From Candidatus Colwellbacteria bacterium (GTDB lineage: Bacteria > Patescibacteriota > Minisyncoccia > UBA6257 > Colwellbacteraceae): 64,000 nucleotides of DNA. This document shows positions 1 to 64,000 of this stretch, one piece after another (positions within the stretch are counted from its first letter, which is position 1; the number at the start of each line of letters is the position of its first letter). The notes beneath the pieces were generated by a model, which was given only the letters and a program-made list of their open reading frames with translations, ran no database searches and had not been told where the DNA came from. The DNA is taken from positions 7,240 through 71,239 of the forward strand of contig JACOXB010000006.1 in assembly GCA_016176505.1 (NCBI GenBank), written 5' to 3'. Made by a program: the position numbers and the translations under genes.

Positions 1-1
1 A

Positions 2-751
2 ATTCAAGATAAAATTGATATCAGTATTTATTTTAATATCGACACGCCCGAAGACGAAATTTTGGCTGTCAAACGTTCGATCGAAGGATTGGAAGAAGTA
101 AAATCAGTTGAATACGTTTCCCGAGATCAGGCCTTAGCTCTTTTCCAAGAGCGGCACAAAGACGACCAAACTATTACCACCGCCCTTGAAGAACTTGAAG
201 AAAATCCGCTTTCAGCTTCCCTGAATATTAAGGCTGAAAATCCTGACGATTACGCCGTGATCGCCGCTTACCTTAACAATAATGTGCCGACCGAAAGGGT
301 GGAGAATATTACCTACAATCAGAATCAGGTAGTGATTGATCGGTTGGCCTCGATTATCAGAGTCAGCCGCCAAGTCGGCATTCTTTCGGCTCTTTTCCTG
401 ACCGTAGTGGCGATTCTCGTCGCCTTTAACACCATTCTTCTTGGTATTTACTCGAATCGGGAAGAGATTTCGATTATGCGTTTAGTCGGCGCTTCAAATA
501 TGTATGTGCGCGGGCCATTTGTGGTGATGGGCATTATTTACGGCTTGATCACCGCCGTTTTAAGTATTCTGATCACGGCGCCGGTGGTTTATCTTTCCTC
601 TCCCTATGTCAGATTATTTATTCCGGAGATGAATTTAGCCGGGTACTTCGGCTCTCACATCGGCCTCCTCCTTTTGTACCAAATACTTTTCGGTGTCGGC
701 ATCGGCGTTATCTCAAGCTTCATCGCCATCCGAAGATACCTGAGCATCTAA
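2..751 (+). CDS. ftsX: Cell-division permease FtsX, C-terminal part (5' end lies outside window)
   Basis: Reading frame is open to position 2. Periplasmic domain followed by 3 TM helices typical of FtsX. Upstream in-frame residues (IQDKIDISIYF...) continue the protein. Confidence 0.75.
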   Translation: MQDKIDISIYFNIDTPEDEILAVKRSIEGLEEVKSVEYVSRDQALALFQERHKDDQTITTALEELEENPLSASLNIKAENPDDYAVIAAYLNNNVPTERVENITYNQNQVVIDRLASIIRVSRQVGILSALFLTVVAILVAFNTILLGIYSNREEISIMRLVGASNMYVRGPFVVMGIIYGLITAVLSILITAPVVYLSSPYVRLFIPEMNLAGYFGSHIGLLLLYQILFGVGIGVISSFIAIRRYLSI

Positions 752-772
752 ACAATTTTTCTAGCCGAAAAA

Positions 773-862
773 CTAAAGCGAGGGGAAGTTGTCCCGAGGG
801 TGAAGAAATTTTTGCCGCTGGAGCAAAAATATTCTGCTTCTGAGGGATAATTTCCCCGAGCC
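773..862. repeat. Short variant of dispersed repeat family R1 (left flank plus right half of core)
   Basis: ctaaagcgaggggaagttgtcccgagg ... gaagaaatttttgccgctggagcaaaaatattctgcttctgagggataatttccccgagcc is near-identical to 1590-1742 but lacks the central ~63-bp hairpin core. Confidence 0.6.
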
Positions 863-1066
863 TTTGTAACTTTTTTGGATCCCCCCCGTCTTCCCTATTG
901 GTGCGCCTTGAATTTCGGCCCACCACTCGTAGTTCTTTGAAGGGAGGTGATAGATCAGTTCTGGTCCCGAGCATTCGTTCGCTGGTTAACGAGTCTCTGG
1001 AACAGAATCACTGATCTAGTCCGGTCCTGTTGTAGGCAGTGTTTCGACTACCCGGAAGGGGGAAAG

Positions 1067-1486
1067 ATGAAACGCATCGCCGCCATCGTCGCCTTCGGCC
1101 TGGTCTTTGCCCTATCTCCTGGCATAGCCGAGGCCCATCACGCGAACTGGCCCTGCGATCTCCACTGGTGGGAGGGCGTCTGGCATCGGAAGCAGCTCAT
1201 CAAGTGCGAAGAGAACCGCATCGACCCGCCAGGCACGTTCCAGTACGTGCTCGGTATCGCTCGGTGTGAATCCGGCGAAGATCTCATGGACACCTACGCT
1301 GGTGATGGTTACGCTGGTCCTTTCCAGCAAGCCACCCGCTACTGGGACACGCGCTTCGATTATTACAAGAAGCCGTGGGACAAGCACTTAGTCGACAAGC
1401 CCGGGAACTTCCGGGCGAACGTCATCATAAGCTTCCGGATGGCCAAGTCCAAGGGTACCTGGCAAGCCGATTGGGCCTGCGCCTGA
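1067..1486 (+). CDS. Secreted transglycosylase-like (Rpf-like) protein
   Basis: ATG at 1067 with GGAAGGGGGAAAG RBS. Signal peptide MKRIAAIVAFGLVFALSPGIAEA. Motif IARCESGEDLMDTYAGDGYAGPFQQATRYW resembles the Rpf/transglycosylase-like domain (CESGG ... GGLQF ... W). GC is about 60% against ~45% in flanking DNA. Confidence 0.5.
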   Translation: MKRIAAIVAFGLVFALSPGIAEAHHANWPCDLHWWEGVWHRKQLIKCEENRIDPPGTFQYVLGIARCESGEDLMDTYAGDGYAGPFQQATRYWDTRFDYYKKPWDKHLVDKPGNFRANVIISFRMAKSKGTWQADWACA

Positions 1487-1497
1487 CAAAGAAGAGT

Positions 1498-1540
1498 CTG
1501 GTGGCCGAGCACTCAAGCTTGTTGAGTGCTCGGCCACTGG
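1498..1540 (+). terminator. Strong hairpin just after the Rpf-like gene (16-bp stem, 5-nt loop, no T-tract)
   Basis: gtggccgagcactcaa gcttg ttgagtgctcggccac is a perfect inverted repeat. Confidence 0.4.
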
Positions 1541-1589
1541 GCCTAGTTGAATCCGCCAATCGGCGGTTTTTTCGTCTTTAAAAATTTAA

Positions 1590-1742
1590 CTAAAGCGAGG
1601 GGAAGTTGTCCCGAGGAACATCCCGCAGGCCTAGCTCGGCTTGGTCTCCGACTCTAGTCGGAGCGAGCAGGCCGAGGGAGAAGAAATTTTTACCGCTGGA
1701 GCAAAAATATTCTGCTTCTGAGGGATAATTTCCCCGAGCCCC
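1590..1742. repeat. Full-length copy of dispersed repeat family R1 (MITE/REP-like, structured)
   Basis: Core aacatcccgcaggcctagctcggcttggtctccgactctagtcggagcgagcaggccgagggagaagaaatttttaccgctggagcaaaaatattctgcttctga recurs as the reverse complement at 59845-59990 and 62995-63141. It contains a nested hairpin ctcggc...ctccgactctagtcggag...gccgag. Confidence 0.7.
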
Positions 1743-1770
1743 TGATGTGGTAAAATAGTAACCAGCCTAG

Positions 1771-2997
1771 ATGCCTTTTAGATTCAGACCTCCTAAAATT
1801 AGACGCCCCAGAATCTTTAAGCGGAAAGGGGTCGGAAAGCCCGAGATTATTATTGGCATTCCCTCTTATAATGAAGCCGAGAATATCGGTATTTTAACCC
1901 AGATTCTTGACCAAGGGTTGATTAGGTATTTTCCTAATAAACGAGCGCTTATTATAAATGTTGACAATAACTCTTCTGATGGTACTAAAAAGGCCTTTCT
2001 CTCAACTAAAACTAAAACCCCCAAGCGTTACATTAGTACCGCGCCCGGAGTTAAAGGCAAGGGGCGGAATATTAAAAACCTTCTTGAATATTTTTTGAAT
2101 ACTGAATCAGCCGCGGCTCTGATGACGATTGACGCCGATGTTACGGCGGTTGATCCGAAGTGGGTTAAAAATCTTTTAACGCCAATTTTTAAAGGGTTCG
2201 ACCACTGCTTGCCGATTTACCGAAGGAGCGAAGATGATGGTTCGATTACCAACCACTTAGCTTATCCGATTGTTCGCGGTATTTTGGGCGTGGAAATCCG
2301 TCAGCCCATCAGCGGCCAGACCGCTCTTTCGCGTAAAGCGGCGGACCGGATTTACAACCGCCCTTGGCCGAACTGCGCTTACGGCTTTGGCATCGATGCC
2401 CTAATGACTTTGAGCAGCGTTTTTGGCGAGCTAAAGTTGTGTCAGGCGTATCTCGGAACAATTCACCACAAGCCGGTTAAGTTAGAGGACCCATTACTCT
2501 TTAACGAAGTGGCGGCTAGTCTCTTTAGTCTATTAAACGTTCAAAAACAGCTTTGGCAATGGTCAACCCCAATGAGGGTTCGGAGGCCGCCCGTTTTTTT
2601 CGAGGCTAATCACGGGAGCGAGGCGCCTAAAATGGGCATCGCCTACCGTGAATTAAAGGAAATTGTACTAGCCGAGTTTAGTAAGTATAGAAAAGAGATT
2701 GAGGCAATTGTCGGGAAGGATGTCTTTGGTTATCTTTCCCAGAATTTTGGAAAGGGCGGCGATTTAAACATAGATGCCGAACATTGGGCTGCGATTTTGA
2801 GTTGTTTTATTAAAAACTCAAGAACTCATCATCTAAAACGAGCTAAATTCTTAAGGCCGCTTTACCTGGGTCGTTTTCTCACTTTTTATAAAGATTCACT
2901 CGATAAATCGAGAGAAAGAATTGAAGAGGCGATTCTGGCTCAGGCCGCTCTCATCTTTAAGGAGAGAAAGAAATTTATTGATTTCCCTAAAGTTTAA
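1771..2997 (+). CDS. Family 2-like glycosyltransferase
   Basis: IIIGIPSYNEAENIG N-terminal GT-A signature and a DADV (DxD) motif. Confidence 0.55.
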   Translation: MPFRFRPPKIRRPRIFKRKGVGKPEIIIGIPSYNEAENIGILTQILDQGLIRYFPNKRALIINVDNNSSDGTKKAFLSTKTKTPKRYISTAPGVKGKGRNIKNLLEYFLNTESAAALMTIDADVTAVDPKWVKNLLTPIFKGFDHCLPIYRRSEDDGSITNHLAYPIVRGILGVEIRQPISGQTALSRKAADRIYNRPWPNCAYGFGIDALMTLSSVFGELKLCQAYLGTIHHKPVKLEDPLLFNEVAASLFSLLNVQKQLWQWSTPMRVRRPPVFFEANHGSEAPKMGIAYRELKEIVLAEFSKYRKEIEAIVGKDVFGYLSQNFGKGGDLNIDAEHWAAILSCFIKNSRTHHLKRAKFLRPLYLGRFLTFYKDSLDKSRERIEEAILAQAALIFKERKKFIDFPKV

Positions 2998-3021
2998 AAG
3001 GTCGAGTCGATTATTAATTCA

Positions 3022-3444
3022 ATGAAGAAAGAAAATACTTTAATTGTTTCTGCTCTGCTTGTCATTGTTCTGGGTTTGGCTTGGTATCTTTGGTTCGGCG
3101 GCAAGGACGTGGTAAATGCGGATAAGGTCTCGGCGGTTGACCAGGCCGCTACCGATCGAATTACGGTTGAGAGCGTCAATCTTAAAGAGCCAGGCTATGT
3201 GGCGATTTACGCTGATAGCGGCGGCATGCCGGGTGAAATGCTCGGCAACGGCGAACTTTTGGTCGGTCGGCACAAAGATGTAGTTGTTTTTTTGAAGCGA
3301 GAAGCGAAGCAGGGTGAGACGCTTTACGTGATTCTTCACCGAGATGATGGTGATGGCGGATTTGAGTTTCCGGGTCAAGATGCGCCGGTAACTGACGAAA
3401 CCAGTCGAATAATTCTTGATTCCTTTGTTGTTTTAGAGAGCTAA
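3022..3444 (+). CDS. Membrane-anchored hypothetical protein
   Basis: N-terminal TM helix and coherent ORF. The antisense ORF 3040..3378 is judged spurious. Confidence 0.45.
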   Translation: MKKENTLIVSALLVIVLGLAWYLWFGGKDVVNADKVSAVDQAATDRITVESVNLKEPGYVAIYADSGGMPGEMLGNGELLVGRHKDVVVFLKREAKQGETLYVILHRDDGDGGFEFPGQDAPVTDETSRIILDSFVVLES

Positions 3445-3489
3445 AACGAAAGGTCGGGCGAATTCGAGATTGATTAAAGAATTAAATCA

Positions 3490-3738
3490 ATGCTTAATAA
3501 AAAAGCTTTTGGTACAGCTGTCGCTGTTTTTAACGCCATTTTTTGGCTGGTGGCCATGTTTTTCTCCCTTGTCACCGGCGTTGGCGAAATTACCCTAACC
3601 ACGATTGGCTCTTTCTTCCCGTTTTTCGAGTACTCGTGGCTGGGGATGCTTGTCATTGTGGTTGAGCACATTGCCCTTGGTTTTCTCGGCGGTTGGGCGT
3701 TTGCCTGGTTCTACAATCGCTTTAATAAATCAGCTTAG
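3490..3738 (+). CDS. Small integral membrane protein (hypothetical)
   Basis: Two or three hydrophobic helices, 82 aa. Confidence 0.4.
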   Translation: MLNKKAFGTAVAVFNAIFWLVAMFFSLVTGVGEITLTTIGSFFPFFEYSWLGMLVIVVEHIALGFLGGWAFAWFYNRFNKSA

Positions 3739-3756
3739 TCTAAACCGCTTCCGGGA

Positions 3757-5367
3757 ATGGATTCTTTGAGCGAACTTAAGCGGGTTATTAAAGGCGAGGT
3801 TTTACGAGCGCCCGAGGTTCTTGATAAATACAGTGAGGACGCAAGTCTTTTTAAGATCAAGCCTCAGGCGGTTGTTTTTCCTAAAGACGCGGCTGATTTA
3901 GGAGCCCTGGTTAGATCCGGTTTTTCTTTATCGCCTCGAGGCGGAGGGAGCGATATGACCGGCGGCCCCTTGACCGAATCAGTCGTTGTTGACCTTACTA
4001 AGCATTTCAATCGCATCGGCGAGATTAAAGGAAATCGAATTTCGGTTGAGCCAGGCGCTTTTTACCGGGATTTTGAAAAAGAAACCTTAAAACACAACTT
4101 GCTTCTGCCTTCTTTCCCAGCCTCACGCGAGCTTTGCACTTTAGGCGGCATGGTGGCGAACAACGCTGCTGGCGAGAAAACTTTAAGCTACGGTAAAACC
4201 AATCGTTATGTTAAGTCCTTAAAGGTTATTCTCCGGGACGGCAATGAATATTTCTTCAAGCCGCTTAATCAAAAAGAGCTTACCGAGAAGCTCGAATTCA
4301 ATAATCTTGAAGGGGAAATTTATCGCGGAGTTCATAAACTAATTAACGAAAACTACGAAGCGATTCAAGCGGCAAGGCCGAAAGTTTCTAAAAACTCGGC
4401 TGGTTACGCTCTGTGGGATGTTTGGGATAAAAAAACTTTTGATTTAACCCAGCTTTTTACTGGCTCCCAGGGGACGCTCGGCATTATTACTGAAATTGAA
4501 TTTGAGCTTGTCCGGCCGAAACCTTACTCAAAAATGCTTATTATTTTCCTCCGTAATACCGAATCTTTGGCCGAGATTATTAATCAGGTACTTCGCGAAA
4601 AGCCAGAAACTTTCGAATCTTATGATGATCATACTTTAAGTCTGGCCCTCAAATTCCTGCCCCAATTTGTTAAATTACTTAAAGGAAATATTTTGGGGGT
4701 TGCTTGGAAGTTTTTGCCGGAATTCAGGATGATTTTAACCGGCGGAATGCCCAAAATGGTTTTAACGGCCGAATTTACCGGCGACGATCCGGCCGAAATT
4801 GAGGCAAGAGCAAGGATTGCCAGAGCGGCGCTCGAACCCTTCGGAGTGAAAACGCGGATTACTAAATCTGCTAAAGAAGTTGAAAAATATCATTTAATCA
4901 GGCGGGAGAGTTTTAATCTTTTGCGCCACCGCCTTAAGGGGAGAAAGGCCGCGCCCTTTATTGACGACATTATTGTGAGGCCTGAAAAACTGCCGGAATT
5001 TCTGCCCGAACTCGATAAAATTCTCGACGAGTATCCCAGCCTTATTTACGGTATGGCTGGGCATATTGGCGATGGCAACTTTCATATTTTCCCCTTAATG
5101 GATTTAACTGATCCCAAGACCAGAGAAATCATCCCGGCCTTAATGGATGAAGTCTATCGTTTAATTCTCCGGTTCGGGGGCTCGCTTACGGCTGAACATA
5201 ATGATGGCTTGCTTCGAGGGCCGTATTTAAAACAAGTGTACGGCGAAAAAATTTATCACCTATTCGAAGAGGTAAAACGTATTTTTGATCCGGAAAATAT
5301 CTTTAATCCCGGCAAAAAAGTGGGTACGAGTTTAGAATACGCTCTGGCTCACCTAAAAAGCGGGTGA
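3757..5367 (+). CDS. FAD-linked oxidase (GlcD / D-lactate dehydrogenase-like)
   Basis: PCMH-type FAD-binding N-terminus (GGGSDMTGG) and C-terminal FAD-oxidase domain. Confidence 0.7.
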   Translation: MDSLSELKRVIKGEVLRAPEVLDKYSEDASLFKIKPQAVVFPKDAADLGALVRSGFSLSPRGGGSDMTGGPLTESVVVDLTKHFNRIGEIKGNRISVEPGAFYRDFEKETLKHNLLLPSFPASRELCTLGGMVANNAAGEKTLSYGKTNRYVKSLKVILRDGNEYFFKPLNQKELTEKLEFNNLEGEIYRGVHKLINENYEAIQAARPKVSKNSAGYALWDVWDKKTFDLTQLFTGSQGTLGIITEIEFELVRPKPYSKMLIIFLRNTESLAEIINQVLREKPETFESYDDHTLSLALKFLPQFVKLLKGNILGVAWKFLPEFRMILTGGMPKMVLTAEFTGDDPAEIEARARIARAALEPFGVKTRITKSAKEVEKYHLIRRESFNLLRHRLKGRKAAPFIDDIIVRPEKLPEFLPELDKILDEYPSLIYGMAGHIGDGNFHIFPLMDLTDPKTREIIPALMDEVYRLILRFGGSLTAEHNDGLLRGPYLKQVYGEKIYHLFEEVKRIFDPENIFNPGKKVGTSLEYALAHLKSG

Positions 5368-5630
5368 GGCACCTCAACATTAAAATATACGGCTTGGTTC
5401 AGGGCGTTATCTTCAGACAATCGGCTAAAAAGAAGGCTGAGGAGTTGGGTCTTGTCGGATTTGTCCGAAACGAACCTGATGGTACAGTTTATATCGAGGC
5501 CGAGGGGTCAGATGAAGTGCTCGAGATATTCGTTCATTGGTGTCGGGAGGGTCCGGAGCACGCTTCGGTCGAAAAGGTCGAAGCCGAGGAGGGGGATTTT
5601 GAAAACTTCCAAGAGTTCGAAATTAGATGA
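5364..5630 (+). CDS. acyP: Acylphosphatase
   Basis: VxGxVQGVxFR ... GFVRNxxDGTV signature. GTG start overlaps the upstream stop. Confidence 0.7.
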   Translation: MRHLNIKIYGLVQGVIFRQSAKKKAEELGLVGFVRNEPDGTVYIEAEGSDEVLEIFVHWCREGPEHASVEKVEAEEGDFENFQEFEIR

Positions 5631-5641
5631 AGTAACTAAGA

Positions 5642-6100
5642 ATGAAATTAGAAAGTCTAGTTTTTGAAAATAATAGTTCTATTCCGGCGAAATATACTTG
5701 CGATGGCGAGAATATTAATCCGCCGCTTAAGTTTAGCGAAGTGCCCGAAAGTACTGCGAGCCTAGTTTTAATTATGGATGATCCGGATGTGCCGAAATCT
5801 GTTAAGCCTGACGGCATATGGGATCACTGGCTTATTTGGGATATGCCGCCGGAAACATCAGAGATCAGAGAAGGAGAAGCGCCAATGGGAACTCTGGGCA
5901 AAAATACTGGCGGCAGTTTTGGTTATCAAGGGCCTTGCCCGCCGGATCGAGAACACCGATATTTTTTTAAACTTTACGCCCTGGATAAAAAGCTCGGTTT
6001 ACCTCGCGAAACAACCACTAAAAAAGATTTAGAAGCAGCAATGGGAGGGCATATTTTAGCCGAGACCCAACTTATGGGTCGTTACGATCGCGCGAGATGA
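5642..6100 (+). CDS. PEBP / YbhB-YbcL family protein
   Basis: DPDVP ... HRYFFKLYALD motifs of the phosphatidylethanolamine-binding protein family. Confidence 0.7.
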   Translation: MKLESLVFENNSSIPAKYTCDGENINPPLKFSEVPESTASLVLIMDDPDVPKSVKPDGIWDHWLIWDMPPETSEIREGEAPMGTLGKNTGGSFGYQGPCPPDREHRYFFKLYALDKKLGLPRETTTKKDLEAAMGGHILAETQLMGRYDRAR

Positions 6101-6282
6101 GTCTTAACCAGCTCTAGGAGTTCCTGGACGTGCGCTTCCTTATCTTCAGCCATTTTTCCCCAGAACCGATCGCATTCTTCGCAACCGGCCGAGTCAGTTA
6201 AATAATGGTTTTTAATTCGCCAAAGGCTTTTATGCTCCTGGGTTAACTGGAGCAGGAGATTGTAAATGTGGTTACTGAGCAC
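6082..6282 (-). CDS. Small hypothetical protein (66 aa)
   Basis: ORF only; overlaps the 3' end of the PEBP gene. Confidence 0.3.
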   Translation of the reverse strand: MLSNHIYNLLLQLTQEHKSLWRIKNHYLTDSAGCEECDRFWGKMAEDKEAHVQELLELVKTHLARS

Positions 6283-6291
6283 GGAATGTGT

Positions 6292-7470
6292 TTAATTTTT
6301 AATGATTGTTTCGACCTTTTCCCGGCGCCTGATTAATCTGGCGCGGTTCGCCTCTATTAAAACCTCAGCTGGACGCGGTCGCAGATTATAATTCGAGCTC
6401 ATGCTAAAGCCATAAGCCCCGGCATTTAAGATAGCGAGCGCGTCTCCGATTTTAGGGAGGGGGATAGGCCGGTCTTTAGCAAAGAAATCAGCTGATTCGC
6501 AGATATTTCCCACAATTGAAGCTTTAATTTTCTTGCCTCCTTGTCGGCTCAAATTAACTATTTCGTGGTAACTATCATACATGGCTGGCCGAATCAGGTG
6601 ATTAAACCCCGAGTTTACGCCGATAAAAACTTTTGAAGGGTTAATTTTGATGTCTGTGACTGTGACGAGCAGGGTGCCGGCCTCAGCGATTAAATAGCGG
6701 CCTGGTTCGAAAACAAAATTAAGCTTTCGGCCATAAACCGCCTCAAATTCTTTTAAGATCTTAACTACCGAGCGGCCAAGGCGATTTAAATCAAGAGGTT
6801 TTTCATTCGGTCGATAGGGGATGCCGATCCCGCCGCCAAAATCAATAAATTCTAAATCAGGAAAGCGTCGAGCGGTATGAAGCAGGGCCATCATTGCCTC
6901 AATGAATATTTTTTTATTTTCGTTAAGAATACCCGAGCCAATGTGCTGTTGGATTCCATTTACGGTGAGCTTGTATTTTTTAGCGAGAGCCAAAGCCTTA
7001 TTAATTTGGCGAACATCAATGCCAAATTTACTTTCTGGTCCGCCGGTAATGAAGTGATGGTGATTGCCGGCGCCAATACCTTGATTGACCCTGAAGCTGA
7101 TTGATGTGCCAGGTGCTAGCTCGCCCCACATTTTAATCTGGTTAAGCGAATCAAGGTTTACCCTGATTTTTCTCTTGTTAAGAGTTTCGAGCTCCTCCTT
7201 AGTGATATTACTACAGGTATAAATAATATCTTTTGGTTTAAATCCGGCCTTGAGTGAAATTAAAACTTCGCCAAGACTGACAGTTTCCGCTCCAGCCCCG
7301 AGCTTTCTTAAATACCTTAATATCTCGAGATTACTATTAGCCTTAACCGCATAATGAATTCTCAATCTGGGGTGATTAAGATTTTTAGCCAGTTTCTGAT
7401 AGCGGTCTTTAATAACCCTGGCTTCATAAACATAAAGCGGAGCACCGTATTTTTTAACCAGACTTTTCAC
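6292..7470 (-). CDS. lysA: PLP-dependent fold-III decarboxylase, probably diaminopimelate decarboxylase
   Basis: HYAVKANSN lysine-PLP motif, GGG loop, size typical of LysA. Confidence 0.75.
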   Translation of the reverse strand: MKSLVKKYGAPLYVYEARVIKDRYQKLAKNLNHPRLRIHYAVKANSNLEILRYLRKLGAGAETVSLGEVLISLKAGFKPKDIIYTCSNITKEELETLNKRKIRVNLDSLNQIKMWGELAPGTSISFRVNQGIGAGNHHHFITGGPESKFGIDVRQINKALALAKKYKLTVNGIQQHIGSGILNENKKIFIEAMMALLHTARRFPDLEFIDFGGGIGIPYRPNEKPLDLNRLGRSVVKILKEFEAVYGRKLNFVFEPGRYLIAEAGTLLVTVTDIKINPSKVFIGVNSGFNHLIRPAMYDSYHEIVNLSRQGGKKIKASIVGNICESADFFAKDRPIPLPKIGDALAILNAGAYGFSMSSNYNLRPRPAEVLIEANRARLIRRREKVETIIKN

Positions 7471-7504
7471 TAATTAATTTTAGCTAATAAATAGGTTTAA
7501 ATAA

Positions 7505-7531
7505 AAAAACCATCTTCGAAAGATGGGCGGG
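7505..7531 (-). terminator. Rho-independent terminator (minus strand) between the GC-rich element and the lysA start
   Basis: Minus-strand reading ccatctttcgaagatgg followed by ttttttt; a second GC hairpin lies immediately upstream. Confidence 0.5.
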
Positions 7532-8300
7532 GGGCGGGAGGTTCCTGAGAACCCCCCGCCCCCGCGGCGACCGCGGAGGGGTGCGGTCGGGGGCGACGGA
7601 AGGGCCCGGCGGACTCGTAACGAGCAGCTCGGGGAATGGGCACGGGTCAGGCCGCCCGCCAACAGGGCCCACACAGGCCCTCCGTCGTGGTGGATGGCGG
7701 CTGCGCGGCTACCATCCCACCGGGATGAGGAGAAGTCGGTCAGAGCCGACCGCGGTGTTGCTCGAGGGACGCCTCGCCCCTGAAAGGCGTCCACCGCGCT
7801 ATGCCTGCGTCTCGGCCCGTCCGGGATCCGGGCAGCGCTAGGCTTCGGGTCGGCCGAAGGACCGAGCATCTCCTCATCGCTTTAGCGGAGAAAGACTCCG
7901 CCAAGACGTATCATATTGCTCAAGGTGCGGGCGCTCCAACTTATGTCGGAGTGGATGGGGGAGTAAGACAGGACGAGGGACGCCCTGCTTCTTGGAGGAG
8001 AAGGGTTTGGGCATCCCTACCGGGGGAACCTCCCACCATCCAATTTAATTGTGGCCGAAAAGCAGTCTAGCTGTCAATTGGGGATAAGGAGCTCGAACTC
8101 ATCTCCTCAAGAACGCTCTCCGCTCGGATAAATAAACCCTCACTCAGCCAAAAAAGGGTGAAGCTGCTCACGGACTCAACCAATCTAAGGATACCCGACG
8201 TCCTTAGATTGGGATTTAAACATCGTTCGCCGCTCTTCTTCTTAGTGGCCTCGTTCGGTTATTTCCAACCTCGCTCCGAGATGTTCTTTACGGAGACAAG
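7532..8300 (-). ncRNA. GC-rich, hairpin-dense non-coding segment; candidate large structured RNA of unknown class (boundaries approximate)
   Basis: GC is about 65-70% against ~45% background. All six frames are open with Pro/Arg/Gly-rich pseudo-ORFs. Many perfect hairpins (ccaatctaaggacgtcgggtatccttagattgg; gacgcctttcaggggcgaggcgtc). Ends at a minus-strand terminator. I could not find RNase P or tmRNA consensus motifs. Confidence 0.3.
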
Positions 8301-8317
8301 TTCTCGCTTATTTAATT

Positions 8318-8599
8318 TCAGGAGTTATTTTTCTCTTTCGGTTTCCGGATAATATAGGCCGTGATAAGTACCAGGACAATAGTGATAATAATAGCGTAGA
8401 AAAATTTAGCCGCGATTGTATTCTGTTTTAATGGGAAAAGATATTCGATTAGAGTTTTGATAGCATCGTTCCAAGCTAGGCCAACCACTAAGCCGAGGGC
8501 CGCCGCAATATAGGTACCTACTTTTGTTCCAACTTCCCGTTGGAGCCCTTTGCCCCCTTCAGTTACTTTCTTAATGCCTTGTTTTACTTTAGTCGTCAT
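8318..8599 (-). CDS. Small membrane protein (hypothetical)
   Basis: 93 aa with two TM helices and a charged N-terminus. Confidence 0.45.
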   Translation of the reverse strand: MTTKVKQGIKKVTEGGKGLQREVGTKVGTYIAAALGLVVGLAWNDAIKTLIEYLFPLKQNTIAAKFFYAIIITIVLVLITAYIIRKPKEKNNS

Positions 8600-8632
8600 G
8601 CGGATAGAGCATACTAATTTGTTTGGGAAAAA

Positions 8633-8660
8633 TCAAAAGGGCCTGTCGGGCCCTTTTGAT
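8633..8660. terminator. Bidirectional terminator hairpin
   Basis: aaaagggcc tgtc gggcccttttga, with T/A tracts on both sides. Confidence 0.5.
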
Positions 8661-8661
8661 T

Positions 8662-8850
8662 TTATCTGCGGAAATTGTTTCTTCGAGGATTGTTCTTTCG
8701 ATAACAGTCCCGACAATACACCGGCCGACCGTCGGTCGGTTGAAATGGTAATTCGGTAACGGCTGCGCCACAGTCGGCGCAAGTCCATTCTCCTTTTACC
8801 CATTCACCCGGCGTCCGTCGGAAAGTCTCTCCGCCCTGATTTTCCTCCAC
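8662..8850 (-). CDS. Zinc-ribbon small protein
   Basis: CxxC-x20-CxxC (WTCADCG ... YCRDCY). Confidence 0.45.
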   Translation of the reverse strand: MEENQGGETFRRTPGEWVKGEWTCADCGAAVTELPFQPTDGRPVYCRDCYRKNNPRRNNFRR

Positions 8851-9007
8851 TTAATTATTAAGTTGGTGCGAATACGTCGACTCCCGTACTTTACTAATAA
8901 TAGCAAAATAGGGTCGCTAGTCAAATCATAGGGATTGGGGACAAGGGCTTGACAGGGATTTCCCGTTAGAATATGATTAAATAGTTACATAATTATTTAA
9001 CTATCTC

Positions 9008-9331
9008 ATGTTGACTAGGAGACAGGTAGCTGACATTAGATCCGGCATAGGGGGTATTACAACCGGCTTTCCCTTGGTATTCCAAGCGCTTGGGGATCCT
9101 GGTCGATTCAATATCTTCAGGTTGCTGATGGATCGCCATGATATATGCGTCACGGATATCGCCAATGTATTCGGTATTACGGTGTCTGCCGCTTCCCAGC
9201 AGTTGCGCGTGCTTGAGCGTCTTGGTCTCGTCGTCAAGATAAGGATGGGGCAGATGGTATGTTACGAGATCAACCATGAGAACGCTATCGCCAAACGATT
9301 GCTCAAGTTTATTAAAGAGTCGAACAAATAA
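9008..9331 (+). CDS. ArsR-family transcriptional regulator
   Basis: Winged-HTH ICVTDIANVFGITVSAASQQLRVLERLGLV. Confidence 0.65.
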   Translation: MLTRRQVADIRSGIGGITTGFPLVFQALGDPGRFNIFRLLMDRHDICVTDIANVFGITVSAASQQLRVLERLGLVVKIRMGQMVCYEINHENAIAKRLLKFIKESNK

Positions 9332-9349
9332 ATTTATTACTAGTAAACT

Positions 9350-9586
9350 GTGCCTAAAGTTACCATTTACACCACGCCGACCTGCGTCTATTGCAGAATG
9401 ACGAAAGCCTTCTTTAAGGAACATAACGTTGCTTATGAGGAGAGAGATGTTTTAACCGACATGACAGCTCGCGACGAGATGATTAGTAAATCCCACCAGA
9501 TGGGCGTGCCGGTCATCGATGTTGACGGCCAGATTATCGTTGGCTTCGACGAAAAGAGCCTGTCGGAACTATTACAAATAAAATAA
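9350..9586 (+). CDS. Glutaredoxin-like (NrdH-type) protein
   Basis: CVYC active site and ~78 aa thioredoxin fold. Confidence 0.7.
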   Translation: MPKVTIYTTPTCVYCRMTKAFFKEHNVAYEERDVLTDMTARDEMISKSHQMGVPVIDVDGQIIVGFDEKSLSELLQIK

Positions 9587-9623
9587 ATTTCCGAAAATCG
9601 AATAACATTTATGCAGTTTTCTT

Positions 9624-10631
9624 ATGCAGCCCTCAAAGACAATTACCATTGCCAGTATCGCTATTCTCGTAACTCTTACGCTAGTGGTTTTAGCAGCTAC
9701 GGCATTTAGAAACAGTTTTTCCCCACCTCAAGACGGAGAAACTAAAAAGGAAACTGCGAGAGAAATTATGGTAACGGATGGCCTCAAACACAGTGTTCCA
9801 TTAGATGAGATTATCGGCGGCGGCCCGCCGAAAGATGGCATTCCATCCATCGACAATCCGAAGTTTGTTTCAATCGCAGAAACGAGCGGATTTTTAAAGG
9901 ATGACGATCCAGGCATTGCTTTAGACCTTGACGGCACCGCCCGATTTTACCCCTTCCAAATCCTAGTTTGGCATGAAATTGTGAACGATACCGTGAACGG
10001 CGAGCGCGTTCTCGTGACGTACTGCCCTCTTTGCCTTTCCGGAATCGTATTTGATCCCGTTGTTAAGGACGAGCGCGTAGAATTCGGCACCTCGGGCAAA
10101 CTTTGGAACTCGAACTTGGTGATGTATGACCGTAAAACCGATTCGCTCTGGCCCCAGATTTTAGGTGAAGCGGTTGTGGGCGAAATGACCGGCAGCCAAT
10201 TAAAAGTTCTTCCCTCCGACATGATTCGATTTGGAGAATTTAAAGAACAGTATCCTCAAGGGACTGTGCTCTCCCGTGATACGGGGGCAGTGCGTTTCTA
10301 CGGCCAAGATCCATACGGGGATTATTACACCACCCCGGGCACATACTTCCCGGTCAGTAAAAAAGATGATCGCTTGAGCGATAAGGATTTCGTGCTTGGC
10401 ATTGTGATCAATGAAAAGGCGAAGGCCTATTGGCCAGAGGCGGTAAAGAAAGTTGGCGAGATAACCGACCAATTTGAAGGGAAGACCATTGTGGCCCGGT
10501 ATGAAAAAGAAATTGATGCGGTGCGGCTTTTTGAGAAAAAGGCCGATGGCACTCTCGAGCGCATCAACCCGTTCGGCGCATTTTGGTTTTCGTGGGTAGC
10601 GGCCCATCCCGACACAGAACTGTATAAATAA
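9624..10631 (+). CDS. DUF3179-like exported protein
   Basis: N-terminal TM/signal anchor and YCPLC motif. Family assignment is from memory and tentative. Confidence 0.45.
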   Translation: MQPSKTITIASIAILVTLTLVVLAATAFRNSFSPPQDGETKKETAREIMVTDGLKHSVPLDEIIGGGPPKDGIPSIDNPKFVSIAETSGFLKDDDPGIALDLDGTARFYPFQILVWHEIVNDTVNGERVLVTYCPLCLSGIVFDPVVKDERVEFGTSGKLWNSNLVMYDRKTDSLWPQILGEAVVGEMTGSQLKVLPSDMIRFGEFKEQYPQGTVLSRDTGAVRFYGQDPYGDYYTTPGTYFPVSKKDDRLSDKDFVLGIVINEKAKAYWPEAVKKVGEITDQFEGKTIVARYEKEIDAVRLFEKKADGTLERINPFGAFWFSWVAAHPDTELYK

Positions 10632-10639
10632 AATTAGCT

Positions 10640-11161
10640 ATGAAGAAATTTTTAATTCTGGCGGGTATTATCATCGTAATTGCTATTAGTTGGCTTATTA
10701 TTTCAAAAATAAATTCCTCGCCCCAAGAGGAAGTTTCAGCGCCAGTTGCTTCGGCCGAAGTGCCGGATTTCGTGCTTCAAGACTATAGCGGCCAGACAGT
10801 CACTCGGGCTGATTTTTCAGGCAGGCCAATGGTCATTAATTCCTGGGCGGCTTGGTGTCCGTTTTGCCGGGAAGAACTGTCTGATTTTGCCGCGGCTCAA
10901 AAAGAATTTAGCGACCAGGTTGTTATTATCGCTATTAACCGCGCCGAATCACTCGAAACTACTAAAGGATATACTGACGAACAGGGGATTAGCGACAAGC
11001 TTATTTTTCTGCTTGATCCGACCGATTCGTTTTACCAGTCGATCGGCGGTTTCTCTATGCCCGAAACAATTTTTGTAGACAAAAACGGTAATATTGTTGA
11101 CCATAAACGAGGTCCGATGGAGCTCGACGAAATCCGCTCAAGAATTAAAAAGATTTTGTAA
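10640..11161 (+). CDS. TlpA/ResA-like thiol-disulfide oxidoreductase
   Basis: WAAWCPFC CxxC motif with an N-terminal anchor. Confidence 0.7.
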   Translation: MKKFLILAGIIIVIAISWLIISKINSSPQEEVSAPVASAEVPDFVLQDYSGQTVTRADFSGRPMVINSWAAWCPFCREELSDFAAAQKEFSDQVVIIAINRAESLETTKGYTDEQGISDKLIFLLDPTDSFYQSIGGFSMPETIFVDKNGNIVDHKRGPMELDEIRSRIKKIL

Positions 11162-11163
11162 TT

Positions 11164-11919
11164 ATGGAAGCTTCGCTTATTATCCCCGCTTTCATAGCCG
11201 GCATTCTCACCCTGCTTGCGCCTTGCACCCTTCCTTTGGTGCCAGGCTATCTGGGATTTATTAGCGGCGTTTCTGCAAGCGATCTCCAAAATCCGAGCAA
11301 ATCAAAAATGGCTCGCGGGAAAATATTTTTGAACGGCGTTCTTTACGTAATTGGCTTCAGTCTGGTTTTTATAATCCTCGGTAGCCTCTTTGGGCTTACC
11401 GGAGTGGCGCTCGCTAAATACCGGATTTGGCTTTCCCGAATCGGCGGTATTTTTGTGATATTCTTCGGACTGTTCATGATGGGAATTTTGAAACTGCCAT
11501 TTTTAAACGTTGAAAAACGCATCGGGAACATAAAGATCTTAAAGCCGGGCACCCCTGCCAGTTCTTTAGTTTTTGGAGCGACTTTTGCTTTCGGCTGGAC
11601 GCCGTGTGTGGGGCCTATCCTCGGCTCTATCCTCACCCTGGCCGCTTCGTCAGCCACAGTTGGTCAGGGCGCGTTTTTACTCGCCGTTTTTTCCGCCGGC
11701 CTCGCCGTTCCCTTTTTAGCTATTGCGGCAAGCGTCAGCTCCGCCTCTCGCTATCTTGCAAAAATAAGTAAGTATCTCAATGTTGTATCGATTATCGGCG
11801 GAGTATTTCTCGTTTTTCTCGGCATTCTACTTCTGACGAATAACTTTAACGCCTGGCTCGGCTACTTCTACCGCATTTTCGATTTTATAAACTACGACCG
11901 TTTATTGGATTATCTATAA
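11164..11919 (+). CDS. ccdA: Cytochrome c-type biogenesis / disulfide electron-transfer protein CcdA
   Basis: Six TM helices, conserved Cys in TM1 (LLAPCTLPLVPGY) and a second Cys (WTPCVGP). Confidence 0.7.
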   Translation: MEASLIIPAFIAGILTLLAPCTLPLVPGYLGFISGVSASDLQNPSKSKMARGKIFLNGVLYVIGFSLVFIILGSLFGLTGVALAKYRIWLSRIGGIFVIFFGLFMMGILKLPFLNVEKRIGNIKILKPGTPASSLVFGATFAFGWTPCVGPILGSILTLAASSATVGQGAFLLAVFSAGLAVPFLAIAASVSSASRYLAKISKYLNVVSIIGGVFLVFLGILLLTNNFNAWLGYFYRIFDFINYDRLLDYL

Positions 11920-11956
11920 AATAGAATGCTGCGTTCTTGGGGTTGGGGCGAGGCGC

Positions 11957-12796
11957 CTACTTCCCTTCGGGGGCTATAAGATAATTCTCTGATAGGATTT
12001 CGATCTGCGTCTGAAGCACAATCTTAAGGGCCTCATCTAACTGACTGTCCTTTTTGATTTTCTCAGTCGCGTCGGCGAGTTGATCTATTGCCCCTAACGC
12101 AGTTTCTTTAGTTAAAACAGGCGATTCTATAAGCGTCTGAGTTTCGACCACTTCTTCGCTTAGCGTTTGGATGACCCTATCAGGAGATTCGCTAGAGACA
12201 TAATCTTCTATCTCTCGGCTAAGCTCAGCATCAATCAGATCACCGAGTTCTTCAATAACATCAGCCTTAATATCGGTGTTTTCCAAAATCTCTCCTTCTG
12301 CATCGAGTAGCGCTGATGTTTTAACTAAATGATTCAAACGTCCTCGCCTCGCGATTTTATCATCGGGCACACTCAGTATTTCGTGAACGTGTTCTTCTAA
12401 ATTCTCTGTTATCTCGGCAGCCTGATCCGCGGATTCGAGTTCATCATCGGTCGCCATTTGGGTCTCTCTAAGACGTTCCTCGAGACGTTCGGCGTGATAA
12501 GCGGTATTAGCTTCGGGCGAAAAGCGCATGGCTTCTTCTACCTCTTCAATGATATAAATCTCGAGCCCGTGAAGCAGATCGCCGGGGATACTCTGTTGCG
12601 CGGCATAGGTAAACGGAACTAAAACGATGAATAGACCCGCAGCTGTCGCGAGGCCGATCTTTAGAATAAATAAAGGAAGGCGTCTTTCTTGCGGTAAGGG
12701 GTTTCGTAAGACGAATTCCCGGATTGCATTTCTTTCAGAATCCAGTAAACGCACTCCCGAACCCTCTTTATGAAATCGCTTAAGCATCCTGTTCAT
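11957..12796 (-). CDS. Putative anti-sigma factor (single-pass membrane protein with acidic coiled-coil C-terminus)
   Basis: Start overlaps the stop of the ECF sigma gene. One TM helix. Role inferred from position. Confidence 0.4.
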   Translation of the reverse strand: MNRMLKRFHKEGSGVRLLDSERNAIREFVLRNPLPQERRLPLFILKIGLATAAGLFIVLVPFTYAAQQSIPGDLLHGLEIYIIEEVEEAMRFSPEANTAYHAERLEERLRETQMATDDELESADQAAEITENLEEHVHEILSVPDDKIARRGRLNHLVKTSALLDAEGEILENTDIKADVIEELGDLIDAELSREIEDYVSSESPDRVIQTLSEEVVETQTLIESPVLTKETALGAIDQLADATEKIKKDSQLDEALKIVLQTQIEILSENYLIAPEGK

Positions 12797-13292
12797 AGAT
12801 TTTCCTAAGTTGTTTTAAGCCACGACTAATTCGTGCCGATATATTATTTTCGCTCGTGCCGAGGATTTGGGCAATTTCTTTAACTTTCATCTCTTCAATG
12901 TACCGCATCACCAAAACTTCTCGATAACGTTCGCTTATTCCCTTGAGCCGCTGCACGACTTGCTCTTGTGGGGCGATCATCATAATTTCCGCATCTTCAT
13001 ATCGAACCTCAAACCCGACTTTAAGCATCTCATCAAGAGAAACCTCCCTCTTATTCGTTCGAATTTCATTTACGAACGCGTTAGCCGCGCTGCGGTAAAG
13101 AAAGGCTTTGGAATTTTCAATCTTCTTGCCGGCCAAGAGGTATTGCCAATAACGGGTAAAAACTTCTTGGACAAGCTCTAGGGCTCGTTCGCGATTTTGA
13201 AGACGGTAATAAAGGTACCGGAAAATAGCATCGGCATACTTTTTATATACCGATTCGAATTCGCGCCTATGGGATCGCATTAATATAGACAC
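12780..13292 (-). CDS. ECF-type RNA polymerase sigma-70 factor
   Basis: Region 2 (YLYYRL ... ELVQEVF) and region 4 HTH (KEIAQILGTSENNISARISRGLKQLR). Confidence 0.8.
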   Translation of the reverse strand: MSILMRSHRREFESVYKKYADAIFRYLYYRLQNRERALELVQEVFTRYWQYLLAGKKIENSKAFLYRSAANAFVNEIRTNKREVSLDEMLKVGFEVRYEDAEIMMIAPQEQVVQRLKGISERYREVLVMRYIEEMKVKEIAQILGTSENNISARISRGLKQLRKIYEQDA

Positions 13293-13506
13293 ATTAAGTA
13301 GGGTAAGTATGACGATTCCCTAATCGGACTCCTTAAAAATAGAACGTTGTGTCAGGTTTTTCGTTTCGAATGTGTCTCAAATAGCAGTGGGGAATCCCAC
13401 TAATCAAGCGACGCGTAATACCTTGATTGTCAACCTCACTGACACCATAGGGGTGTTACGCGTGTGGCAATACATTTAAAGGTCGATAAATAAATCATTA
13501 AAAATA

Positions 13507-15519
13507 ATGACTACAGTTACACGAAAAATAGTTACTGTTTCTGTTTCCGCAGCGACCATAGTATGGCTCTCTGGTGCAGCTATGCTTGCCCCAGTAGCCG
13601 TAGCCCAGACCTCAGCCGAGGTCCAGGCCCAGATTGACGCCTTACTCGCCCAAATTGTAGCCCTTCAGGCCCAATTAGCAGCAAGAGTCGGGGGCGATGC
13701 TTGTTATCCCTACGCCCGTGACCTCACTCTCGGGGTAAGGGGAGATGATGTCTCGGCCGTCCAGACTTACTTAGTTGCCCAAAATAAAGGCGCAAGAGCG
13801 CAGGCTTTAGCTAGCGTTTTCGCTAGCGGCACTGCTAAGGGTTACTTCGGCCCATTGACTCAAGCGGCACTCGCTGAGTATCAAGCCTCGGTTGGTATCT
13901 CGCCTGCCGCTGGTTACTTTGGTCCGATTACTCGAGCCCATCTCCAGGCTGCCTGTGTTTCTCAGCCTCCAGCCGAAGAAGAAGAGAAAAAGGATGGCGA
14001 GCTTAAAGGCGGTGCTGGTGCAGTTGACCAGTACGACTTAGTTTCTGGTCTTCAGAACGAGGAAGTTGGTGAAGATGAAGAGGATGTAGAAGTAGCTGGT
14101 CTTGAGATTGAAGTTTCCGACAGTTCTGACCTCGAGTTCACTGCTGTTACCCTCGACTTTGACCAGAACAATGCTGACAACGATGACTTTGATGAGTACG
14201 CCGATGAAGTCTCTGTCTGGCTTGATGGCGAGGAGGTCGGCCGCGTCGATGCCAGTCGTTTCGATGAGGATACTGGCTGGCGACGGACTATCACTCTTGA
14301 TAGAGGCGCCATTATTCGCGCTGGTGACACTGGCGAACTCATAGTGGCTATAAGCGGTGTTAGGAATCTCGACAGTAATGACGAGGGCGAAACTTGGGAT
14401 GTCGACTTCGATTTGGTTCGCTACCGTGACGCTACTGGTGCTTCTACCTCAGAAGACCCAGGCACGGCTGTCCGGACCTTCTCGTTCGAAACCTTTGCCA
14501 CTGCGTCTGATCTTGAGCTTCGGGTAAGACTGAATGAGGATGACGAGGACATTAACGACGCCCACGTCATCGACATCGATGATGCTAATGACACGGATGA
14601 TGTTGAATTCCTTTCCTTCACCATGGAAGCGAGAGGGAGGTCCGACATTACCATTGATGAAATTCCGGTTGTGATTACAACTACCGAAGCCGCTGGAGCG
14701 AACTTCGATGACCCTGATGACGTTATCACCAGTGTTTCACTTTGGAGAAACGGCAGGAGGGTTGCCACCGAAAATTTGAGCGCGGCTGACGCCAACGATG
14801 ACACCGAGACCGTTACCTTTGACGACCTCGATCTCGAACTTGATGCCGGCGATATCGACGAGTTTATGGTCAAGCTTGACCTTGTCTCGACTGGTGACGC
14901 GCTTGATAACGGCGATACTATTCAGGTTCAAATGACAGCGGTTGAAGTCGACGCCATTGATGCCGAAGACGAGTCTGGCGAAGAGCTGGTTGCGGCCGAC
15001 CTAACCGGCACGGCCTTAGCTGATGCCCACGTTGTGTATGACGCGGGTATTATAGTTGAGTTCGTGAGCGCCACTGCCACTCGATCGTTTACGGCAGATG
15101 AGGCGGGCGAGTCTGACACTGGGGAGTACAAGATTACCTTTAGGGTGACGGCCTTCGATGGCGACATGAGGATTGACCGTACCTGCGAGGACGACAACGG
15201 CGCTGATGCTGACGGTCAGGGCACTGTCTTTGACTTCACGGTAAGCGCTGGTGATGAGGTGGGTTGGACCGTTGGCTGTCTCTTGAGTTCCAGCTCTGCT
15301 GACAGCGAAGATACGGCTAACACCTTTGAGGTTGATGAAAATAAGACTCGTACCTTCACTCTCACGGTTAATGTCACTCCCGATGAAGACAGCTTCGTCG
15401 AGGTGGCAATTGAGTCCATCAACTGGGGTACTAACCAGGACAACACGAACGCTGAGGACTACACCTTCAGTTTGGATGAATTCAAGACCGACTCGATCTT
15501 CTTGAACGATATCCCGTAG
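13507..15519 (+). CDS. Secreted protein with a peptidoglycan-binding-like domain and a long Asp/Glu-rich region
   Basis: Signal peptide. PG_binding_1-like segment (DVSAVQTYL ... GYFGPLTQAALAEYQ). The remainder is highly acidic. GC is about 55%, higher than neighbours. Confidence 0.55.
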   Translation: MTTVTRKIVTVSVSAATIVWLSGAAMLAPVAVAQTSAEVQAQIDALLAQIVALQAQLAARVGGDACYPYARDLTLGVRGDDVSAVQTYLVAQNKGARAQALASVFASGTAKGYFGPLTQAALAEYQASVGISPAAGYFGPITRAHLQAACVSQPPAEEEEKKDGELKGGAGAVDQYDLVSGLQNEEVGEDEEDVEVAGLEIEVSDSSDLEFTAVTLDFDQNNADNDDFDEYADEVSVWLDGEEVGRVDASRFDEDTGWRRTITLDRGAIIRAGDTGELIVAISGVRNLDSNDEGETWDVDFDLVRYRDATGASTSEDPGTAVRTFSFETFATASDLELRVRLNEDDEDINDAHVIDIDDANDTDDVEFLSFTMEARGRSDITIDEIPVVITTTEAAGANFDDPDDVITSVSLWRNGRRVATENLSAADANDDTETVTFDDLDLELDAGDIDEFMVKLDLVSTGDALDNGDTIQVQMTAVEVDAIDAEDESGEELVAADLTGTALADAHVVYDAGIIVEFVSATATRSFTADEAGESDTGEYKITFRVTAFDGDMRIDRTCEDDNGADADGQGTVFDFTVSAGDEVGWTVGCLLSSSSADSEDTANTFEVDENKTRTFTLTVNVTPDEDSFVEVAIESINWGTNQDNTNAEDYTFSLDEFKTDSIFLNDIP

Positions 15520-15550
15520 GTTGAGTAGCGTAGTTTACGCGAGTAGTGTT

Positions 15551-15594
15551 AAAACCAAAACCGGTCCGACTACAGTCGGACCGGTTTTGGTTTT
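15551..15594. terminator. Long perfect hairpin (bidirectional terminator) after the 670-aa gene
   Basis: aaaaccaaaaccggtccgac taca gtcggaccggttttggtttt. Confidence 0.6.
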
Positions 15595-15713
15595 AGTCGC
15601 CCAGTCGGCCGTCTCGGGAAAACTCCCGTTTTCCCGACCCCTTTCCCGTTCGAATCTTAGCCCGTCATCATAAAACAAAAATCCCTCGCCACAAGGCGGG
15701 GACTTTTGTTTTG

Positions 15714-15784
15714 CTGCCGGGCAGGGATTCGAACCCCGATACTCAGGTCCAAAACCTGATGTCCTACCATTAGACGACCCGGCA
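15714..15784 (-). tRNA. tRNA-Gln (anticodon TTG)
   Basis: Minus-strand cloverleaf. Acceptor TGCCGGG/CCCGGCA, anticodon stem TCAGG/CCTGA with loop TTTTGGA, T-arm GGGGTTCGAATCCCT. No CCA encoded. Confidence 0.8.
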
Positions 15785-15809
15785 ATCATGGATTATCATA
15801 TTAAAACCG

Positions 15810-16271
15810 ATGGCGAAAAACAAATTGTTCGTTGGTTTGATGGTCGGAGTGGTTGCCTTGAGTCTCTTGGGTCTCACCGGTCTTTTTAATGTGCCTTTCG
15901 GCGGCTCTGACAATTCATCCGAAGATAACAGCGGCCCCAAAAGCGTTCCTTGTCTTACAAGTGAGGCTTTCCACATTCATCCCGAACTAACCGTTTTAGT
16001 TAACGGCCAAAAAGAGGCTGTTCCGGCGAATATCGGCATTGTGCCTGGTTGCACTCGCGAGCTTCACACCCACGCTACTGACGGGGTGATTCACGTCGAG
16101 TCAGCGGTTGACCGGGGTTATGTTTTTACTAACTTTCTCGCGGTCTGGGGTAAATCGCTCGAGCGAGGAGGCTATGACTTAAAAATAACTGTTGATGGCG
16201 CCGAAACAACCGATCCGAATTTTATCTTAAAAGACGGTCAAGAAATTATTCTCGAATATACTAGTTTATAA
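15810..16271 (+). CDS. Secreted hypothetical protein
   Basis: Signal peptide; coherent 153-aa ORF. Confidence 0.45.
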   Translation: MAKNKLFVGLMVGVVALSLLGLTGLFNVPFGGSDNSSEDNSGPKSVPCLTSEAFHIHPELTVLVNGQKEAVPANIGIVPGCTRELHTHATDGVIHVESAVDRGYVFTNFLAVWGKSLERGGYDLKITVDGAETTDPNFILKDGQEIILEYTSL

Positions 16272-16277
16272 ACTATC

Positions 16278-16319
16278 ACAGAATATTATAACATTCTACA
16301 GAATGTTATAATATTCTGT
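16278..16319. repeat. AT-rich 42-bp palindrome, family P, copy 1
   Basis: acagaatattataacattct a cagaatgttataatattctgt; related copies at 22870, 39032, 57078. Confidence 0.65.
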
Positions 16320-16339
16320 ACCAAGGCTTAAAAGTAATA

Positions 16340-16403
16340 AAAAAGACCCGCGTTGCGAATCTTACGGAGAGAGCGGTCCGATTCAAATCGGACCGCTCTC
16401 TCC
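16340..16403 (-). terminator. Hairpin terminator downstream of the minus-strand zinc-ribbon gene
   Basis: ggagagagcggtccgat tcaa atcggaccgctctctcc is a 17-bp perfect stem; a T-tract follows on the minus strand about 20 nt later. Confidence 0.45.
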
Positions 16404-16409
16404 TTCCGT

Positions 16410-16871
16410 TCAGTCCCGGTCCCAGCCGTTCGCGACCAGCGTGACCGTTCCCTCCCCAGGAAGGTACGCATCACGTGGGAGATAGTCGTCAGTGCCGGGG
16501 ATCCTAACGGTCTGCAGGCCCATCTGTTGGACCGCCGCCTCGATCTGCTCCGGCCGAACTCGCCGTCGGGCTTCTTGGATCACCTCGTCGAGGAACTCCT
16601 TCGGCACCCGCGAGAGCACGCCGCACTGGGGGCAGTAGAGTCCTGGATCGAACCCGACTGATCCCTGAACGATGTATCTGAGGTTCGTGCCCCCCCGGGG
16701 CGAGAGCTCAGTCCCCATTTCGTGCTCGAACTGCGCGTGGCAGACTGGGCAACTCATCTGCGTTCTGCAGACGAGTTGCGGCCTGGCGTTGAGCGGTCCG
16801 CCGGAACCTCTGGCCTCGATCGAAAACTTCAGAACATTCATCCGTTTCACCTCCCTCCGTTCACTATTCAC
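16410..16871 (-). CDS. GC-rich hypothetical protein with two CxxC pairs (zinc ribbon)
   Basis: CPVC ... CPQC. GC is about 60%. The start codon is uncertain. Confidence 0.4.
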   Translation of the reverse strand: MNSERREVKRMNVLKFSIEARGSGGPLNARPQLVCRTQMSCPVCHAQFEHEMGTELSPRGGTNLRYIVQGSVGFDPGLYCPQCGVLSRVPKEFLDEVIQEARRRVRPEQIEAAVQQMGLQTVRIPGTDDYLPRDAYLPGEGTVTLVANGWDRD

Positions 16872-16943
16872 TTCTCGAAGACCTACGGCGAGGATATCGA
16901 GATTTTATATTTTTGTCAAGAGGCGGTGAAAAAGTTTTTAGAT

Positions 16944-18077
16944 TTAACTTTTGAGATTTTCTATTATCGCCACTTCAAGCGGTACTAAGGTAAAAGGCGA
17001 ATAACGCATTTCGCTGTAAGCCCTGATTAAGGATTTGATTAAGCTGATTATTTTGGCTTCGCTTTCAATTAGTTCGCCCCGTTCTTTAATTTCTTTAACT
17101 TCATCCGGTGTCAGTTCACGCTTGAAAACCTCTTCGAGTCCGGGGTCAAATTTTAAAGCCAGAATCCGACGGAGATAATGAATTAAATCCTTATTTAGCT
17201 GGACCAAGTTAAAGCCCGCCTCGTTGATCTCAGTTAAGTATTCGAGAGAGGCCTGAAGATCATTATCCAAAAGATATTTCGCTAAGGTTGCAGTCCTCAC
17301 TGAGCCAACCTTGCCCAAAATCTGCTCAACATTTTCCAAGCTCGTGCCGCCAGTACTGGCTTCGCCTAAAGACATCACCTGTTCAAGTAAGGCTTCGGCA
17401 TCCCGAAAACTGCCTTCGGAGGCCGTGGCCACGAGTTCTAACGCCGCGTTATCAATTTTTAATTTTTCCTCGATCGCAATCTGGTTCAGTTTCTGTAAAA
17501 TCAATTGAATCGGGATGCGGCGGAAATGGAATCTCTGGGTTCGGGAAATAATGGTCGGCGGCAGTTTGTCATACTCGGTGGTAGCCAGTACAAAAATCGC
17601 ATGGGCCGGTGGTTCTTCAAGCGTTTTTAAAAGCGCATCGGCTGCCTGTTTCGTCAGCTGATGAACCTCGTCAATGATAAAAACTTTGTATTGATAAGAA
17701 GTCGGCGAAAGGCGAATGCCTTCTCTTAAACTCCTGATTTCATCAATACCTCGGTTTGAGGCGGCATCAATTTCAACCACGTCCAAGGCTCGACCTTCAT
17801 CAATTTCAGTGCAAGGGCGGCATTTATTACAAGGTTCGCCTTTTTCGCGGAAAGCTTTATCTTTGGCCCGGGTTTCGCAATTGGCGATTTTGGCCATAAT
17901 CCGGGCGGCTGTGGTTTTGCCGGTTCCGCGCGGGCCGTAGAAAAGATAAGCATGACTGATTTTATCGGACTTGGCCGCATTCTTAAGAATACCCACCGCC
18001 AATTCCTGACCAATCAGGTCTTTTAAGAGTCGCGGCCGATATTTCCGATAGATTGCGAGCGCCATTTTTCCCTTCAA
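16944..18077 (-). CDS. dnaX: DNA polymerase III gamma/tau subunit (short form)
   Basis: Walker A GPRGTGKTT, zinc module CNKCRPC, SRC motif. Confidence 0.8.
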   Translation of the reverse strand: MKGKMALAIYRKYRPRLLKDLIGQELAVGILKNAAKSDKISHAYLFYGPRGTGKTTAARIMAKIANCETRAKDKAFREKGEPCNKCRPCTEIDEGRALDVVEIDAASNRGIDEIRSLREGIRLSPTSYQYKVFIIDEVHQLTKQAADALLKTLEEPPAHAIFVLATTEYDKLPPTIISRTQRFHFRRIPIQLILQKLNQIAIEEKLKIDNAALELVATASEGSFRDAEALLEQVMSLGEASTGGTSLENVEQILGKVGSVRTATLAKYLLDNDLQASLEYLTEINEAGFNLVQLNKDLIHYLRRILALKFDPGLEEVFKRELTPDEVKEIKERGELIESEAKIISLIKSLIRAYSEMRYSPFTLVPLEVAIIENLKS

Positions 18078-18110
18078 TTATAGGGGAGTTTGGCTTAAAA
18101 TGAGAAATAA

Positions 18111-19259
18111 ATGACTGGCCGTTCGATAGCGATTCTCCTCTTTCTCTCCGCTCTCGCCCTAGGCGTTTTTTTATTCAAAACTAACTCGATTAAGCTTGAT
18201 TCTCGACCGCTCGGTTTTATCGGAACCCCAGCCGTCGAGGAAGAGCTAAAACAGCTTGAAAATCCGCCAACCGTAGTTAAGGCAGTTTATGCCACAAGCT
18301 GGTCAATGGCCACGCCGAGCAACTTAGGGCACTTGCTTGATTTAATTGATACCACCGAGCTTAACGCCATTGTGATTGATATTAAAGATTATTCAGGGCA
18401 GGTAGCCTACGATACTAATATTCAAGCCCTCGAAGATTATGGCGCCGAAGATATAAGAATCAAAGACATTAATTCTTTAATTAAAGATCTTCATAATCGC
18501 AATGTTTACGTCATTGGCCGGGTCACGGTTTTTCAAGATCCGATTCTCGCGAAGGCTCGACCAGATCTAGCGATTAAAAATAGAGCTGGCGCAACCTGGC
18601 TTGACCATAAAAGTTTAGCTTGGGTTGATCCGGCGAGTCAGGAGGTCTGGGATTATAATATTGCGATTGCGGGAGACGCTTTAGGTCGCGGTTTTGATGA
18701 GATTAATTTTGACTACATTCGTTTTCCTTCTGACGGCAATGTCGACCTACTGGTATATCCGGTTTATGACAAAGATCTTCGAGAGAAACAAGAGATTATT
18801 CGCGATTTCTTTACTTACTTAAGAGCCGGGCTCGAAGGCGAGAAAATTTCAGCTGATCTTTTTGGCCAAACCACTTTTCAAATGGACGATATGGGCATTG
18901 GCCAGATGATTGAAGATGCTTTTATTCATTTTGATTTTGTAAGCCCGATGGTTTATCCGTCGCATTATGCGGCCGGCGTTGGCGGTTATAATAATCCGGC
19001 GCTTTATCCTTACGAGATCGTTAAGTATTCATTAGACGAGGCGATAAGAAGGAGAGGCGCGCTCGCTCTTCAGGATCCGGAAGTCGAATTAGCCGAACTC
19101 CGGCCCTGGCTCCAAGATTTTGATTTAGGCGCGATCTACACTGGGGCTATGATTCGGGAAGAAATGCGAGCCACTGAGGATGCCGCTGGCGAGAATTTCC
19201 GCGGCTGGATGCTTTGGGATCCGTCGAATGTCTATACAAGTGCCGCCCTAAATCCATGA
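18111..19259 (+). CDS. Putative glycoside-hydrolase-like TIM-barrel protein (DUF4015/GHL-like)
   Basis: N-terminal anchor and conserved acidic TIM-barrel motifs. Family assignment is from memory. Confidence 0.5.
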   Translation: MTGRSIAILLFLSALALGVFLFKTNSIKLDSRPLGFIGTPAVEEELKQLENPPTVVKAVYATSWSMATPSNLGHLLDLIDTTELNAIVIDIKDYSGQVAYDTNIQALEDYGAEDIRIKDINSLIKDLHNRNVYVIGRVTVFQDPILAKARPDLAIKNRAGATWLDHKSLAWVDPASQEVWDYNIAIAGDALGRGFDEINFDYIRFPSDGNVDLLVYPVYDKDLREKQEIIRDFFTYLRAGLEGEKISADLFGQTTFQMDDMGIGQMIEDAFIHFDFVSPMVYPSHYAAGVGGYNNPALYPYEIVKYSLDEAIRRRGALALQDPEVELAELRPWLQDFDLGAIYTGAMIREEMRATEDAAGENFRGWMLWDPSNVYTSAALNP

Positions 19260-19996
19260 CCCACTCGACAGGCCTAGGGCAAACTGAATATGAATTTAGC
19301 TTGGGCGAATTCAAAGGACCGCTTGAGAAACTGCTTGAATTAATCGAAGAGCGCGAGCTTGAGATAACGCGGTTGTCGCTCGCTGAAGTCACGGCTGACT
19401 TTCTTAAATATTTAGAATCTTTAACTGATGTTCACCCCCGGGTATTAGCCGATTTCGTGGCTGTGGCTGCCAAGCTGATTCTTGTAAAATCCCAAGCACT
19501 TTTACCTCAATTAGAACTAGCGCCGGAAGAAGAAAAGGAAATTGCTGAGCTTGAGTCAAGGCTTGAATTCCTCGCGCAGTTTCGGGGTGCTGAACGCGAA
19601 TTTAGTACTCTCTGGGGGAAGGAAATCGCAGAGGCGCGGGATTATTTCCTGGGTTTGCCGCCTGGCTTTTACTTTCGCGAAGAACTAACTCCAGCTGACT
19701 TAGAAATCGAAATTAAAAAAATCAGCTCGATTTTAACCGAACAATTTTTGAAAACTGAATCAGTCGAAGTGAAATTAGTAAGTCTCGAAGAGAAAATCGC
19801 CGAGGTTTTAGCTCGGGTAGACAAGGCGATTAAGACCAGTTTTAATGAAATCGCCCGCGGCCGAGCCAAGGAAGAAGTCGTTGTCTTTTTCCTAGCCCTG
19901 CTTCATCTCCTAAAAGAAAGGCTAGTCGAAATAGAGCAGGGCGAACCATTTTCTGAAATCACGGTTAAAACTATTAAGAATAATGGAAGAGAATAA
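19256..19996 (+). CDS. scpA: Segregation and condensation protein A
   Basis: EYEFSLGEFKGPLEKLLELI N-terminus typical of ScpA. ATG at 19256 overlaps the upstream stop (ATGA). Confidence 0.7.
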   Translation: MTHSTGLGQTEYEFSLGEFKGPLEKLLELIEERELEITRLSLAEVTADFLKYLESLTDVHPRVLADFVAVAAKLILVKSQALLPQLELAPEEEKEIAELESRLEFLAQFRGAEREFSTLWGKEIAEARDYFLGLPPGFYFREELTPADLEIEIKKISSILTEQFLKTESVEVKLVSLEEKIAEVLARVDKAIKTSFNEIARGRAKEEVVVFFLALLHLLKERLVEIEQGEPFSEITVKTIKNNGRE

Positions 19997-20549
19997 GGGA
20001 CTCGAAGAATTAGAAGCCCTGCTTTTCTTATATGGCGAACCAGTTAAATTTAAAAAACTGGCTGACACTTTGGGCCGGAAAGAAAATCAAATCCGCGAAG
20101 AGCTCGAACTTTTAAAACAAAACCTTGATCAGGGCGAGAGGGGATTAACCTTAATTATTTATGATGACCGGGTTCAGTTGACCACGAAACCCGAGCTCCA
20201 GCCGCTTATTCAAAAAGTAGTTGAAGCTGAGATGGATACAGGTCTTACTCCGGCAAGCCTCGAAACCCTGACTATTATTGCTTATCTCGGCCCCTGCAGC
20301 CGGGCTCTCGTTGAACATATCCGGGGCGTTAACTCGAGCTTTATTTTAAGAAGCCTTTTAATCCGGGGGCTGGTTGAGCGAAATCCCGATCCCAAGCATC
20401 CGAATACTTATTTTTATCAAGTCACTTTTGATTTTCTCCGGCATATTGGTTTGGATACGCTCGAAAAACTGCCGGATTATGAAAAATATCGCGAATTAGT
20501 TAAGTCTTATTTAGGTCAGGATGAAGCAAGTGAAGCTAGGGGAAATTAG
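19983..20549 (+). CDS. scpB: Segregation and condensation protein B
   Basis: LEALLFLYGEPV winged-helix ScpB signature, immediately after scpA. Confidence 0.7.
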   Translation: MEENKGLEELEALLFLYGEPVKFKKLADTLGRKENQIREELELLKQNLDQGERGLTLIIYDDRVQLTTKPELQPLIQKVVEAEMDTGLTPASLETLTIIAYLGPCSRALVEHIRGVNSSFILRSLLIRGLVERNPDPKHPNTYFYQVTFDFLRHIGLDTLEKLPDYEKYRELVKSYLGQDEASEARGN

Positions 20550-21429
20550 GCCTTTATCTTTCGTCTTGATTGCTACTGTGATTGTTGGCGGTTTTGCTTT
20601 TGGCTTTTTCTCTTGGATAATTTCGGCTCGACCCGAGGAATTGCCGCCAATTAATGAAGATGCGAATTCCCCGCCGCCTCCGGCGACCCCTGAATTAACG
20701 CCTACGCCCAGCGCTCCGGTTATTGAACAAGTCGAGTTGAATGCCGCCGCGGCTTATCTCCTTGACGGGAAAACCCTTTATGAATTTCGAGCTGACAAAC
20801 GTTGGCCCATTGCTTCGGTTACCAAACTGATGACCGCGTTTGTGGCTCGCGAACTTATGTTTGAAGACGAAGTAATCGTGATTACCCCCGAAGCCGTGGC
20901 CGCGACCGGCGCTGCCGGCGGCTTTAGCGCTTATGAAACTTATCGCTTGAGCGAGCTTGAGAAGGCAATGCTGACGGTTTCTTCAAACGACGCCGCCTTG
21001 GCCATTACTCTCCACTGGGGTGAAGCCGATTTTGTAAAAGAAATGAACCGGCAGGCCGCTATTCTCGGCATGAACGAGACGAACTTCAGCGACTCGACCG
21101 GCATCTCGCTCCAGAATCGATCAACTGCTCTTGACCTCTTCCGTTTGGTAAAATTTATCTGGGAGGAGGAACCGGAGATTTTTGAGATTACCCGCCGGCC
21201 ATCGGTGGCGATTACCGATGAGCTTGGCCGGAGCCGAATCCTTAAAAATATTAATATCTTTGCCGGCCGGGCTGATTTTCTCGGCGGGAAAACCGGGTCA
21301 CTACCTGAGGCCCACGGCAACTTGGTTTCGATCTTCAGCCTACCGAATCAAACTTCCCCGGTGATTATCGTGGTTCTTGGCGCCGCTGATCGGTTTGAAG
21401 AAACAAAGGAAATTTTAGCCAAACTTTAA
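20521..21429 (+). CDS. Serine-type D-Ala-D-Ala carboxypeptidase (PBP5-like)
   Basis: SxxK (ASVTKLM), SxN (SSND) and KTG (GKTGS) motifs. Confidence 0.7.
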   Translation: MKQVKLGEIRPLSFVLIATVIVGGFAFGFFSWIISARPEELPPINEDANSPPPPATPELTPTPSAPVIEQVELNAAAAYLLDGKTLYEFRADKRWPIASVTKLMTAFVARELMFEDEVIVITPEAVAATGAAGGFSAYETYRLSELEKAMLTVSSNDAALAITLHWGEADFVKEMNRQAAILGMNETNFSDSTGISLQNRSTALDLFRLVKFIWEEEPEIFEITRRPSVAITDELGRSRILKNINIFAGRADFLGGKTGSLPEAHGNLVSIFSLPNQTSPVIIVVLGAADRFEETKEILAKL

Positions 21430-21435
21430 AACTAA

Positions 21436-22509
21436 ATGTATCAAATTCACTTACTCGCAGTTACCAAATTCCTTTCCTTATTCTTAATTGCTTTTGCCGT
21501 GGCTTTGGCAATCGCGCCAATCCTAATTCACTTTCTTTACAAATATAAAGCCTGGAAAAAGAAGCCCCGGGAAAACGCTCCTGGCGGCGATCCCACACCC
21601 TTCTTTACTAGGTTCCACGCTACTAAAGAGGTTTCCACTCCCCGGATGGGCGGCATTCTAATCTGGAGCACAATCCTTGTCGTTACTGGCATTACTTTTG
21701 TTGCTGGTTACTTTTTCCCGGATTCATTTCTCGGGAGATTAAACTATGTTTCCCGTTCGCAAACTTGGCTGCCGCTTTTTACTCTCGCTTCAGCCTCCTT
21801 GCTTGGCCTGGTTGATGACATTCTCGTTATTAGAAACAAGGGCCATTATATTGCCGGCGGCGTCCGTTTTCGAGTGAGATTAGGTTTAATTCTTCTTATT
21901 ACTCTGGTTGGTGCTTGGTGGTTTTACTCTAAACTTGAGTGGACCAGTATTTACATTCCTTTTTACGGAAATCTCGAAATTGGCGGTTGGCTGATTCCGC
22001 TTTTCATCGGCGTGGTGCTTGCCACTTTTTCCTCAGGCGTGGTTGATGGTTTAGATGGCTTGTCTTCTGGCGTGCTCGGTTCGATTTTCGCTTCTTTCGG
22101 CGTGATTGCCTACGCCAGAGGTCTTTATGATTTAAGCGCTTTAATCATTGTCATCCTCGGCGCGCTGATGACTTATCTTTGGTTTAATGTTCACCCAGCT
22201 AAGTTTTATATGGGCGAGACGGGCATTATGGGGCTTACCGTCACCTTGGCCGTGATTGCCTTCCTAACTAATGCTGTTTTCCTCCTACCAATTATTGGTT
22301 TTGTTTTAGTACTTGAATCTTCATCAGTTATTATTCAGCTTGCAGCCAAGAAGTTCTTTAAACGAAAAGTCTTTTTATCAGCGCCAATTCACCATCATTT
22401 CGAAGCCAAAGGCTGGCCTGAATCTCAAATCACGATGCGTTTCTGGATTCTCTCGGTCGCTTTCTCCGCCCTCGGCCTCGCCATCTTCTTCATCGACAAA
22501 TTTATTTAG
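21436..22509 (+). CDS. mraY: Phospho-N-acetylmuramoyl-pentapeptide transferase
   Basis: About 10 TM helices, DGLDGL and HHHFE motifs. Confidence 0.85.
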   Translation: MYQIHLLAVTKFLSLFLIAFAVALAIAPILIHFLYKYKAWKKKPRENAPGGDPTPFFTRFHATKEVSTPRMGGILIWSTILVVTGITFVAGYFFPDSFLGRLNYVSRSQTWLPLFTLASASLLGLVDDILVIRNKGHYIAGGVRFRVRLGLILLITLVGAWWFYSKLEWTSIYIPFYGNLEIGGWLIPLFIGVVLATFSSGVVDGLDGLSSGVLGSIFASFGVIAYARGLYDLSALIIVILGALMTYLWFNVHPAKFYMGETGIMGLTVTLAVIAFLTNAVFLLPIIGFVLVLESSSVIIQLAAKKFFKRKVFLSAPIHHHFEAKGWPESQITMRFWILSVAFSALGLAIFFIDKFI

Positions 22510-22521
22510 AGAGCCGCTTTT

Positions 22522-22767
22522 ATGAAAAATAAATTTACTGAGATTGCGGGCTGGATTGGTACCGCTCTAGTAATAGCAGCTTATATACTAGTTAGTTTCA
22601 AGGTCCTTCCTGGAGATAGTGTTATTTATCAGTTAATGAATTTACTCGGGGCAATGGGCGTTTTAACGGTTTCTCTTGTGAGGAGAGTGTACCAGCCCGC
22701 AGTGATACAAGTCGTTTGGATTACGGTAGCCCTAGCGGCATTGTTGAGGATCTTTAGGATTATATAA
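22522..22767 (+). CDS. Small membrane protein (hypothetical)
   Basis: 81 aa with 2-3 TM helices. Confidence 0.4.
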   Translation: MKNKFTEIAGWIGTALVIAAYILVSFKVLPGDSVIYQLMNLLGAMGVLTVSLVRRVYQPAVIQVVWITVALAALLRIFRII

Positions 22768-22869
22768 ATGATGTACTATTTTGCTTAGAAATATGCTTTT
22801 GAGCACTGCTATGCTATAGCATAGTGTTGTGACACGTCAAAGCACCTAATTTATTCATCGTTACAAAGA

Positions 22870-22914
22870 TATTATAACATTATGTATAATCACATTATAC
22901 AGAATGTTATAATA
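22870..22914. repeat. AT-rich palindrome family P, copy 2 (variant with central CAC and TATAAT in both arms)
   Basis: tattataacattatgtataat cac attatacagaatgttataata. Confidence 0.6.
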
Positions 22915-22979
22915 ATTATTTTACGTAGTTGCGTATGTAAAAATGAGAAGGACCCGCGGGATGTCCTTCCCAACGGGTC

Positions 22980-23270
22980 CTAGACCAGTGCGCCGAGCTC
23001 GGCGAGAGCCGCTTCGATCTGGTTCTTCTTGACCTTGATGGCGGCCGATGCCGCCTCACGCCGGCCCTGAGCTTTCGCCAGTTCGGCCGCAGCGGACTCC
23101 ACGTTGTAGTACATGTTGTGGTCGTCCCGACGGTGGGTGCCGTCCTTGAGGGCTTGTTGCCAGAAGTCGTAAGACCTCTTGGTCTCGGCGTACTCCACCT
23201 GCAGTTCGATCAGCTCGTTCTGGAGTCGTACGACTTCCAACAGCTTCGCGACCTGCTCGGTCACGTCCAT
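22980..23270 (-). CDS. GC-rich coiled-coil hypothetical protein
   Basis: 96 aa, about 60% GC, heptad-like sequence. Confidence 0.4.
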   Translation of the reverse strand: MDVTEQVAKLLEVVRLQNELIELQVEYAETKRSYDFWQQALKDGTHRRDDHNMYYNVESAAAELAKAQGRREAASAAIKVKKNQIEAALAELGALV

Positions 23271-23504
23271 CTCGATTCCTTTCTGAAGTGCGAAAGCTGC
23301 GAATAGCAGCCATTACCAGACCACCTGATAACCCAGCCAGATTAGCATAAATCTACGATAAGGTCAAGGTATCTAGCTCTTAAAAACGACCCCCTCTCTT
23401 TTCGTAAAACACATCATTTATATAACTTTTATTGACATAGATATAAAAAGGTGATATTTTAAGGGAGTATCGGCTTCCGCTGATATACCCCCAAGAGGGG
23501 GTCC

Positions 23505-23906
23505 TTGTCCCTTAGCAACTCGGAGAGGGACCGGTTGAAGGAGGCAATCGTGTTCGTCGCCTACGGCTTTATCATCAAGCCGGTCAAGGGTCCGTTCTAC
23601 AACCATCCGCCCCTTGGCACGGGCGATATCCTGAAGCTCCGGAAGCTCTTCCCCGACAACCCGATCTGGCAGGCCAGGACCAGTGGGGTCGGCAACGCCT
23701 ACCACCCGACGCCGGAGCAAGCACGTGCCTTCTACTACGCGTTGAAGGCCTACGCCGAGGCGCACGAGGTGAGCAGCGAGCAGTACCCAACTGGCAACAC
23801 CACCGGGCGGTTTCTCGTCTACAGCGATCTCAAGTCTGTCTTCGACGACCTCATCCCCTTCTTCGAGGACGAGCTCGACCTCCCGCGCACAAGGCGCACA
23901 GCCTAA
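23505..23906 (+). CDS. GC-rich hypothetical protein
   Basis: 133-aa ORF, about 60% GC; a hairpin plus T-tract follows at 23945-23970. Confidence 0.4.
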   Translation: MSLSNSERDRLKEAIVFVAYGFIIKPVKGPFYNHPPLGTGDILKLRKLFPDNPIWQARTSGVGNAYHPTPEQARAFYYALKAYAEAHEVSSEQYPTGNTTGRFLVYSDLKSVFDDLIPFFEDELDLPRTRRTA

Positions 23907-24011
23907 CGGCCCGCATGCGGCACAGTCTTATGGAAAGACTCGCCCCGCGTGCGGGTTTTTCCATTTAGAGAGGAAAGGGAACATATCTCTTGGTGTATAA
24001 TTTGAGTTAGA

Positions 24012-25499
24012 ATGAGCCTTTTGCTAAAGGAGGTGCAGGTTGTGGATGGGACGGGTAAGGCGCCATATAAGGCCGATGTTTTAATTCAGAAAAATATTAT
24101 TTCTGCCATCGGCAACCTGAAATCGCGCGGCGCCGCCCGGGTTATTGACGGCCTGGGCGATTATTTAACCCCTGGTTTTATTGATCTTAATACCAATTCT
24201 GACCATTATCTTTCTCTTTTCACTGATCCGGCCCAATCTGACTTAACTTCCCAGGGCGTCACCACTATTTTCGGCGGCCAGTGCGGTTCGTCGCTTGCGC
24301 CGCTTATCTACGGCACTTTGGAATCAATCCGCAAATGGATTGACCCGTACGAGATTAATGTTAACTGGCACACAACTGCTGAATTTTTAAAAAGCCTGGA
24401 ACGAGTTCCGCTCGGCATTAACTTCGGCACTTTGGTTGGCCACTCGACCATTCGCCGGGCTTTGGTTGGTGATGCTAAACGCCGCTTAACCGAATCTGAG
24501 CTTAATGTTTTTAAACGCCTTCTTCGCGAATCCTTAAACCAGGGTGCTTTTGGTTTTTCAACCGGTCTTGGTTATGTTCACGGCAGTGCGGCTTCAAACC
24601 GGGAAATTGAAGAGCTCGTAAAAGTGGTTAAAGAATTTGACGGCGTCTATGCCACTCACTTGCGTCACCAAGGCGAAAAGATTCTTGATTCAGTAAAAGA
24701 AGCAATTGAAATTGCCGAGCGAACCGGCGTCCGCACCATCATTAGTCATTTTCGGCCGGAAAAAGGATTTAGCGAACAATTTGAAAAAGCAGTTGAAAAA
24801 ATTGAAGCAACTCAGGCGGAAATCTATTTTGATGTTTATCCCTTGCCTTACAGTATCGAAACTATTTACACCCTACTGCCAGAGTGGGTGAGGGTCGGTA
24901 GTCTTGAGATGATGCTCGAGCGCGTTAAAAACGGCGGTGTCACGCCATTAATTAAGAAAGATTGGCCGAATTTTAAGGGTGATGAAATTGAAATTGTCGG
25001 GGCGCCGAATCACGAATATTTAGTTGGTAAATCCCTGGCTCGAGTCGCCGAAAGATTAGAGGTCGACCCGGCCGAAGCCCTGATTCAGGTGATGAAAATG
25101 ACTGAACTCCGAGCCACGATTTTGAAGCGCGATATTGATCTGAAAGTTCTGCCGCGGGCGCTCGCGAGTAGCCGCGCTTTTATTGCCTCAAACGGCAATG
25201 CCGTCTTGCCGCCGGGCTTTGTGAAGCCGAAAGAATCGCTTAGTGTATTCCCAAAATTTCTCGAAATAGTACTCCAGAGTAAGTTGATGACGATTGAGTC
25301 AGCTGTTGCTAAGCTCACAACCGAGGCGATTAAGTTTATATCACCGAAGCGGTCATTAGGCAGGGGAGTAATTAAGGAGGGTATGGCGGCTGATTTAGCT
25401 TTAGTGGGTAAGAATAATTACAGCATTAAAAAAGTAATTCTTGGCGGCGAGCTAGTGGACGAAGTAACTGCAAACGGCCAAATCCTTCGCCGTCGTTAG
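24012..25499 (+). CDS. Amidohydrolase-family protein (D-aminoacylase-like)
   Basis: N-terminal beta-sandwich plus TIM-barrel metal-dependent hydrolase layout. The metal-binding HxH is degenerate. Confidence 0.55.
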   Translation: MSLLLKEVQVVDGTGKAPYKADVLIQKNIISAIGNLKSRGAARVIDGLGDYLTPGFIDLNTNSDHYLSLFTDPAQSDLTSQGVTTIFGGQCGSSLAPLIYGTLESIRKWIDPYEINVNWHTTAEFLKSLERVPLGINFGTLVGHSTIRRALVGDAKRRLTESELNVFKRLLRESLNQGAFGFSTGLGYVHGSAASNREIEELVKVVKEFDGVYATHLRHQGEKILDSVKEAIEIAERTGVRTIISHFRPEKGFSEQFEKAVEKIEATQAEIYFDVYPLPYSIETIYTLLPEWVRVGSLEMMLERVKNGGVTPLIKKDWPNFKGDEIEIVGAPNHEYLVGKSLARVAERLEVDPAEALIQVMKMTELRATILKRDIDLKVLPRALASSRAFIASNGNAVLPPGFVKPKESLSVFPKFLEIVLQSKLMTIESAVAKLTTEAIKFISPKRSLGRGVIKEGMAADLALVGKNNYSIKKVILGGELVDEVTANGQILRRR

Positions 25500-25500
25500 A

Positions 25501-26586
25501 ATGGTTAAGTCAAGAAGGGGAAAACCAGATTACCTGATTCTTCTTGTGGCCGGCCTTTTAATTTTAATGGGCTTTGTGGCTCTGGCTTCAGCCTCTTCTG
25601 ATTTGGGCAAGACAAAGTTTGATGATGCTTATTACTATCTAAAACACCAGGCGCTTTACGGTTTTATCCCGGGTGTCTTCGGCTTTCTCATTGGTTACTT
25701 TATTAATTATCGGTTTTTGAAAAAATGGGCCACTTTGATTTTACTCGGCGCTCTTCTGCTTTTACTTTTAGTTTTTTCGCCTTTTGGTTTTACCTCAGGC
25801 GGAGCTCAGCGGTGGATCGATCTCGGCCCGGTTACAATTCAGCCAAGCGAAATTTTAAAAATTGCTTTTGTGATATATCTCGCGGCCTGGCTCTCTTCAG
25901 CTAAGGGTGACCGCCAGAAAAGTCTTCACGAAAGCTTTCTGCCTTTTATTGCTATTTCCGGTTTCATTGGCATAATTCTTTTGATTCAGAAATCAACCAG
26001 CGCCGCTTTTATTCTCCTTGGTGTCGCCTTCGTTCTTTATATGGTCGGCGGGGCTAAATTAAGATACCTCGGCGCTCTGGCTCTAATGGGAGTACTCCTC
26101 TTCGGCGCATCCATTGCTCTTACTGGTTACCGTTTGGAAAGAATTAAAACTTTTATTTCTGGAGAAGGGCAGTCTTATCATATTGAACAAGCTAAAATTG
26201 TGATTGGTTCTGGCGGCATAACCGGAGTAGGTTATGGCCAGTCGCTCTCGAAAGCCTATTTGCCGGAACGAATCGGTGATTCTATCTTCGCCATCATTGC
26301 CGAGGAGTTTGGCTTAATCGGTTCTTTAGTCATTATTTTTCTATTCTTTGCTTTATCTTTACGCAGTTTTATTCTGGCAAGAAGGGCGAGAGATCAGTTC
26401 GGCCGCTTGATTCTTGTCGGCTTCGGCCTGATTATCGGGCTTCAGGCTTTTATTCATATTGCTGCAAACTCTGGCCTGATTCCCTTGACTGGCGTGCCCC
26501 TGCCCTTTATTAGCTACGGCGGTACGGCCCTTGTTGTCTCAATGACCATGATAGGATTAATGTCGAATATCAGCCGGAATATCTAA
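25501..26586 (+). CDS. ftsW: SEDS-family peptidoglycan polymerase (FtsW/RodA)
   Basis: Ten TM helices and conserved SEDS loop motifs, next to murG. Confidence 0.8.
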   Translation: MVKSRRGKPDYLILLVAGLLILMGFVALASASSDLGKTKFDDAYYYLKHQALYGFIPGVFGFLIGYFINYRFLKKWATLILLGALLLLLLVFSPFGFTSGGAQRWIDLGPVTIQPSEILKIAFVIYLAAWLSSAKGDRQKSLHESFLPFIAISGFIGIILLIQKSTSAAFILLGVAFVLYMVGGAKLRYLGALALMGVLLFGASIALTGYRLERIKTFISGEGQSYHIEQAKIVIGSGGITGVGYGQSLSKAYLPERIGDSIFAIIAEEFGLIGSLVIIFLFFALSLRSFILARRARDQFGRLILVGFGLIIGLQAFIHIAANSGLIPLTGVPLPFISYGGTALVVSMTMIGLMSNISRNI

Positions 26587-26626
26587 CGTGTATACAGTAC
26601 CCTGTACCGAGTACCCAGTATAAAGT

Positions 26627-27016
26627 ATGGCGAACGATATAGATAAAATTCAGCGATTCACGGATCTAAATGCCTGGAAAGAGGCCCATAAGTTAAGCTT
26701 GATTATCTACAAGCTAACTGCTAATTTTCCCGCAGAGGAACGTTATTCTTTGATTGATCAGATGAGAAGAGCCGCAGTTTCAGTCACATCGAACATCTCA
26801 GAAGGATTTTCTAGAAATTCAGCAAATGAGAAGAGACGATTTTACTCCATGGCGAAGGGATCGAATATGGAATTACAGAATCAGCTTATTTTAAGTAAAG
26901 ACTTAGGCTATCTCGATGGCGATGAGTTTAAAAAAGCTTTTGAACAATCGGTCAACGTTAATAAGCTAATCAGCGGGTTGTTTAAGGCGGCTGAAAAATT
27001 AGATCATAATAAGTAA
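26627..27016 (+). CDS. Four-helix-bundle protein (the family found in 23S rRNA intervening sequences)
   Basis: LNAWKEAHKL ... AAVSVTSNISEGFSR signature. Confidence 0.7.
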   Translation: MANDIDKIQRFTDLNAWKEAHKLSLIIYKLTANFPAEERYSLIDQMRRAAVSVTSNISEGFSRNSANEKRRFYSMAKGSNMELQNQLILSKDLGYLDGDEFKKAFEQSVNVNKLISGLFKAAEKLDHNK

Positions 27017-27026
27017 TACGAGATAC

Positions 27027-28178
27027 ATGGTACGGAATACAAGGTACAGAATACTATTTACCGGAGGAGGAACGGGCGGCCATATTTATCCTTTAATTGC
27101 TGTTTCGGCCGAGCTCCAAATGGTCGCGGCCCAGAGCGGGCTTGATCTTCACTTGCGCTATTTAGGTTCGGCCGGGTCTTATCGCCAATTGCTTCAGGAT
27201 AATGGCATTAAAGTCGGTAAAATCTGGTCAAGTAAGTTAAGGCGTTATTTTTCTTTTAAAAACTTTATTGATTTTCCCAAGTTTGGCTTGAGTCTAGTTC
27301 AGGCTTTATGGAAAGTTTTTTGGCAAATGCCGGATGTGGTTTTTTCAAAAGGCGGGCCAAGCGCCTTAGCCGTGGTTTTAGCCGCCCGTTTTTATCGGAT
27401 TCCAGTTGTCATTCATGATTCTGATGCGATACCTGGTTTAACTAATCTTATTACTGGCCGTTACGCCCGAGTGATTACCACCTCCTTCCCTGGCGCTAAA
27501 GATTATTTTCGAAAAACCAAAGCCGAAATTATTAATGTTGGGAATCCGGTTCGCCGTTATCTTTTAAGCGAAGAAATTTCCCAAACTTGGGCCAAAAGTT
27601 TCTTAGGTTTTGATCCGAATCAGCCTTTAATTTTAGTCCTTGGCGGTTCTCAAGGCTCGGAGCGAATTAATAATTTTATCGTCGGCATTTTGCCTTCTTT
27701 GCTTCCTTTAAGTCAGGTTCTGCATCAAACTGGCCGGGGCAATTACGACCGGGTAGTCCAGGCTTTTCAAATCGCCTCGGCTGATATCAGCGAAGAGCTT
27801 AAGCGAAAGTACCAGGTTGTTGATTATTTTGAAAAAGATATGCGGATTGCCCTCGGTGCAGCCGATCTTGTGGTTTCCCGGGCTGGTTCGGGTAGTATTT
27901 TTGAAATCGCCGCTTTTGGCCGGCCCTCGATTTTAATTCCTTTGCCCGAAGCGGCGAATGGTCATCAATCTGAAAACGCCGCTGAATACAGTAAAACCGG
28001 CGCGGCCGAAGTGATCGAAGAATCAAATCTCTTGCCCCATCTTTTCTTAAATCAAATCACCGGCTTATTTAACGACCCGAACGAGCTCACTAAAATGAGC
28101 CAGGCCGCCTTTGCTTTTTACAAACCCGACGCGGCCGTAAACATCGCTCAAATCATTCTTCAGGTAAATGCTTCTTGA
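27027..28178 (+). CDS. murG: Undecaprenyldiphospho-muramoylpentapeptide beta-N-acetylglucosaminyltransferase
   Basis: GGGTGGHIYPLIAV N-terminus and GT-B fold. Confidence 0.85.
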   Translation: MVRNTRYRILFTGGGTGGHIYPLIAVSAELQMVAAQSGLDLHLRYLGSAGSYRQLLQDNGIKVGKIWSSKLRRYFSFKNFIDFPKFGLSLVQALWKVFWQMPDVVFSKGGPSALAVVLAARFYRIPVVIHDSDAIPGLTNLITGRYARVITTSFPGAKDYFRKTKAEIINVGNPVRRYLLSEEISQTWAKSFLGFDPNQPLILVLGGSQGSERINNFIVGILPSLLPLSQVLHQTGRGNYDRVVQAFQIASADISEELKRKYQVVDYFEKDMRIALGAADLVVSRAGSGSIFEIAAFGRPSILIPLPEAANGHQSENAAEYSKTGAAEVIEESNLLPHLFLNQITGLFNDPNELTKMSQAAFAFYKPDAAVNIAQIILQVNAS

Positions 28179-28731
28179 TATTGGCGTCGGAATTTTACTA
28201 TCAATTTTTACAAGCAACTTATTTGGCTTATCACTCACTGGCTCCTTTCTAATTAGCGGTATTATCTTTTCTTTATTCGCGGATATTGATTATATCTTCC
28301 ACCTGATAAAAGGAGGCGACTCAAAGAATGCGTACAAGCATCGGTACCTGCTTCATTACCCGCTTTTATATATTCCAGCGGGGATATTTGTGATTTCATT
28401 TTCTAACCCCGATTTGGCTATATTATTTGGATTTTGTTCTTTTGCGCATTTTCTTCACGACAGCATTGGTATCGGCTGGGGCATTCAGTGGCTTTACCCC
28501 TTCAAGAAAGATCACTATATGTTTCTCTATCGTTATACACCTCCCCATAAAGAGCGACTACCATGGCAAATTATTTATATTTGGAGGCACGACGATATCG
28601 ATGCACTTGCTAGAAAATACGGTGATGAAGATTGGATAAGGAATATTTATTGGCGCTGGCATCCATATGCGATTATCGAATTTTTAACCTTTATAATTGC
28701 CCTTATCGTTCTATATTTTTCTATCAGATAA
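28168..28731 (+). CDS. YdjM-like membrane-bound metal-dependent hydrolase (DUF457-like)
   Basis: Multi-TM protein with His-rich motifs (HxxxH, HFLHD). Confidence 0.45.
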   Translation: MLLDIGVGILLSIFTSNLFGLSLTGSFLISGIIFSLFADIDYIFHLIKGGDSKNAYKHRYLLHYPLLYIPAGIFVISFSNPDLAILFGFCSFAHFLHDSIGIGWGIQWLYPFKKDHYMFLYRYTPPHKERLPWQIIYIWRHDDIDALARKYGDEDWIRNIYWRWHPYAIIEFLTFIIALIVLYFSIR

Positions 28732-28933
28732 TACCTGCTCAGTAATCGATTATACCTTTACCAATTTCTTAATCTCTGGTATTAATAATTCAGGAGACAA
28801 CTGGGTCTCATGGATCTTTGAAAGGGGTGAATATTTTGGAGCTTTGGATTATCGTTGTCGGCGCCCTAGTTCTAGTGGTCCTGCTCGCCAATCTCGATCG
28901 AGGAGGTGGCTGGTGGCTGTAAGCGAAAGGACC

Positions 28934-29164
28934 GTGCTGAAGTGGTACATTGGACTCGCGATCGCAGGTCAGGTGGCGCTGGTCCTCGTTGCCGTGGCTG
29001 GGTCTATCGCGACGGTCGTTGTCGGTGCTCACTGGCTTGGTGTGGTAGCGATCCTGCTTTTCGCCGGGTTCTTCTTCGTCATCGTCACGCAGGCCAAGAG
29101 GTGGTGTCGAGGAGAGCTCGCCAAGCTCGACCGTCGAGAAATGAGAGGGATGACCAATGGCTGA
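28934..29164 (+). CDS. GC-rich small two-TM protein (hypothetical)
   Basis: Putative GTG start; two hydrophobic helices; about 62% GC. Start and coding status are uncertain. Confidence 0.3.
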   Translation: MLKWYIGLAIAGQVALVLVAVAGSIATVVVGAHWLGVVAILLFAGFFFVIVTQAKRWCRGELAKLDRREMRGMTNG

Positions 29165-29420
29165 GACGCGTTCGAGCGAAGCCGTTCGAGCCATAGCCGA
29201 GAGGCATCACAGCCAACGGCGCTCGGGATCCTGGAACAGGCACAGCTCCGGGAAGTTCGACTTCTGTTCGAACGCTGAGTGCGTTCGGATGCGCGCGGCG
29301 ATCAAGGCCCTCGAAGAGCTCGAGGTCGAAGTCGAGCGCCTTAAGGCCGAGATACGCGTACTTCAGCAGGGTTCGAGCATGCCTATGCCCGACCCTAGCG
29401 AGAAAGTGGAAGCGCTGTAG
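29157..29420 (+). CDS. GC-rich small coiled-coil protein (hypothetical)
   Basis: 87 aa with C-terminal heptad repeats, followed by a GC-rich multi-hairpin at 29425-29468. Confidence 0.35.
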   Translation: MAETRSSEAVRAIAERHHSQRRSGSWNRHSSGKFDFCSNAECVRMRAAIKALEELEVEVERLKAEIRVLQQGSSMPMPDPSEKVEAL

Positions 29421-29474
29421 GGCGCTTCCCACGCGGCCCCCGGAAGGCCCGCCTTCTGTGGGGCCTTTCCGTTT

Positions 29475-29503
29475 CTGACTTCTAAAGATTTTAACTCTAT
29501 AAT
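29475..29503 (+). promoter_or_regulatory. Sigma-70-like promoter for gltX
   Basis: CTGACT, then 17 bp, then a perfect TATAAT, 7 bp before the ATG. Confidence 0.45.
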
Positions 29504-29509
29504 TGACAT

Positions 29510-30922
29510 ATGACCGAGAAACCGCGGGTGCGAGTGAGATTTGCCCCTTCGCCGACTGGTTGGCTTCATATTGGCGGGGCCCGAACCGCGCTTTTTAACT
29601 GGCTTTTTGCCAAATCCCAGAAGGGCGATTTTATTCTCCGAATTGAAGATACGGACAAAGAGCGTTCGAAGCCTGAATTTGAAGAAGATATTAAAACCGG
29701 TTTAACTTGGCTTGGTTTAAACTGGGATGAGCTTTACCGCCAAAGCGAAAGAGTAGAGGATTACCGCCGCTATCTTGAAGATCTGCTGCGCCAAGGCTGG
29801 CTTTATTATTGTTTCTGCACTAAAGAAGAGCTTGAAGCTGAACGCCAGGCCATGATGGCTCAGGGCCTTGCGCCAAAGTATTCTAGCCGTTGCCGCAATC
29901 TTTCAAAAGAAGAAGTTGAGAAAAAATTAGCCCAAGGCGAACCATCGGTTCTGCGTTTTAAAGTTGCCGAAACTAAATTAACTTTTAAAGATTTAATCCG
30001 AGGGAGCATCACTTTTGACACTTCTTTAATCGGCGACATTATTGTGGCCCGCAATTTGGATGAACCGCTTTATAACTTTGCCGTTACGGTTGACGATGCC
30101 CTAATGCGCATCACGCATGTGATCCGCGGCGAAGAACATATTTCGAACACGCCGCGTCAGATTTTACTCGCCAAAGCCATGGGTGCCGAACCGCCGCAGT
30201 TTGCCCACTTGCCCCTGATTCTAAATCCGGATCGGAGCAAAATGTCGAAAAGATTTTCTGATACGGCTCTTCGCGATTACGTTAAAGCCGGCTATACCAA
30301 AGATGCCATGGTTAATTTTCTTACTTATCTAGGCTGGCACCCGAAAGAAGACAAGGACGCGATGACGGCCGAAGAGATTATTAAAGAGTTTGACCTGAAG
30401 CGGGTTCAAAAAGCCGGTGCTATTTTTAGCGTCGATAAGCTCGACTGGCTGAATGCGCATTATTTGAAACAAATGCCGCCTGATGTGTTTATGAAACTAG
30501 CCCAACCCTTTTTGCTAGAGAACTGGAAGTTAAATGAAGCTATGGTTCGGGCTGTCCGCGGCCGGGTTGAAAAACTCGGAGATCTAAAAGAGCTGGTTGG
30601 CTTCTATTTTGAAATGCCGGATTACAAGCCCGAGCTCTTAAAATGGCAGGAGATGACCTTTGAACAAGTGGTCGAGAACCTGGAGAAAGCCTCGGTCTTG
30701 ATTGCCGACCTTAGCGAGGCAAAATTCGAAGAAAAAGCCCTTGAAGATTACTTTTTCGAGCGGATCGGCCGAGAAAATAGGGGCGAAATGCTCTGGCCTT
30801 TGCGGGTGGCTTTGTCTGGAAAAACGGCCTCTCCAGGGCCTTTTGAGATTTTAGCGGCTCTGGGCAAGGAAGAATCCCTGAAGAGGGTTGAAAAAGCTGT
30901 CAGTAAAGCTAAAATAGATTAA
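29510..30922 (+). CDS. gltX: Glutamyl-tRNA synthetase
   Basis: HIGH motif (TGWLHIGGARTA) and KMSKR (KMSKS-like). Confidence 0.85.
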   Translation: MTEKPRVRVRFAPSPTGWLHIGGARTALFNWLFAKSQKGDFILRIEDTDKERSKPEFEEDIKTGLTWLGLNWDELYRQSERVEDYRRYLEDLLRQGWLYYCFCTKEELEAERQAMMAQGLAPKYSSRCRNLSKEEVEKKLAQGEPSVLRFKVAETKLTFKDLIRGSITFDTSLIGDIIVARNLDEPLYNFAVTVDDALMRITHVIRGEEHISNTPRQILLAKAMGAEPPQFAHLPLILNPDRSKMSKRFSDTALRDYVKAGYTKDAMVNFLTYLGWHPKEDKDAMTAEEIIKEFDLKRVQKAGAIFSVDKLDWLNAHYLKQMPPDVFMKLAQPFLLENWKLNEAMVRAVRGRVEKLGDLKELVGFYFEMPDYKPELLKWQEMTFEQVVENLEKASVLIADLSEAKFEEKALEDYFFERIGRENRGEMLWPLRVALSGKTASPGPFEILAALGKEESLKRVEKAVSKAKID

Positions 30923-30955
30923 GATTTCCCAGACCGACCCGATATATTTCTAAAA

Positions 30956-32260
30956 TTGTCAAAAAAGTATTCAAAATTTGCCCTTCTCTCATTAGTTTTG
31001 CTTGGTGTTTTAGTTTTTGATTTGAGCCCGGTCTCGGCTGAAAAAGAACTGGCCCTTGATGGCGAGGCGATTGATGAATTGAAAGATGTGATTGATTCGA
31101 AAACCCAAGAGCTTCTCGAAATCAATAAAAAAATTGCCGAGACTCAATTAAAAATTACTGAAGTCCAGGGCAAGGGCGATACTATAGAAAACGCCATTGC
31201 CCAGCTTGATTACGAAATCACGCAATTAAATTACGGCATTCGCTCAAGTGAAATCAGCATTGATAAATTAGTGCTTGAACTCGAGTCATTGGGTTATGAG
31301 CTTGGCGATGTGAAGCAAGATATGGCCAAGAAATCGGCTATTGTCGGCGGACTTCTGCGCGAGATGCAGCAAAAAGACCGCGAAGGCTTGCTCGAACTGT
31401 TTTTGCGAAATCAAAGTCTGGCTGACGGCATGTTCGAGTATCAGGGAATTAAAGTGATTCAGGACGATCTTTCAAACGAGGTCTCTGGTTTGGGTCAGAT
31501 TAGGGACCGGTTGGATCAAACAATTAATTTAACTGATCAAAAGAAAACCGGTTTGGAAAATGAGAATGTAACTTTGCGTTCGCGTAAATCCATTGCCGCT
31601 GACCAGCAAGATGAAAAAGACCGACTCTTGGCAATGAACAAAGCTGAGGAAGGTGCTTATCAGACTGCGCTTCAGCAACTGCGGGCCCAGCAGCAGTCAA
31701 TCATGGAAGAGATTAATAGCATTGAAGCGAAGTTGAAAGCCGGGTTCGATACGTCGAAAGCGCCGGTGCGGACCGCTGGCAGATTATCCTGGCCTTTAGG
31801 TGAGGGGGTGGGCCGGATTACTCAGAATTATGGCGAGACGGCTTATGCTTATCAGTTTTATAAAGGCAAACCTCACAACGGCACAGATATTGGTGCGCCG
31901 ATTGGTACACCGGTTTATGCGGCCGCTGACGGCACAGTTGCCCGGGCTGACAACAACGGTCGCTATCAGTACGGCCGCTACATTATGATTGATCACGGCG
32001 GCGGTTTATCAACTCTTTATGCTCATCTTTCCGGGCAAGTGGTTTCCTCTGGTCAGAGCGTGAAAAGAGGGGATTTGATTGGCTATGTCGGCTCAACCGG
32101 CTTCTCCACCGGGCCCCATCTCCACTTTGGCGCTTACGCCACGCCTTCTGGCGGCTGGGGCACTACTGATTCAAGAGAACGGGGCGGCTTTATTTCCCTG
32201 CCGCCAGCCTCAGGTCTGGTGCCGGTTGGTGTCACCTTCGACGCCATGGGCTACCTGTAG
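30956..32260 (+). CDS. M23-family metalloendopeptidase with N-terminal coiled coil (EnvC-like)
   Basis: HNGTDIGAP ... DHGGG ... YAHL M23 catalytic motifs and a signal peptide. Confidence 0.75.
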   Translation: MSKKYSKFALLSLVLLGVLVFDLSPVSAEKELALDGEAIDELKDVIDSKTQELLEINKKIAETQLKITEVQGKGDTIENAIAQLDYEITQLNYGIRSSEISIDKLVLELESLGYELGDVKQDMAKKSAIVGGLLREMQQKDREGLLELFLRNQSLADGMFEYQGIKVIQDDLSNEVSGLGQIRDRLDQTINLTDQKKTGLENENVTLRSRKSIAADQQDEKDRLLAMNKAEEGAYQTALQQLRAQQQSIMEEINSIEAKLKAGFDTSKAPVRTAGRLSWPLGEGVGRITQNYGETAYAYQFYKGKPHNGTDIGAPIGTPVYAAADGTVARADNNGRYQYGRYIMIDHGGGLSTLYAHLSGQVVSSGQSVKRGDLIGYVGSTGFSTGPHLHFGAYATPSGGWGTTDSRERGGFISLPPASGLVPVGVTFDAMGYL

Positions 32261-32475
32261 GATTGGCGATTATTTGAGATAATATTCGAGATTGATTAGT
32301 GATATAATCAGAATGTGCCTGACTTCAGCCCCATTTTTGATACGCTAAAAGAAATTCTCTCTGCCGGAGCCGTCTTACTTGAAAAACTCGGCCGTTTCTT
32401 CATTGCTTTAATTAATTTAGTGATTGATTTACTCGGAAAGATCGGCGGCAAAGATTAAAATTTGACATTCTATAA

Positions 32476-33066
32476 ATGGAGGAATTAAACAACGCCGTTG
32501 AAAGCGACGAATTAGTTTTAATTCTTCACGGTGCCTCAAAAGGCATTAATTCAGAACCGGTAACCTCGATTTTTAATCGATTAAAGACAGCGTCGAAGAG
32601 GGTATCTGCGATCGAATTTTCTTTTATTACTAAAAAGACGGATCCTGATCCCGATCAAATCGTTGAAACCGAAGAATTAGAGAATTATTTAAAAGCTCAG
32701 CGCTATAAGAGATTAACAGTCATTGCTCACTCCAATGGCGGCCTCGTGGCATTAGTCGCCACCACTCGAGGCCTCGTTATCAATCACTTAATTCTGCTCG
32801 GTTTAACTTCGGTCACAAAAGAGGGGACTAAGCAAATCATCGCAGAAATAGTTCGGAAGATAACCTCCGAAGGAAATAGGGTAACCATAATACAACCAGA
32901 AAACGATCCCTATTCAACCCCCTTAGAAGTTAAAAACTTTATAAACGAGTTCGATTTAGACGTTGAGCTTTATACCATTCCAGGAGATCATTACTTCAGG
33001 GGAGCCGAGCCTAAACTTTCAGATCTAATATATGAATTAGTATCTGCTACTGAGCATGCTCAGTAG
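32476..33066 (+). CDS. Alpha/beta-fold serine hydrolase (hypothetical)
   Basis: GxSxG (AHSNGG). The stop codon lies inside the palindrome ctgctactgagcatgctcagtag. Confidence 0.5.
   Translation: MEELNNAVESDELVLILHGASKGINSEPVTSIFNRLKTASKRVSAIEFSFITKKTDPDPDQIVETEELENYLKAQRYKRLTVIAHSNGGLVALVATTRGLVINHLILLGLTSVTKEGTKQIIAEIVRKITSEGNRVTIIQPENDPYSTPLEVKNFINEFDLDVELYTIPGDHYFRGAEPKLSDLIYELVSATEHAQ
33044..33066. repeat. Palindrome ctgctactgagcatgctcagtag, copy 1; second copy at 34118-34143
   Basis: Perfect inverted repeat centred on gcatgc. Together with copy 2 it brackets the dehydrogenase gene and precedes the AbrB-like gene. Confidence 0.5.
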
Positions 33067-33129
33067 TAGGTTCGATCTAAGAGTGGGATCAATTTCCTGC
33101 CGGTTTGTGGTCTGATATAATTTGCTTAT

Positions 33130-34071
33130 ATGAATATGAAGTTCAAGAAGGCCTTACTTATAAACATCGATGGCCCCGCCCTAGATAAGAAATATTGGGA
33201 AAAGCTCGACCAGCTCATAGATAAAAGAGTTTATCTTCCGAAAGACAGTTCTGATATCGAGAAAGAATTACCAGATACAGATTGCCTGCTTGTTGGTTTC
33301 GGCGTGCCGGTCACCAAAGAGCAGATAGACCGAGCCCCCGATCTTAAATACATAGGCGTTTTAGCTACCGCCTTTGGGAAAATTGATGTCGATTATGCAG
33401 GAAAAAGAAATATTCCTGTTTGTAATCTAGCGGGATATAGTACTGAGTCGGTTGCAGAATTTACAATCGCCGCCATCCTAGAGCACATACGAGGACTCGA
33501 GGAGGGTAAAAAGAGAGGTAGGGAGGGGAAATATCCAGAGGAGGGGATGAGCGCAAAAGAAATAAAAGGTAAAGTATTCGGGATAATAGGCTTAGGAAGC
33601 ATCGGAAGACGAGTCGGAGAGTTAGCGCAAGGTTTTAATGCCGATGTTAGATATTGGTCCAGAAATAAGAAAGAGGTTCCTTTCGGATATCGAGACGCCG
33701 ATTCCCTAATCGCTGAGGCTGATTTTCTGTCTATAAATCTTGCTCAAACACCAGATACAGAGAGCTTCTTAAATAAAAGAAGGCTCGATAGTCTTAAAGA
33801 AGGAGCGGTCGTTATAAACACGACACCGATGGAATTAGTTGATATCGACGCCCTAGCGGAGAAACTTTCTAAAAACGATATAACTTTTATTCTTGATCAT
33901 TCGGACGAAATGAGTAAAGAGGATTTGGCAAAGCTTTCTAAATACGAAAACTGTATTATTTATCCTCCTATTGCTTATATAACAGGAGAGGCCCGGATCA
34001 ATAAACAAGAACTGTTTATCAGTAATATTCAGAGCTTCCTCAGTGGTAAACCCACGAATAAAGTTAACTAG
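33130..34071 (+). CDS. D-isomer-specific 2-hydroxyacid dehydrogenase family protein
   Basis: NAD-binding GIIGLGSIGRRVG and catalytic-domain layout. Confidence 0.7.
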   Translation: MNMKFKKALLINIDGPALDKKYWEKLDQLIDKRVYLPKDSSDIEKELPDTDCLLVGFGVPVTKEQIDRAPDLKYIGVLATAFGKIDVDYAGKRNIPVCNLAGYSTESVAEFTIAAILEHIRGLEEGKKRGREGKYPEEGMSAKEIKGKVFGIIGLGSIGRRVGELAQGFNADVRYWSRNKKEVPFGYRDADSLIAEADFLSINLAQTPDTESFLNKRRLDSLKEGAVVINTTPMELVDIDALAEKLSKNDITFILDHSDEMSKEDLAKLSKYENCIIYPPIAYITGEARINKQELFISNIQSFLSGKPTNKVN

Positions 34072-34117
34072 GTGTATTCCGAGGGAGGGCTAAGCCATTC
34101 CTATTCGAATGTCCATC

Positions 34118-34143
34118 CTGCTACTGAGCATGCTCAGTAGCAG
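34118..34143. repeat. Palindrome ctgctactgagcatgctcagtagcag, copy 2 (candidate operator)
   Basis: Same 26-bp inverted repeat as 33044-33066, about 30 bp upstream of the AbrB-like ORF. Confidence 0.5.
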
Positions 34144-34173
34144 GTTCAGTAGCAATCCTCTAAGATATTAGAG

Positions 34174-34347
34174 ATGGTAAAGAAACCTCATATCCGAAAA
34201 CTCACCCGCATGGGCGGCGGCCGCTCGCTCGGTCTCGTCCTCCCCGCCGATTTAGTCCGCGACCTCAACTGGCGCGAACGCCAAAAAGTCGTGGTCAAGA
34301 AGGTCGGGAAAAGGATAGTCGTCGAGGATTGGCCAGTTCGAGAGTGA
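34174..34347 (+). CDS. AbrB/MazE/SpoVT-family small DNA-binding protein (57 aa)
   Basis: MVKKPHIRKLTRMGGGRSLGLVLPADLVRDLNW... has a swapped-hairpin-like core. About 60% GC. Not in the ORF track (shorter than 60 aa). Immediately upstream of the methyltransferase. Confidence 0.45.
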   Translation: MVKKPHIRKLTRMGGGRSLGLVLPADLVRDLNWRERQKVVVKKVGKRIVVEDWPVRE

Positions 34348-34359
34348 GGGGGTAATTTC

Positions 34360-35313
34360 ATGAAAAAACCATCATCAAATAAAAGCCTACATAAAGCAAA
34401 AGATATCAAGAATGATGAATTTTATACTCGTTTTGATGATATTCAGGCAGAACTAAATTTTTATAAAGACCAGTTTAAAGGCAAAGTAATTTACTGTAAT
34501 TGCGATGATCCGGCCGAAAGCGCCTTCATTGATTTTTTCAAATTGAATTTCGATTACTTAGGTATTAAAAAGTTAATTGGTACTCGCTATCAAAAATCAA
34601 ACCTCTTTTTGTTTGCCGACCCTGCTAGACGGAACGGTTATAGGTTAGAAATAACAGCGAAAAATAAAGACGACAAAAAACCCGTCAAAATAAATTTGAA
34701 AGGAGACGGTGACTTTCGTTCGCCGGAATGCATTGAGTTATTAGAAGAGGCGGACATTGTTATTACTAACCCGCCGTTTTCACTGTTTCGTGAATATGTC
34801 GCTCAATTGATGAAATACAATAAAAAGTTTTTGATAATTGGAAACGATAACGCCATTAAATATAAAGGGATTTTTGAGCTAATAAAAGAAAATAAAGTAT
34901 GGCTTGGTTACACTAGAGCTAAGGAGTTTTATAGACCAGACGGCTCAACACAAAAATTTGGCAATGTTGGTTGGTATACTAATTTAGATGTTAAAAAGCG
35001 ACATGAAGAGTTGTTTTTGTATAAAACATACAAAGACAATAAAAAAGATTACCCAAAATATGATAATTATGACGCAATTGAAGTCTCAAGAATAAAGAAC
35101 ATACCAATGGATTATGAAGGATCAATGGGTGTTCCAATTACTTTCTTAAACAAGCACAACCCTGGGCAATTTGATATTATTGATCTACTAAATAGATATA
35201 CCTTGCTTGATACGCAAAAGACAAATGAAGATGTTAGAGCAAGACATTCCCACACTTGTAATATAAACGGTAAGGCCGTCTATTCTAGGATCGTGATTAA
35301 AAGAAAAAAATAA
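34360..35313 (+). CDS. EcoRI-family N6-adenine DNA methyltransferase (M.EcoRI-like)
   Basis: Collinear with M.EcoRI as I recall it: KSLHKAKDIKNDEFYT, VIYCNCDDP, NPPFSLFREY, FLIIGN, YPKYDNYDAI, MGVPITFL. About 33% GC, well below the window average. Confidence 0.8.
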   Translation: MKKPSSNKSLHKAKDIKNDEFYTRFDDIQAELNFYKDQFKGKVIYCNCDDPAESAFIDFFKLNFDYLGIKKLIGTRYQKSNLFLFADPARRNGYRLEITAKNKDDKKPVKINLKGDGDFRSPECIELLEEADIVITNPPFSLFREYVAQLMKYNKKFLIIGNDNAIKYKGIFELIKENKVWLGYTRAKEFYRPDGSTQKFGNVGWYTNLDVKKRHEELFLYKTYKDNKKDYPKYDNYDAIEVSRIKNIPMDYEGSMGVPITFLNKHNPGQFDIIDLLNRYTLLDTQKTNEDVRARHSHTCNINGKAVYSRIVIKRKK

Positions 35314-35316
35314 ACT

Positions 35317-36426
35317 ATGGATACGATACATCAACGAATAAAAGTAAAAGATGTTTTTAATGGCTACCTAGATAAAGATTGGGACGGCGTTGTCGGTTAT
35401 GGCGGAAAATTAGATATTCGCCCAATTTACCAGCGTGAGTTTATCTACAACCCAGAAAATGAGCGAGCGGTTATAGACACAATTTTGAAGGAGCATCCGC
35501 TAAATCTGATGTATTGGGTCAAAAATAAGAACCACAATTTTGAATTATTGGATGGGCAACAGCGAACCTTGTCAATTTGCCGTTTTCTTGATCATAAATA
35601 TCACATTGAACTCAACGGAGAAAAAAGATATTGTGATACATTATTGAAGGAAGATTTGGATAAAATAAAAAATTACGAACTAGATGTCTATATTTGCGAA
35701 GGAAAAGAAAAAGAAATTTTAGAATGGTTTAAAACCATAAATATTAAAGGTAAAGAATTAAACCCTCAAGAATTATTAAACGCCACTCATACAGGAACTT
35801 GGCTTACCGACGCAAAAAGGTATTTTAGCAAGCCAAATTGTGCCGCCAAGGGTTTGGGAGAAGATTATATTAACGCAAGCGTGGAACGACAGGAATTTTT
35901 AGAAACCGCTTTGAAATGGATAAACAATGGAGACGCGCAAGGTTATATGGCGATTCACAGAAACGACGCGAACGCAAAAGAACTACAAGATTATTTTGCT
36001 AATGTAATTAAATGGATTAAAAAAACTTTTACTACCCATCGCAGAGAAATGAAAAATGTGAACTGGGGCGAGCTATATAATCAATTCAAGGATGTGAAGC
36101 TTGATGCCGGTAAATTGGAGAAAGAAATTGCCAAACTGATGGAGGACGAAGAAATTGGTGATCAAAAAGGAATTTATGATTATGTCTTGACGAGAAATGA
36201 GCGAAGCTTGAATCTGCGAACTTTTGACGAAAAAACCAAACGCCGAACTTACGAAAAACAAAAAGGAATTTGTCCACATTGTAAGGGAGAGAATAAGAAA
36301 AAGAAATGGAAATTTGAGGAAATGGAAGGTGATCATAAAAAACTTTGGAGCGAGGGAGGAAAAACAATCCCAGAAAATTGCCAAATGTTATGCAAGGACT
36401 GTCATCGAGAAAAATCTGGAAAATAA
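35317..36426 (+). CDS. DUF262 (DGQQR, ParB-like) plus C-terminal HNH nuclease fusion; GmrSD-like type IV restriction candidate
   Basis: LLDGQQRTL motif at the N-terminus. C-terminal CPHCKG ... GDHKKLWSEGG ... NCQMLCKDCHREK is a canonical HNH. AT-rich like the MTase, 4 bp downstream of it. Confidence 0.7.
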   Translation: MDTIHQRIKVKDVFNGYLDKDWDGVVGYGGKLDIRPIYQREFIYNPENERAVIDTILKEHPLNLMYWVKNKNHNFELLDGQQRTLSICRFLDHKYHIELNGEKRYCDTLLKEDLDKIKNYELDVYICEGKEKEILEWFKTINIKGKELNPQELLNATHTGTWLTDAKRYFSKPNCAAKGLGEDYINASVERQEFLETALKWINNGDAQGYMAIHRNDANAKELQDYFANVIKWIKKTFTTHRREMKNVNWGELYNQFKDVKLDAGKLEKEIAKLMEDEEIGDQKGIYDYVLTRNERSLNLRTFDEKTKRRTYEKQKGICPHCKGENKKKKWKFEEMEGDHKKLWSEGGKTIPENCQMLCKDCHREKSGK

Positions 36427-36516
36427 TACGAACGGGGGAGATAGTAAGGGAGATTAAAATTGTTGAGAGCGGGTCAGATTGATGGGGGAAGAGGTAGGGT
36501 TTAGAATAAGGTCATC

Positions 36517-37542
36517 ATGGAACGCAAAACATTAATTCAACAAATAGAGGGATTAAGGAGCTCCAAGGTAATCACTTATATCACTAGCGATCGGCAGGGG
36601 CCGGTGAGCGCTAAAGTGGCTATGGATATCATTCCCGTCATGAGCCGACAGCTTCGAGATATCGGAAAAACCGAAAACATCGATTTATTTCTTTATAGTA
36701 CGGGGGGAGATACTATGGTGCCGTGGCGTTTGGTCTCTATGGTCAGGGAATACTGCGAGAAGTTTTCCGTACTAATACCATACAAAGCCCATAGTGCGGC
36801 AACTATGATTGCGCTCGGGGCGGATGAAGTAGTGATGAGCGATCTCTCTGAGCTGTCACCGATCGATCCGTCAACGGCAAACGTTTTTAACCCAATCGAT
36901 CCAAAAAATCCGCAGAATAGAGTTGCCATCTCCGTCGAAGACGTAATGGCCTATTTCGATCTAGTTAAAAACAAATTTGGGGTGAAAAACGACGAGGACC
37001 TCACTAAAGTCTTCGTAAAGTTTATCGAGTCGAACCCTCAGATTCACCCTCTAGCACTAGGTAACGTAAATCGTATCCATAATTTAATTCGTATTCTTGC
37101 GCAGAGGCTTCTAAAAAGCCACAGGTCGCCCATGAAAGAGGAAGAAATAAATAAAGTGGTTGATTACTTTACGGAAAAACTTTACTCACACCAATACTTT
37201 ATCGGTCGCAAAGAAGCCAAAGAAGATCTGGGGCTAAAAACGGTAGTTTTTGCTGATAGCGCACTTTCTAAAGCGATGACCGATCTTTACGGAGAATATG
37301 AGAAAGAAATGGAACTCGGTGTAATATGGAATCCGGAAAATGAGCTCGGCCTAAACGCTGCACAGAATAGAAAAACATATAAGATTGCCTTTATTGAGGG
37401 CAACCAACCCTCGAATTATTTTGAACTTGAAGTCGAATATCGCAGGCAGCAGATGAATGTAGCCCAACAAACTCCTCAAGGCTCGATCCAGGTTCCGCAA
37501 GAACAGGTTATTTGGCGGGTTGTCGGCCAGGGGTGGAGATAA
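36517..37542 (+). CDS. ClpP-fold serine protease (SDH / S49-like family)
   Basis: LFLYSTGGDTMVPWRL ... YKAHSAATMIALGADEV aligns with the ClpP/S49 oxyanion and catalytic-Ser regions. Confidence 0.55.
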   Translation: MERKTLIQQIEGLRSSKVITYITSDRQGPVSAKVAMDIIPVMSRQLRDIGKTENIDLFLYSTGGDTMVPWRLVSMVREYCEKFSVLIPYKAHSAATMIALGADEVVMSDLSELSPIDPSTANVFNPIDPKNPQNRVAISVEDVMAYFDLVKNKFGVKNDEDLTKVFVKFIESNPQIHPLALGNVNRIHNLIRILAQRLLKSHRSPMKEEEINKVVDYFTEKLYSHQYFIGRKEAKEDLGLKTVVFADSALSKAMTDLYGEYEKEMELGVIWNPENELGLNAAQNRKTYKIAFIEGNQPSNYFELEVEYRRQQMNVAQQTPQGSIQVPQEQVIWRVVGQGWR

Positions 37543-37551
37543 GGAATACCT

Positions 37552-37974
37552 ATGTCGACCATTAAACCAAAAATAAATTACGCCTTTCTATGTGATTATG
37601 CCTTTATTAGTGGGGGCGATAAGTTAAATATTATCGGGATTTTTAAAAACATAAACACGCAGAATCTTCCAGCTCAACACCCTTTGATGTTTGTGGTTAC
37701 TAGTATAGCCGTGGCGACTAAGGGTAACTTTAAAGTAAATATCAAATTTGTTCGCCGGCTAGATAATGTGGAGATAATCCCGCCCCTAGATTTCGATATT
37801 TCCATGGTTTCAGATGAGGGATCTAGAGAGGGGGAACTTGGCGTAATAGGTCAAATTGCAAATCTAAAATTCGAGGAAGCCGGGATGTACGATGTCCTAG
37901 TTCTTGTTAACGGAGAGAACATAGGAAGTTTGCCTCTCCAAGTACTCCATTTAAAGAAAAATGCCGCGAAATAA
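37552..37974 (+). CDS. Hypothetical 140-aa protein (second gene of the protease operon)
   Basis: 10-bp spacing from the protease gene; soluble; no family recognised. Confidence 0.4.
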   Translation: MSTIKPKINYAFLCDYAFISGGDKLNIIGIFKNINTQNLPAQHPLMFVVTSIAVATKGNFKVNIKFVRRLDNVEIIPPLDFDISMVSDEGSREGELGVIGQIANLKFEEAGMYDVLVLVNGENIGSLPLQVLHLKKNAAK

Positions 37975-38344
37975 AAAAGCGGAGAAGCCGAAATCATCAT
38001 TTCAATTTCTGGCAACAGAGAGTGAGTCGACTGGTGATATAACGCCGCTGGAAAAACGAGTAAGTCCTATCGAGATCAGGGTTGGGCAACTCGAGGTAAA
38101 ACTAGAGGCGCTAGAAGAACGACTGAAAGGCGAACGAGCTCTAAAATTATGGGTGATAGGTACCGTACTAGCGATTGTTGCAGGCATTTTCGGGGCCCTT
38201 ACGATATACATCAATTTAACCAAAGATTCACAGGACTCATACCGAGAGCTTCAGAATAATTATTACGAGAAACTACTGGAGCTAAGGAAAGATATTTTAT
38301 CAGAGAAAAACGCTAGCTCTCAACCACCTCAAAGCGCTAAGTGA
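37961..38344 (+). CDS. Coiled-coil protein with one TM helix (127 aa)
   Basis: Overlaps the previous gene by 14 nt; heptad region then a TM segment. Confidence 0.4.
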   Translation: MPRNKKAEKPKSSFQFLATESESTGDITPLEKRVSPIEIRVGQLEVKLEALEERLKGERALKLWVIGTVLAIVAGIFGALTIYINLTKDSQDSYRELQNNYYEKLLELRKDILSEKNASSQPPQSAK

Positions 38345-38388
38345 GCAGGATCCTCGGACAGCCGTAATTTAATTGAGAAATAAAATTT

Positions 38389-38955
38389 ATGGATAATTTC
38401 GAATTTTTTATTAGGAATACTTCTATAAATATAAGAGAGCTTAGGGATAAAATCGGTAAGTCGTTGCTCGATCTTAGAGTAGATAATATTAAACAAATCA
38501 GAGAACTTATTAAGCAGTTTATTATAATTTCCGGTGCGATTATCGGTTTCACGATACCGGTGTTTGGAAGAACTAAACTTATCAGAACGCCAGTATTTCT
38601 TACCGGTGGACTAATAGAGCTGTTAATCGTCATGGTGTATGCCTTTTATTACCTGATGCATATTTTAGAGAGCGAAAATCAAAAGTTAGGAGAACAGCAC
38701 GAACGTTATAATAAGATTATTGATAGCCTAAGAGATAATCTGATTATTTTTGCCACGAGCGATAAGACCGAGAAAGACGCACAAAAGCAACTTGACTCCG
38801 ATAAACAAGTGTTGGATGAATTTCTATCCGAAGAGGCGGGCGACAAGGGTAATAAGAAAGATTACGCCTTAAATATTATTTTTTCTGCGTTTTTGGTCGG
38901 ACTCGTATTGATAATCTTATCAATGATAAATTTTCAGAATTTAATTTCGGATTAG
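38389..38955 (+). CDS. Three-TM membrane protein (188 aa)
   Basis: AT-rich; hydrophobic helices at roughly 55-75, 85-110 and 165-185; charged coiled-coil middle region. Confidence 0.4.
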   Translation: MDNFEFFIRNTSINIRELRDKIGKSLLDLRVDNIKQIRELIKQFIIISGAIIGFTIPVFGRTKLIRTPVFLTGGLIELLIVMVYAFYYLMHILESENQKLGEQHERYNKIIDSLRDNLIIFATSDKTEKDAQKQLDSDKQVLDEFLSEEAGDKGNKKDYALNIIFSAFLVGLVLIILSMINFQNLISD

Positions 38956-39031
38956 CATTATGGAAAAGTTAGTTTCGCTCGGATTTATATTTATCGTAGT
39001 GAGCCTGGGGTTTTACGGCCTCTAAGTTATT

Positions 39032-39072
39032 ACAGATATTATAACATTCTGCAGAATGTTATAATGTTCTAT
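39032..39072. repeat. AT-rich palindrome family P, copy 3
   Basis: acagatattataacattctg cagaatgttataatgttctat. Confidence 0.6.
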
Positions 39073-39121
39073 TTATGACAAATTGATGGCGGAGCGGTTG
39101 TGCTATATTTAAACTATATCA

Positions 39122-39559
39122 ATGAGATGGAGCGGGAATAGGGATTTATCAAAATGGTTTATTCCCTTTATGGCTTTGTGGGGGATTTTCTTTGGCGAGT
39201 TCTTGCCGGTGTGCTTGGAGAATAGTTTTAACTGTTTCCCCAAAACAACGCCGCCAGGCGCCAAAGAGTCAATGTTCTCCGGCCTTGATATGTTCATCCC
39301 AACCGTAGTGATTTATTTTATTCTGGCTACGGTTTTCTGGTGGCTCTATCGAAAACTAGATTGGAAAATAGTCTTTGTTATAGCGATTGTGGTCGGTCAG
39401 GTTCTGGAGTTTGCCTTCTTTAGGCCCCAAGAGGGAGACGGCGTAAATGTGGTTGATAATCCGCTCTACTCATTCTTATTTTTCTTAATCATCTGGCCAA
39501 TTCTACTCGTAGCGCCATATGGCATTTTCCAGAAATTCTTTGCCAAGAAGAAGAAATAA
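39122..39559 (+). CDS. Membrane protein (hypothetical)
   Basis: 145 aa with 4 TM helices. Confidence 0.4.
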   Translation: MRWSGNRDLSKWFIPFMALWGIFFGEFLPVCLENSFNCFPKTTPPGAKESMFSGLDMFIPTVVIYFILATVFWWLYRKLDWKIVFVIAIVVGQVLEFAFFRPQEGDGVNVVDNPLYSFLFFLIIWPILLVAPYGIFQKFFAKKKK

Positions 39560-39579
39560 TTGAGAAATAAAATTTAAAA

Positions 39580-39780
39580 GTGGAGTTATACAGGAAAGAC
39601 GTCAAAGCCGGAATGGAGGTAGAAGTAGTGCTGAAAGAGGATCAGAGGACGGGAGAACTAACCCGCGGAATAGTGGCGGAAATTTTAACCAATTCTGAAT
39701 TTCATCCCCGGGGTATAAAAGTTCGCCTCAAGTCCGGCCAAGTCGGCCGCATCCAAAAAATCCTGCGAATGGTAGAATAA
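39580..39780 (+). CDS. YwbE-family small protein
   Basis: VEVVLKEDQRTGELTRGIVAEILTNS ... HPRGIKVRL matches the YwbE family as I recall it. Confidence 0.55.
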   Translation: MELYRKDVKAGMEVEVVLKEDQRTGELTRGIVAEILTNSEFHPRGIKVRLKSGQVGRIQKILRMVE

Positions 39781-39784
39781 ACGC

Positions 39785-40261
39785 ATGAAAGTTAATAGCT
39801 TTCTTAAATTACTTATCGCCATTAGTATCTCGGAATTCGCCGGAATCGTTGGCTCGTTTTTTACCGTTTCGGCAGTCCCGAACTGGTATGCCGCTCTCGA
39901 GAAACCAGTATTAAACCCGCCGAGCTGGATCTTCGGACCGGTTTGGATCATCCTCTACGCCTTAATGGGAGTTGCCGTATTTCTGGTCTGGGAGAAGGGC
40001 TGGAAGAAAAGAGAAGTTAAAAAGGCGCTTGGTGTATTTGGGATTCAGCTTTTCCTAAACGCTATCTGGTCAATCGTCTTTTTCGGTCTTCAAAATCCTT
40101 TTTGGGCTCTGATTAATATCGCCTTTCTTTGGCTCGCGATTATTTGGACAATATTTAAGTTTTATCCACTTTCGAAGCCGGCGTCATATCTACTCGCGCC
40201 CTATATCTTATGGGTTAGTTTCGCTGTATATTTAAACTACGCTATTTGGGCTCTAAATTAA
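39785..40261 (+). CDS. tspO: TspO/MBR tryptophan-rich sensory protein
   Basis: Five TM helices and a Trp-rich signature (NPPSWIFGPVWIILY). Confidence 0.75.
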   Translation: MKVNSFLKLLIAISISEFAGIVGSFFTVSAVPNWYAALEKPVLNPPSWIFGPVWIILYALMGVAVFLVWEKGWKKREVKKALGVFGIQLFLNAIWSIVFFGLQNPFWALINIAFLWLAIIWTIFKFYPLSKPASYLLAPYILWVSFAVYLNYAIWALN

Positions 40262-40270
40262 AATAGAATT

Positions 40271-40540
40271 GTGGCGGTAATTCATAAAAAATCTTGGCCG
40301 GAGCAATTTGAAGCAATCTTTTCGAGAAGGAAAAAGTTTGACCTCCGACTGGCCGATTTTGAGGCCAAGGAAGGGGATACGATAGTGTTTGAAGAATGGG
40401 ATCCGAAAAAGAAAGAATATACTGGCCGGAAAATCGAGAAGAAAATCACTTTTGTTTTTAAATTTAAGCCTGACGAGTCCCCATACCACTCCAAAGAAGA
40501 AATTCAAAAATACGGTTTTCAGATCTTTTCTCTCGAATAG
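40271..40540 (+). CDS. DUF3850 (ASCH-like) small protein
   Basis: HKKSWPEQFEAI ... FDLRLADF pattern. Confidence 0.45.
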   Translation: MAVIHKKSWPEQFEAIFSRRKKFDLRLADFEAKEGDTIVFEEWDPKKKEYTGRKIEKKITFVFKFKPDESPYHSKEEIQKYGFQIFSLE

Positions 40541-40687
40541 GTCGCTCCCAATCATATTTGACTTTATTATCAATATAGAGTAGAATAGGCGAGTAAGTTT
40601 CTTGTTTCCCTTCCTTGCATAAAACCTATGTAAGCTTGAAGGATAAGCTAAGATAGGTCGACTTACTCTCACAATATGTAAGGAGAA

Positions 40688-40921
40688 ATGGCAAAGAAGT
40701 TGTACGTAGGCGGATTGTCCTTCATCACTGACAGAGCCACTGGCCGTTCCAAGGGTTTTGGTTTTGTTGAGATGTCTACTGACGAAGAAGCTCAGAAAGC
40801 GATTGAAATGTTCAATGGCAAAGAGCTTGACGGCAGAACAGTGACAGTCAACGAGGCCAAGCCGATGGAGGATCGTCCCCGTGGGGGCGGTGGCGGCTTC
40901 GGCGGTCGAAACCGCTGGTAG
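40688..40921 (+). CDS. RRM-type glycine-rich RNA-binding protein
   Basis: RNP2 LYVGGL, RNP1 KGFGFVEM, Gly-rich tail. Preceded by a 140-nt 5' UTR. Confidence 0.8.
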   Translation: MAKKLYVGGLSFITDRATGRSKGFGFVEMSTDEEAQKAIEMFNGKELDGRTVTVNEAKPMEDRPRGGGGGFGGRNRW

Positions 40922-40929
40922 TAGAAAAG

Positions 40930-40962
40930 AAAAATCCCCTCGATTAAAGGGGATTTTTCTTT
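40930..40962 (+). terminator. Rho-independent terminator after the RRM gene
   Basis: aaaaatcccctcgattaaaggggattttt followed by cttttag. Confidence 0.6.
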
Positions 40963-40975
40963 TAGAATTGTATTA

Positions 40976-41638
40976 ATGATAAAACTTTCGCCGTCAGCTT
41001 TAAATTTATTTCTTGAATGTCCCCGGTGTTTCTGGGCCGAGCGGGTGAGGGGAATCCATCGGCCGAATGGGCCGTTTCCGTCACTCCCTGGCGGCATTGA
41101 TAGCGTGCTTAAGAAATACTTTGATAAGTTTCGGGAAAAAGACGAACTGCCGCCGGAAATTGAAGGTAAGGTTGAAGGCAAGCTATTGAACGATCCGGTT
41201 CTCCAGATTTGGCGGCAAAATCTGAAAGGCATACGGTATTACGATAAGGAACTCGATGCCGAGCTAATGGGGGCCTTGGATGACTGCTTAATTGACGGCA
41301 GTGATTATATTGCGGTTGATTATAAAACCCGGGGCTGGCTCCCCAAAGATGATTCTCATACTTATTATCAAAACCAGCTTAATGTCTATACGCTTCTCCT
41401 CGAGAAGAACGGCTACAAGCACAAAAATTTTGCCTATCTTGTTTTCTATTCTCCAGAGGAAGTACTGGGGCAGGGGACTATCAAGTTCAATGTCGAGGTT
41501 CGAAAAGTAGAGGTTAATCCAAAAGTGGCTTATAAGGTTTTTGAAGAAGCAGTTGAAGTTTTACGCGGACCTCAGCCACCGGCGCATTCCGATTGCCAGT
41601 TTTGTTCCTGGGGAAACGACTATATTATCCTCGACTAA
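40976..41638 (+). CDS. Cas4-like PD-(D/E)XK nuclease with four Cys (putative Fe-S); stand-alone
   Basis: N-terminal CPRC, DYKT (D-ExK), QxxxY (QLNVYTLL), C-terminal CQFC. No cas genes or array nearby. Confidence 0.55.
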   Translation: MIKLSPSALNLFLECPRCFWAERVRGIHRPNGPFPSLPGGIDSVLKKYFDKFREKDELPPEIEGKVEGKLLNDPVLQIWRQNLKGIRYYDKELDAELMGALDDCLIDGSDYIAVDYKTRGWLPKDDSHTYYQNQLNVYTLLLEKNGYKHKNFAYLVFYSPEEVLGQGTIKFNVEVRKVEVNPKVAYKVFEEAVEVLRGPQPPAHSDCQFCSWGNDYIILD

Positions 41639-41657
41639 AAACAACTAAGGAGTATAA

Positions 41658-41700
41658 AAACGCGAAAGCCCCTGGACGCGGGAGCAGGAGCTCTCGCGTC
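41658..41700. terminator. Bidirectional GC-rich hairpin between convergent genes
   Basis: cccctggacgcgggag caggag ctctcgcgtccagggg. Confidence 0.5.
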
Positions 41701-41708
41701 CAGGGGCA

Positions 41709-42200
41709 TCAGAGGTACTGACCAGGGTGACCGGCGTCGTCGGTGGTCTTGGGCCCATCAGGGCTCTGGGTTTGGAAAGGAAACGGAATTCCCACCACGA
41801 TCGGGATCGGTCCCGATTCTGCTTTAGGTTCGGGTTCAGACCAGACTACAGTCCAGTCCTTCCGTATGCTGACTGAAGGGGTGGCCCAGAGCTCGAAGGC
41901 GGCGTCGATTGAGAGCCGGAAGACGCCGAGGATCAGCCTTGACTCGCGGCGGAGCCTGGCGGCTCTTTGCGTTAGTCGCTCTCGCTCAGCTTTGTCAGTT
42001 GAGCGGTTAGCAGCGACGAAGTTCTCGAAGCCGTCTTGATCGCGCCGGATCCCCAGGGTGTAGAGCTTCTTGAGGTCGAGGTCGGACAGTCGGCCGACGA
42101 CGTGGTCTCCGTCTTCAACTTCTGTGTCCGGCTCGATTAGATTCTCCTCGCTCATTTCCTCGAGTTCTCGCTGGATAAGCTCCAGCCAAGGTGCGCCCAT
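41709..42200 (-). CDS. Hypothetical protein (GC-rich, 163 aa)
   Basis: Coherent ORF at about 58% GC. Confidence 0.35.
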   Translation of the reverse strand: MGAPWLELIQRELEEMSEENLIEPDTEVEDGDHVVGRLSDLDLKKLYTLGIRRDQDGFENFVAANRSTDKAERERLTQRAARLRRESRLILGVFRLSIDAAFELWATPSVSIRKDWTVVWSEPEPKAESGPIPIVVGIPFPFQTQSPDGPKTTDDAGHPGQYL

Positions 42201-42324
42201 CGTCTTCCTCCCTTCAGAGAACTAGATTGTCAACAACAGCTACTTATTTTATAACCCAGTTTTATTGGTAATGTCAATCGTGAATAATCATGTTTACTGG
42301 GCTATTATTAAGTAAAGAGAATAA

Positions 42325-42558
42325 ATGAGGATATTTGTTAAAGCCAAGCCGAATGCTAAAGAGACGCGGATTGAGAAACTAGATGAGAATCGTTTTGCCG
42401 TAGCGGTGAAAGAGCCGCCGATTGGCGGCCGAGCTAATGTCGCGATTGAAAAGGTGATTGCTGAGCACTTTAAAGTGCCAGTCTCAAGAGTGCGGATTGT
42501 TTCCGGCCATACTTCGCGGCAAAAAGTATTCGAGATAACAGGCGAACTTTTTTGTTAG
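42325..42558 (+). CDS. DUF167 / YggU-family protein
   Basis: KAKPNAK ... V ... PP..G.AN ... FEI pattern. Confidence 0.6.
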   Translation: MRIFVKAKPNAKETRIEKLDENRFAVAVKEPPIGGRANVAIEKVIAEHFKVPVSRVRIVSGHTSRQKVFEITGELFC

Positions 42559-43514
42559 TTTTTCAACCTTGAGCCGCTGTGAAATTTTTTATGGATTTCG
42601 CGCAGTTTTTTACTGGTAACGTGAGTATAAATTTGAGTGGCCGTAATGCTCTGATGTCCTAGAAATTCTTGAAGGATGCGGATGTCCACTCCTTGGCTTA
42701 AGAGATCTGTCGCGAAAGAGTGACGAAGAACATGAGGGGTAGTGTTCGCGGGTAAACCGGCGAGAAGCGCATATTTTTGGATGCTCTTCTCAATAGATCG
42801 AGCGGTAAGGCGGCGTGAGGCGCTAGACATGCTCCTATAGTTTATAAATAGGGCCTTATCATTATCAGTACGAGATTTCAGGTATCTTTTAAGCCATTGA
42901 AGCGTTCTTGACGAAAAATACACCGTACGGGCCCTACTGCCTTTGCCAACAATTCCTAGTTCTAGCTCATTTAAATTAAGTGACGATTGAATTTGTTCGC
43001 GATTTAGGGCAACCAGTTCTGATATCCGCATGCCGGTGGAAAAAAATGTTTCGAGTATGGCCCTATCTCTAAGTCCGCTCGCCTTATTCACGTTAGGAAT
43101 CGAAAATAATCTTTCAAGTTGTTCTAGCGTGAGAAAACGGACCTCTTTCTCGCCTTTATCGCGAGGTAATTTTATTTTCTCTGGCGGCAGGGCTAGAATG
43201 TCGCGCTCAGCAAAATAAGTTAATAAAGAGCGCAGGGCTATCAAATAATAAGCCTGGGTGCTTTTACTGAGCGATTTTGAAGACCGCTTGGATCGGGTCT
43301 GACGGGCGAGGTAGATTCGGTATTTCCAGACATGGTCAGGGGAGAGGTCGTGAGGTTTTAAATCAGAGAGTTTATTTTCTTTTAACCAATCTAAAAACCG
43401 ATTTAAAAACCGAGCATAATTTTCTTGAGTTTTAGATGATAAACCTTTTTGGACATCAAGCCAGTCTAAATAATCTGGAAGATGCTGGGGAAGTGGTTTT
43501 GAGCTTTTAACCAT
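42555..43514 (-). CDS. xerC: Tyrosine site-specific recombinase XerC/XerD
   Basis: HVLRHSFATDLL ... GHQSITATQIYTHV catalytic box (R..H..R..Y) and an N-terminal core-binding domain. Confidence 0.8.
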   Translation of the reverse strand: MVKSSKPLPQHLPDYLDWLDVQKGLSSKTQENYARFLNRFLDWLKENKLSDLKPHDLSPDHVWKYRIYLARQTRSKRSSKSLSKSTQAYYLIALRSLLTYFAERDILALPPEKIKLPRDKGEKEVRFLTLEQLERLFSIPNVNKASGLRDRAILETFFSTGMRISELVALNREQIQSSLNLNELELGIVGKGSRARTVYFSSRTLQWLKRYLKSRTDNDKALFINYRSMSSASRRLTARSIEKSIQKYALLAGLPANTTPHVLRHSFATDLLSQGVDIRILQEFLGHQSITATQIYTHVTSKKLREIHKKFHSGSRLKN

Positions 43515-43629
43515 ATTAAGGGTCTATTAAGTTAAATTATGCGAACTTTATGGCTGGAGTTCAATAGGCCCTTGGGGATATCCCCTCGCCCTATTCAAAC
43601 CCCTGTTTTTGGCTCAAAATTGACCTAGA

Positions 43630-44961
43630 ATGAGTGATTTAGCCCAAAGGCGGGGTTCTGTCCATTTCATCGGAATAGGCGGGATTGGGATGAGCGCCCT
43701 TGCCCGATACTACCTCAGCCAGGGGTTTCGAGTGAGCGGCTCAGACCTCGGGGAGGCGCCGGCCGAGTTCAAGCTCGGGCATTTTAAAAAATTTAATCCC
43801 AGGCCGGATTTAGTAATTTACAGTCAAGCGATTCCATCGGATGATCCGGAGCTGATTTTAGCTCGAGAGTTGAATATCCAGACCAGAACCTATCCTCAGG
43901 CTCTGGCCGAACTCACGCGTCAGTTTAGGACAATAGCGGTGGCCGGCAGTCACGGCAAGAGCACAACCACTGCCCTACTCTCTTTAATTTTGATTCGGGC
44001 CGGACTTGACCCAACGGTTATTGTCGGTACAAAACTTAAAGAATTTGATAATAAAAACTTTCGGGCCGGCAAAAGCAATATTTTAATTATTGAGGCGGAT
44101 GAATACCAGGACGCCTTTCTAAATTACTCCCCTGCTTTAATCTTAATTACCAATATTGACCGAGAGCATCTTGATTACGCCAAACACTTCGGCAATGTTA
44201 AGAAGAGTTTTCTTAAGTTTATTAGTAACTTAGATGAAAACGGAGTTCTGGTTCTGAATCGGGATGACGCTCCCCTCCTCGAATTAGGAAACAGGAAACT
44301 AGGAGCTAGGAAAATAGATTGGTATTCACTTGAACAAGAAAAACTAGCTGAAAAAGTCAAAAAACATCTTAAAATTCCGGGAAAACATAACTTATCCAAT
44401 GCCCTCGGCGCCCTGACCGCGGCTCAGAGGCTAGGCGTCTCCGAGAAAGTAGCCCTTGAGGCCATTGCTGATTATCGTGGCGCCTGGCGCCGGATGGAAT
44501 ATCGAGGTTTATACAATATACAAAATACTAAATACGAAATACTCGTCTACGATGACTATGCTCATCATCCGACCGAAATCAAGGCGACGCTTAACGCTTT
44601 TAAAGAGGCTTTTCCGGGTCATTTTTTAATTTGTGTTTTCCAGCCGCATCAGAGCCATAGGCTCGAGATCCTATTTAAAGATTTTACCCAAGCCTTTGAT
44701 AGGGCCGATGCTTTGATTCTCCTTAATGTTTATAAGGTGGTTGGCCGCGATTCTTTAAATCCCAGTGTCGATTCTGGGAAATTGGCCGAGGCGGTCGAAA
44801 AAAGAAGGAGTGGGCCGGATCAAGTTATTCATCTTCCCTCCTTAGACAAGCTTAAAGAGACGGTTACGGGCTTAATCAAATCCCCTGCTCCGGCAATTCT
44901 TGTGATGATGGGCGCGGGTGATATTGCGGACCTAACCCCACAGTTAGTATCGCGTATATAG
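43630..44961 (+). CDS. murC: UDP-N-acetylmuramate--L-alanine ligase
   Basis: GIGGIGMSALA N-terminus and Mur ligase P-loop GSHGKSTT. Confidence 0.85.
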   Translation: MSDLAQRRGSVHFIGIGGIGMSALARYYLSQGFRVSGSDLGEAPAEFKLGHFKKFNPRPDLVIYSQAIPSDDPELILARELNIQTRTYPQALAELTRQFRTIAVAGSHGKSTTTALLSLILIRAGLDPTVIVGTKLKEFDNKNFRAGKSNILIIEADEYQDAFLNYSPALILITNIDREHLDYAKHFGNVKKSFLKFISNLDENGVLVLNRDDAPLLELGNRKLGARKIDWYSLEQEKLAEKVKKHLKIPGKHNLSNALGALTAAQRLGVSEKVALEAIADYRGAWRRMEYRGLYNIQNTKYEILVYDDYAHHPTEIKATLNAFKEAFPGHFLICVFQPHQSHRLEILFKDFTQAFDRADALILLNVYKVVGRDSLNPSVDSGKLAEAVEKRRSGPDQVIHLPSLDKLKETVTGLIKSPAPAILVMMGAGDIADLTPQLVSRI

Positions 44962-44980
44962 TATTATGTATACCGTATAG

Positions 44981-45748
44981 ATGTATTTTCGGGACGAAAA
45001 TCATTTTAAGGGAACCAATGGTTATGTGATTGACGATGTTTGGTATCCCCGCGTAACCGCGATTGTTAATATCAAAGCCAAACCGGCGCTTTACCGCTTT
45101 TACGCTGAACTTGAAGATTTTGCTGCTGGCGAGGCCATTAAAAAAAAGTCGGCTGATGAGGGCACGAGAGTTCACGAAACAGCTGAGGCGATTTTAGTTG
45201 GCGATCAGCCGATTGTGACCCCGGATATTGCGCCGGCGATAGAGGCTTTTCGGAAATTTCTTGGCGAGCGGAATGTCCAGGTTGACCGCGACTGGGTTGA
45301 GAAAAGAATTATTAACTACAGCGAACGTTATGCCGGCACGATTGACGCCCTGGCTTTAATCGACGGTAAGTTCGGCTTAATAGATATTAAAACCTCGCAA
45401 GCTATTTATCGCGATTATAATCTTCAGACTGCGGCTTATCTTCCTCCCCTTTTAGATCAGTTTCGTAATCTTCAGACCCGCTGGATTTTAAGAATTGATC
45501 AGATCCAAAAATGTTTAAAATGCGGTGCTATTCGCCGAGTGAAAGGCGGCCGCGAAAAAATCAGGACTCAATTTAATAATGGTACCAAGTCTTGTATTGA
45601 ATCAGAACATGAGTGGTCAGAACTGGCGGGAGAAGTTGAGCTAAAAGAATTCCCCTACTGGCAGGATGATTATCAGGCTTTCCTTAGCGCTAAAAAACTT
45701 TGGGAATGGGAAAATGATTATTGGCTGAAATTGATCGGTTATCTTTGA
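44981..45748 (+). CDS. Second PD-(D/E)XK-family nuclease (RecB/lambda-exo-like) with inserted CxxC ribbon
   Basis: GTIDALALIDGKFGLIDIKTSQ (D ... D/ExK), QTAAY (QxxxY), CLKCG. Confidence 0.45.
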   Translation: MYFRDENHFKGTNGYVIDDVWYPRVTAIVNIKAKPALYRFYAELEDFAAGEAIKKKSADEGTRVHETAEAILVGDQPIVTPDIAPAIEAFRKFLGERNVQVDRDWVEKRIINYSERYAGTIDALALIDGKFGLIDIKTSQAIYRDYNLQTAAYLPPLLDQFRNLQTRWILRIDQIQKCLKCGAIRRVKGGREKIRTQFNNGTKSCIESEHEWSELAGEVELKEFPYWQDDYQAFLSAKKLWEWENDYWLKLIGYL

Positions 45749-45825
45749 CAATAGGGCGCTTTTATTGTTAGGATTCTCCTGTAGTTCTTCGATAGCGCTT
45801 CGATAATAAGGGAGGAAGGGATTAG

Positions 45826-46137
45826 ATGGGCAGTGTCGTGGAAGATGCGATCATTCAGCAGTTCACGAGAGTCTTCGGCGAGGAGAGCGTCGTCTACTTG
45901 ATGGGCGGCGAATCCAAAGAAGTGGCGGTCAGGAAGATGCAGCTCGCTTCAGAGCTCGCTCGCGAACTCGCCCGACAGAATGTCAGTGAACCAGTGATCT
46001 CAACCTGGTTTACAAGAGAAAGTCCGAGGCTCGACGGCCAGAAGCCGCTCGAGTTTCTGGCGGAGAAGTCGGTTCAGGAGGCCCGGGCAGAGCTCTGGGA
46101 ACTGGTTAGGGCTGGGATCGACTACGATAAGATGTAG
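45826..46137 (+). CDS. DUF2384 (Xre/MbcA/ParS-type) antitoxin-like protein
   Basis: C-terminal WFTRESPRLDGQKPLEFL ... VQEARAELWELVRAGIDY resembles the DUF2384 toxin-binding domain. About 60% GC. Confidence 0.45.
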   Translation: MGSVVEDAIIQQFTRVFGEESVVYLMGGESKEVAVRKMQLASELARELARQNVSEPVISTWFTRESPRLDGQKPLEFLAEKSVQEARAELWELVRAGIDYDKM

Positions 46138-46145
46138 GAGGTGCG

Positions 46146-46463
46146 ATGAATAATTCTCCGGTGCCGGTAATTGAGGTTGAGGAGTTGAGGTACGGCAGGA
46201 TAAAGTACCAGGTAACGGCTTTGGTCTGGCCGAACCTCTGGCTGCGTTACGCGCGGACTTGGCACGGGGCGATTCGCCTCGTCGAAGAGTTCGGCAGGAG
46301 GCTGGAAGCTCGGGGTGTGCGCGTCATCGGCATCGGGGTGTATCTCGCGAGGCCTCCCGCCACCTGGACGCCGTCGACGCCGTTGCCGGGCGGCCGGGAA
46401 GCTCCGATCCGTGGCGGGCCTGGTCAACCATACCCTCCGGGCATGCTGGAGGAGAAGGAGTAG
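46146..46463 (+). pseudogene. Possible degraded partner toxin gene (pseudogene?) downstream of the antitoxin
   Basis: The first ~65 aa look protein-like, then Pro/Gly-rich low complexity. No intact RES-type domain recognised. Confidence 0.2.
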
Positions 46464-46645
46464 CTTCATCCTCTTGGGGTGAAGCTACTCCAAGAGGATC
46501 TACGGTGTTATATTATTTTCAATAATAATCGGCGTTTGCTGCCAGTCTCGGCCAATAAGATAACCAATACCAAAGCTTAAAAGACTAATTAAGAATACTA
46601 AGAGCGCTATTTGGACATAGGGCTTTTTTATTAAATTACGAATTC

Positions 46646-46674
46646 TTGACATCAGGTTAATTCTACTAGATACT
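46646..46674 (+). promoter_or_regulatory. Candidate promoter for rpmA
   Basis: TTGACA, then 17 bp, then GATACT. Overlaps a 14-bp tandem repeat (tagatactagcttc / tagattctagcttc). Confidence 0.4.
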
Positions 46675-46703
46675 AGCTTCTAGATTCTAGCTTCTCGAGA
46701 AAT

Positions 46704-46985
46704 ATGGCCAAGACTAAAGCAGGGGGGACAACTAAGTTAGGCCGAGATTCGGCCTCGAAACGTTTAGGCGTGAAGCGCTATGATGGCCAAATGGTCGTGC
46801 CGGGTGAAATTTTAATTCGCCAGCGCGGGACCAAATTTCTACCTGGCCGTAATGTGGCTCGAGGGGCTGATGATACTCTTTACGCGAAAGTTGGCGGTTT
46901 AGTTAAATTTACAACTAGGCGGAAAACCCGTTTTGACGGGAAAAAGAGAATCGTTAAAGCGATTGAGATTCAACCAAGATCGTAA
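46704..46985 (+). CDS. rpmA: 50S ribosomal protein L27
   Basis: [19 protein letters not shown] ... IRQRGTKF signature. Confidence 0.85.
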
Positions 46986-47397
46986 TTTCGGTTTTAATCC
47001 CCTGCCCTAAATCGATTTCGACTTGATGTTCACCAAGCGTTCTCAAGTGGGTAGTTTCGATTTTTAGATTGGCGTCTTTTAGCTCGGGATACTCTTCGAC
47101 TAATCTTTCTCTTATTTCAACATCACTGACTGAACTGAAAACTTCGCCCCGCTCCCCTGTTTTCACCCGGAAATTCAACGGACCGGATTTTTTAATTTGC
47201 TCAAGCCTATTTTTTAGTTCTTCAATCTCTGCGGCTAAAGCTTTTTGCCTAACCTCCAGTTTTTTAATATTTTCTGGCGTGGCTGGATCAACTAATTTTT
47301 GAGGAATCAAAAAATTCCGAGCATAGCCGTCGGATACATTTTTTACATCTCCCTTTCTCCCCAGCGCTTTAATATCTTGGAGCAGAATTACTTTCAC
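46954..47397 (-). CDS. rplI: 50S ribosomal protein L9
   Basis: [33 protein letters not shown]-terminus. Confidence 0.85.
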
Positions 47398-48713
47398 CTA
47401 ATTTCTCTTTTGATAAGCTCTATAGCTTTATTGAGTTGGGGGTCTCGGTCAGCGAGAACATCCTCGTCAGTTAAAGTAACTGGATAATCAGGCGCGAGTC
47501 CATTGCCTTCAAGCAGAGTGCCGTCCGCCAAGAGCCAGTTCGCAATCGTGATTTTTAGAGTTGAGCCATCGCTTAATTCCTCAAGTTCCTGGACCGTGCC
47601 TTTGCCGAAAGTTTTTTCACCAACAAGTTCCACACCGCGGTTCACCCGAAGCGAGCCAGCCAGGATTTCAGAGGCAGAAGCTGAACCTTCGTTAACTAAA
47701 ACCACGACCGGAAAATCAGCTAAGAGCCCGTTACCCTTAGCTCGGAAAACTTTTTCTTCACCAGAACTAAATTTCTCAATCACCACTACATCGCCCCGAT
47801 CGAGAAACCAGCCAGCCAAATTAACCGAGACATCAAGATAGCCGCCCGGATTATTTCGCAGATCAAGAACTATGCCTTTACCTCGAGCCCGAAGCCCCTC
47901 GAATACTGCCTGATAAAAAGCCCGAGGGGCATTGCCGCTAAAGCTATAGAGCTTAAGATAAATAATATTCCCCTCTTTCATTTCCCATTCAACCGTGGGG
48001 ATGGTGATGTTTTCCCTCGTAATCTTAAACTCTCTGGGCTCATTCCAGCTTTCGCGGAGAATGGTAAGCGTGACTGAGGTGCCGAGTTCGCCCCGGATCA
48101 GTTTTACCGATTCATCAATAGTTAAATCTCCGGTCGAGCGGCCGTCTACTTCGAGAATTTGATCACCAGGTTGAAGGCCTGCTTTTTCAGCTGGCGAATT
48201 TTTAAGTGGCGCGACAATAATTAGTTGGTCGTCCCGGATATCAATCTCAGCGCCAATACCGCTAAAACTGCCTTTGACATCCTCGTTAAATTTCTCCGAA
48301 TCTTCCGGACTTAGAAAAACGCTGTTCGGATCATCCAGAGCTTCGGTTAAGCCGCGGATAGCTCCGTAAATTAATTCTTGGTCGTCGAGCTCTTCGGCGC
48401 CAATATAGTTTCGTTTAATTGCATCCCAGGCTTCCCAAAAAATACTAAAGTCCGCTGTAACCCCTTCCGGGGTTTCGGCGCCGGAGAGACCCTCGATAGT
48501 AATATTTCTTGTTTGATCAAGCCCGGTTTCGTAGCCAATATAGTAAGAACCGGCCGAAGCGCTGCCGACCGCGAGAGAGAAAATAAGAGCCAAAATCATC
48601 TTTTTATTCTTCTGATTGAGTTTGAACTTCACTTGCGGGGTTCTGGTATAATACCAGATAATTGATGGAAGAAGAATACCTTGAGGAGATAAAGCGGCGC
48701 GGGAAGGAATCAA
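47394..48713 (-). CDS. ctpA: Carboxyl-terminal processing protease (S41) with PDZ domain
   Basis: PDZ ([13 protein letters not shown]) and S41 catalytic region (GSASASEI ... K). Confidence 0.8.
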
Positions 48714-48922
48714 GGGTTTACGAGGAACATCAACTAGTCGGACTGCTTTTGGCTGAGATTCTAGAAGATGAAGAGCATAAATCTCTTTATATGAAACTGG
48801 CCAAGGAGCACGAGACTGATTTTTTGTTTAAACTGGCGAAGTCGGTAGCGGAGCGGAAAAGGGTGAAGAAAAAAGGCGCTTATTTTATGAGGATTTTAAC
48901 CCAAATAGGCAAGAAAAAGTGA
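48662..48922 (+). CDS. Hypothetical charged small protein
   Basis: 86-aa ORF only. Confidence 0.3.
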   Translation: MMEEEYLEEIKRRGKESRVYEEHQLVGLLLAEILEDEEHKSLYMKLAKEHETDFLFKLAKSVAERKRVKKKGAYFMRILTQIGKKK

Positions 48923-49377
48923 TGGATATTTTAACGATTAGAGATAGAGAAGAGAAAAAATTTCTAGCCAAGAAAGCAGTAGAATTCGATTTTAAAAAAT
49001 TTACTAAAAAGGAGATTGGCGAGTTGATTCGGGAAATGCGCCGAACCATGGACGAGGCTGACGGTACGGGTCTCGCGGCTAATCAGGTCGGGCTTGATTT
49101 TAAAATGTTTGTGGCCAAGTGCGATAATAAATTTTACGCTATTTTTAATCCGGAAATTGTAAGCGCTTCAAAAGTCAAAGCACTTGGAGTCGAGGGGTGT
49201 CTTTCCGTACCCGAGTTTTATCTTGAAATTCCTCGGGCCGAAGAGGTCGTGCTTAAGGGTTTTGATAAGAATGGCAAAAGAATCAAGATTAAAGCTTGGG
49301 GACTTTTAGCCAGAATTTTTCAGCACGAAGTAGACCACCTAAACGGCAAATTGATTAGTGACTACGTCAAAAAATAA
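48919..49377 (+). CDS. def: Peptide deformylase
   Basis: GLAANQVG, EGCLSVP, HEVDHLNG motifs. Confidence 0.85.
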   Translation: MMDILTIRDREEKKFLAKKAVEFDFKKFTKKEIGELIREMRRTMDEADGTGLAANQVGLDFKMFVAKCDNKFYAIFNPEIVSASKVKALGVEGCLSVPEFYLEIPRAEEVVLKGFDKNGKRIKIKAWGLLARIFQHEVDHLNGKLISDYVKK

Positions 49378-50233
49378 TTTTGTTTTTTTTGGCACGCCAA
49401 GATTCGCGGCTGTTATTCTTGAGAAACTAATTGCTGGCGGTTGGGCGCCGCAGGCTTTAGTTTGTAATCCAGATCGACCCGTAGGAAGGAAACAAGTAAT
49501 TACTCCGCCGCCGACTAAAACTAGTATCTTGAATCTAGAATCTAGTATTAAGAATGAAATTAAGATTTTTCAGCCGAAGAATAAAAACGAGCTTGTGAGC
49601 ATCAGTGATCAGTTGTTCCAAGAGGCTGATTTTGGTATTTTGGCTGCTTATGGCCAGATTGTGCCGCTCGAGGTTATAAATAAAGCTCGTTTTGGCATTA
49701 TTGGGGTGCACCCCTCGCTTTTACCAAAATTCCGAGGCCCGACCCCTATTCAGTCAGCTATTTTAGAAGGCGAAACTACGACTGGTGCTACGCTGTTTTT
49801 AATGGATGAAAAAGTGGATCATGGTCCGGTAATTAGTAGTAAGGGATTAGTAGTAAGTAGTAAGGATGGTTACGAGACATTGGAAACGAGATTGGCGGAG
49901 TTGGCCGGAGATTTGTTGATTGAAACTTTGCCGAAGTTTGTGAAGGGTGAAATTACTCCCCTGCCCCAGAATGAGGCCGAGGCTACTTATACTAAGAAAT
50001 TTACAACCGAAGATGGTTATATAAATCCGAAAGAACTTCAAGCGGCAACAAGCGGCGCTAATCAAGAAAAAGCAATTGAGATTGAGCGGAAAATCAGAGC
50101 GTTGAATCCTGAACCTGGAGTTTGGACCGAATTGGATGGCGTGAGGACAAAAATCCTTGAAGGCGTTTTAATTGATTCTCGGCTCAAACTTGTTAAAATC
50201 CAGAAGGCCGGAAAGAGGCCAATAACGTTATAA
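49358..50233 (+). CDS. fmt: Methionyl-tRNA formyltransferase
   Basis: FFGTP N-terminus, formyl-transferase HPSLLP motif, immediately downstream of def. Confidence 0.85.
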   Translation: MTTSKNNFVFFGTPRFAAVILEKLIAGGWAPQALVCNPDRPVGRKQVITPPPTKTSILNLESSIKNEIKIFQPKNKNELVSISDQLFQEADFGILAAYGQIVPLEVINKARFGIIGVHPSLLPKFRGPTPIQSAILEGETTTGATLFLMDEKVDHGPVISSKGLVVSSKDGYETLETRLAELAGDLLIETLPKFVKGEITPLPQNEAEATYTKKFTTEDGYINPKELQAATSGANQEKAIEIERKIRALNPEPGVWTELDGVRTKILEGVLIDSRLKLVKIQKAGKRPITL

Positions 50234-50234
50234 A

Positions 50235-50305
50235 TGCGGGATCGTCTAATGGTAGGACGCCTGACTCTGGATCAGGTAATCTAGGTTCGAATCCTAGTCC
50301 CGCAG
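50235..50305 (+). tRNA. tRNA-Gln (anticodon CTG)
   Basis: Acceptor TGCGGGA/TCCCGCA, anticodon stem CCTGA/TCAGG with loop CTCTGGA, T-arm CTAGGTTCGAATCCTAG. Confidence 0.8.
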
Positions 50306-50310
50306 CTAAT

Positions 50311-50347
50311 GTAAAACAAGTATACCCTTGCGGTATACTTATTTTAC
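50311..50347 (+). terminator. Terminator hairpin after tRNA-Gln
   Basis: aagtatacc cttgc ggtatactt followed by atttt. Confidence 0.5.
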
Positions 50348-50351
50348 ATAA

Positions 50352-50372
50352 GACTAGGATTCGAACCGAAGG
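50352..50372 (-). repeat. Inverted 16-nt copy of the tRNA-Gln T-arm/acceptor (ggttcgaatcctagtc)
   Basis: Reverse complement is identical to 50284-50299 of the tRNA. Confidence 0.45.
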
Positions 50373-50476
50373 AGGGGTCGGGAGGAAAGTATAAGGTTCC
50401 TCCCGTGTAGGAAAACAGCGAGCGAAGCGAGCGCCAGAAACCGAGGGTGTCTGGGGAGCGAGTGGATATGAGCGAC

Positions 50477-50547
50477 GTTCGACTCCCTAGCCCCGCAGCC
50501 AAGTCGTGCTGGCGCGAAGAGCGTATGAGTCTCGTGCGCTCGAGGAG
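50477..50547 (+). repeat. Degenerate tRNA-Gln 3'-end copy plus a conserved ~50-bp segment (att-like scar A)
   Basis: gttcgactccctagccccgcag resembles the tRNA 3' end. It is followed by ccaagtcgtgctggcgcgaagagcgtatgagtctcgtgcgctcgaggag, which repeats at 51362-51412. Confidence 0.5.
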
Positions 50548-50569
50548 GGTAGCGTGATACGATTTCTAC

Positions 50570-51337
50570 ATGATGAGCAAGACAATAATACATAAGATTC
50601 CCAACGAGTTTGGCGAGAAGCTAGATGTATTAGTTGAAGGGAATGAGGGTGCCCCAGAAATGCTAGTTTTTGTTCATGGCTATGGGACAGATAAAGACGA
50701 GGGGTTCTCATCCTTTATTGATTTATCTAACGCTTTCAAGGATGAGTACTTAAATATTAGATACGACCAGGCGGGCTACGGAAAGAGTGAGGGAGAGGAT
50801 AAGGCCTTTAATCTTCAAAGGGCTGCGGGAGATCTACGCAGTATTCTCAGATGGGCCAAGGAACAGTATCCAGATAAGAGAGTAAATATCCTAGCGCACT
50901 CCCTGGGTATATTTGCTCCCCTTCTGCTATCACCCGAGGACGTAGAAAGGTTTGGATTTACTAGTATCCCTAATGCAGATACTGAGTATTCAATAGACTT
51001 CCTCCAAAAGAGAATTAAGGCTGCTGGGGGTAGGGTAGATGAAAGTGGGATTAGTGCCTACCCAAGAAGTAAAGGTGCAGTTCAGTTCATAGGGGCTGAG
51101 TTCTGGAAAACGTTGAGGAGCTTAGATCCCGTTAAACTCATTAGTAATTTAGCCAAGACATCTAAAATAGCCATCTTCAGGCCAATGCAGGACGATGTGC
51201 TTGGACTAGATCATTTTGATGAGTACAAGAATATAGAGGGAGTTCAATACACAGAATTGGATGGAGATCATAATTTCACCAAGTTAGAAGATAGAAAAGC
51301 TGCGATAGATGCACTTAGGGAGTTCCTCAAGAAGTGA
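50570..51337 (+). CDS. Alpha/beta hydrolase (hypothetical)
   Basis: GxSxG (AHSLG), HGYG oxyanion region. Lies between the two att-like scars. Confidence 0.55.
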   Translation: MMSKTIIHKIPNEFGEKLDVLVEGNEGAPEMLVFVHGYGTDKDEGFSSFIDLSNAFKDEYLNIRYDQAGYGKSEGEDKAFNLQRAAGDLRSILRWAKEQYPDKRVNILAHSLGIFAPLLLSPEDVERFGFTSIPNADTEYSIDFLQKRIKAAGGRVDESGISAYPRSKGAVQFIGAEFWKTLRSLDPVKLISNLAKTSKIAIFRPMQDDVLGLDHFDEYKNIEGVQYTELDGDHNFTKLEDRKAAIDALREFLKK

Positions 51338-51344
51338 GATCGGT

Positions 51345-51412
51345 TTGATTCCTAGACCCCCAGCCAAGTCGTGCTGGCGCGAAGAGCGTATGGGTCTCGG
51401 GCGCTCGAGGAG
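51345..51412 (+). repeat. Second degenerate tRNA-Gln 3'-end copy plus conserved segment (att-like scar B)
   Basis: ggtttgattcctagacccccagcc followed by aagtcgtgctggcgcgaagagcgtatgggtctcgggcgctcgaggag. Confidence 0.5.
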
Positions 51413-51455
51413 CGTCAAGTCGTGAGCGTTTTTACTACTAAGATATAATTAGCAA

Positions 51456-52058
51456 ATGGAGTACAAAGCTTTAGTCTTCGATTTTTTTGGAGTTCTTTGC
51501 TCTGAAGTAGCACCACCTTGGTTCCACGAGCATTTTCCCAATCGAGGTCATTCCCTTAAGGATGAATTAATGTATCCCGCTGATCGGGGTGAGGTGTCGC
51601 AGGAGAATCTTTTTATACAACTCGCAAAATTGTCTGGTATTTCTGCTAAAGAAATAGAAGAGGATTGGATTAAGCGTGCCGCTATCAATACAGAACTCCT
51701 AAACTTTATTAAAGAATTTAAGAGTCTATATAAATTAGGAATCCTTTCAAATTCTATGTCCCCATATTTTCATACGATTACGGAAGATCTCGGGTTGGAT
51801 GAGATCTTCGATGAGATAATTATTTCGAGCGAGATAGGACATACTAAACCAGAACCAGAAGCATATCAAGCAGTATTAACCAGGCTTAATGTTTTACCTA
51901 GTGAGACATTACTAATTGACGATAATACGCAATACATAAATGGTGCTGGCGAACTAGGAATTGACGGCTATATCTTTATCTCAAATCAAGATTTACAGCT
52001 TGATCTCAAAAATGAATTCAAAGGCTCCAGCTCGAGTAGGTCAGTATCGCCTATATAA
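51456..52058 (+). CDS. HAD-superfamily hydrolase (family IA-like)
   Basis: ALVFDFFGVL motif I region, LIDDN motif IV. Confidence 0.5.
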   Translation: MEYKALVFDFFGVLCSEVAPPWFHEHFPNRGHSLKDELMYPADRGEVSQENLFIQLAKLSGISAKEIEEDWIKRAAINTELLNFIKEFKSLYKLGILSNSMSPYFHTITEDLGLDEIFDEIIISSEIGHTKPEPEAYQAVLTRLNVLPSETLLIDDNTQYINGAGELGIDGYIFISNQDLQLDLKNEFKGSSSSRSVSPI

Positions 52059-52071
52059 TATTTAAGCGAGC

Positions 52072-52779
52072 ATGGATATACCTTTTCGCTACGCCTACGC
52101 CGCACTAACCATCCCGTTCATTGCAGTCTGGCTGATTCTTTTTATTTTCAGTAAGAATACACGTAAAGAACAGCTAATTTTAAGTTCTCTTTTCGCTCCG
52201 CTCGGGCCTATCAGCGAACTCATTTATTTCCGAGACTATTGGTTGCCCCAAAGCATTTGGCCGTTTTCTTTCGGAACATTCCCGTTCATGATCGAGGATC
52301 TTGTCTTCGCCTTTGTGATCGCGGGCATCGGGGGGGTTATTTATGAAGCCGTATTAAGGAAACGCTTAGCCAGCACAGGGGCTCGATTACCACGCCGGAT
52401 TAGACCGTTTATTATAGCGCTACTCGGTATTGCAACTATGTTTTTTCTTTTAAAGATGGGTATTAATTCCATCTACGCTTCGTCGGCAGCGTTTCTAGTT
52501 ATTGCGTTGCTGATAATAGCTAATCGTAGAGATTTGCTCGCCGATGCCCTGGGAAGCGGAGTTGGCGTTATGCTCATTATGTTTCTGTCTTATTTTTTAC
52601 TTTCTAACGTTATAGTTAAGAATACCGACCAACTGCTGATGCAGGCATGGTTGATTTATGGGGAGCCAATTGCTATACGATTTCTCGGTATCCCTCTAAC
52701 CGAAATGATCTGGGGTTTTACTTGGGGCTTGGTAATCGGACCGCTATATGAGTTTTTGAGAAAAATGCGGGTAGTTTAA
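52072..52779 (+). CDS. Integral membrane protein (hypothetical)
   Basis: 235 aa with about 7 TM helices. Confidence 0.4.
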   Translation: MDIPFRYAYAALTIPFIAVWLILFIFSKNTRKEQLILSSLFAPLGPISELIYFRDYWLPQSIWPFSFGTFPFMIEDLVFAFVIAGIGGVIYEAVLRKRLASTGARLPRRIRPFIIALLGIATMFFLLKMGINSIYASSAAFLVIALLIIANRRDLLADALGSGVGVMLIMFLSYFLLSNVIVKNTDQLLMQAWLIYGEPIAIRFLGIPLTEMIWGFTWGLVIGPLYEFLRKMRVV

Positions 52780-52874
52780 AATTAGGGACACTCGAATTAC
52801 GTAAATAGGTACGTACTTATTTACGTACTAGCGATACAATATACCAGATACTGAATACTAAATACTGATTTATT

Positions 52875-55800
52875 TTATCCCCGGAGTTTCCGGGAGAGAA
52901 GATAGATAAGATACGTAGCGAGCGCGCCTAAAGCGGCACCGACAAGCATGCCGACATAAGTATTCTCAGTGCCGAGCATCAAGGCGCTAAGCATTGTGGC
53001 GAGAAGCGGGGGTAGCGGTTTGGGCAAATCCGAGGTTGTTTCTGGGGCTGGAGCTGGTTCCTCTTCAGCTAATGCCGGTGGAGCAGGTTCTTCACTGGGA
53101 GCGCCTGGGGTTTCAGAGCCTGCAGAGCCTTCTTCAGCTGGAGCAGCAGGCTGCTCTATCGTGATTCCCGGAGTTTCCGGAGGGGTCGGAGTTTCGGCCG
53201 GGATTTCGGTTTCTTCTTGAGGCGCTGGTTCTTCTTCCTCTTCTTCAGGTTCAGCATAAGTGGTATAGGTTACACTCGTCCCTAAAAAACTACCCCCTGA
53301 ACTATGGGTAGCAGCATAGACCGAAGCCTTAGTAGCCGTGAAGGTACAGAGTCCATCGGTTACGACACAGGTGGTCGGCGGGCCAATGCCGTCATTAGTC
53401 CAATCCTCTACTCCGCTTGTAGAGCGAAGAATATCAAGAATTCGGCCGTTCAAATCTACGCCGACAAAAATATTCAGAGTAATGGCTGGGTCAAAAGCAA
53501 GTTCTGTATCAGGCAGGCCCCATTTAAGAGCGCCATCAACTACCACGCCTCCAGCTAAACCAGAAAGGCTGTCGGCCGTGACTGCTTCGCTCACCAGTTC
53601 GCCAATATCGATGTTCTCACCATCGCTCCGAGTGATGACGACGCCGTTCGGTAAAGTGATAGTGCTCATCCCATCGCCTGTCGGGACATTAATTTCCGTC
53701 TCCCCCAAGGTTATAACTGAAGGAGTGGATCCGCTGTTACCGCTCGTGGCGGCGAAATGACCGCCTAAAAGCTCGACAAAGTGAGTGTTGCCGAAATCAA
53801 GGAAGTTCCCGTCTACATCTTGGTTAATTTCGTTCCCGTCAATTAAATCGACGAAAATATCAAAGAAGGAATCGGCCGGATTAGTTCTCTGCCAATTTTC
53901 TTGAGCAGTCTCGTTAAGGTGATAGGTTCCCGGTTCATCAATCGGGAAAGTAAATCGGCCGTCGTCATCCGTTTCTGTTGTCGCGAGAGTCTCGTCATCG
54001 CTATTAAGTAGGTTTATCAGCCAGCCGCCGAGGCCTAATTCTCCTTCATCCCAAATACCATCAACATCAAGATCGTTCCACTTGTAGCCGACTATGGTCG
54101 AAATAGGCGGGGCGGGAATAACTTGATTGCCGAAGTTAACATTGGTTTCGTCGCTGCCGTCTACGATAGAGACTTCCCAGCAGCCGTCCTCAGTATCAGG
54201 AAAAGTTTGAACCCAATCATTCTGAAGGAGTTCGCAAACAAAATAGTTATCATCTTCAAGGTCTTCAAAAGAGTAGAGGCCATCTACGTCCGTAAGCGTC
54301 TCGTCTAGCTGGTCATCGCCGACCCAAAGCTGAATAGTCCAGTCCTCGAGTCCGGGCTCGTCATCATCCCAGATGCCGTCCCCGTTCAGGTCATTAAATT
54401 TAGTCCCGAAAATCGAGCCGAGTTCAGGTTCAACTGGCGGGATAATCACCGGGTTATCATCATTAGTGATCGTACAGGTTTTAGTTTCTCCCAATCCAAC
54501 CGTTACGTTACCGTTTTCGTCACAATCGCCGCTAAAACTGGCCGTATAACCCGGATCGCCATCTTCACTGACGATATAATCCCCAGCATCAACCGTGTTT
54601 TCCTCGCCATTTATTACTTCAGCGTCATCGATAAAGAGGGAGAAGTCATCAGCGGTGAGGTCGCCGTCATCGTCATTTATAACAACTTTCTCGACGATAA
54701 GAGTGCCTGGTTGATCGTCATTGGTGATAACGCAAGTGGCAGTTTCGCCGACGGATAAGAAGACCTCACTGCAGTTATCGTAAGTTGTGCTATAGCCGCC
54801 GACTTCTGGTTCGGTTACAGTGTAGTTCCCGGCATCTAGCGTGAGTTCATTTTCGCCCTCTTCTGGTGAATCCGCCTCCTCGAAGTCTATAGGTTCGCCG
54901 CCGTTTACCTGAAACGAGAAATCTTGGGCCTCAAATGTCCCGCCGTTATCGTTTATAACCAGTTTTTGGATGATAAGCGTTACTGACTCGTCGTCATTCG
55001 TAATAGTACAAGTGGCAGAACCGCCAGCAGGAATATCTAGGTCATCGCAATTATCATATGAAGTGGTATATCCCGGAACCATAGGTTCGGTAATCGTGTA
55101 TGTATCGGGATCGACGCTTAGTTCATTTTCGCCCGTTTCTTCGTCGATTTGTTCGAAGTCTATGGGTTCACCCCCGTTTACTTGGAATGAAAAATCTCCA
55201 GGCTCCAAGGTGCCGCCGTTGTCGTTTATAACCACCTTCTTGACGGTGAGGGTGCCGGTGTCCACGACCGTGACCGAGTTAGTGTTACAGCTGTTATTAT
55301 TGTCAGCCAACTCAGCGACTTTATTACCTGGATCTGCCTTACAGGTTTGATTAGTCCTCGGATTAGTAATGGTTCCGATGGCTGTTGGGTGAACGCCAAC
55401 AGAAAAATCAATATAGGCACCAACTGGGATTGTAATCGTATCCCCCGTATTATTACTGACCTTACAGTTTAGATCTCTATTTTGAGCGCCGGTTTGGTCG
55501 CAGATAATCGATCCGGTGCCGCCTGTACCTGACGTCGTAATGACCGCTGGATCATAATCGTCGACGCCAGTACTCGGCATCTCGTCTTGCAATATCTTCT
55601 CGTTCTTATTAAAGACTGCCTCTGCTGTCCCGACATTTTCAACTCTAACTTTCCAGGTGAAAGTGCCGTTTAACCCAGCCGTTCCATTGACGTTATTCGA
55701 TTTGGTGGCGGTTAAGTCTGGGGCTGAATCAGTAAAACTAGTTTCAGCGAGCCTTTCGCCCGAGAGAGTGCTCGCCACTACGGTATAAAGCGGTCGGTAA

Positions 55801-56441
55801 ACGTCCTCGAGAGTGTATTCGTGGGTGAATGAGCCTTCGGCATTCGCCGTTACCGCGGCGCTTTCTTCGCTAGGAGCAATCTCTTCTGTACCCTCGCCGG
55901 AAATTTTAAGGAGAATGTTTTGAAACGATTGGAAAAATCGGCCTAAAATCGTAACGACTCCGCCAGGATGGTAATCAGTTTCATCGGTTGTGAGGGTTGG
56001 TTCGGATTGGGTTTCCAGCTCTGTCAAAGACGAGCTTTCTTCTGGTGCGCTCGTTTCTGTCTCTGTTGACGAAGACTCGGTCTCGGTTACCTCTGGCTGG
56101 AACTCCGTTTCTTCTACTGCCGTAGACTCCGTTTCGGAGATAGGAGTTGTTTCCGAACCGTTTTCAGCTTCTGGTTCTGGAATGGATTCCGTTTCGGAGA
56201 TAGTTTCTGTTTTCGAAGTTGTTTCTTCGGTTGCCGCAGGACTCGATTCGCTATCGGTTGGTACTTCTGTATCAGTTGTTACGTCTGACGAAGTTTCTGA
56301 AGAAGCAGTTTCTGAAGCGACCGACGCTGTCTCGTCATCGGCATACCCAACTTGGAGCAGCGAGAAATTAGTCGAAAGAGATAAAACAACTACGGTAGCG
56401 AGGAATACCGCGAAAATTGATTGATTTTTGGGCGACTTCAT
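52875..56441 (-). CDS. Large repetitive cell-surface protein (1188 aa) with C-terminal TM anchor
   Basis: Signal peptide. S/T/E-rich linker. Three copies of a ~90-aa KVVINDNGGT ... FSFQVNGGEPIDFE repeat. Two SdrD-B/Cna-B-like repeats (GTKFNDLNGDGIWDDDEPGL). Pro/Ala/Glu-rich stalk, then a TM helix and RKLRG tail. Confidence 0.7.
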   Translation of the reverse strand: MKSPKNQSIFAVFLATVVVLSLSTNFSLLQVGYADDETASVASETASSETSSDVTTDTEVPTDSESSPAATEETTSKTETISETESIPEPEAENGSETTPISETESTAVEETEFQPEVTETESSSTETETSAPEESSSLTELETQSEPTLTTDETDYHPGGVVTILGRFFQSFQNILLKISGEGTEEIAPSEESAAVTANAEGSFTHEYTLEDVYRPLYTVVASTLSGERLAETSFTDSAPDLTATKSNNVNGTAGLNGTFTWKVRVENVGTAEAVFNKNEKILQDEMPSTGVDDYDPAVITTSGTGGTGSIICDQTGAQNRDLNCKVSNNTGDTITIPVGAYIDFSVGVHPTAIGTITNPRTNQTCKADPGNKVAELADNNNSCNTNSVTVVDTGTLTVKKVVINDNGGTLEPGDFSFQVNGGEPIDFEQIDEETGENELSVDPDTYTITEPMVPGYTTSYDNCDDLDIPAGGSATCTITNDDESVTLIIQKLVINDNGGTFEAQDFSFQVNGGEPIDFEEADSPEEGENELTLDAGNYTVTEPEVGGYSTTYDNCSEVFLSVGETATCVITNDDQPGTLIVEKVVINDDDGDLTADDFSLFIDDAEVINGEENTVDAGDYIVSEDGDPGYTASFSGDCDENGNVTVGLGETKTCTITNDDNPVIIPPVEPELGSIFGTKFNDLNGDGIWDDDEPGLEDWTIQLWVGDDQLDETLTDVDGLYSFEDLEDDNYFVCELLQNDWVQTFPDTEDGCWEVSIVDGSDETNVNFGNQVIPAPPISTIVGYKWNDLDVDGIWDEGELGLGGWLINLLNSDDETLATTETDDDGRFTFPIDEPGTYHLNETAQENWQRTNPADSFFDIFVDLIDGNEINQDVDGNFLDFGNTHFVELLGGHFAATSGNSGSTPSVITLGETEINVPTGDGMSTITLPNGVVITRSDGENIDIGELVSEAVTADSLSGLAGGVVVDGALKWGLPDTELAFDPAITLNIFVGVDLNGRILDILRSTSGVEDWTNDGIGPPTTCVVTDGLCTFTATKASVYAATHSSGGSFLGTSVTYTTYAEPEEEEEEPAPQEETEIPAETPTPPETPGITIEQPAAPAEEGSAGSETPGAPSEEPAPPALAEEEPAPAPETTSDLPKPLPPLLATMLSALMLGTENTYVGMLVGAALGALATYLIYLLSRKLRG

Positions 56442-56603
56442 GTTTTGTTGGGTTTGGCACTCGCCCTTGATTGCCCCATTATCCCATAAATCGTCGGGGA
56501 AGTCAATGTGCTAATTATAGCACGGGTTGGATGCCTGAGGCCACGGAGTTAATAAATCGGGGATAACGGAAAAGGTTGATTTTATGATGTTAGAATAGAA
56601 GAA

Positions 56604-57092
56604 ATGGAGTTTTTAATCGGGGCTCTCTTAGCTCTTCTTATCTGGCCGGTTTTTTATCGAGGGGCGCCGTTTGTGCCCACGCCTACCCGGACGATCGAAA
56701 AAATGATTGATCTTGCCGAAGTTAAGCCTGGCGAAAAAGCAGTTGATTTGGGTTCAGGCGACGGCCGAATGGTGATTGCCTTAGCTAAGGCTGGTGCCGA
56801 GGCTCACGGGTATGAAGTGAATCCCCTGCTCGTTTTCTGGTCAAGGCGAAAAATTAAACAAGCCGGGCTAAAAAATAAAGCCTTTATCCATCGAAAAAGT
56901 TTTTGGAGTGTAGATCTTTCGGATTTTAACGTCATTACTCTCTACGGCGTGAGCTTAATGATGAAAAGACTAGAAAAGAAGCTGGATCAGGAGTTAAAGG
57001 ATGGCGCCAGAATCGTTTCTTTTGCTTTCGATTTTCCTGTTTGGCGGCCAGAAAAGAAAGAGAACGGAGTGTATCTATACAGAATATTATAA
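56604..57092 (+). CDS. Small class-I SAM-dependent methyltransferase
   Basis: Motif I VDLGSGDGRMV. The stop codon lies inside palindrome P copy 4. Confidence 0.55.
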   Translation: MEFLIGALLALLIWPVFYRGAPFVPTPTRTIEKMIDLAEVKPGEKAVDLGSGDGRMVIALAKAGAEAHGYEVNPLLVFWSRRKIKQAGLKNKAFIHRKSFWSVDLSDFNVITLYGVSLMMKRLEKKLDQELKDGARIVSFAFDFPVWRPEKKENGVYLYRIL

Positions 57093-57130
57093 CATTCCGT
57101 ATAATCACATTATACAGAATGTTATATTAT
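57078..57130. repeat. AT-rich palindrome family P, copy 4 (variant with central CAC and TATAAT)
   Basis: acagaatattataacattccgtataat cac attatacagaatgttatattat. Confidence 0.6.
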
Positions 57131-57169
57131 TATTTTTCTATTCAAAAAGCAGAAGCCTCCAACGAAAAC

Positions 57170-57201
57170 AAAAGGACCCCGACTATAGTCGGGGTCCTTT
57201 T
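57170..57201 (-). terminator. Terminator hairpin at the 3' end of rnpB
   Basis: aaaaggaccccgactatagtcggggtcctttt followed by a T-tract on the minus strand. Confidence 0.55.
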
Positions 57202-57202
57202 G

Positions 57203-57592
57203 TGGAGGCAATCCGTAAGCCGGATTCTGTCGAGGACAGTAATTTATCTAGCTCTTCGATCGCTCTCAGAGTCAAGCGGCACTATCCGACCGAAGTCGGA
57301 CCACGGCCTTGCACTCGGGTAAGGTTTTAGCCGTTTCACTCCAGTCTTTTTATCCCTATAACTGGATTAGGCCGTCTACGTTGGGATCGGGCCTGTCCGA
57401 CCCTTGCAAGTCGGACCGTCACTGTTCGCACCTCTATCCTTACGGACGACGGGCATTACCCGCTACCTTTCTCCGACTATAGTCGGAGTGAGTGTCCGGA
57501 CTTTCCTCCCCATCCTCGAGCTCTAAGGTAAAGAACGATCTTTATCTGGGTTGGAGCTCGTTAGACAGAGCTACTGCCTGGATTACCTCCAG
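57203..57592 (-). ncRNA. rnpB: RNase P RNA (bacterial type A-like)
   Basis: Minus strand contains GGAGGAAAGTCCGGAC (CR-I / P4 5' strand) and GACAGAATCCGGCTTACGG (P4 3' strand / CR-V). P1 pairing is GGAGGTAATCC with GGATTGCCTCC. About 390 nt. Confidence 0.75.
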
Positions 57593-57621
57593 CGAGTTTA
57601 TAGCATAGTGGGTTTTAGATT

Positions 57622-58029
57622 TCAAGATCCTAAAATAGCGTATCCAAAGCCTTGTTGACCAGGCGGTCGGCTATTTTTAGCCCGAGGGATCTGGATAAAT
57701 TTCACATTTTTAAAATCCTGCTTTAAATTCCAGATTTCGATAAAAAATGGTTGGAGCTCCTTGTTTTTAATCTTGTACTCGCCATTTAGCTGGCGAGTTA
57801 AGAGTTCGCTGTCGGTTCTGAGCTCAACTTCAGTCGCGGCGGCTCGCTTTCCACCGAGGAGGTGCTTCGCTTTTTTTAAGGCAAAAACAACGGCTTTATA
57901 TTCAGCTACATTATTAGTGGTCTTGCCGATGGCTTCACCATATTCCTTTTCGCCTACGACTGCGCCAATCGCGGCTGGGCCAGGATTGCCTCTGGCGCCG
58001 CCATCGGTGTAAATTATGAATTTACTCAT
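57622..58029 (-). CDS. rnhA: Ribonuclease HI
   Basis: IYTDGGARGNPGPAAIGAV with D/E/D catalytic residues. Confidence 0.8.
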   Translation of the reverse strand: MSKFIIYTDGGARGNPGPAAIGAVVGEKEYGEAIGKTTNNVAEYKAVVFALKKAKHLLGGKRAAATEVELRTDSELLTRQLNGEYKIKNKELQPFFIEIWNLKQDFKNVKFIQIPRAKNSRPPGQQGFGYAILGS

Positions 58030-58579
58030 TTCCGATTAGTTTAAGAAAAACTTTATAGGCAGTCCTCGCATCATCAAGAGCGCGATGAGGTTGGCCTTGG
58101 TCAACTCGGAAATATTTAGCCAATTGGCCAAGAGTAAGATTGGGTGCTTCGGGTCGCTCGCCTAATGCCATCCAAGCCAAAGAGAAAATATCCAACCCTT
58201 TATAAAAATAATTAGATGGAAGATCTAAATCTTCAACTGCTTTTTGAAGCCACATCCAGTCAAAGGGGAGATTGTTGGCGACCAGGATCGAATCATTAAC
58301 AAATTCTAAGAACTTTTTAACTCCTTCTTCTTTGGAAACAGCATTTTGCCAGTCTTTTTCATTGTAGCCACTGATTGTGAGAGCCTCGGGGTTCGCATCT
58401 TCAAGGCGTTCGGGCTTGATTTTGATCTCGAATTCGCCTAAAGATTTAAATTCTCTGGCCGAAACCCTAATGGCTCCGAGTTCAATGATCTCGGCTTTCA
58501 AGTCGAGCCTAGTGGCTTCGGTGTCGAAAAAGGATAATTCTCTTTCCGCAAGCGGGATGTCAAAATGTTTATAAGGCAT
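58022..58579 (-). CDS. DEDDh 3'-5' exonuclease domain protein (DnaQ-like)
   Basis: Exo I FFDTEATRL, Exo III H..A.DDA motif. Confidence 0.65.
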   Translation of the reverse strand: MPYKHFDIPLAERELSFFDTEATRLDLKAEIIELGAIRVSAREFKSLGEFEIKIKPERLEDANPEALTISGYNEKDWQNAVSKEEGVKKFLEFVNDSILVANNLPFDWMWLQKAVEDLDLPSNYFYKGLDIFSLAWMALGERPEAPNLTLGQLAKYFRVDQGQPHRALDDARTAYKVFLKLIGNE

Positions 58580-59663
58580 GTTTTTTTCTTAAAGCTTCAA
58601 TCGCGGGCAGTTTTTTGCCGGCCAGAAAATCGAGCATCGCGCCGCCGCCGGTAGATAAAAACAAGTTCCTGTTTTTAGTATCTTGTATTTTGTATCTAGT
58701 ATTAAGTATTCCTAGGGAGGTGATGGTTTCGCCGCCGCCGATGATTGTCCTAGCTACTTTGTTTTTTAAGATCGCTCGAGCGATTGCTTCGGTGCCGTGG
58801 CTGAATTTCTTTTGTTCAAAAAGTCCCATTGGGCCGTTCCAAACAATAGTTTTGGCTTGAGCAATAATTTCGGCATAAAGCGCTCTGGTTTCCGGACCAA
58901 TATCAAGAATTTTGCCACCTTCGGTCAGCCAATCAATTGGAGTGACGATTTTTTTATGATTAATAATCGGCTTCAGTTCACGAAGCAAGGCCGGAGCGTG
59001 AAGCGATTTGCCAATATTAAATCCCCTTCCCGCGAGGAAAGTATTAGCTGGTCCGCCGCCCAAGAGAATCCAATCAGCCTTAGGTAACAAATTTTTAATC
59101 ACACCTAATTTATCTTCGGTTTTAGCGCCGCCGATAATGACTACTAGGGGGTGTCGAGGATTATTTTTAACCCGACTCAAATTTTTAACCTCCGCTTTTA
59201 AAATTGGGCCAGCTTGGCTTGGTAGAAATTTTGTAATAGCGACAACAGAGGCGGCTTCACGATGAGCAGTAGCAAAATCATCATTGATATATCGATCGGC
59301 TAAGGTCGAAAGCTGTCTCGCGAGCGTCTGACTGTTTCTGTTTTCGCCAGGCAAGAAACGCAGGTTTTCGAGAAGAAAAACGCTTCGAGGCGGAGATGCG
59401 GCTATTTTTTGCTTGGCCTTATCGAAATTAAAGTCGGGCATGAAAACGACTTTACGGTTTAGGACCCTTGAAAGGACTGGGACGAATGGACGGAGGCTTA
59501 GGGTCCCATCTTTTCCCTTGGGACGGCCGCGGTGGCTTAAAATCACTACTTTATGACCTCTTTTCTGGATGGCCTTAATGGTCGAAACAGCGGCTTTGAA
59601 CCTGAGGTTATCTTTAAAGTTTTTCTCCTTAATATCGAGATTTAGACGCAAAAGATAAGTCAT
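58569..59663 (-). CDS. pgk: Phosphoglycerate kinase
   Basis: N-domain RxDxNVP-like (LRLNLDIK ... SHRGRPKGK), C-terminal GGGA and GGGE motifs. Upstream of tpiA on the same strand. Confidence 0.8.
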   Translation of the reverse strand: MTYLLRLNLDIKEKNFKDNLRFKAAVSTIKAIQKRGHKVVILSHRGRPKGKDGTLSLRPFVPVLSRVLNRKVVFMPDFNFDKAKQKIAASPPRSVFLLENLRFLPGENRNSQTLARQLSTLADRYINDDFATAHREAASVVAITKFLPSQAGPILKAEVKNLSRVKNNPRHPLVVIIGGAKTEDKLGVIKNLLPKADWILLGGGPANTFLAGRGFNIGKSLHAPALLRELKPIINHKKIVTPIDWLTEGGKILDIGPETRALYAEIIAQAKTIVWNGPMGLFEQKKFSHGTEAIARAILKNKVARTIIGGGETITSLGILNTRYKIQDTKNRNLFLSTGGGAMLDFLAGKKLPAIEALRKKHAL

Positions 59664-59704
59664 ACATTAGTAGTATGTAGTATGTAGTATGTAGTAGCAA
59701 CGGG

Positions 59705-59838
59705 ATAAAAAACACCCCGACCGAAGCCGGGGTGCACCAAGCAAGATGGGCAATCCTTGATTAGTGTGTTAGCACCTCCAGAGATTGCCTAACACTCACT
59801 CTAAGTGAAGTATAACAAAAGATAGCTTAAAAGTCAAG
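59705..59838 (-). promoter_or_regulatory. Promoter plus a ~95-nt structured leader ending in an intrinsic terminator, upstream of pgk (attenuator / small-RNA candidate)
   Basis: Minus strand: TTGACT, then 17 bp, then TATACT. Hairpin gtgttagg ... cctaacac. Terminator caccccggc ttcg gtcggggtg plus tttttt, about 40 nt before the pgk start. Confidence 0.35.
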
Positions 59839-59844
59839 CCTTAA

Positions 59845-59990
59845 TTGTCTCGGCCAGTTGCTCTTCAGAAGCAGAATATTTTTACTCCAGCGGCAAAAAT
59901 TTCTTCTCCCTCGGCCAGCTCACTCCGACTAGAGTCGGAGACCAAGCCGAGCTAGGCCTGCGGGATGTTCCCTAGAGCAATCTGCCCGAG
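59845..59990 (-). repeat. Repeat family R1, copy 3 (reverse orientation)
   Basis: Reverse complement matches the 1627-1720 core with 3-4 substitutions. Termini attgctct ... gaagagcaact are inverted repeats of each other. Confidence 0.7.
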
Positions 59991-60001
59991 ATTAAGATGC
60001 T

Positions 60002-60628
60002 TTAGTTGCCTTGGGCCCTCTTCCTGAAGACAATAAATTTATAGCCGATGAAGTTCCAGACTAGGGCGGCGAAAGTGGCAAAGAAGGCGGCGAGGTTTGC
60101 TAGGAGAACTACCGCCATGAACGACTCAATGCCTCCGCTAACGATCAAGGGGATTATCCGCAGAGCACCAGCAGCTACGCCCACATTTATTACTAAGCCG
60201 ACTAGGCTGACCCCTAAAAATTCGATAAATTCTGCCTTCTTCTTCGAACCCGCCTCAAAAGTCCAGTATTTGTTCCAAAAATAACTGTTTATAACAGCCG
60301 CGGTAAATGATATCGCTTTAAAAACCCCGAACCAAAAACCAGCTGCGATGCCGCTCATAATAAATAATAAATTGAGGACGCCGAAGTCCACAAAAGTGTT
60401 TAGGCCGCCGACCACAGCAAATTTACCGATTTGCCAGAGGATCTGGAGCCAGCGACTTAAAAATTTAACTATAAAAAGTCCAACAATGGTTAAAAGTCCT
60501 AGGGTTGAAGCGATGCCAATTTGAATAAGGGTTGGAAGACTCGGAACAAGGTTCAGGACAGTGGGAAACGAAAGAACAGCCACGAGAACCGCGGCCAAAA
60601 CACCAACTTTTAAATCTTTCTTAGACAT
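60002..60628 (-). CDS. GtrA-family membrane protein
   Basis: C-terminal KFAVVGGLNTFVDFGVLNLL GtrA signature with an N-terminal extension of two TM helices. Confidence 0.55.
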   Translation of the reverse strand: MSKKDLKVGVLAAVLVAVLSFPTVLNLVPSLPTLIQIGIASTLGLLTIVGLFIVKFLSRWLQILWQIGKFAVVGGLNTFVDFGVLNLLFIMSGIAAGFWFGVFKAISFTAAVINSYFWNKYWTFEAGSKKKAEFIEFLGVSLVGLVINVGVAAGALRIIPLIVSGGIESFMAVVLLANLAAFFATFAALVWNFIGYKFIVFRKRAQGN

Positions 60629-60635
60629 ATCTATA

Positions 60636-61367
60636 TTATAAACCTTTTATCTTTTTAATTTCTCCTGGCTTTAGGCTCGCGCCACCAACAAGAGCACCGT
60701 CAATCTCTGAGCGAGCTAGGAATGATTTTGCGTTGCGGCTAGTGACTGAACCGCCGTAGAGCACCTTGATAGCTCGTAGCTCGTAGCTCTTAGCCAGTAG
60801 CCATTTTAGATAGGCGATGATTTTAGCGGCTTGGGCAGGCGTGTCAGGCTTGCTTCCCTTCTCCGTACTAATAGCCCAGATGGGCTCATAGACAATTAAC
60901 AAATTCTGTACCCTGTACCTTGTGCCTTGTACCTTGTGCAAATCTTTTTTGAGTTGGTTGCTGAGGAAGCGCTTAATTGCTGCGGGTCCTTGGCGGTGGA
61001 TGGCTTTATCTTCGCCGATACAAAGAATTACTTTAAGGCCGGCTCGAAGTGCGGTCTTCACCTTTTGATTAATTAACTCGTCAGTTTCGTCTAAATAACG
61101 GCGGCGTTCAGAATGGCCGAGAATCACGTATTTAACTTTTAGGTTTTTAAGCTGATCCGGTGAAACTTCGCCAGTAAAAGGGCCGCCTTTATAAAAAGCA
61201 TCTTGGGCGCCAAGGGCGGCGCGTTTGAGAATTCGGCCGACTGATTCAAGATAGGGATAAGGCGGAGCGATAATCGCATTTTTAAAATCACTCGCTTTGG
61301 CTAATTTAACAGCTTCTCGGAGTGTGTTCGGGTTGCTCTTCCAGTTAGCAACGATAAGTTTTGCCAT
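60636..61367 (-). CDS. tpiA: Triose-phosphate isomerase
   Basis: VANWKSN, GHSERR and C-terminal GGS motifs. Confidence 0.85.
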   Translation of the reverse strand: MAKLIVANWKSNPNTLREAVKLAKASDFKNAIIAPPYPYLESVGRILKRAALGAQDAFYKGGPFTGEVSPDQLKNLKVKYVILGHSERRRYLDETDELINQKVKTALRAGLKVILCIGEDKAIHRQGPAAIKRFLSNQLKKDLHKVQGTRYRVQNLLIVYEPIWAISTEKGSKPDTPAQAAKIIAYLKWLLAKSYELRAIKVLYGGSVTSRNAKSFLARSEIDGALVGGASLKPGEIKKIKGL

Positions 61368-61396
61368 TAGTATTCAGTATATCTTATTGGTGATTC

Positions 61397-61981
61397 TTAT
61401 TGCGCCTTGCGCCGCCGGTAAATAAACCAGCCAAGAAAGACTATGAGGGCGACCGCGATTAAGTAATCGAATTTGCGAAAGTAAGGTTCGATCTTAATCC
61501 AGTTTTCGCCCAGGACAAAACCAATATAAGTAAGAAGTAGAGACCAGAGGAAGGAACCGATAAAAGTATAGATTACGAATCGGCCTAGTTTTACTTTAAA
61601 AAGACCGGCTGGGAAAGAAATAAAAGTTCTGACAATCGGAACTAGCCGGCCGATAAAAACCGAGAGCTCGCCAAAACGCTTAAACCAAGCCTCGGCCATT
61701 AGGAAATGCTTTTTACCCTGGAGGCGGGGTTCAAGCGGTCTTGCGAGGGCGTAAGAAATAAGCGAACCTGCCAGATTGCCTAGGGCGCCCACTGTAACGG
61801 CAAACCAAAAATTAAAAGCACCCCGGCTCGCGAGAAATCCGGAAAAAGGCATAATAATTTCCGAAGGAATCGGGATATTAGCGCTTTCAAGGGTCATTAA
61901 GGCGAAAATACCAAGATACCCCCAGCCATTAATAGTGCCTAAGACAAAACTGGAGATTTTTGCGATAAGAGAACCGAACAT
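61397..61981 (-). CDS. DedA / SNARE-associated family membrane protein
   Basis: Conserved DedA core (FAVTVGALGNLAGSLISYALAR) and 4-5 TM helices. Confidence 0.65.
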   Translation of the reverse strand: MFGSLIAKISSFVLGTINGWGYLGIFALMTLESANIPIPSEIIMPFSGFLASRGAFNFWFAVTVGALGNLAGSLISYALARPLEPRLQGKKHFLMAEAWFKRFGELSVFIGRLVPIVRTFISFPAGLFKVKLGRFVIYTFIGSFLWSLLLTYIGFVLGENWIKIEPYFRKFDYLIAVALIVFLGWFIYRRRKAQ

Positions 61982-62976
61982 TAATTCTTCGCGAGGAGCA
62001 GGGCTGCCTCATCCGGATCAACGGGATTGATTTCAATGCCGCTTCCCAGTTCAAAACCGGCCGAAATAGTGGTCCGAGGAATAATTTCAACGTGCCAATG
62101 ATATTGATGATAACGGTTGCGGTTGCGGAGCGGAGCGGTGTGAATATAAAAATTGTAATCCGGCAGCTTAAGTGATCTTTCGAGCTTCTTTAGGGATTTA
62201 CTAAGGACTTCGGCCACGGCTCGAAGTAAGCCATCAGTTGATTCTTCAAAAAACGGGGAATGAGATTTGGGGAAGACTCTCATTTCAAAAGGCTCGCGGC
62301 CGACGAATGGCAAAAAGGCAATAGCATTTTTAGTTTCATACACCACTCGCTTTTTTTCTTTTTTCTCCCAGGCGATCTGAATACAGTGGACACAGGCTTT
62401 ATGTTTTCGAAAATAGTTTTGAGAACCTTCGAGAGAACGGGCAATATCAGGCGGTAGAACCGGAATAGCCAGAAGCTGATAATGGGGATGATAAATTGAA
62501 GAACCGGCTTTAGCGCCCCAGTTTTGAAAAATAGAAATATAGGTTAATTTCTGGTCACGACTTATAGCGAGATAGCGTTCTTTAAAAGTTTGAAAGACGA
62601 GAGCGGCTTCGCTCGGTTTCAGCCTAGGAAAATTATTAAGATGATCGCGAGTAACAATGACTTCGTGGTAGCCAAAAGCCGGAAGAGTGGCAAACGGACC
62701 TCGCTTCTTTATTTTCGGCGACCTACTGCCTGACGGTGAAGGCATGACTGCCGGGTAAATATTCGGGATTACTTGGATGCGCCAATTTTTACCCTTAGGG
62801 TGCTTAAGAATAGCCTCGCGGTTATTTTTCTCTTCCCAATTTTCGAGCGGACAATCTTTCTTCGACGGGATAAGTCTTTTTCCCGTTTCTTTAAACTGTT
62901 GAACCCTTCGGTGGCGGCCTGGAGCAATTAGAATCCAGTCTCCAGAAACTAAATCTTGTCTTAATTCAGGATTCAT
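61981..62976 (-). CDS. galT: Galactose-1-phosphate uridylyltransferase-like (HIT superfamily, GalT type)
   Basis: HPHYQ motif (YHPHYQLLAIP) and zinc-site Cys/His (CPLENW). Confidence 0.65.
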   Translation of the reverse strand: MNPELRQDLVSGDWILIAPGRHRRVQQFKETGKRLIPSKKDCPLENWEEKNNREAILKHPKGKNWRIQVIPNIYPAVMPSPSGSRSPKIKKRGPFATLPAFGYHEVIVTRDHLNNFPRLKPSEAALVFQTFKERYLAISRDQKLTYISIFQNWGAKAGSSIYHPHYQLLAIPVLPPDIARSLEGSQNYFRKHKACVHCIQIAWEKKEKKRVVYETKNAIAFLPFVGREPFEMRVFPKSHSPFFEESTDGLLRAVAEVLSKSLKKLERSLKLPDYNFYIHTAPLRNRNRYHQYHWHVEIIPRTTISAGFELGSGIEINPVDPDEAALLLAKN

Positions 62977-62994
62977 AAGGAATTTGAGTTTTTG

Positions 62995-63141
62995 GTAACC
63001 CTCAGGTAATTGCTCTTCGGAAGCAGAATATTTTTACTCCAGCGGTAAAAATTTCTTCTCCCTCGGCCTGCTCGCTCCGACTAGAGTCGGAGACCAAGCC
63101 GAGCTAGGCCTGCGGGATGTTCCTTAGAGCAACTTACCTTC
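62995..63141 (-). repeat. Repeat family R1, copy 4 (reverse orientation)
   Basis: Near-identical to copy 3 and to the core of copy 1; between the galT start and the PBP stop. Confidence 0.7.
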
Positions 63142-63156
63142 GACCAAAAACTCAAT

Positions 63157-64000
63157 TTATCGAAGTCTATTTTCATAATACCACCTAAAGACATCTCGGG
63201 CGATGGGGACAGCGTTCAGGCTTCCCTCTCTCGCGTCTTCAACAAGAATCAAAATCGCAATCTGGGGATTTAGAGCCGGGGCGTAACCAATAAAAAGGGC
63301 GTTGGTTTTGGTATTACTAGCGATCTGGGCGCTTCCGGTTTTAGCCGCAATCGACATCGGGACATCATTAAGGGCGTGAGCCGTGCCATAAGTTTCGGTG
63401 ACCGCATCAATCATCCCCTCTTCGACTTCACTAAGAGCCGAGCGCCACTCGCCTACATCGAACAAGAGCTCTGGCGAATCGGTTTTCTTAATATGGGGGA
63501 CATAGGCTTGGCCGCCAGTCGCAATTGCGCTTGTGGCAGATAAGAGCTCGATCGGCGTTAAGAGCAAATCTCCCTGACCGATCGAGACGTTATAAGTATC
63601 ACCCACCCGCCAGATCTGGCCAGTTCTTGATTCTTTTTCTTCCGGACTCGGCAAAAAGCCAGCCGCCTCACCGGGTAAATCAATACCGGTCTTTTTATCA
63701 AAGCCGAACTTTTGCCAATATTGCCTTAGTTTTTCAATGCCTACGCCGCGAATATTCTCAAAACCGCCGCCGACAGTGTAGAAATAAACGTTGGAAGAAC
63801 GGGCTAAGGCCGAACGTAAATTAACCCAGCCATGAGCTTTCCAGTCGAGAAATCGGCTCGGTTGATCCGGGAAATAAGGATTTGGGATTTCGATATAACC
63901 AGCTGAGTAAACTGAGGTTTCTGGGCTGACTACGCTTTCGCCGAGAGCCGCTATGGCATGAACCGGTTTAATGGTTGAACCAGGAGCGTAAAGACCGGAA
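63157..64000 (-). CDS. Penicillin-binding protein transpeptidase domain (PBP2/FtsI-like), 5' part beyond the window edge
   Basis: KTGS and C-terminal motifs. The frame stays open upstream of the listed TTG start (FDKKTGIDLPGEAAGFLPSPEEK...), so the gene continues to the window end. Confidence 0.7.
   Translation of the reverse strand, partial: SGLYAPGSTIKPVHAIAALGESVVSPETSVYSAGYIEIPNPYFPDQPSRFLDWKAHGWVNLRSALARSSNVYFYTVGGGFENIRGVGIEKLRQYWQKFGFDKKTGIDLPGEAAGFLPSPEEKESRTGQIWRVGDTYNVSIGQGDLLLTPIELLSATSAIATGGQAYVPHIKKTDSPELLFDVGEWRSALSEVEEGMIDAVTETYGTAHALNDVPMSIAAKTGSAQIASNTKTNALFIGYAPALNPQIAILILVEDAREGSLNAVPIARDVFRWYYENRLR

Follow-up and report, generated by a model that had tools for sequence, protein, structure and literature searches.

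A single gene for a predicted secreted protein related to resuscitation-promoting factors (Rpf) lies between ftsX and a family-2 glycosyltransferase gene in the 64,000-nucleotide stretch of DNA analysed here (the window), which belongs to a host-dependent Saccharibacterium (TM7, CPR). Taking the evidence jointly, we consider it likely that this gene is an insertion in the ftsX–glycosyltransferase spacer, that it is of actinobacterial or phage origin, and that the two R1 repeats on its sides were not involved; its product may act on the wall of a host cell. The gene would have been inserted before two Saccharibacteria species diverged, would since then have been inherited vertically under purifying selection and would have been deleted in a third lineage; the secreted enzyme would cut peptidoglycan glycan strands in an Rpf-like manner. 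The coordinates of the features are summarized in Table 1.

Table 1. Features at the proposed insertion site and R1 copies elsewhere in the window
Feature	Position	Strand	Evidence or remark
ftsX, 3' part (window begins within the gene); left flank of the insertion site	62..751	+	Pfam FtsX_ECD 1e-13, FtsX 1.8e-11
R1 copy 1, 92-nt imperfect hairpin repeat, core 792-854	771..862	+	direct repeat with 1588-1740
Conserved 5' leader of the Rpf-like gene	863..1066	+	block-by-block conservation with L001
Long leader hairpin	951-1018	+	predicted in both window and L001
Second leader hairpin, GUGUUUCG paired with start region UGAAACGC	1039-1075	+	predicted in both window and L001
Shine-Dalgarno sequence GGAAGGGGG	1054-1062	+	
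Gene for Rpf-related protein, 139 aa, predicted to be secreted and of lysozyme fold	1067..1486 (stop codon included)	+	predicted catalytic Glu68 within CESG
Predicted Sec signal peptide, residues 1-23, MKRIAAIVAFGLVFALSPGIAEA, cleavage after AEA	1067..1135	+	read from sequence
Perfect hairpin, 16-bp stem, 5-nt loop (1501-1516/1522-1537)	1501..1537	+	15 nt past the stop codon
Intrinsic-terminator-like hairpin CCGCCAATCGGCGG (1553-1566), then T6	1553..1572	+	canonical terminator
R1 copy 2, ends as copy 1 plus 55-nt module (1617-1671), core 1668-1732	1588..1740	+	
Family-2 glycosyltransferase gene, right flank of the insertion site	1771..2997	+	Pfam MGS_GT 2.7e-10, Glycos_transf_2 4.9e-9
R1 core copy, intergenic between two minus-strand genes	59855..59918	-	nhmmer 6e-21
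R1 core copy, intergenic between two minus-strand genes	63006..63070	-	nhmmer 1e-20

The protein bears the motifs ARCESG, GYAGPFQQ and W..W.C, and the composition of its gene departs from that of the 36 window ORFs of at least 200 aa (GC 0.598 vs a mean of 0.448 ± 0.037; GC3 0.764 vs 0.446 ± 0.053, about 6 sd). A sequence-only reading of the region had described a high-GC gene for a secreted-type protein, a 16-bp perfect hairpin past it and an R1 repeat on each side, and all of these were recovered, the gene at 1067–1486 with 139 aa and the repeats at 771–862 and 1588–1740 instead of 773–862 and 1590–1742. Between the R1 repeats this ORF is the sole one with homology support, the other listed ORFs overlapping in other frames. 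A GTG start at 947, which would give a protein of 179 aa, was excluded because the leader shows non-triplet indels relative to the orthologous locus of a second Saccharibacteria species (L001), and the Shine-Dalgarno sequence and the ATG at 1067 are conserved. By inspection, the N-terminus consists of MKR, 13 hydrophobic residues and AEA followed by HH, a signal-peptide-like arrangement comparable to that seen across the protein family; helix 2–15 has lower pLDDT in the structure model. From sequence and model, export via the Sec signal peptide is predicted, leaving a mature protein that is ~116 aa long, contains four Cys and would adopt a lysozyme-type fold.

Regarding the untranslated parts, the leader folds with z = −4.2 in L001 and −2.0 in the window. 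The ydaO/c-di-AMP riboswitch regulates some actinobacterial rpf genes; an Rfam search of positions 700–1800 at E ≤ 10 returned no family for the leader, ydaO included, and only meaningless miRNA-type hairpin matches. A sigma-70 scan gave no plus-strand promoter for the gene. On the 3' side, the segment 1487–1580 folds with z = −7.4. The 16-bp hairpin has no T-run of its own, and in L001 an 18-bp hairpin of other sequence occupies the same position, indicating that the structure was kept and the sequence changed.

The sequence-only reading had also likened the protein to Rpf and transglycosylase-like domains and proposed a search against PF06737. The kinship stood as remote homology detected with a family profile, whereas the single protein matched PF06737 below threshold (17.8 bits, E = 0.0053, residues 64–95 only, for a gathering threshold of 27 bits). 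Among 118 relatives, 29 match this Pfam model at E < 0.01 (best 1.8e-6), and the precomputed Pfam assignment is empty for nearly all relatives. Searches of the PDB with the single sequence and with a 6-sequence profile yielded noise only; Rpf was reached only by the 118-sequence profile, which matched RpfC (4ow1, E = 2.1e-5) and RpfB (4kl7, 4e-4) across the whole Rpf domain, and also c-type (GH22) lysozymes (E about 3e-5). Alignment of the family profile to the RpfC domain by hhalign scored 94.6% (E = 6.5e-8, 69/71 residues) and brought both CESG and the C-terminal W..C into register: E68 of ARCESG falls on the CESG of RpfC, and C67 and C138 fall on its two Cys. In Rpf proteins this Cys pair, one beside the Glu and the other after the C-terminal Trp, makes a disulfide. 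E68 and Q87 are invariant across the 118 sequences, in which C30, C47, S69, G84, W93, R96, G130, W132 and W136 are conserved at 90% or more. Since E68 is invariant and no second acidic residue is, the protein would by analogy be expected to cleave MurNAc-GlcNAc bonds in peptidoglycan as Rpf and lytic transglycosylases do; the Glu + Asp catalytic pair of GH22 does not appear, there being no invariant Asp in the family. The AF2 model (pLDDT 92.5, 5 short helices) finds almost exclusively lysozyme-like structures in PDB and BFVD, including phiKZ gp144, RpfB/E, MltE/F, Slt70 and actinophage tape-measure domains, with every Foldseek E-value weak (0.25 or higher in PDB, 0.005 or higher in BFVD). The SLT domain (PF01464) did not match the window protein at E ≤ 1, and weak SLT matches occur in 22 of the 118 family members, almost as frequently as Rpf matches, so that the sub-family assignment is soft. 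E-S and G-x-F-Q motifs are present, and AYNxG after the Q motif is not conserved in the family. NCBIfam gave no match for the protein, nor did PHROGs for the protein or for its relative P0002, and the assembly index has no entry identical to the protein. The sequence comparisons support an uncurated family of predicted secreted proteins about 140 aa long, in which the C-terminal 75 residues show remote homology to the Rpf catalytic domain and follow a family-specific N-terminal helix with a second Cys pair. The family, comprising about 500 clusters at 50% identity, is thereby defined as an Rpf-related one without Pfam membership.

Compared with the Rpf catalytic domain (PF06737; M. tuberculosis RpfB/RpfC/RpfE and M. 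luteus Rpf), the window protein is alike in its predicted secretion, in its small domain, modelled as lysozyme-like, with the CESG Glu, the G-x-x-Q strand and the W after it, in the placement of one Cys beside the Glu and one at the C-terminus with an aligned C-terminal W..C, and in a mainly actinobacterial distribution. On the other hand, it adds an N-terminal helix of ~35 residues with the conserved Cys pair C30 and C47, is extended by a longer insert that separates the beta-hairpin from the last helix, lacks accessory domains of the LysM, DUF348 or G5 kind, and is located in a CPR bacterium, with relatives in phage early regions. Family-1 lytic transglycosylases (SLT PF01464: Slt70, MltE, MltF; phiKZ gp144) have the E-S and G-x-x-Q motifs and the predicted fold class in common with it and are, together with Rpf, its best structural neighbours, but the window protein is much smaller, lacks the AYNxG/Y region at the SLT position and shows no significant Foldseek similarity to them.

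The history of the gene was read from related Saccharibacteria. In L001 the gene occupies the same ftsX–glycosyltransferase (GT2) site; its protein is 82% identical to that of the window, with flanking genes at 79–93% (FtsX 93%), and dS is 1.38 for the gene and 1.55–2.28 for the flanks. Over 139 codons dN/dS is 0.087, and the family-invariant residues, signal peptide, Shine-Dalgarno sequence and terminator are intact in both species. The ORF is missing in L029 and L038, which retain leader remnants (in L029 the 3' half), and it is also absent in more distant relatives. Synteny of the glycosyltransferase gene extends to L001 and L038, and L029 shows the start of the gene. We ruled out L029 and L038 as ancestral empty sites: host relationships are (window,(L001,(L029/L038))), so the gene-bearing L001 is closer to them than to the window, which together with the leader remnants identifies their state as loss by deletion. 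Such loss in a sister lineage makes the gene dispensable. In the ftsX–GT2 spacer of L048/L041 and of L037, unrelated GC-rich ORFs are found.

Regarding its role, cultivated Saccharibacteria live attached to Actinobacteria, and local cutting of the exposed wall of an actinobacterial host at the contact between epibiont and host may tentatively be taken as the most likely function, a proposal made by analogy to which we give somewhat less than even weight. As an observation on the site itself, the gene adjoins ftsEX, a controller of wall hydrolases in other bacteria, which fits a self-directed role. An Rpf-like hydrolase that remodels the cell's own peptidoglycan, for division or for insertion of a pilus or secretion system and possibly under FtsEX control, is the main alternative, possible yet on balance unlikely. 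The gene lies directly downstream of an ftsX whose product has the extracellular domain, and FtsEX activates wall hydrolases elsewhere (RipC in mycobacteria; PcsB, CwlO and EnvC); since glycan strands share a universal chemistry, specificity for the substrate is compatible with self-action, and the purifying selection on the gene would suit such a role as well. The variable content of the spacer, with unrelated GC-rich ORFs in L048/L041 and L037 and nothing in L029/L038, nevertheless makes the adjacency look like a landing-site effect, not an operon partnership. Furthermore, the gene is equipped with a leader and a terminator of its own and is dispensable in the sister lineage, and the protein, modelled as 5 short helices, has no FtsX-binding coiled coil like those of EnvC, PcsB and RipC.

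The foreign origin is supported by the distribution of the family. The statement of the sequence-only reading that such domains are characteristic of Actinobacteria agrees with a GTDB scan in which 20 of the 21 species matched are Actinomycetota and one is a Saccharibacteria species, a proportion biased to close relatives since the scan used peptide patterns from six sequences. The Actinomycetota homologues have GC3 of 0.78–0.97, native to loci of 0.68–0.75 GC, and the about 500 cluster representatives are mostly of a high-GC amino-acid type. In neighbour-joining (NJ) trees, the only trees made of the family, the Saccharibacteria pair groups with L026, L003, L025, P0006, P0008, P0010 and P0156 in 179 of 200 bootstrap replicates (90 of 100 in another run). 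The three closest relatives with readable context all lie in phage-like DNA: the homologue in L003 adjoins RusA, that in L025 adjoins RusA, methylases, an integrase and VanY, and that in L026-28, 60% identical and at native GC, is part of a phage module with WhiB, DNA pol A, DUF3987 and Amidase_2. The link to Actinobacteria drawn from the letters alone is upheld for the family, which is overwhelmingly actinobacterial, but the nearest relatives are phage-borne and not chromosomal actinobacterial genes.

The phage link consists of these three metagenomic contexts and two suggestive ones; tblastn against GenBank phages found no homologue, and IMG/VR yielded no confirmed relative. The L026 DNA polymerase is clearly phage-type when compared with GenBank phages, at about 30% identity, which yields no host inference, and WhiB is the sole pointer to Actinobacteria as hosts of those phages. 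Atypical composition, patchy presence and nesting within an Actinomycetota-labelled family in a clade of phage contexts are thus found together, and the gene most probably came from the actinobacterial gene pool via an actinophage or prophage. A physical route for phage DNA is on record, in that a host prophage binds TM7x and infects it to a limited extent (PMC13578794).

Two kinds of phage-borne gene are comparable. Like phage morons and lysogenic-conversion genes, the window gene is solitary, with a leader and terminator of its own, an alien composition and its closest relatives in phage genomes; unlike them, it stands outside any recognisable prophage, with no flanking phage gene. Actinophage tape-measure proteins carry Rpf-like or transglycosylase motifs, as in mycobacteriophage TM4, and are thus phage-borne muralytic modules of the fold predicted here, directed at actinobacterial walls, Gordonia and Mycobacterium phage domains being among the structural matches. 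The window protein differs from them in being free-standing, in having a signal peptide, and in that its relatives lie near RusA or WhiB in replication/early regions and are not embedded in a virion protein.

A native Saccharibacterial gene, whose high GC3 would reflect selection acting on the structure or expression of its mRNA and whose family reached actinobacteria and phages from CPR or by ancient descent, is highly improbable. It would explain why GC3 is 0.74–0.77 in both copies although dS, at 1.38, is near saturation, and the conservation of the leader and 3' hairpins agrees with it. The sequence-only reading had named a vertically conserved orthologue of native GC as evidence against acquisition; the syntenic L001 orthologue has a non-native GC3 of 0.74. 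By our own estimate, a gene that started from a donor GC3 of about 0.9 and was partly ameliorated during roughly 0.7–1 substitutions per site would have values near those observed. Moreover, all GTDB matches but the one Saccharibacteria species are Actinomycetota in which the composition is native, the cluster representatives are mostly of the high-GC type, and close relatives of the host are without the gene.

The R1 repeats had suggested to the sequence-only reading that the gene was acquired or mobilised as a unit. Such a unit would move like a composite element or through att-type sites. This idea drew on two co-oriented copies, 97–100% identical where 0 matches are expected by chance, that bracket the gene, and its probability is now close to negligible. 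The L001 orthologue sits at the same site with neither flanking R1 copy, the deletion ends in L029/L038 lie elsewhere, and the unit contains no transposase or integrase, its neighbours being ftsX and the glycosyltransferase gene. Divergence of the cassette equals that of its flanks and the R1 pair is near-identical, indicating that the cassette is older than the pair; the two flanking copies are far more alike than the other window copies, so that one is a recent copy of the other.

The R1 repeats belong to a family of intergenic hairpins that is dispersed and lies outside the acquired unit. Its core of roughly 65 nt occurs in other gaps of the window and, as divergent cores found by blastn/nhmmer, in 6 other loci on Saccharibacteria contigs, including positions directly 3' of ftsX in distant relatives that are without the Rpf-like gene. 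Exact-motif searches for the R1 ends in related loci had no match, and the divergent cores overturned a reading of R1 as absent elsewhere. Ahead of the cores at 59.9 kb and 63.0 kb stands the same CTCCGACTCTAGTCGGAG(C/T)GAGC that forms part of the extra module of copy 2; R1 is therefore modular and is not a repeat with a private insertion. Folded as RNA, copy 1 reaches −43.7 kcal/mol (z = −6.4) on the plus strand and −28.5 (z = −3.2) on the minus strand. R1 resembles REP/BIME, ERIC, BOX and Correia-type repeats in being short (about 65–150 nt), intergenic, hairpin-forming, dispersed and modular, and its window copies are co-oriented with neighbouring genes. Unlike them, it has a core that is conserved across Saccharibacteria whose FtsX proteins are only 55–75% identical, and in L048 a change in the stem is compensated, which suggests that R1 functions as an RNA or DNA element and is not purely selfish.

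The single-gene state, the phage-type relatives and the deletion in L029/L038 might imply that a phage insertion left a functionless gene now in decay; this is negligibly probable, given dN/dS of 0.087 over 139 codons at saturating dS and family-invariant residues, signal peptide, Shine-Dalgarno sequence and terminator intact in two species.

To our knowledge, little is understood of how Saccharibacteria get through the host wall or manipulate it, and documented gene flow from host to epibiont is scarce. For experimentally profiled pairs, evidence of lateral transfer is noted as lacking (Jaffe et al. 2021, PMC8406219). The present gene, a putative muralytic one of actinobacterial/phage type that is fixed, under purifying selection, in two species of an environmental, metagenome-derived Saccharibacteria lineage, gives a candidate effector and a genomic pointer to the actinobacterial host of an uncultured lineage. 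It also fits the delivery of DNA to an epibiont by host phages, plausible through the TM7x-binding prophage (PMC13578794). A further and rather improbable reading is that a captured Rpf-type factor serves as an effector of host manipulation, a diffusible 13-kDa enzyme whose muropeptide signals or wall lesions would wake dormant actinobacterial hosts or keep hosts growing and so render them exploitable; equally improbably, the signal-peptide-bearing phage relatives in early regions would serve phage infection in the same way. If true, a resuscitation factor encoded by a parasite would be on record for the first time, and its sequence would be a marker tying environmental Saccharibacteria to actinobacterial hosts.

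The open reading frame (ORF) lying between ftsX and a family-2 glycosyltransferase gene (GT2) comprises 139 codons, and its N-terminus, MKRIAAIVAFGLVFALSPGIAEA followed by HH, combines a basic n-region, a 13-residue hydrophobic core and an A-x-A site, which make it, by inspection, a predicted Sec signal peptide. The motifs ARCESG, GYAGPFQQ and a C-terminal W..W.C were all found in the ORF. The sequence-only reading was thus borne out in describing a secreted protein of ~140 aa with a CESG/GYAGPFQ/W motif and a gene of about 60% GC (measured, 0.598) that ends in a perfect 16-bp hairpin and is flanked on each side by a copy of the repeat R1. The gene is foreign in composition: its GC3 was 0.764, ~6 sd out from the mean of the 36 window ORFs that reach 200 aa (GC 0.448 ± 0.037, GC3 0.446 ± 0.053).

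As a single sequence, the protein matched PF06737, the transglycosylase-like domain of resuscitation-promoting factor (Rpf), at residues 64–95 with E = 0.0053 and 17.8 bits versus a cut-off of 27, so that by Pfam's own criterion it is not a member; no match was obtained in NCBIfam, PHROGs or PDB sequences. A word-indexed search of 5.8 billion proteins gave only five relatives, and an exhaustive profile search gave 503 cluster representatives at E ≤ 1e-3, 166 of them also passing E ≤ 1e-10; most were full-length matches of ~140 aa. In a 118-member family alignment E68 and Q87 were invariant, and C30, C47, S69, G84, W93, R96, G130, W132 and W136 were at least 90% conserved. Pfam matches of individual members were always weak (PF06737, 29 of 118; SLT, PF01464, 22 of 118). 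The PF06737 likeness read from the sequence therefore stayed below threshold for the single protein and held for the family profile, which matched the whole Rpf domain in solved structures (RpfC 4ow1, E = 2.1e-5; RpfB, 4e-4; c-type lysozymes, ~3e-5); hhalign against the RpfC domain gave a probability of 94.6% (E = 6.5e-8) and aligned both CESG and the terminal W..C. An AlphaFold2 model built from the 118-member alignment (pLDDT 92.5) consists of five helices and a beta-hairpin. Its Foldseek E-values were weak (at least 0.25 for PDB and at least 0.005 for BFVD), and nearly all matches were lysozyme-like (phiKZ gp144, RpfB/E, MltE/F, Slt70, SLT/GEWL phage proteins and actinophage tape-measure domains). 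Profile matches, hhalign and structural neighbours together place the protein in an uncurated family of the lysozyme-like superfamily with a core closest to Rpf, to which the family adds its own N-terminal helix with a second Cys pair. The protein most probably works like a PF06737 enzyme, cleaving glycan strands by means of a single Glu.

The homologue nearest to the window protein, at 82% amino-acid identity, is encoded by L001, a contig whose title reads 'uncultured Candidatus Saccharibacteria bacterium'. L001 shares with the window the order ftsE-ftsX-[gene]-GT2-DUF7282-FAD oxidase and has flanking proteins 79–93% identical, which places the window DNA in a Saccharibacterium. The remaining 20 GTDB species matches, found with peptide patterns from six sequences and hence biased to near relatives, were labelled Actinomycetota, Actinomycetes or Solirubrobacterales, save one plain 'bacterium', and there the gene has native composition (GC3 0.78–0.97, loci GC 0.68–0.75). 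In amino-acid composition the family is of the high-GC type; the FIKNY/GARP ratio had a family median of 0.39 and was 0.81 for the window protein, in the top four of 152. In NJ trees the Saccharibacteria pair fell in a subclade apart from labelled chromosomal actinobacterial sequences (bootstraps 90/100 and 179/200); as to nesting within Actinobacteria, the mostly Actinomycetota-labelled family agrees with it, and the pair itself lies outside those chromosomal sequences, with relatives in phage context. All three closest subclade members with readable context were in phage-like DNA. P0002 (54% identical) adjoins a RusA resolvase (phrog_140, 1.7e-14) on a 71% GC contig, and P0007 (50% identical) neighbours RusA, two methylases, an integrase and VanY. 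The third, on a contig present as L026, L027 and L028, lies in a phage replication module (SNF2 helicase, PDDEXK, AAA_24, DUF3987, WhiB, PAPS reductase, DNA pol A, Amidase_2), whose WhiB presumably points to Actinobacteria as hosts. It is annotated as 67 aa without the catalytic Glu; the real ORF starts further upstream, where it shares bases in a different frame with the 3' end of the annotated WhiB gene. It is full length, contains CESG, matches the window protein at 60% identity across 124 aa and has native GC3 (0.61). Two further loci, L069 and L070, showed small ORFs, closely packed and all in one direction, none of them with a Pfam match. The phage link is real but thinly sampled, since no relative was found in GenBank phages or IMG/VR.

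Between the window and L001, the gene showed dS 1.38 and dN/dS 0.087, versus dS 1.55–2.28 and dN/dS 0.04–0.09 for neighbour genes, indicating that their common ancestor already had it and that it has since been retained vertically under purifying selection. In two related loci, L029 and L038, GT2 directly follows ftsX with no ORF between. That these are ancestral empty sites was ruled out by the host branching order and by leader remnants: GT2 and FtsX identities gave (window,(L001,(L029/L038))), with GT2 91.8% identical between L001 and L038 versus 79.5% between window and L001, and L029 retains the 3' half of the leader through the Shine-Dalgarno sequence (SD) and ATG, fused to sequence normally just upstream of GT2, L038 retaining AACGAGTCTCTGGAA only. 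The two states are successive deletions, a loss in one lineage. More distant Saccharibacteria (FtsX ~74% identical) carry other GC-rich ORFs in the same spacer (123–143 aa, GC 0.52–0.54 versus 0.45) with no Pfam match, and foreign genes seem to have landed in this spacer repeatedly. GC3 of both Saccharibacteria copies (0.74–0.77) roughly fits, by our own estimate, partial amelioration from a donor of ~0.9 at the observed divergence.

The sequence-only reading had further proposed that the gene was acquired or mobilised as an R1-bracketed unit, and this was not supported. The flanking R1 copies are 97–100% identical (chance expectation, none), copy 2 having 55 bases more; the L001 cassette is without either. 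Exact searches for R1 ends found nothing beyond these two copies, and sensitive searches detected a ~65-nt core at two further sites of the window and in six other Saccharibacteria loci. The core is intergenic in every case; at four of the six loci (L039, L041, L048, L042) it directly follows the 3' end of ftsX and lies on the other strand. R1 folds as a long hairpin (plus strand −43.7 kcal/mol, z −6.4; minus strand −28.5, z −3.2), the strand difference being due to G-U pairs. Among Saccharibacteria that share only 55–75% FtsX identity, the core (GAAGAAATTTTTGCCGCTGGAGCAAAAATATTCTGCTTC with its flanks) is conserved, keeps an invariant GCTGGA loop and, in L048, shows a compensatory stem change (TTTTTGC/GCAAAAA to TTTTTCT/AGAAAAA). 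Part of the 55-nt 'insertion' also precedes both distal window copies, so R1 is modular. R1 is a dispersed, conserved intergenic hairpin element independent of the gene, and the flanking copies are recent duplicates of one another, far younger than the cassette.

The leader, conserved with L001, may be a cis-regulatory RNA, a candidate based on two full sequences. Two hairpins are predicted in both, one long and one in which GUGUUUCG pairs with the start region UGAAACGC, the SD GGAAGGGGG lying between the arms. The leader had no Rfam match, c-di-AMP riboswitch included, and no sigma-70-like promoter was found for the gene on the plus strand. The 3' hairpin is kept in structure and not in sequence between the window and L001, the two full sequences. 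Downstream, an extended -10-like element, TGGTAAAAT (TGGGAAAAT in L001), precedes the start codon of GT2 by 14 nt in 4/4 genomes, which suggests that the GT2 mRNA has almost no leader; the SD and ATG left over from the lost gene in L029 are fused directly to this element.

Coordinates of the features (window positions unless a locus is named)
Feature	Position	Strand	Remark
Rpf-like ORF	1067-1486	+	139 codons
Leader	863-1066		204 nt; L001 2838-3085 versus window 863-1075
Leader hairpins, predicted	951-1018; 1039-1075
Perfect 16-bp inverted repeat	1501-1516/1522-1537		3' of gene; fold z −7.4; no own T-run
Canonical terminator hairpin	1553-1566		3' of gene; then T6
Extended -10-like element	1748-1756		L001 ~3603-3612; L029 ~1218-1226; L038 ~1586-1594
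R1 copies 1 and 2	771-862; 1588-1740		flanking the gene
R1 core	792-854; 1668-1732	+	in flanking copies 1 and 2
R1 core	59855-59918	-	gap between co-directional genes
R1 core	63006-63070	-	gap between co-directional genes
R1 core, other loci			L039 910-974; L041/L048 5703-5765; L042 1790-1825; L050/L051 8233-8298
Other spacer ORFs			L048/L041 5690-6455; L037 3168-4230
Phage-module homologue			L026 7806-8204
Large GC island	7510-8060	-	~550 nt
lysA-like gene	6292-7470	-
Further GC-rich islands	23501-24000; 29001-29500; 46001-46500		500-nt windows
133-aa ORF	23505-23906
RNase P class A	57200-57590	-
tRNA-Gln	15713-15784	-
tRNA-Gln	50235-50306	+

Elsewhere in the window, the large GC island (GC 0.67–0.71 versus genome 0.46) holds no credible ORF, folds with z −8.1 on the minus and −4.0 on the plus strand versus shuffles, and ends in a hairpin and T7 at ~7500, just upstream of the lysA-like gene; it matched no Rfam family at E ≤ 1 and may encode a large structured non-coding RNA. 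The three further islands (0.60–0.61) contain small unannotated ORFs only, including one of 133 aa without a Pfam match, and could be more foreign genes or structured RNAs. RNase P was barely above its Rfam threshold (104.6 versus 100 bits), and the only tRNAs in the 64 kb were two tRNA-Gln (anticodons UUG and CUG).

We suppose that a phage of the actinobacterial host would have transferred the gene; such a route is plausible given that a host prophage binds the epibiont TM7x, with limited infection (PMC13578794). The gene product would cleave the glycan backbone of peptidoglycan, and we tentatively place this action, as the leading possibility, on the host wall where the epibiont attaches. 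The main rival, action on the epibiont's own wall, perhaps in connection with the neighbouring FtsEX, seems rather unlikely and loses weight because the ftsX-GT2 spacer varies in what it carries. A host 'wake-up' role is improbable. Nothing in the literature searched linked Saccharibacteria with Rpf, the three co-mentions being irrelevant, and according to Jaffe et al. evidence for lateral transfer was lacking between experimentally profiled Saccharibacteria-host pairs (PMC8406219). The enzyme class is already known and the family is uncurated; what is new is the presence of this family in a CPR epibiont, via a phage-type lineage.

Follow-up and report, generated by a model that had tools for sequence, protein, structure and literature searches.

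R1, a structured interspersed repeat with covarying arms around a conserved three-way junction in CPR bacteria

Structured interspersed repeats are a known kind of bacterial element, of which Correia, ERIC and bcr are examples. The Correia elements of Neisseria (CREE/NEMIS) are intergenic, measure 100-190 nt, and have inverted-repeat ends that form a long stem, which is a substrate of RNase III. They occur in a long form and a short one, the latter lacking 50-60 nt internally, and are transcribed together with the genes beside them. Their ends are a 26-bp inverted repeat that is conserved and accompanied by a TA duplication, and the family is restricted to one genus. The ERIC/IRU elements of enterobacteria, the bcr elements of the Bacillus cereus group and the BOX/RUP elements of pneumococcus are also dispersed between genes and fold as RNA, and compensatory changes have been reported for ERIC and bcr4-6. 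In other systems the unit is a strand-specific, single-stranded hairpin for which structure counts over sequence. These include the REP/REPIN sequences with their RAYT (Y1 HUH) and the IS200/IS605 derivatives known as PATEs, neither of which need a target duplication; REPs are hairpins of 20-40 nt whose GTAG head is conserved, and a REPIN is a simple doublet. Integron attC sites, imperfect palindromes specific to one strand, keep the structure of their arms more than the sequence. Their centre varies, their outer R''/R' boxes (RYYYAAC/GTTRRRY) are conserved, and they lie as a one-orientation array beside intI. Retron msr-msd is a non-coding RNA with a1/a2 inverted repeats, located directly upstream of a reverse transcriptase gene.

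Here we describe R1, an element of 140-190 nt that is present in four copies in the window, the 64-kb stretch of a Candidatus Colwellbacteria genome analysed in this study. Two proteins encoded here, the glycosyltransferase and GtrA, match with 100% identity proteins of a 74-kb contig that carries the NCBI label Candidatus Colwellbacteria (Parcubacteria group, Patescibacteria). One strand of R1 folds as a long terminal stem capped by a three-way junction. R1 resembles Correia in its intergenic location, its length, its inverted-repeat ends that form a long stem, and the occurrence of a short form with an internal deletion; it may also be similar in being co-transcribed with flanking genes and processed by RNase III/E in the stem, the prerequisite seen in R1 being a paired stem of at least 25 bp. 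Unlike in Correia, the arms of R1 differ and covary, the three-way-junction core is found across CPR lineages, and target duplication is inconsistent. R1 shares dispersal between genes and RNA folding with ERIC, bcr, BOX and RUP, but has no sequence or Rfam relationship to them, is set apart by a defined three-way junction whose loops are conserved, and belongs to Patescibacteria. A strand-specific single-stranded unit as in REP/REPIN and PATEs, with no need for target duplication, would fit copy D and the G-U asymmetry described below; however, R1 is a three-way junction of 140-190 nt without GTAG head or doublets, and no Y1 transposase was seen among the window ORFs scanned. R1 is attC-like in being a strand-specific imperfect palindrome whose arms keep structure over sequence, and in that small foreign-looking ORFs adjoin (an ORF between copies A and B here, an RNA and a GC-rich ORF in L061), yet R1 is built in reverse, with a conserved centre and variable ends, and it is dispersed in both orientations, far from the only tyrosine recombinase of the window. 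No reverse transcriptase lies next to any R1 copy, which separates R1 from retrons. A literature search found no description of interspersed structured repeats in CPR/Patescibacteria. What is new is therefore not the kind of element but its architecture, its breadth across CPR lineages, and the covarying arms around a conserved three-way junction, none of which is catalogued in the resources searched.

The copies in the window and their common fold

As listed in Table 1, the window contains four R1 copies, three full-length and one internally deleted, at the places where an earlier note on this DNA had reported them. A 21-nt core probe allowing up to 3 mismatches matched exactly 4 sites in the window, against 0.02 expected by chance, and a covariance model run on both strands with filters off retrieved only these four copies, the lower-scoring matches being generic hairpins only. 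The core that the note described as shared was also confirmed, since B, C and D share a 104-nt core at 96-99% identity, as were the nested hairpin and the GAAGAAATTTTT...TTCTGCTTC hairpin. Each copy folds better than shuffled sequence (z -4.7 to -6.5), and 0 of 200 shuffles were as good. The terminal inverted repeats ascribed to C and D are present there, but they are not restricted to these two copies; all four have them, and they are the arms of the terminal stem P1.

Table 1. R1 copies, parts of copy B and the flanked ORF in the window
Feature	Position	Strand	Remarks
Copy A, short form	771..866	+	-43.7 kcal/mol, z -5.6; 57.5 bits
Copy B, full length	1588..1744	+	fold; 136 bits
Copy B, P1 5' arm GCGAGGGGAAGTTGTCCC	1595..1612	+	pairs with 1722-1739; tandem G-A/A-G step (GCGA/GAGC)
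Copy B, conserved GGAACAUCCCGCAG	1615..1628	+	GGAAC = P1b 5' strand, CCC = P2 5' strand
Copy B, P3, variable covarying hairpin	1629..1672	+	7-nt bulge GCUUGGU conserved; apical stem CUCCGAC/GUCGGAG
Copy B, CGAGGG (P2 3' strand), then P4 hairpin GAAGAAAUUUUUACCGCUGGAGCAAAAAUAUUCUGCUUC	1673..1718	+	conserved loop CGCUGGA
Copy B, P1 3' arm GGGATAATTTCCCCGAGC	1722..1739	+	
Copy C, full length	59843..60007	-	fold; 129 bits; between GtrA and PGK
Copy D, full length, P1 extended to ~35 bp	62978..63164	-	fold; 137 bits; between PBP2 and GalT
GC-rich secreted-protein ORF flanked by A and B	1067..1486	+	followed by two hairpin terminators, 1497-1537 and 1553-1574

The fold common to all members consists of P1, a GGAAC/GUUCC helix (P1b), the three-way junction, and the hairpins P3 and P4. 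In the 5' half, the P1 5' arm is followed by an internal loop, GGAAC (the 5' strand of P1b), AU, CCC (the 5' strand of P2), GCA and P3. The 3' half then runs through CGA, GGG (the 3' strand of P2), one free nucleotide, P4, GUUCC (the 3' strand of P1b) and an internal loop to the P1 3' arm. P1 comprises 16 bp in the model and reaches 25-40 bp with small internal loops in many copies; one subfamily has a tandem G-A/A-G step in this stem, and no alternative pairing for P1 was evident. The junction strands AUCCCGCAG and CGAGGG are conserved, and the junction strand GGAACAUCCCGCAG of copy B is nearly invariant throughout the family. P3 is the hairpin that varies; it has an apical stem, and its 7-nt bulge, GCUUGGU, is conserved. 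P4 consists of GAAGAAAUUUUUGC, the loop CGCUGGA and GCAAAAAUAUUCUG. These two conserved unpaired motifs, GCUUGGU and CGCUGGA, resemble each other. The possibility that R1 is coding was rejected: a GGN wobble and frequent downstream stops in one P4 frame were suggestive, but there is no start codon, and the length of P3 varies across the family by non-multiples of 3.

All four window copies are intergenic and abut stop or start codons, as had been noted before; they have the same orientation as the neighbouring genes and fill the whole spacer. R1 is short and non-coding (93-190 nt), and the ORFs that overlap its copies are spurious only. Its orientation in the window does not follow the uniform GC skew of this DNA. 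Copy A starts 20 nt past the FtsX stop codon (751) and equals copy B minus about 60 nt: from its 5' end AACTAAAGC and the P1 5' arm it passes directly into P4 and then the P1 3' arm. A pair of CCGAGG direct repeats bounds the deletion, which took out the P1b 5' strand, P2 and P3. Copy B follows the terminators of ORF 1067-1486 and precedes a glycosyltransferase (GT2-type) gene that starts at 1771. Copies A and B thus flank this ORF, in agreement with the earlier description, but the label 'Rpf-like' is backed by a sub-threshold Pfam match only (Transglycosylas, E 0.005, 17.8 bits, below the cutoff of 27), and the protein is only weakly transglycosylase-like. The 5' end of copy C, again AACTAAAGC, supplies the TAA stop codon of GtrA (60002-60004), its 3' end adjoins the -35 box of the PGK promoter, and AAGGC flanks it on both sides (60008-60012 and 59838-59842) as a candidate 5-bp target duplication. 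Copy D contributes a TAA stop two codons downstream; its end precedes the GalT ATG (62976) by 5 nt.

Distribution of the family and covariation of the fold

Two sequence scans and a covariance model yielded about 45 distinct R1 relatives, from groundwater metagenomes and one Saccharibacteria genome; this sample was gathered with exact sequence probes and is biased. Among species-representative genomes, an exact-pattern scan returned a single true homologue, in a Saccharibacteria-labelled MAG (L003), the other 3 of 4 matches being chance, as was the metagenome match L036. Since the probe used for the genomes contained TTCTGC, which is specific to this lineage, while most members have TTCTGG, the single genome match understates the distribution. 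A second probe found 50 loci in metagenome contigs, nearly all from groundwater projects, about 48 of which are true members. The covariance model detected extra diverged copies on the same contigs, namely three within 7 kb of L019, two in L031 and a head-to-head pair in L009. Contigs of 60-230 kb contained one exact probe match each, so the copy number may be low in many genomes. The family is thus not confined to the window, as the segmental duplication considered in the earlier note would imply, but lies on dozens of unrelated contigs.

No Rfam 15 family (riboswitches, ribozymes, SRP, 6S, tmRNA, Y RNA, HEARO/omega RNA and others) matched the window or five loci at gathering scores, and with E up to 10 positions 700-1800 gave spurious miRNA-type hairpin matches only. 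ARAGORN located a separate tmRNA beside one R1 copy. On these Rfam and ARAGORN results a known RNA family was rejected, and the diverse contexts, the several copies per contig and the separate tmRNA argue against a single-copy housekeeping RNA (SRP, 6S, 5S or tmRNA-like). A phage or plasmid origin found no match in IMG/VR (pattern), INPHARED or PLSDB (blastn), and a full-text search for the conserved sequence returned nothing. R1 is a previously uncatalogued element that is widespread in ultra-small groundwater CPR bacteria.

The covariation of the fold was examined in an alignment of 40 distinct sequences with 45 pairs, amounting to 1786 pair cells. Standard pairs occupy 94% of these cells, compared to 75% after partners were shuffled within columns, and sliding the partners by 1-3 columns lowered the paired cells to 40-49%. 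Double compensatory changes occur at 27 of the 45 pairs, including 16 of 16 modelled P1 pairs and 9 of 9 P3 pairs. The number of double-change cells was 355 against 119 in shuffles and the covariation score 0.516 against 0.162, neither observed value being reached in any of 500 shuffles, although such shuffle-based counts overstate the significance because the aligned sequences are phylogenetically related. The near-invariance of P4 (5' half) in this alignment is an ascertainment artefact, since the search pattern covered it. In the diverged copies L031:8222 and L019:934 the P4 stem does covary, from AUUUUUG/CAAAAAU to AAUCCG/CGGAUU and to GACGCGCU/AGCGCGGAC, while the loop CGCUGGA stays unchanged.

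G-U cells outnumber A-C cells by 96 to 25 overall, and therefore one particular strand folds. The ratio is 29:5 in copies co-oriented with both neighbours and 22:9 in copies antisense to both, hence the folding strand is intrinsic to the element and independent of the direction of host transcription. All helices covary, the nucleotides of the junction, bulge and loop are fixed, and the wobble tolerance is intrinsic to one strand; together, these features indicate that selection acts on a folded single strand. The unpaired nucleotides are conserved between a Parcubacteria genome and a Saccharibacteria-labelled genome, which would also fit a cellular RNA function.

Insertion, decay and genomic context

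Two relatives share, in synteny, the operon PBP2-GalT-DedA-TIM-GtrA-PGK, which harbours copies C and D in the window; their GtrA is 68% and 55% identical. At the site of copy D, PBP2 and GalT overlap in L068-71 (ctATGAgt in L068), and in L072 the overlap is 26 nt, whereas the window has 187 extra nt exactly at this overlap, both arms included. Insertion into pre-existing host hairpins was rejected on this ground, as the empty site lacks the whole 187 nt together with the arms. The site of copy C is empty in both L068 and L072; L068 has the GtrA stop within the -35 box of PGK, and in the window the two are separated by the 165-nt element. Near copy B, an 83% identical relative (L058) keeps the terminators of the upstream ORF but has no copy B. 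A 78% identical relative (L059) has a 68-nt spacer between FtsX and the glycosyltransferase without A, ORF 1067-1486 or B. In another Colwellbacteria genome the same spacer carries an R1 in opposite orientation with a different GC-rich ORF, and in a sister strain of the latter an R1 remnant only (L062). The relatives have zero R1 copies in 15-20 kb of this region. Thus, R1 entered at least three sites of this Colwellbacteria lineage recently, these sites being empty in syntenic relatives; because the latter are distant, only 55-83% identical in flanking protein, the exact junctions are uncertain. The mobility proposed in the earlier note is supported by the absence of B, C and D from the syntenic sites, by the many contexts of the family, and by assemblies that break at the repeat, the short-read contigs of the window strain ending at R1.

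R1 copies also decay by internal deletion, as in copy A, and a truncated copy (L050) and the remnant in L062 are further decayed members. In addition, modules appear to have been exchanged between copies. In the window, the 25-nt arms adjoining the cores are about 55% identical, compared to 96-99% for the cores, with a sharp boundary at P1b; L031 shows the converse, with the same arms and flanks and different P3 and P4. Gene conversion, with the conserved junction strands as its anchor, may have brought about this exchange. The arms of A and B, which lie 0.8 kb apart, are identical. R1 clusters with other repeat modules.

Target-site duplications, the other hallmark of insertion raised in the earlier note, gave a mixed picture. 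Symmetric flanking direct repeats of at least 5 nt were found 19 times, against 10.2 +/- 2.6 in permuted flanks, and plausible duplications of 5-7 bp exist at C (AAGGC), L024 (ATAAGG), L019 (TGGGT), L051 and L015. When strict adjacency was demanded, however, 6 of 43 copies had a repeat of at least 5 nt, some of these being palindromic stem sequence. Most copies have no duplication, and comparison of copy D with its empty site leaves room for a target duplication of at most 1 nt.

R1 occupies about 36 distinct loci with unrelated housekeeping neighbours, including ribosomal proteins S15/S16, NusG, LepA, EF-P, SmpB, DnaE, DnaN, MurB, MurG, FtsQ, SecD, ClpB, pilins, DedA and GtrA. Each of the four orientation classes is represented: approximately 10 copies are co-oriented with their neighbours, 11 are antisense, 6 are between divergent and 4 between convergent genes. 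When the flanking ORFs were clustered, only DedA and GtrA recurred, in three lineages each, because the synteny of their operon is conserved, and a conserved neighbouring gene was accordingly discarded. So was a dedicated promoter: promoter-like scores upstream of R1 are no higher than on the opposite strand, which served as control (Wilcoxon p 0.62). Inside the window copies there are neither promoter-like nor terminator-like sites. Unrelated neighbours, mixed orientation and the lack of a promoter or terminator speak against R1 as a leader or riboswitch, and also against an RNA gene of the conventional, stand-alone kind. For a riboswitch or cis-acting leader one would expect a constant 5' UTR position, a coherent gene set and an expression platform; R1 has unrelated neighbours, a mixed orientation and, for its P1 of 16 to over 30 bp, no evident alternative pairing. 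The alternative reading of R1 as a 'regulatory module' is not supported for the same reason, as neither the neighbouring genes nor the orientation are conserved. Compensatory evolution at orthologous loci was considered as well, but the shared upstream flanks of L026, L030, L037 and L053 are another repeat module and not orthologous genes, so that no argument from evolution in situ is possible.

Possible explanations for R1

The classification as a MITE/REP-like element needs qualification. R1 is short (under ~500 bp) and non-coding, and its copies are dispersed with presence/absence polymorphism, as in MITEs; that it is dispersed, recently mobile and strongly structured stands. Against the label, the arms, about 55% identical, are not a conserved transposase-binding sequence, as the ends of elements moved by a sequence-specific transposase would be, and across the family they covary like an RNA stem; the duplications are inconsistent, and no transposase or reverse transcriptase turned up among about 50 window ORFs. 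The ends are complementary in every copy, yet there is no terminal consensus across the family. A Pfam scan of the approximately 50 window ORFs detected no transposase, HUH endonuclease or reverse transcriptase, and no Y1_Tnp match; no mobilising enzyme was seen beside the metagenomic copies either. The only tyrosine recombinase of the window (42555-43514) lies at least 17 kb from every copy. The window also carries a defence island and a bAvd/23S-IVS-like protein.

The insertion polymorphism, the random context and orientation, the decayed copies and the clustering with repeat modules point to a non-autonomous mobile element. We consider it somewhat probable that R1 is such an element of CPR/Patescibacteria, which spreads via a single-stranded intermediate recognised by its junction. 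It would propagate through a transcript or ssDNA, and a putative enzyme encoded in trans would recognise the conserved junction, bulge and loop, whereas the arms would need only to pair; this would explain why the structure and not the sequence of the arms is conserved. Within a genome, the cores may be homogenised by recombination or gene conversion between copies. Insertion at gene ends is tolerated because the ends of the element carry stop codons, as seen at C and D. When host transcription runs through a sense-oriented copy, and all four copies here are so oriented, the 25-35-bp P1 could form a double-stranded RNA of the type cut by RNase III, which would split the operon transcript.

Several observations would be expected if R1 copies were genes for trans-acting small RNAs, such as an RNP scaffold or a new ribozyme, that are released from longer transcripts by cleavage of P1 and whose gain and loss reflects ordinary gene turnover and not transposition. 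Such genes would account for covariation in every variable helix, for the conserved junction, bulge and loop, for G-U tolerance on one strand only and regardless of host gene orientation, for the occurrence of the family in both a Colwellbacteria genome and a Saccharibacteria-labelled genome, and for the likeness of GCUUGGU and CGCUGGA, which binding sites would show. However, there is no upstream promoter signal beyond the control and no terminator, about 11 copies are antisense to the two closely spaced genes that enclose them, synteny is not conserved, and truncated and deleted copies occur. Moreover, R1 was recently inserted into an otherwise conserved operon, once between overlapping genes, and close relatives have zero copies in 15-20 kb of this region. 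We therefore regard small RNA genes as rather unlikely. A related idea, likewise tentative and in our opinion unlikely, is that R1 represents a new class of CPR RNA, either mobile at the RNA level (SINE-like or ribozyme-bearing, and copied via its transcript) or a multi-copy functional RNA that binds a common partner. In the functional version, the GCUUGGU bulge and the CGCUGGA loop would bind this partner, and their UGG could pair with tRNA 3'-CCA ends, a pairing with precedent in T-boxes and RNase P; in either version the long P1 would serve as a processing or recognition handle.

An ordinary MITE moved by a DDE transposase with short staggered cuts would match R1 in size, terminal inverted repeats, multiple copies, insertion polymorphism and the internally deleted short form, and the excess of flanking repeats over permuted flanks agrees with it. 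The covariation would then reflect maintenance of inverted repeats, for example by template-switch correction of quasi-palindromes, instead of selection on a folded strand, but a double-strand process is not expected to produce a 4:1 asymmetry of G-U over A-C, nor to let the short P3 and P4 hairpins covary with loops and junction fixed. Considering further that the termini are not conserved, that D lacks a target duplication relative to its empty site, that few repeats are strictly adjacent and some of these are palindromic stem, and that no transposase is found among the window ORFs, this seems quite unlikely. What the four window copies have in common, sense orientation, spacers filled entirely and ends that abut stop or start codons, is suggestive of a domesticated cis-acting module that punctuates operons, with an effect on how RNA is processed, how stable it is or how translation re-initiates, and that the host retains at certain junctions between genes, and the envelope genes FtsX, PBP2, GalT, GtrA and DedA do recur as neighbours. 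Yet family-wide the neighbours are functionally unrelated and the orientation random, relatives have a working version of this operon with no R1 in it, and the recurrence of DedA and GtrA comes from operon synteny, making this role very unlikely. The identical arms of the closely spaced copies A and B could come from a segmental duplication, but C and D are 58-61 kb away and have different arms. A duplication or chance similarity confined to the locus is refuted by the probe count in the window and by the dozens of homologues on unrelated contigs, and we give it practically no weight.

R1 as a probable non-autonomous mobile element has several implications. The tiny, streamlined genomes of CPR/Patescibacteria still host active small mobile elements, and elements of the R1 type can separate genes that overlap, provide stop codons and cause metagenome assemblies to break. 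The combination of transposon-like insertion polymorphism with RNA-like covariation and one-strand G-U tolerance makes R1 a tractable case for the study of selection on a single-stranded fold. The family is also a candidate for a new covariance model, with a seed of about 40 sequences and 45 supported pairs, and such a model would improve the annotation of CPR genomes, where these regions now give spurious ORFs.

Possible leader and promoter-like signals in the window

In addition to the R1 copies, several other non-coding features were found, and their coordinates are listed in the table. The AT-rich near-perfect palindromes look like an operator or bidirectional promoter motif; one of the four sites in the window adjoins the RNase P RNA gene (57200-57590, minus strand), and another is located approximately 0.5 kb from tRNA-Gln (15713-15784). 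The periodic runs of the TAGTAT/GTAC type are situated immediately 5' of the start codons of the bAvd-like gene, the ORF starting at 49556, and PGK, and the run upstream of PGK is also kept in one relative, the syntenic locus L068. Because no Shine-Dalgarno sequence is evident at the genes preceded by these runs, in this lineage they may signal translation initiation or act as a leader signal.

PGK is preceded by a strong promoter (TTGACT-17-TATACT). A leader of approximately 110 nt follows 3' of the promoter; this leader, which L068 shares in conserved form, terminates in a terminator-like hairpin with a T-run (59712-59735). The PGK leader region (59700-59837) gave no match in Rfam, and it may be an attenuator or riboswitch-like leader that has yet to be characterised.

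Features of the window and of other loci
Feature	Locus	Position	Strand	Property
AT-rich palindromes	window	16263-16321, 22869-22922, 39036-39070, 57084-57137		ATATTATAACATTCT-n-AGAATGTTATAATAT
TAGTAT/GTAC-type runs	window	26585-26626, 49522-49555		period roughly 7 nt
TAGTAT/GTAC-type run	window	59664-59700	minus	period roughly 7 nt
TAGTAT/GTAC-type run	L068	10745-10792		period roughly 7 nt
PGK promoter and leader	window	59700-59837	minus	
23S-rRNA-intervening-sequence protein gene	window	26627-27016		bAvd-like four-helix bundle
Low-GC island	window	34360-38955		35-41% GC
GC-rich direct repeats	window	50486-50550, 51351-51415		92% identical
Distant R1-like element	L009	1482-1613	minus	22-30 bits
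Distant R1-like element	L035	13777-13885	minus	22-30 bits
Distant R1-like element	L044	3415-3569	minus	22-30 bits

A low-GC island and a repeat-flanked gene

The low-GC island, which has inverted repeats at 33044-33088 and 34099-34143 as its flanks, is probably a defence island; it encodes an EcoRI-type adenine methylase, a GmrSD-N plus HNH endonuclease, an SDH-type ClpP-like protease and DUF6941, as well as orphan ORFs. The bAvd-like gene is located inside the cell-wall cluster, between ftsW and murG. An alpha/beta-hydrolase gene (50570-51337) is flanked on both sides by the GC-rich direct repeats, the whole lying shortly 3' of tRNA-Gln(ctg) (50235-50306), and a fragment resembling a tRNA T-arm (ggattcgaacc) is found around position 50358. 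Sequence similar to these repeats, rich in CTCGAGGAG/CGCTCGC, is also present 5' of the R1 copies at the loci L044, L057, and L014.

Elements and small genes that accompany R1

A second conserved non-coding module of 100-150 nt (X1, X2, or X3) is present on the 5' side of R1 in three metagenomic lineages (loci L026/L030/L037/L053; L031, with two copies, and L033; and L044/L057/L014). Each of these modules consists of a variable hairpin between conserved flanks, and their orientation relative to R1 is constant. On L031, the composite unit of module and R1 is delimited by a 15-nt direct repeat, GAAAAGGTTTTGTTG.

The spacer between FtsX and the glycosyltransferase gene differs between two near-identical Colwellbacteria strains. 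In one strain (L060/L061, 9240-10000) it measures approximately 720 bp and contains an R1 copy and a GC-rich orphan ORF that encodes 123 aa and has a terminator of its own, whereas in the other (L062, 7954-8088) a remnant of approximately 90 nt is found. In the window the same spacer is occupied by two R1 copies with an ORF between them, so it is apparently a hot spot where small foreign genes arrive together with R1.

The distant R1-like elements combine a long stem with a three-way junction, and are located head-to-head beside R1 copies, or nearby, which suggests that CPR genomes hold a wider superfamily of long-stem/three-way-junction elements.

Follow-up and report, generated by a model that had tools for sequence, protein, structure and literature searches.

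Trans-acting small RNAs of the RsaE/RoxS type, which are about 100 nt long, base-pair with purine-rich ribosome-binding sites by means of loops rich in C or in pyrimidines. Bacterial non-coding RNAs of more than 400 nt that have no assigned family are, to our knowledge, rare, and the earlier examples led to new biochemistry. In bacteria of the Candidate Phyla Radiation (CPR), genomes are tiny and non-coding DNA is very scarce. We analyzed a 64,000-nt stretch of the genome of a Candidatus Colwellbacteria bacterium (hereafter the window), in which an extremely GC-rich block separates the following two genes:

6292–7470, minus strand: lysA (diaminopimelate decarboxylase; Pfam PF02784 and PF00278), which flanks the RNA on its downstream side
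8318–8599, minus strand: gene for a DUF5654 small membrane protein of 93 aa (Pfam PF18898), which flanks the RNA on its upstream side

Our preferred interpretation, held with moderate confidence, is that the minus-strand segment of the block from 8041 to about 7500 constitutes a stand-alone gene, whose product is a structured non-coding RNA belonging to a previously undescribed family. A real function is implied because a tiny CPR genome keeps a multi-domain RNA of 250–540 nt and 59–67% GC that bears the marks of compensatory evolution.

The initial annotation had described a GC-rich, hairpin-dense, non-coding block between a small membrane-protein gene and lysA, and both the block and its position proved to be real. 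The window has a mean GC content of 45.8% (0.458), and 200-nt windows over 7500–7900 reach 0.68–0.71. The GC-rich region contains 12 inverted repeats, and the minus strand of 7490–8320 folds with an MFE of −386.6 kcal/mol (z = −11.6, versus z = −4.0 for the plus strand). The high GC content had been said to extend over about 800 bp, but the stretch above 60% GC is only 561 bp long (7487–8047; mean 0.645), and values over 8000–8300 are 0.49–0.51. The block is composed of two things, an RNA gene (8041 to about 7500, minus strand) and a window-specific insertion (8300–8087), and is not one 0.8-kb unit. The earlier proposal of one minus-strand transcription unit holds for its end at a T7 terminator, but the block is not a single transcription unit because a conserved promoter at 8077–8048 divides the RNA gene from the upstream insertion. 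The RNA size of 0.8 kb has accordingly to be replaced by about 540 nt, the 5′ 230 bp being a separate lineage-specific insertion. The features that delimit the predicted gene are:

8087–8300, minus strand: window-specific, MITE-like insertion of about 213 nt, outside the conserved RNA and upstream of the promoter
8048–8087, minus strand: predicted promoter of the RNA gene, with the upstream block TTATCCCCAA, the −35 box TTGACA (8077–8072), an 18-nt spacer and the −10 box CACAAT (8053–8048)
7503–8041, minus strand: predicted RNA transcript of about 540 nt (66.8% GC), from the base of helix P1 to the T-run of the terminator
7503–7526, minus strand: intrinsic terminator from a terminator scan, with a 7-bp stem, a 3-nt loop and T7 (stem CCATCTTTCGAAGATGG at 7526–7510, T7 at 7509–7503)

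In the alignment, the insertion at 8087–8300 is absent from the homologous loci L091 and L107, which are introduced below. It folds as one long imperfect hairpin (MFE −85.8 kcal/mol) with a perfect 12-bp hairpin at its apex (8180–8212, inverted repeat I5). Its termini, as judged by eye, show a possible TA duplication and imperfect terminal repeats. The 64-kb window contains no second copy of it, and Logan contigs from seven runs end inside it, at 8129/8131 or at 8235.

A promoter scan ranked TTGACA-N18-CACAAT as the best sigma-70-like site in 7300–8800, with 10 of 12 positions matching, and L091 and L108 carry TTGACA-N18-TAAGAT in the equivalent position. Conservation in the alignment begins with the block TTATCCCCArTTGACA, which is common to the window and L091; the upstream motif of the promoter has no further occurrence within the window. 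We place the transcript start 7 nt past the −10 box and infer a transcript from about 8041 to 7503, because the promoter is conserved at the base of the first helix and a T-run is found at the end. Minus-strand terminator hairpins followed by T7 upstream of lysA had been noted earlier and were recovered here, the terminator stem being preceded by a GC hairpin at 7527–7565. Equivalents of the terminator are found in L091 and L010, and its position, but not its sequence, is kept in all lineages. With these elements, the RNA gene would have a sigma-70-type promoter and an intrinsic terminator of its own, and its transcription is predicted on the basis of sequence. A promoter and an intrinsic terminator bracketing conserved, non-coding, structured sequence are the generic mark of an ncRNA gene, and this is the arrangement observed.

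The open frames of the block had been read as encoding low-complexity products, and this reading was borne out. ORFs of 46–129 aa overlap the region on both strands, and their products are low-complexity Pro/Arg/Gly sequences. Gene callers predicted two of these ORFs on a Logan contig, which, together with the open frames themselves, would fit a protein gene that has been disrupted by frameshifts or otherwise missed by gene callers. The 129-aa ORF, however, has no Pfam match, and the 89-aa ORF, when compared with 5.8 billion protein clusters, retrieved only an identical sequence from a contig of the same organism. Furthermore, no reading frame is conserved: those of the window are not those of L091, and the indels are not multiples of three. 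A protein gene is, on these grounds, extremely improbable.

The search for homologues started from the closest lysA relatives, which have 72% protein identity and belong to a few uncultured CPR lineages. The known copies of the RNA represent four sequence types, including the window, and about three lineages:

Window: RNA of 539 nt, 66.8% GC
Type A: L091, L092 and L093 (ENA contigs); the L091 RNA has 451 nt and 63.4% GC
Type B: L105, L107, L108 and L120 (JGI and ENA contigs), 94% identical to type A; the L107 RNA has 462 nt and 64.9% GC
Type C: L010 (GTDB MAG); RNA of 247 nt, 58.7% GC
3′ fragments only: L011 and L090 (contig ends)

Wherever the homologue contigs extend far enough, the gene order is DUF5654, element, lysA. 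The RNA is absent from lysA relatives at about 60% identity (L094 and L095), whose upstream neighbor is an rpsT-like ORF or a tRNA instead, and no RNA follows the gene in the DUF5654 relatives L112–L119. In L119, gdh replaces lysA at the same DUF5654–PBP locus, and the RNA is absent there too. A partnership between the RNA and the DUF5654 protein is not indicated because DUF5654 genes occur elsewhere without the RNA.

A pattern scan of metagenomes yielded three true matches, all of them close to L091, and four chance matches. Two scans of viral contigs gave nine chance matches in one case and none in the other, and blastn found no match in phage and plasmid records. With a covariance model (R1) made from sequences of the L091 type, L010 was recovered at 85.6 bits and the window copy in fragments only, at 22.5 bits. 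No other copy was found within the window by blastn or by R1, nor did R1 detect a further one in 750 kb of fetched loci. Because the collection scans required exact motif matches, they may have overlooked more distant relatives. The distribution of the RNA family appears to be narrow, with few close relatives in Colwellbacteria-like CPR lineages. Literature searches found nothing on this RNA.

According to single-sequence folds, which agree with each other, local domains follow one another along the RNA in the order P1, junction, P2, P3 domain, P4, P5, P6, P7 and terminator. The parts upstream of the terminator are as follows:

7953–8041, minus strand: P1, a long 5′ hairpin (P1a, 8041–8030 / 7963–7953; P1b, 8013–8009 / 7985–7981) with a window-specific internal insertion
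7990–8004, minus strand: conserved C/U-rich sequence CCUUCUCCUCCAAGA in the P1 apical loop (loop 8008–7986)
7921–7932, minus strand: unpaired P1–P2 junction GCCCGCACCUUG, conserved as GCCCGyACCUU in all lineages
7884–7902, minus strand: P2 hairpin (GGCGGAG / CUCCGCU), in one column of which C-G in the window becomes U-A in L010 and C·A in L091
7724–7878, minus strand: P3 domain (68% GC), with the closing helix GAUGAGGAGAUG / CUUCUCCUCAUC (inverted repeat I8) around sub-helices that include P3d (7792–7767)
7594–7721, minus strand: P4 hairpin (7721–7689) and P5 (7687–7594), 73% GC, as given by the MFE structure
7568–7589, minus strand: P6 hairpin (CGACCGC / GCGGUCG), with three of seven pairs doubly changed relative to L091, L107 and L010
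7527–7565, minus strand: P7, a very stable GC hairpin of 15–17 bp directly before the terminator (inverted repeats I1, I6 and I7)

The P1 loop sequence CCUUCUCCUCCAAGA, which resembles an anti-Shine-Dalgarno sequence, is identical in the window, L091 and L107; L010 lacks one nucleotide of it. Of the 16 pairs aligned in P1, five are doubly changed with compensation, and every cell (100%) is paired. The P3 helix has two double changes and P3d one (C-G, U-A, U-G). In P5, GACGGA / UCCGUC is invariant with one double change at the base, and a 70-nt insert is present in the window only. UCCGUC is also counted as an invariant unpaired sequence, along with the P1 loop and the junction. The top of P7 is kept as GGGrGUUC / GAACyCCC, with three of the 12 pairs of this helix doubly changed. 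Extra hairpins that occur in the window only are located inside P1, after P1 and inside P5.

In L010, P3–P5 are absent, the P3 domain being missing in its entirety, and P1, P2, P6 and P7 are retained in compensated form. The conserved core of the RNA consists of P1, the junction and P2, and the conserved 3′ module of P6, P7 and the terminator. The intervening segment 7594–7878 (68–73% GC), which had caught the eye in the initial annotation, is the most GC-rich and yet the least conserved part. P3–P5 behave like expansion segments: their GC content is high, their size differs from lineage to lineage, and a lineage can do without them altogether. There is no helix joining the two ends of the RNA; the 5′ end is engaged in the local P1 and the 3′ end in P7 and the terminator. 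A long-range pairing of the 5′ strand of P1 with the 3′ strand of P7 (inverted repeat I3 of the window) was considered and rejected, since it is not conserved in L091.

The window RNA has an MFE of −288.7 kcal/mol (z = −8.2 relative to shuffles), and the fold of the L091 RNA has a z of −10.5 on the same basis. MAFFT/RNAalifold misaligned the window copy when applied to raw sequences; because this was caused by the insertions in the window, the helices were aligned by hand. The check for covariation at homologous loci that the initial annotation had proposed was carried out on this hand-built alignment, which comprises nine helix segments (counted as six helices) and 74 pairs in four sequences, with the strand order checked in each. 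Both sides are changed in 16 of the 74 pairs, compared with 6.9 ± 1.7 in shuffles, none of 500 of which reach 16; the set consists of four sequence types, of which two are closely similar, and the choice and alignment of helices by hand favor the structure. The double changes are spread over the helix groups (5 in P1, 1 in P2, 3 in P3/P3d, 1 in P5, 3 in P6 and 3 in P7). As many as 96.6% of the cells pair, and this value falls to 39–52% once the 3′ partner is slid by 1–3 columns, when the number of doubly changed pairs is only 0–3. Six G-U pairs become A·C mismatches on the plus strand. As these fail on the plus strand, and given the promoter and the terminator, the minus strand is the functional one. 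The idea of a large structured ncRNA on the minus strand is hence strengthened by the conserved promoter and terminator, by the compensatory base-pair changes and by strand-specific G-U pairs.

The same data bear on whether the region is non-functional GC-rich DNA, that is, a foreign or selfish insertion in decay. Such an origin would be in keeping with about seven other high-GC islands in the genome that look horizontally acquired, with the large lineage-specific insertions and deletions within the element and with the MITE-like insertion adjoining it. However, 16 compensated pairs and 96.6% pairing have been kept although the lysA proteins are only 72% identical, and the promoter, the terminator and the unpaired motifs are conserved as well. 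With helices maintained by double substitutions across lineages, a single copy in the window and no phage, plasmid or viral match, the decayed foreign insertion suggested earlier is highly improbable. The other GC-rich islands of the window were also considered as relatives of the element and were rejected, as they are small GC-rich protein genes.

A functional structure need not be a separate RNA. The region could be a structured intercistronic or 3′-UTR segment of a DUF5654–lysA transcript that acts as a stabilizer or insulator built from GC hairpins and has no function as an RNA of its own. In L091, the DUF5654 stop codon is only about 13 nt from the −35 box with no terminator after the DUF5654 gene, and the structure is indeed a string of local hairpins. 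Nevertheless, right at the base of P1 there is a strong promoter that is conserved, as are long unpaired blocks, and compensatory changes across multiple domains go well beyond the needs of a simple stabilizer hairpin. In addition, no element of this kind follows the DUF5654 relatives found elsewhere. We thus consider an intercistronic stabilizer very unlikely.

A closer relation to lysA requires a more careful comparison. Its start is accompanied by the following element:

7470–7482, minus strand: candidate leaderless −10 box TAAAAT (7482–7477), 6 nt before the GTG start codon of lysA (7470)

TAAAAT followed by 6–7 nt and then by the GTG or ATG of lysA is kept in the window, L091 and L010. 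A TAnnnT box ending 6–8 nt before the start codon is found in 15 of 51 window genes, a clear peak over background, and a Shine-Dalgarno-like motif in only four of the 54 long genes of the window. The 15 genes with such a box suggest that leaderless transcription is widespread, and TAAAAT is probably, to judge from sequence, the −10 box of a leaderless lysA promoter.

The alternative is that the RNA is a cis-acting lysA leader, either a novel riboswitch-like element or an attenuator responsive to a protein or a tRNA, with the terminator at 7526–7503 gating read-through into lysA according to lysine, diaminopimelate or another signal. In all lineages found, the RNA has the orientation of lysA and immediately precedes it. 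In the window, just about 32 nt separate the end of the terminator from the lysA start codon, and a consensus scan of the window and L091 found no full −35/−10 promoter between the two. The DUF5654–PBP locus of L119 lacks both the RNA and lysA. The constant position next to lysA in the same orientation and this joint absence would also fit a cis-regulatory role. On the other hand, the single-stranded core is 150–450 nt away from the terminator, with a dispensable, size-variable domain and the two stable hairpins P6 and P7 in between. The sequence of the terminator is not conserved, and no conserved competing helix or alternative antiterminator pairing was seen. No match to the Lysine riboswitch or T-box models was obtained even at E-values up to 10, and the RNA is missing from the lysA relatives at about 60% identity. 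Finally, lysA carries the leaderless-type −10 box common in this genome, and a stand-alone RNA is favored over a lysA riboswitch or attenuator for this reason. A lysA leader is in our view unlikely, and the stand-alone ncRNA gene remains the preferred reading.

Comparison with known RNA families was similarly negative. When the whole window was scanned with Rfam 15 at the gathering score, only RNase P (57200–57590) and two tRNA-Gln were found, in agreement with the previous placement of RNase P outside the GC-rich region. In the E-value mode, 7300–8700 gave only spurious hairpin matches far below the gathering scores at E up to 10, and the homologues L093 and L010 gave nothing relevant at E up to 5. 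The previously suggested GOLLD, ROOL or HEARO-like class finds no support in these searches: GOLLD, ROOL, HEARO (OMEGA), OLE, raiA and the other Rfam 15 families were rejected because no covariance model matched at the gathering score. That the region is not a tmRNA, for which no tag frame or T-arm had been seen earlier, was confirmed by both ARAGORN and Rfam, and the ends of the RNA are locked in the local P1 and in P7 with the terminator. The aptamer of the lysine riboswitch (RF00168) has no match in the window at E up to 10 or in the homologues at E up to 5. A T-box leader was rejected for want of an Rfam T-box match; a T-box-like string in P4 of the window (GGUGGGAUGGUAGCCGCG) lacks conservation in L091, and about 190 nt separate it from the terminator. 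The earlier suggestion of an ORF-less intron fails as well, since neither Intron_gpII nor a group I model matches and the element is intergenic with its own promoter. As far as can be judged from these models, the RNA family is apparently new.

For the stand-alone ncRNA, the following mode of action can be envisaged. The RNA would be transcribed from its own sigma-70-type promoter and terminated just before a separately promoted, leaderless lysA. It would probably act in trans via the invariant unpaired C/U-rich P1 loop CCUUCUCCUCCAAGA and the junction GCCCGyACCUU, which could serve as binding sites for a protein or for purine-rich RNA, the latter through base pairing. A stable scaffold that also shields the 3′ end would be formed by the GC-rich helices. 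Sequences complementary to the P1 loop show no enrichment in the window (three matches versus 2.1 expected). A more far-reaching proposal, which we regard as distinctly unlikely, is a CPR-specific “ornate” RNA, in the sense of either an RNP core or ribozyme with expanding and contracting GC domains or a new lysine- or diaminopimelate-responsive class that travels with lysA, the loop and the junction being a new recognition site.

The available sequences constitute a natural deletion series (247 nt in L010, 451–462 nt in L091 and L107, 539 nt in the window), which separates the core from the expansion and is useful experimentally. In practical terms, short-read assemblies break at the RNA gene, and databases acquire spurious “hypothetical proteins” from it.

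Among the known systems, the lysine riboswitch (L-box, RF00168), as one of the terminator-controlled leaders of amino-acid biosynthesis genes, shares with this RNA an intrinsic terminator in a structured RNA that is directly upstream of, and co-oriented with, a lysine-pathway gene. The RNA described here, however, matches no riboswitch model, is of much greater size and includes a central domain that is optional. Its stable hairpins insulate the core from the terminator, and lysA apparently has its own leaderless promoter.

The trans-acting RNAs of the RsaE/RoxS type are similar in having their own promoter and intrinsic terminator. The invariant unpaired C/U-rich loop CCUUCUCCUCC is complementary to GGAGG-type sequences, and more C-rich loops are present in P4, P6 and P7 of some lineages. 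The differences are that the RNA has 250–540 nt and that the host genome barely uses Shine-Dalgarno sequences; neither sequence nor model similarity to this type was detected, and no target was found in the window.

OLE, ROOL, GOLLD and raiA, large or medium-sized structured bacterial RNAs whose roles have been found recently if at all, differ from the RNA in that no covariance model of any of them matches it. Unlike them, it has no helix closing its ends, its central domains are dispensable, and it is confined to a few Colwellbacteria-like CPR lineages. Like these large RNAs, the RNA is several hundred nucleotides long with many covariation-supported helices, it is far more GC-rich than the genome (67% versus 46%), and it has its own predicted transcription signals and lacks coding capacity. 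In the case of OLE, the likeness extends to the neighborhood, as the RNA adjoins a small membrane-protein gene in the same way as ole adjoins oapA.

Between the stop codon of the DUF5654 small membrane-protein gene and the promoter of the predicted structured RNA, the window carries a 213-nt insertion (8087-8300) that is missing from relatives. The insertion is predicted to fold as a single long imperfect hairpin (-85.8 kcal/mol), the apex of which is a perfect 12-bp hairpin at 8180-8212. What may be a TA duplication, together with terminal inverted repeats that match imperfectly, gives the element a MITE-like character. In Logan contigs from seven sequencing runs, ends fall within the insertion, at 8129/8131 or 8235.

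What lies downstream of DUF5654 differs among relatives. In one relative that has no RNA downstream (L119), a gdh gene (ELFV dehydrogenase; 2729-4672) stands between DUF5654 and the PBP gene, and the counterpart of this position in the window is occupied by the RNA, lysA and a 66-aa ORF. In another (L112), the position after DUF5654 is taken by an unrelated 335-aa gene (3001-4297). Upstream of DUF5654, the window has a perfect bidirectional terminator-like hairpin at 8629-8663 (AAAATCAAAAGGGCC...GGCCCTTTTGATTTT), which accounts for the weak spurious Rfam matches found nearby.

The RNA gene holds the contig ends of several independent assemblies (two loci with RNA homologues, L010 and L120; two 3' fragments, L011 and L090; and the contigs L002 and L005), and it seems that assembly from short reads breaks at its GC-rich hairpins. 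In L105 (JGI C687J35174_10050223), the 3' end of DUF5654 and the 5' part of the RNA are duplicated in tandem (166-291 and 697-821), resulting in two matches, of 156 and 165 bits, to R1, the covariance model built from L091-type RNA sequences. The repeat may have been created during assembly, or the duplication may be genuine. Gene callers also place spurious ORFs in the RNA region, two of them on contig L001, for example.

Translation initiation in this Candidatus Colwellbacteria genome appears to be mostly leaderless or SD-free. Across the whole window, an SD-like motif precedes only 4 of 54 long ORFs, and TAnnnT boxes peak 6-8 nt upstream of the start codon (15 of 51 genes).

The window contains seven more high-GC islands, with a GC content of 0.58-0.62 versus 0.46 for the genome.

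High-GC islands of the window (GC 0.58-0.62)
1034-1700
16341-16860
22942-23226
23525-23983
28877-29493
41640-42143
45864-46501

Two of the GC-rich islands are flanked, at 16270-16320 and 22880-22920, by an AT-rich motif that recurs as ACAGAATGTTATAATA or variants of it. The seven islands look like small genes with their own hairpin terminators and GGAGG-type ribosome-binding sites; such sites are absent from the window's native genes. They are probably cassettes gained horizontally from a high-GC donor. Pfam matched DUF6381 at the cut-off and gave weak matches to an Rpf-like transglycosylase and an Xre/MbcA/ParS antitoxin.
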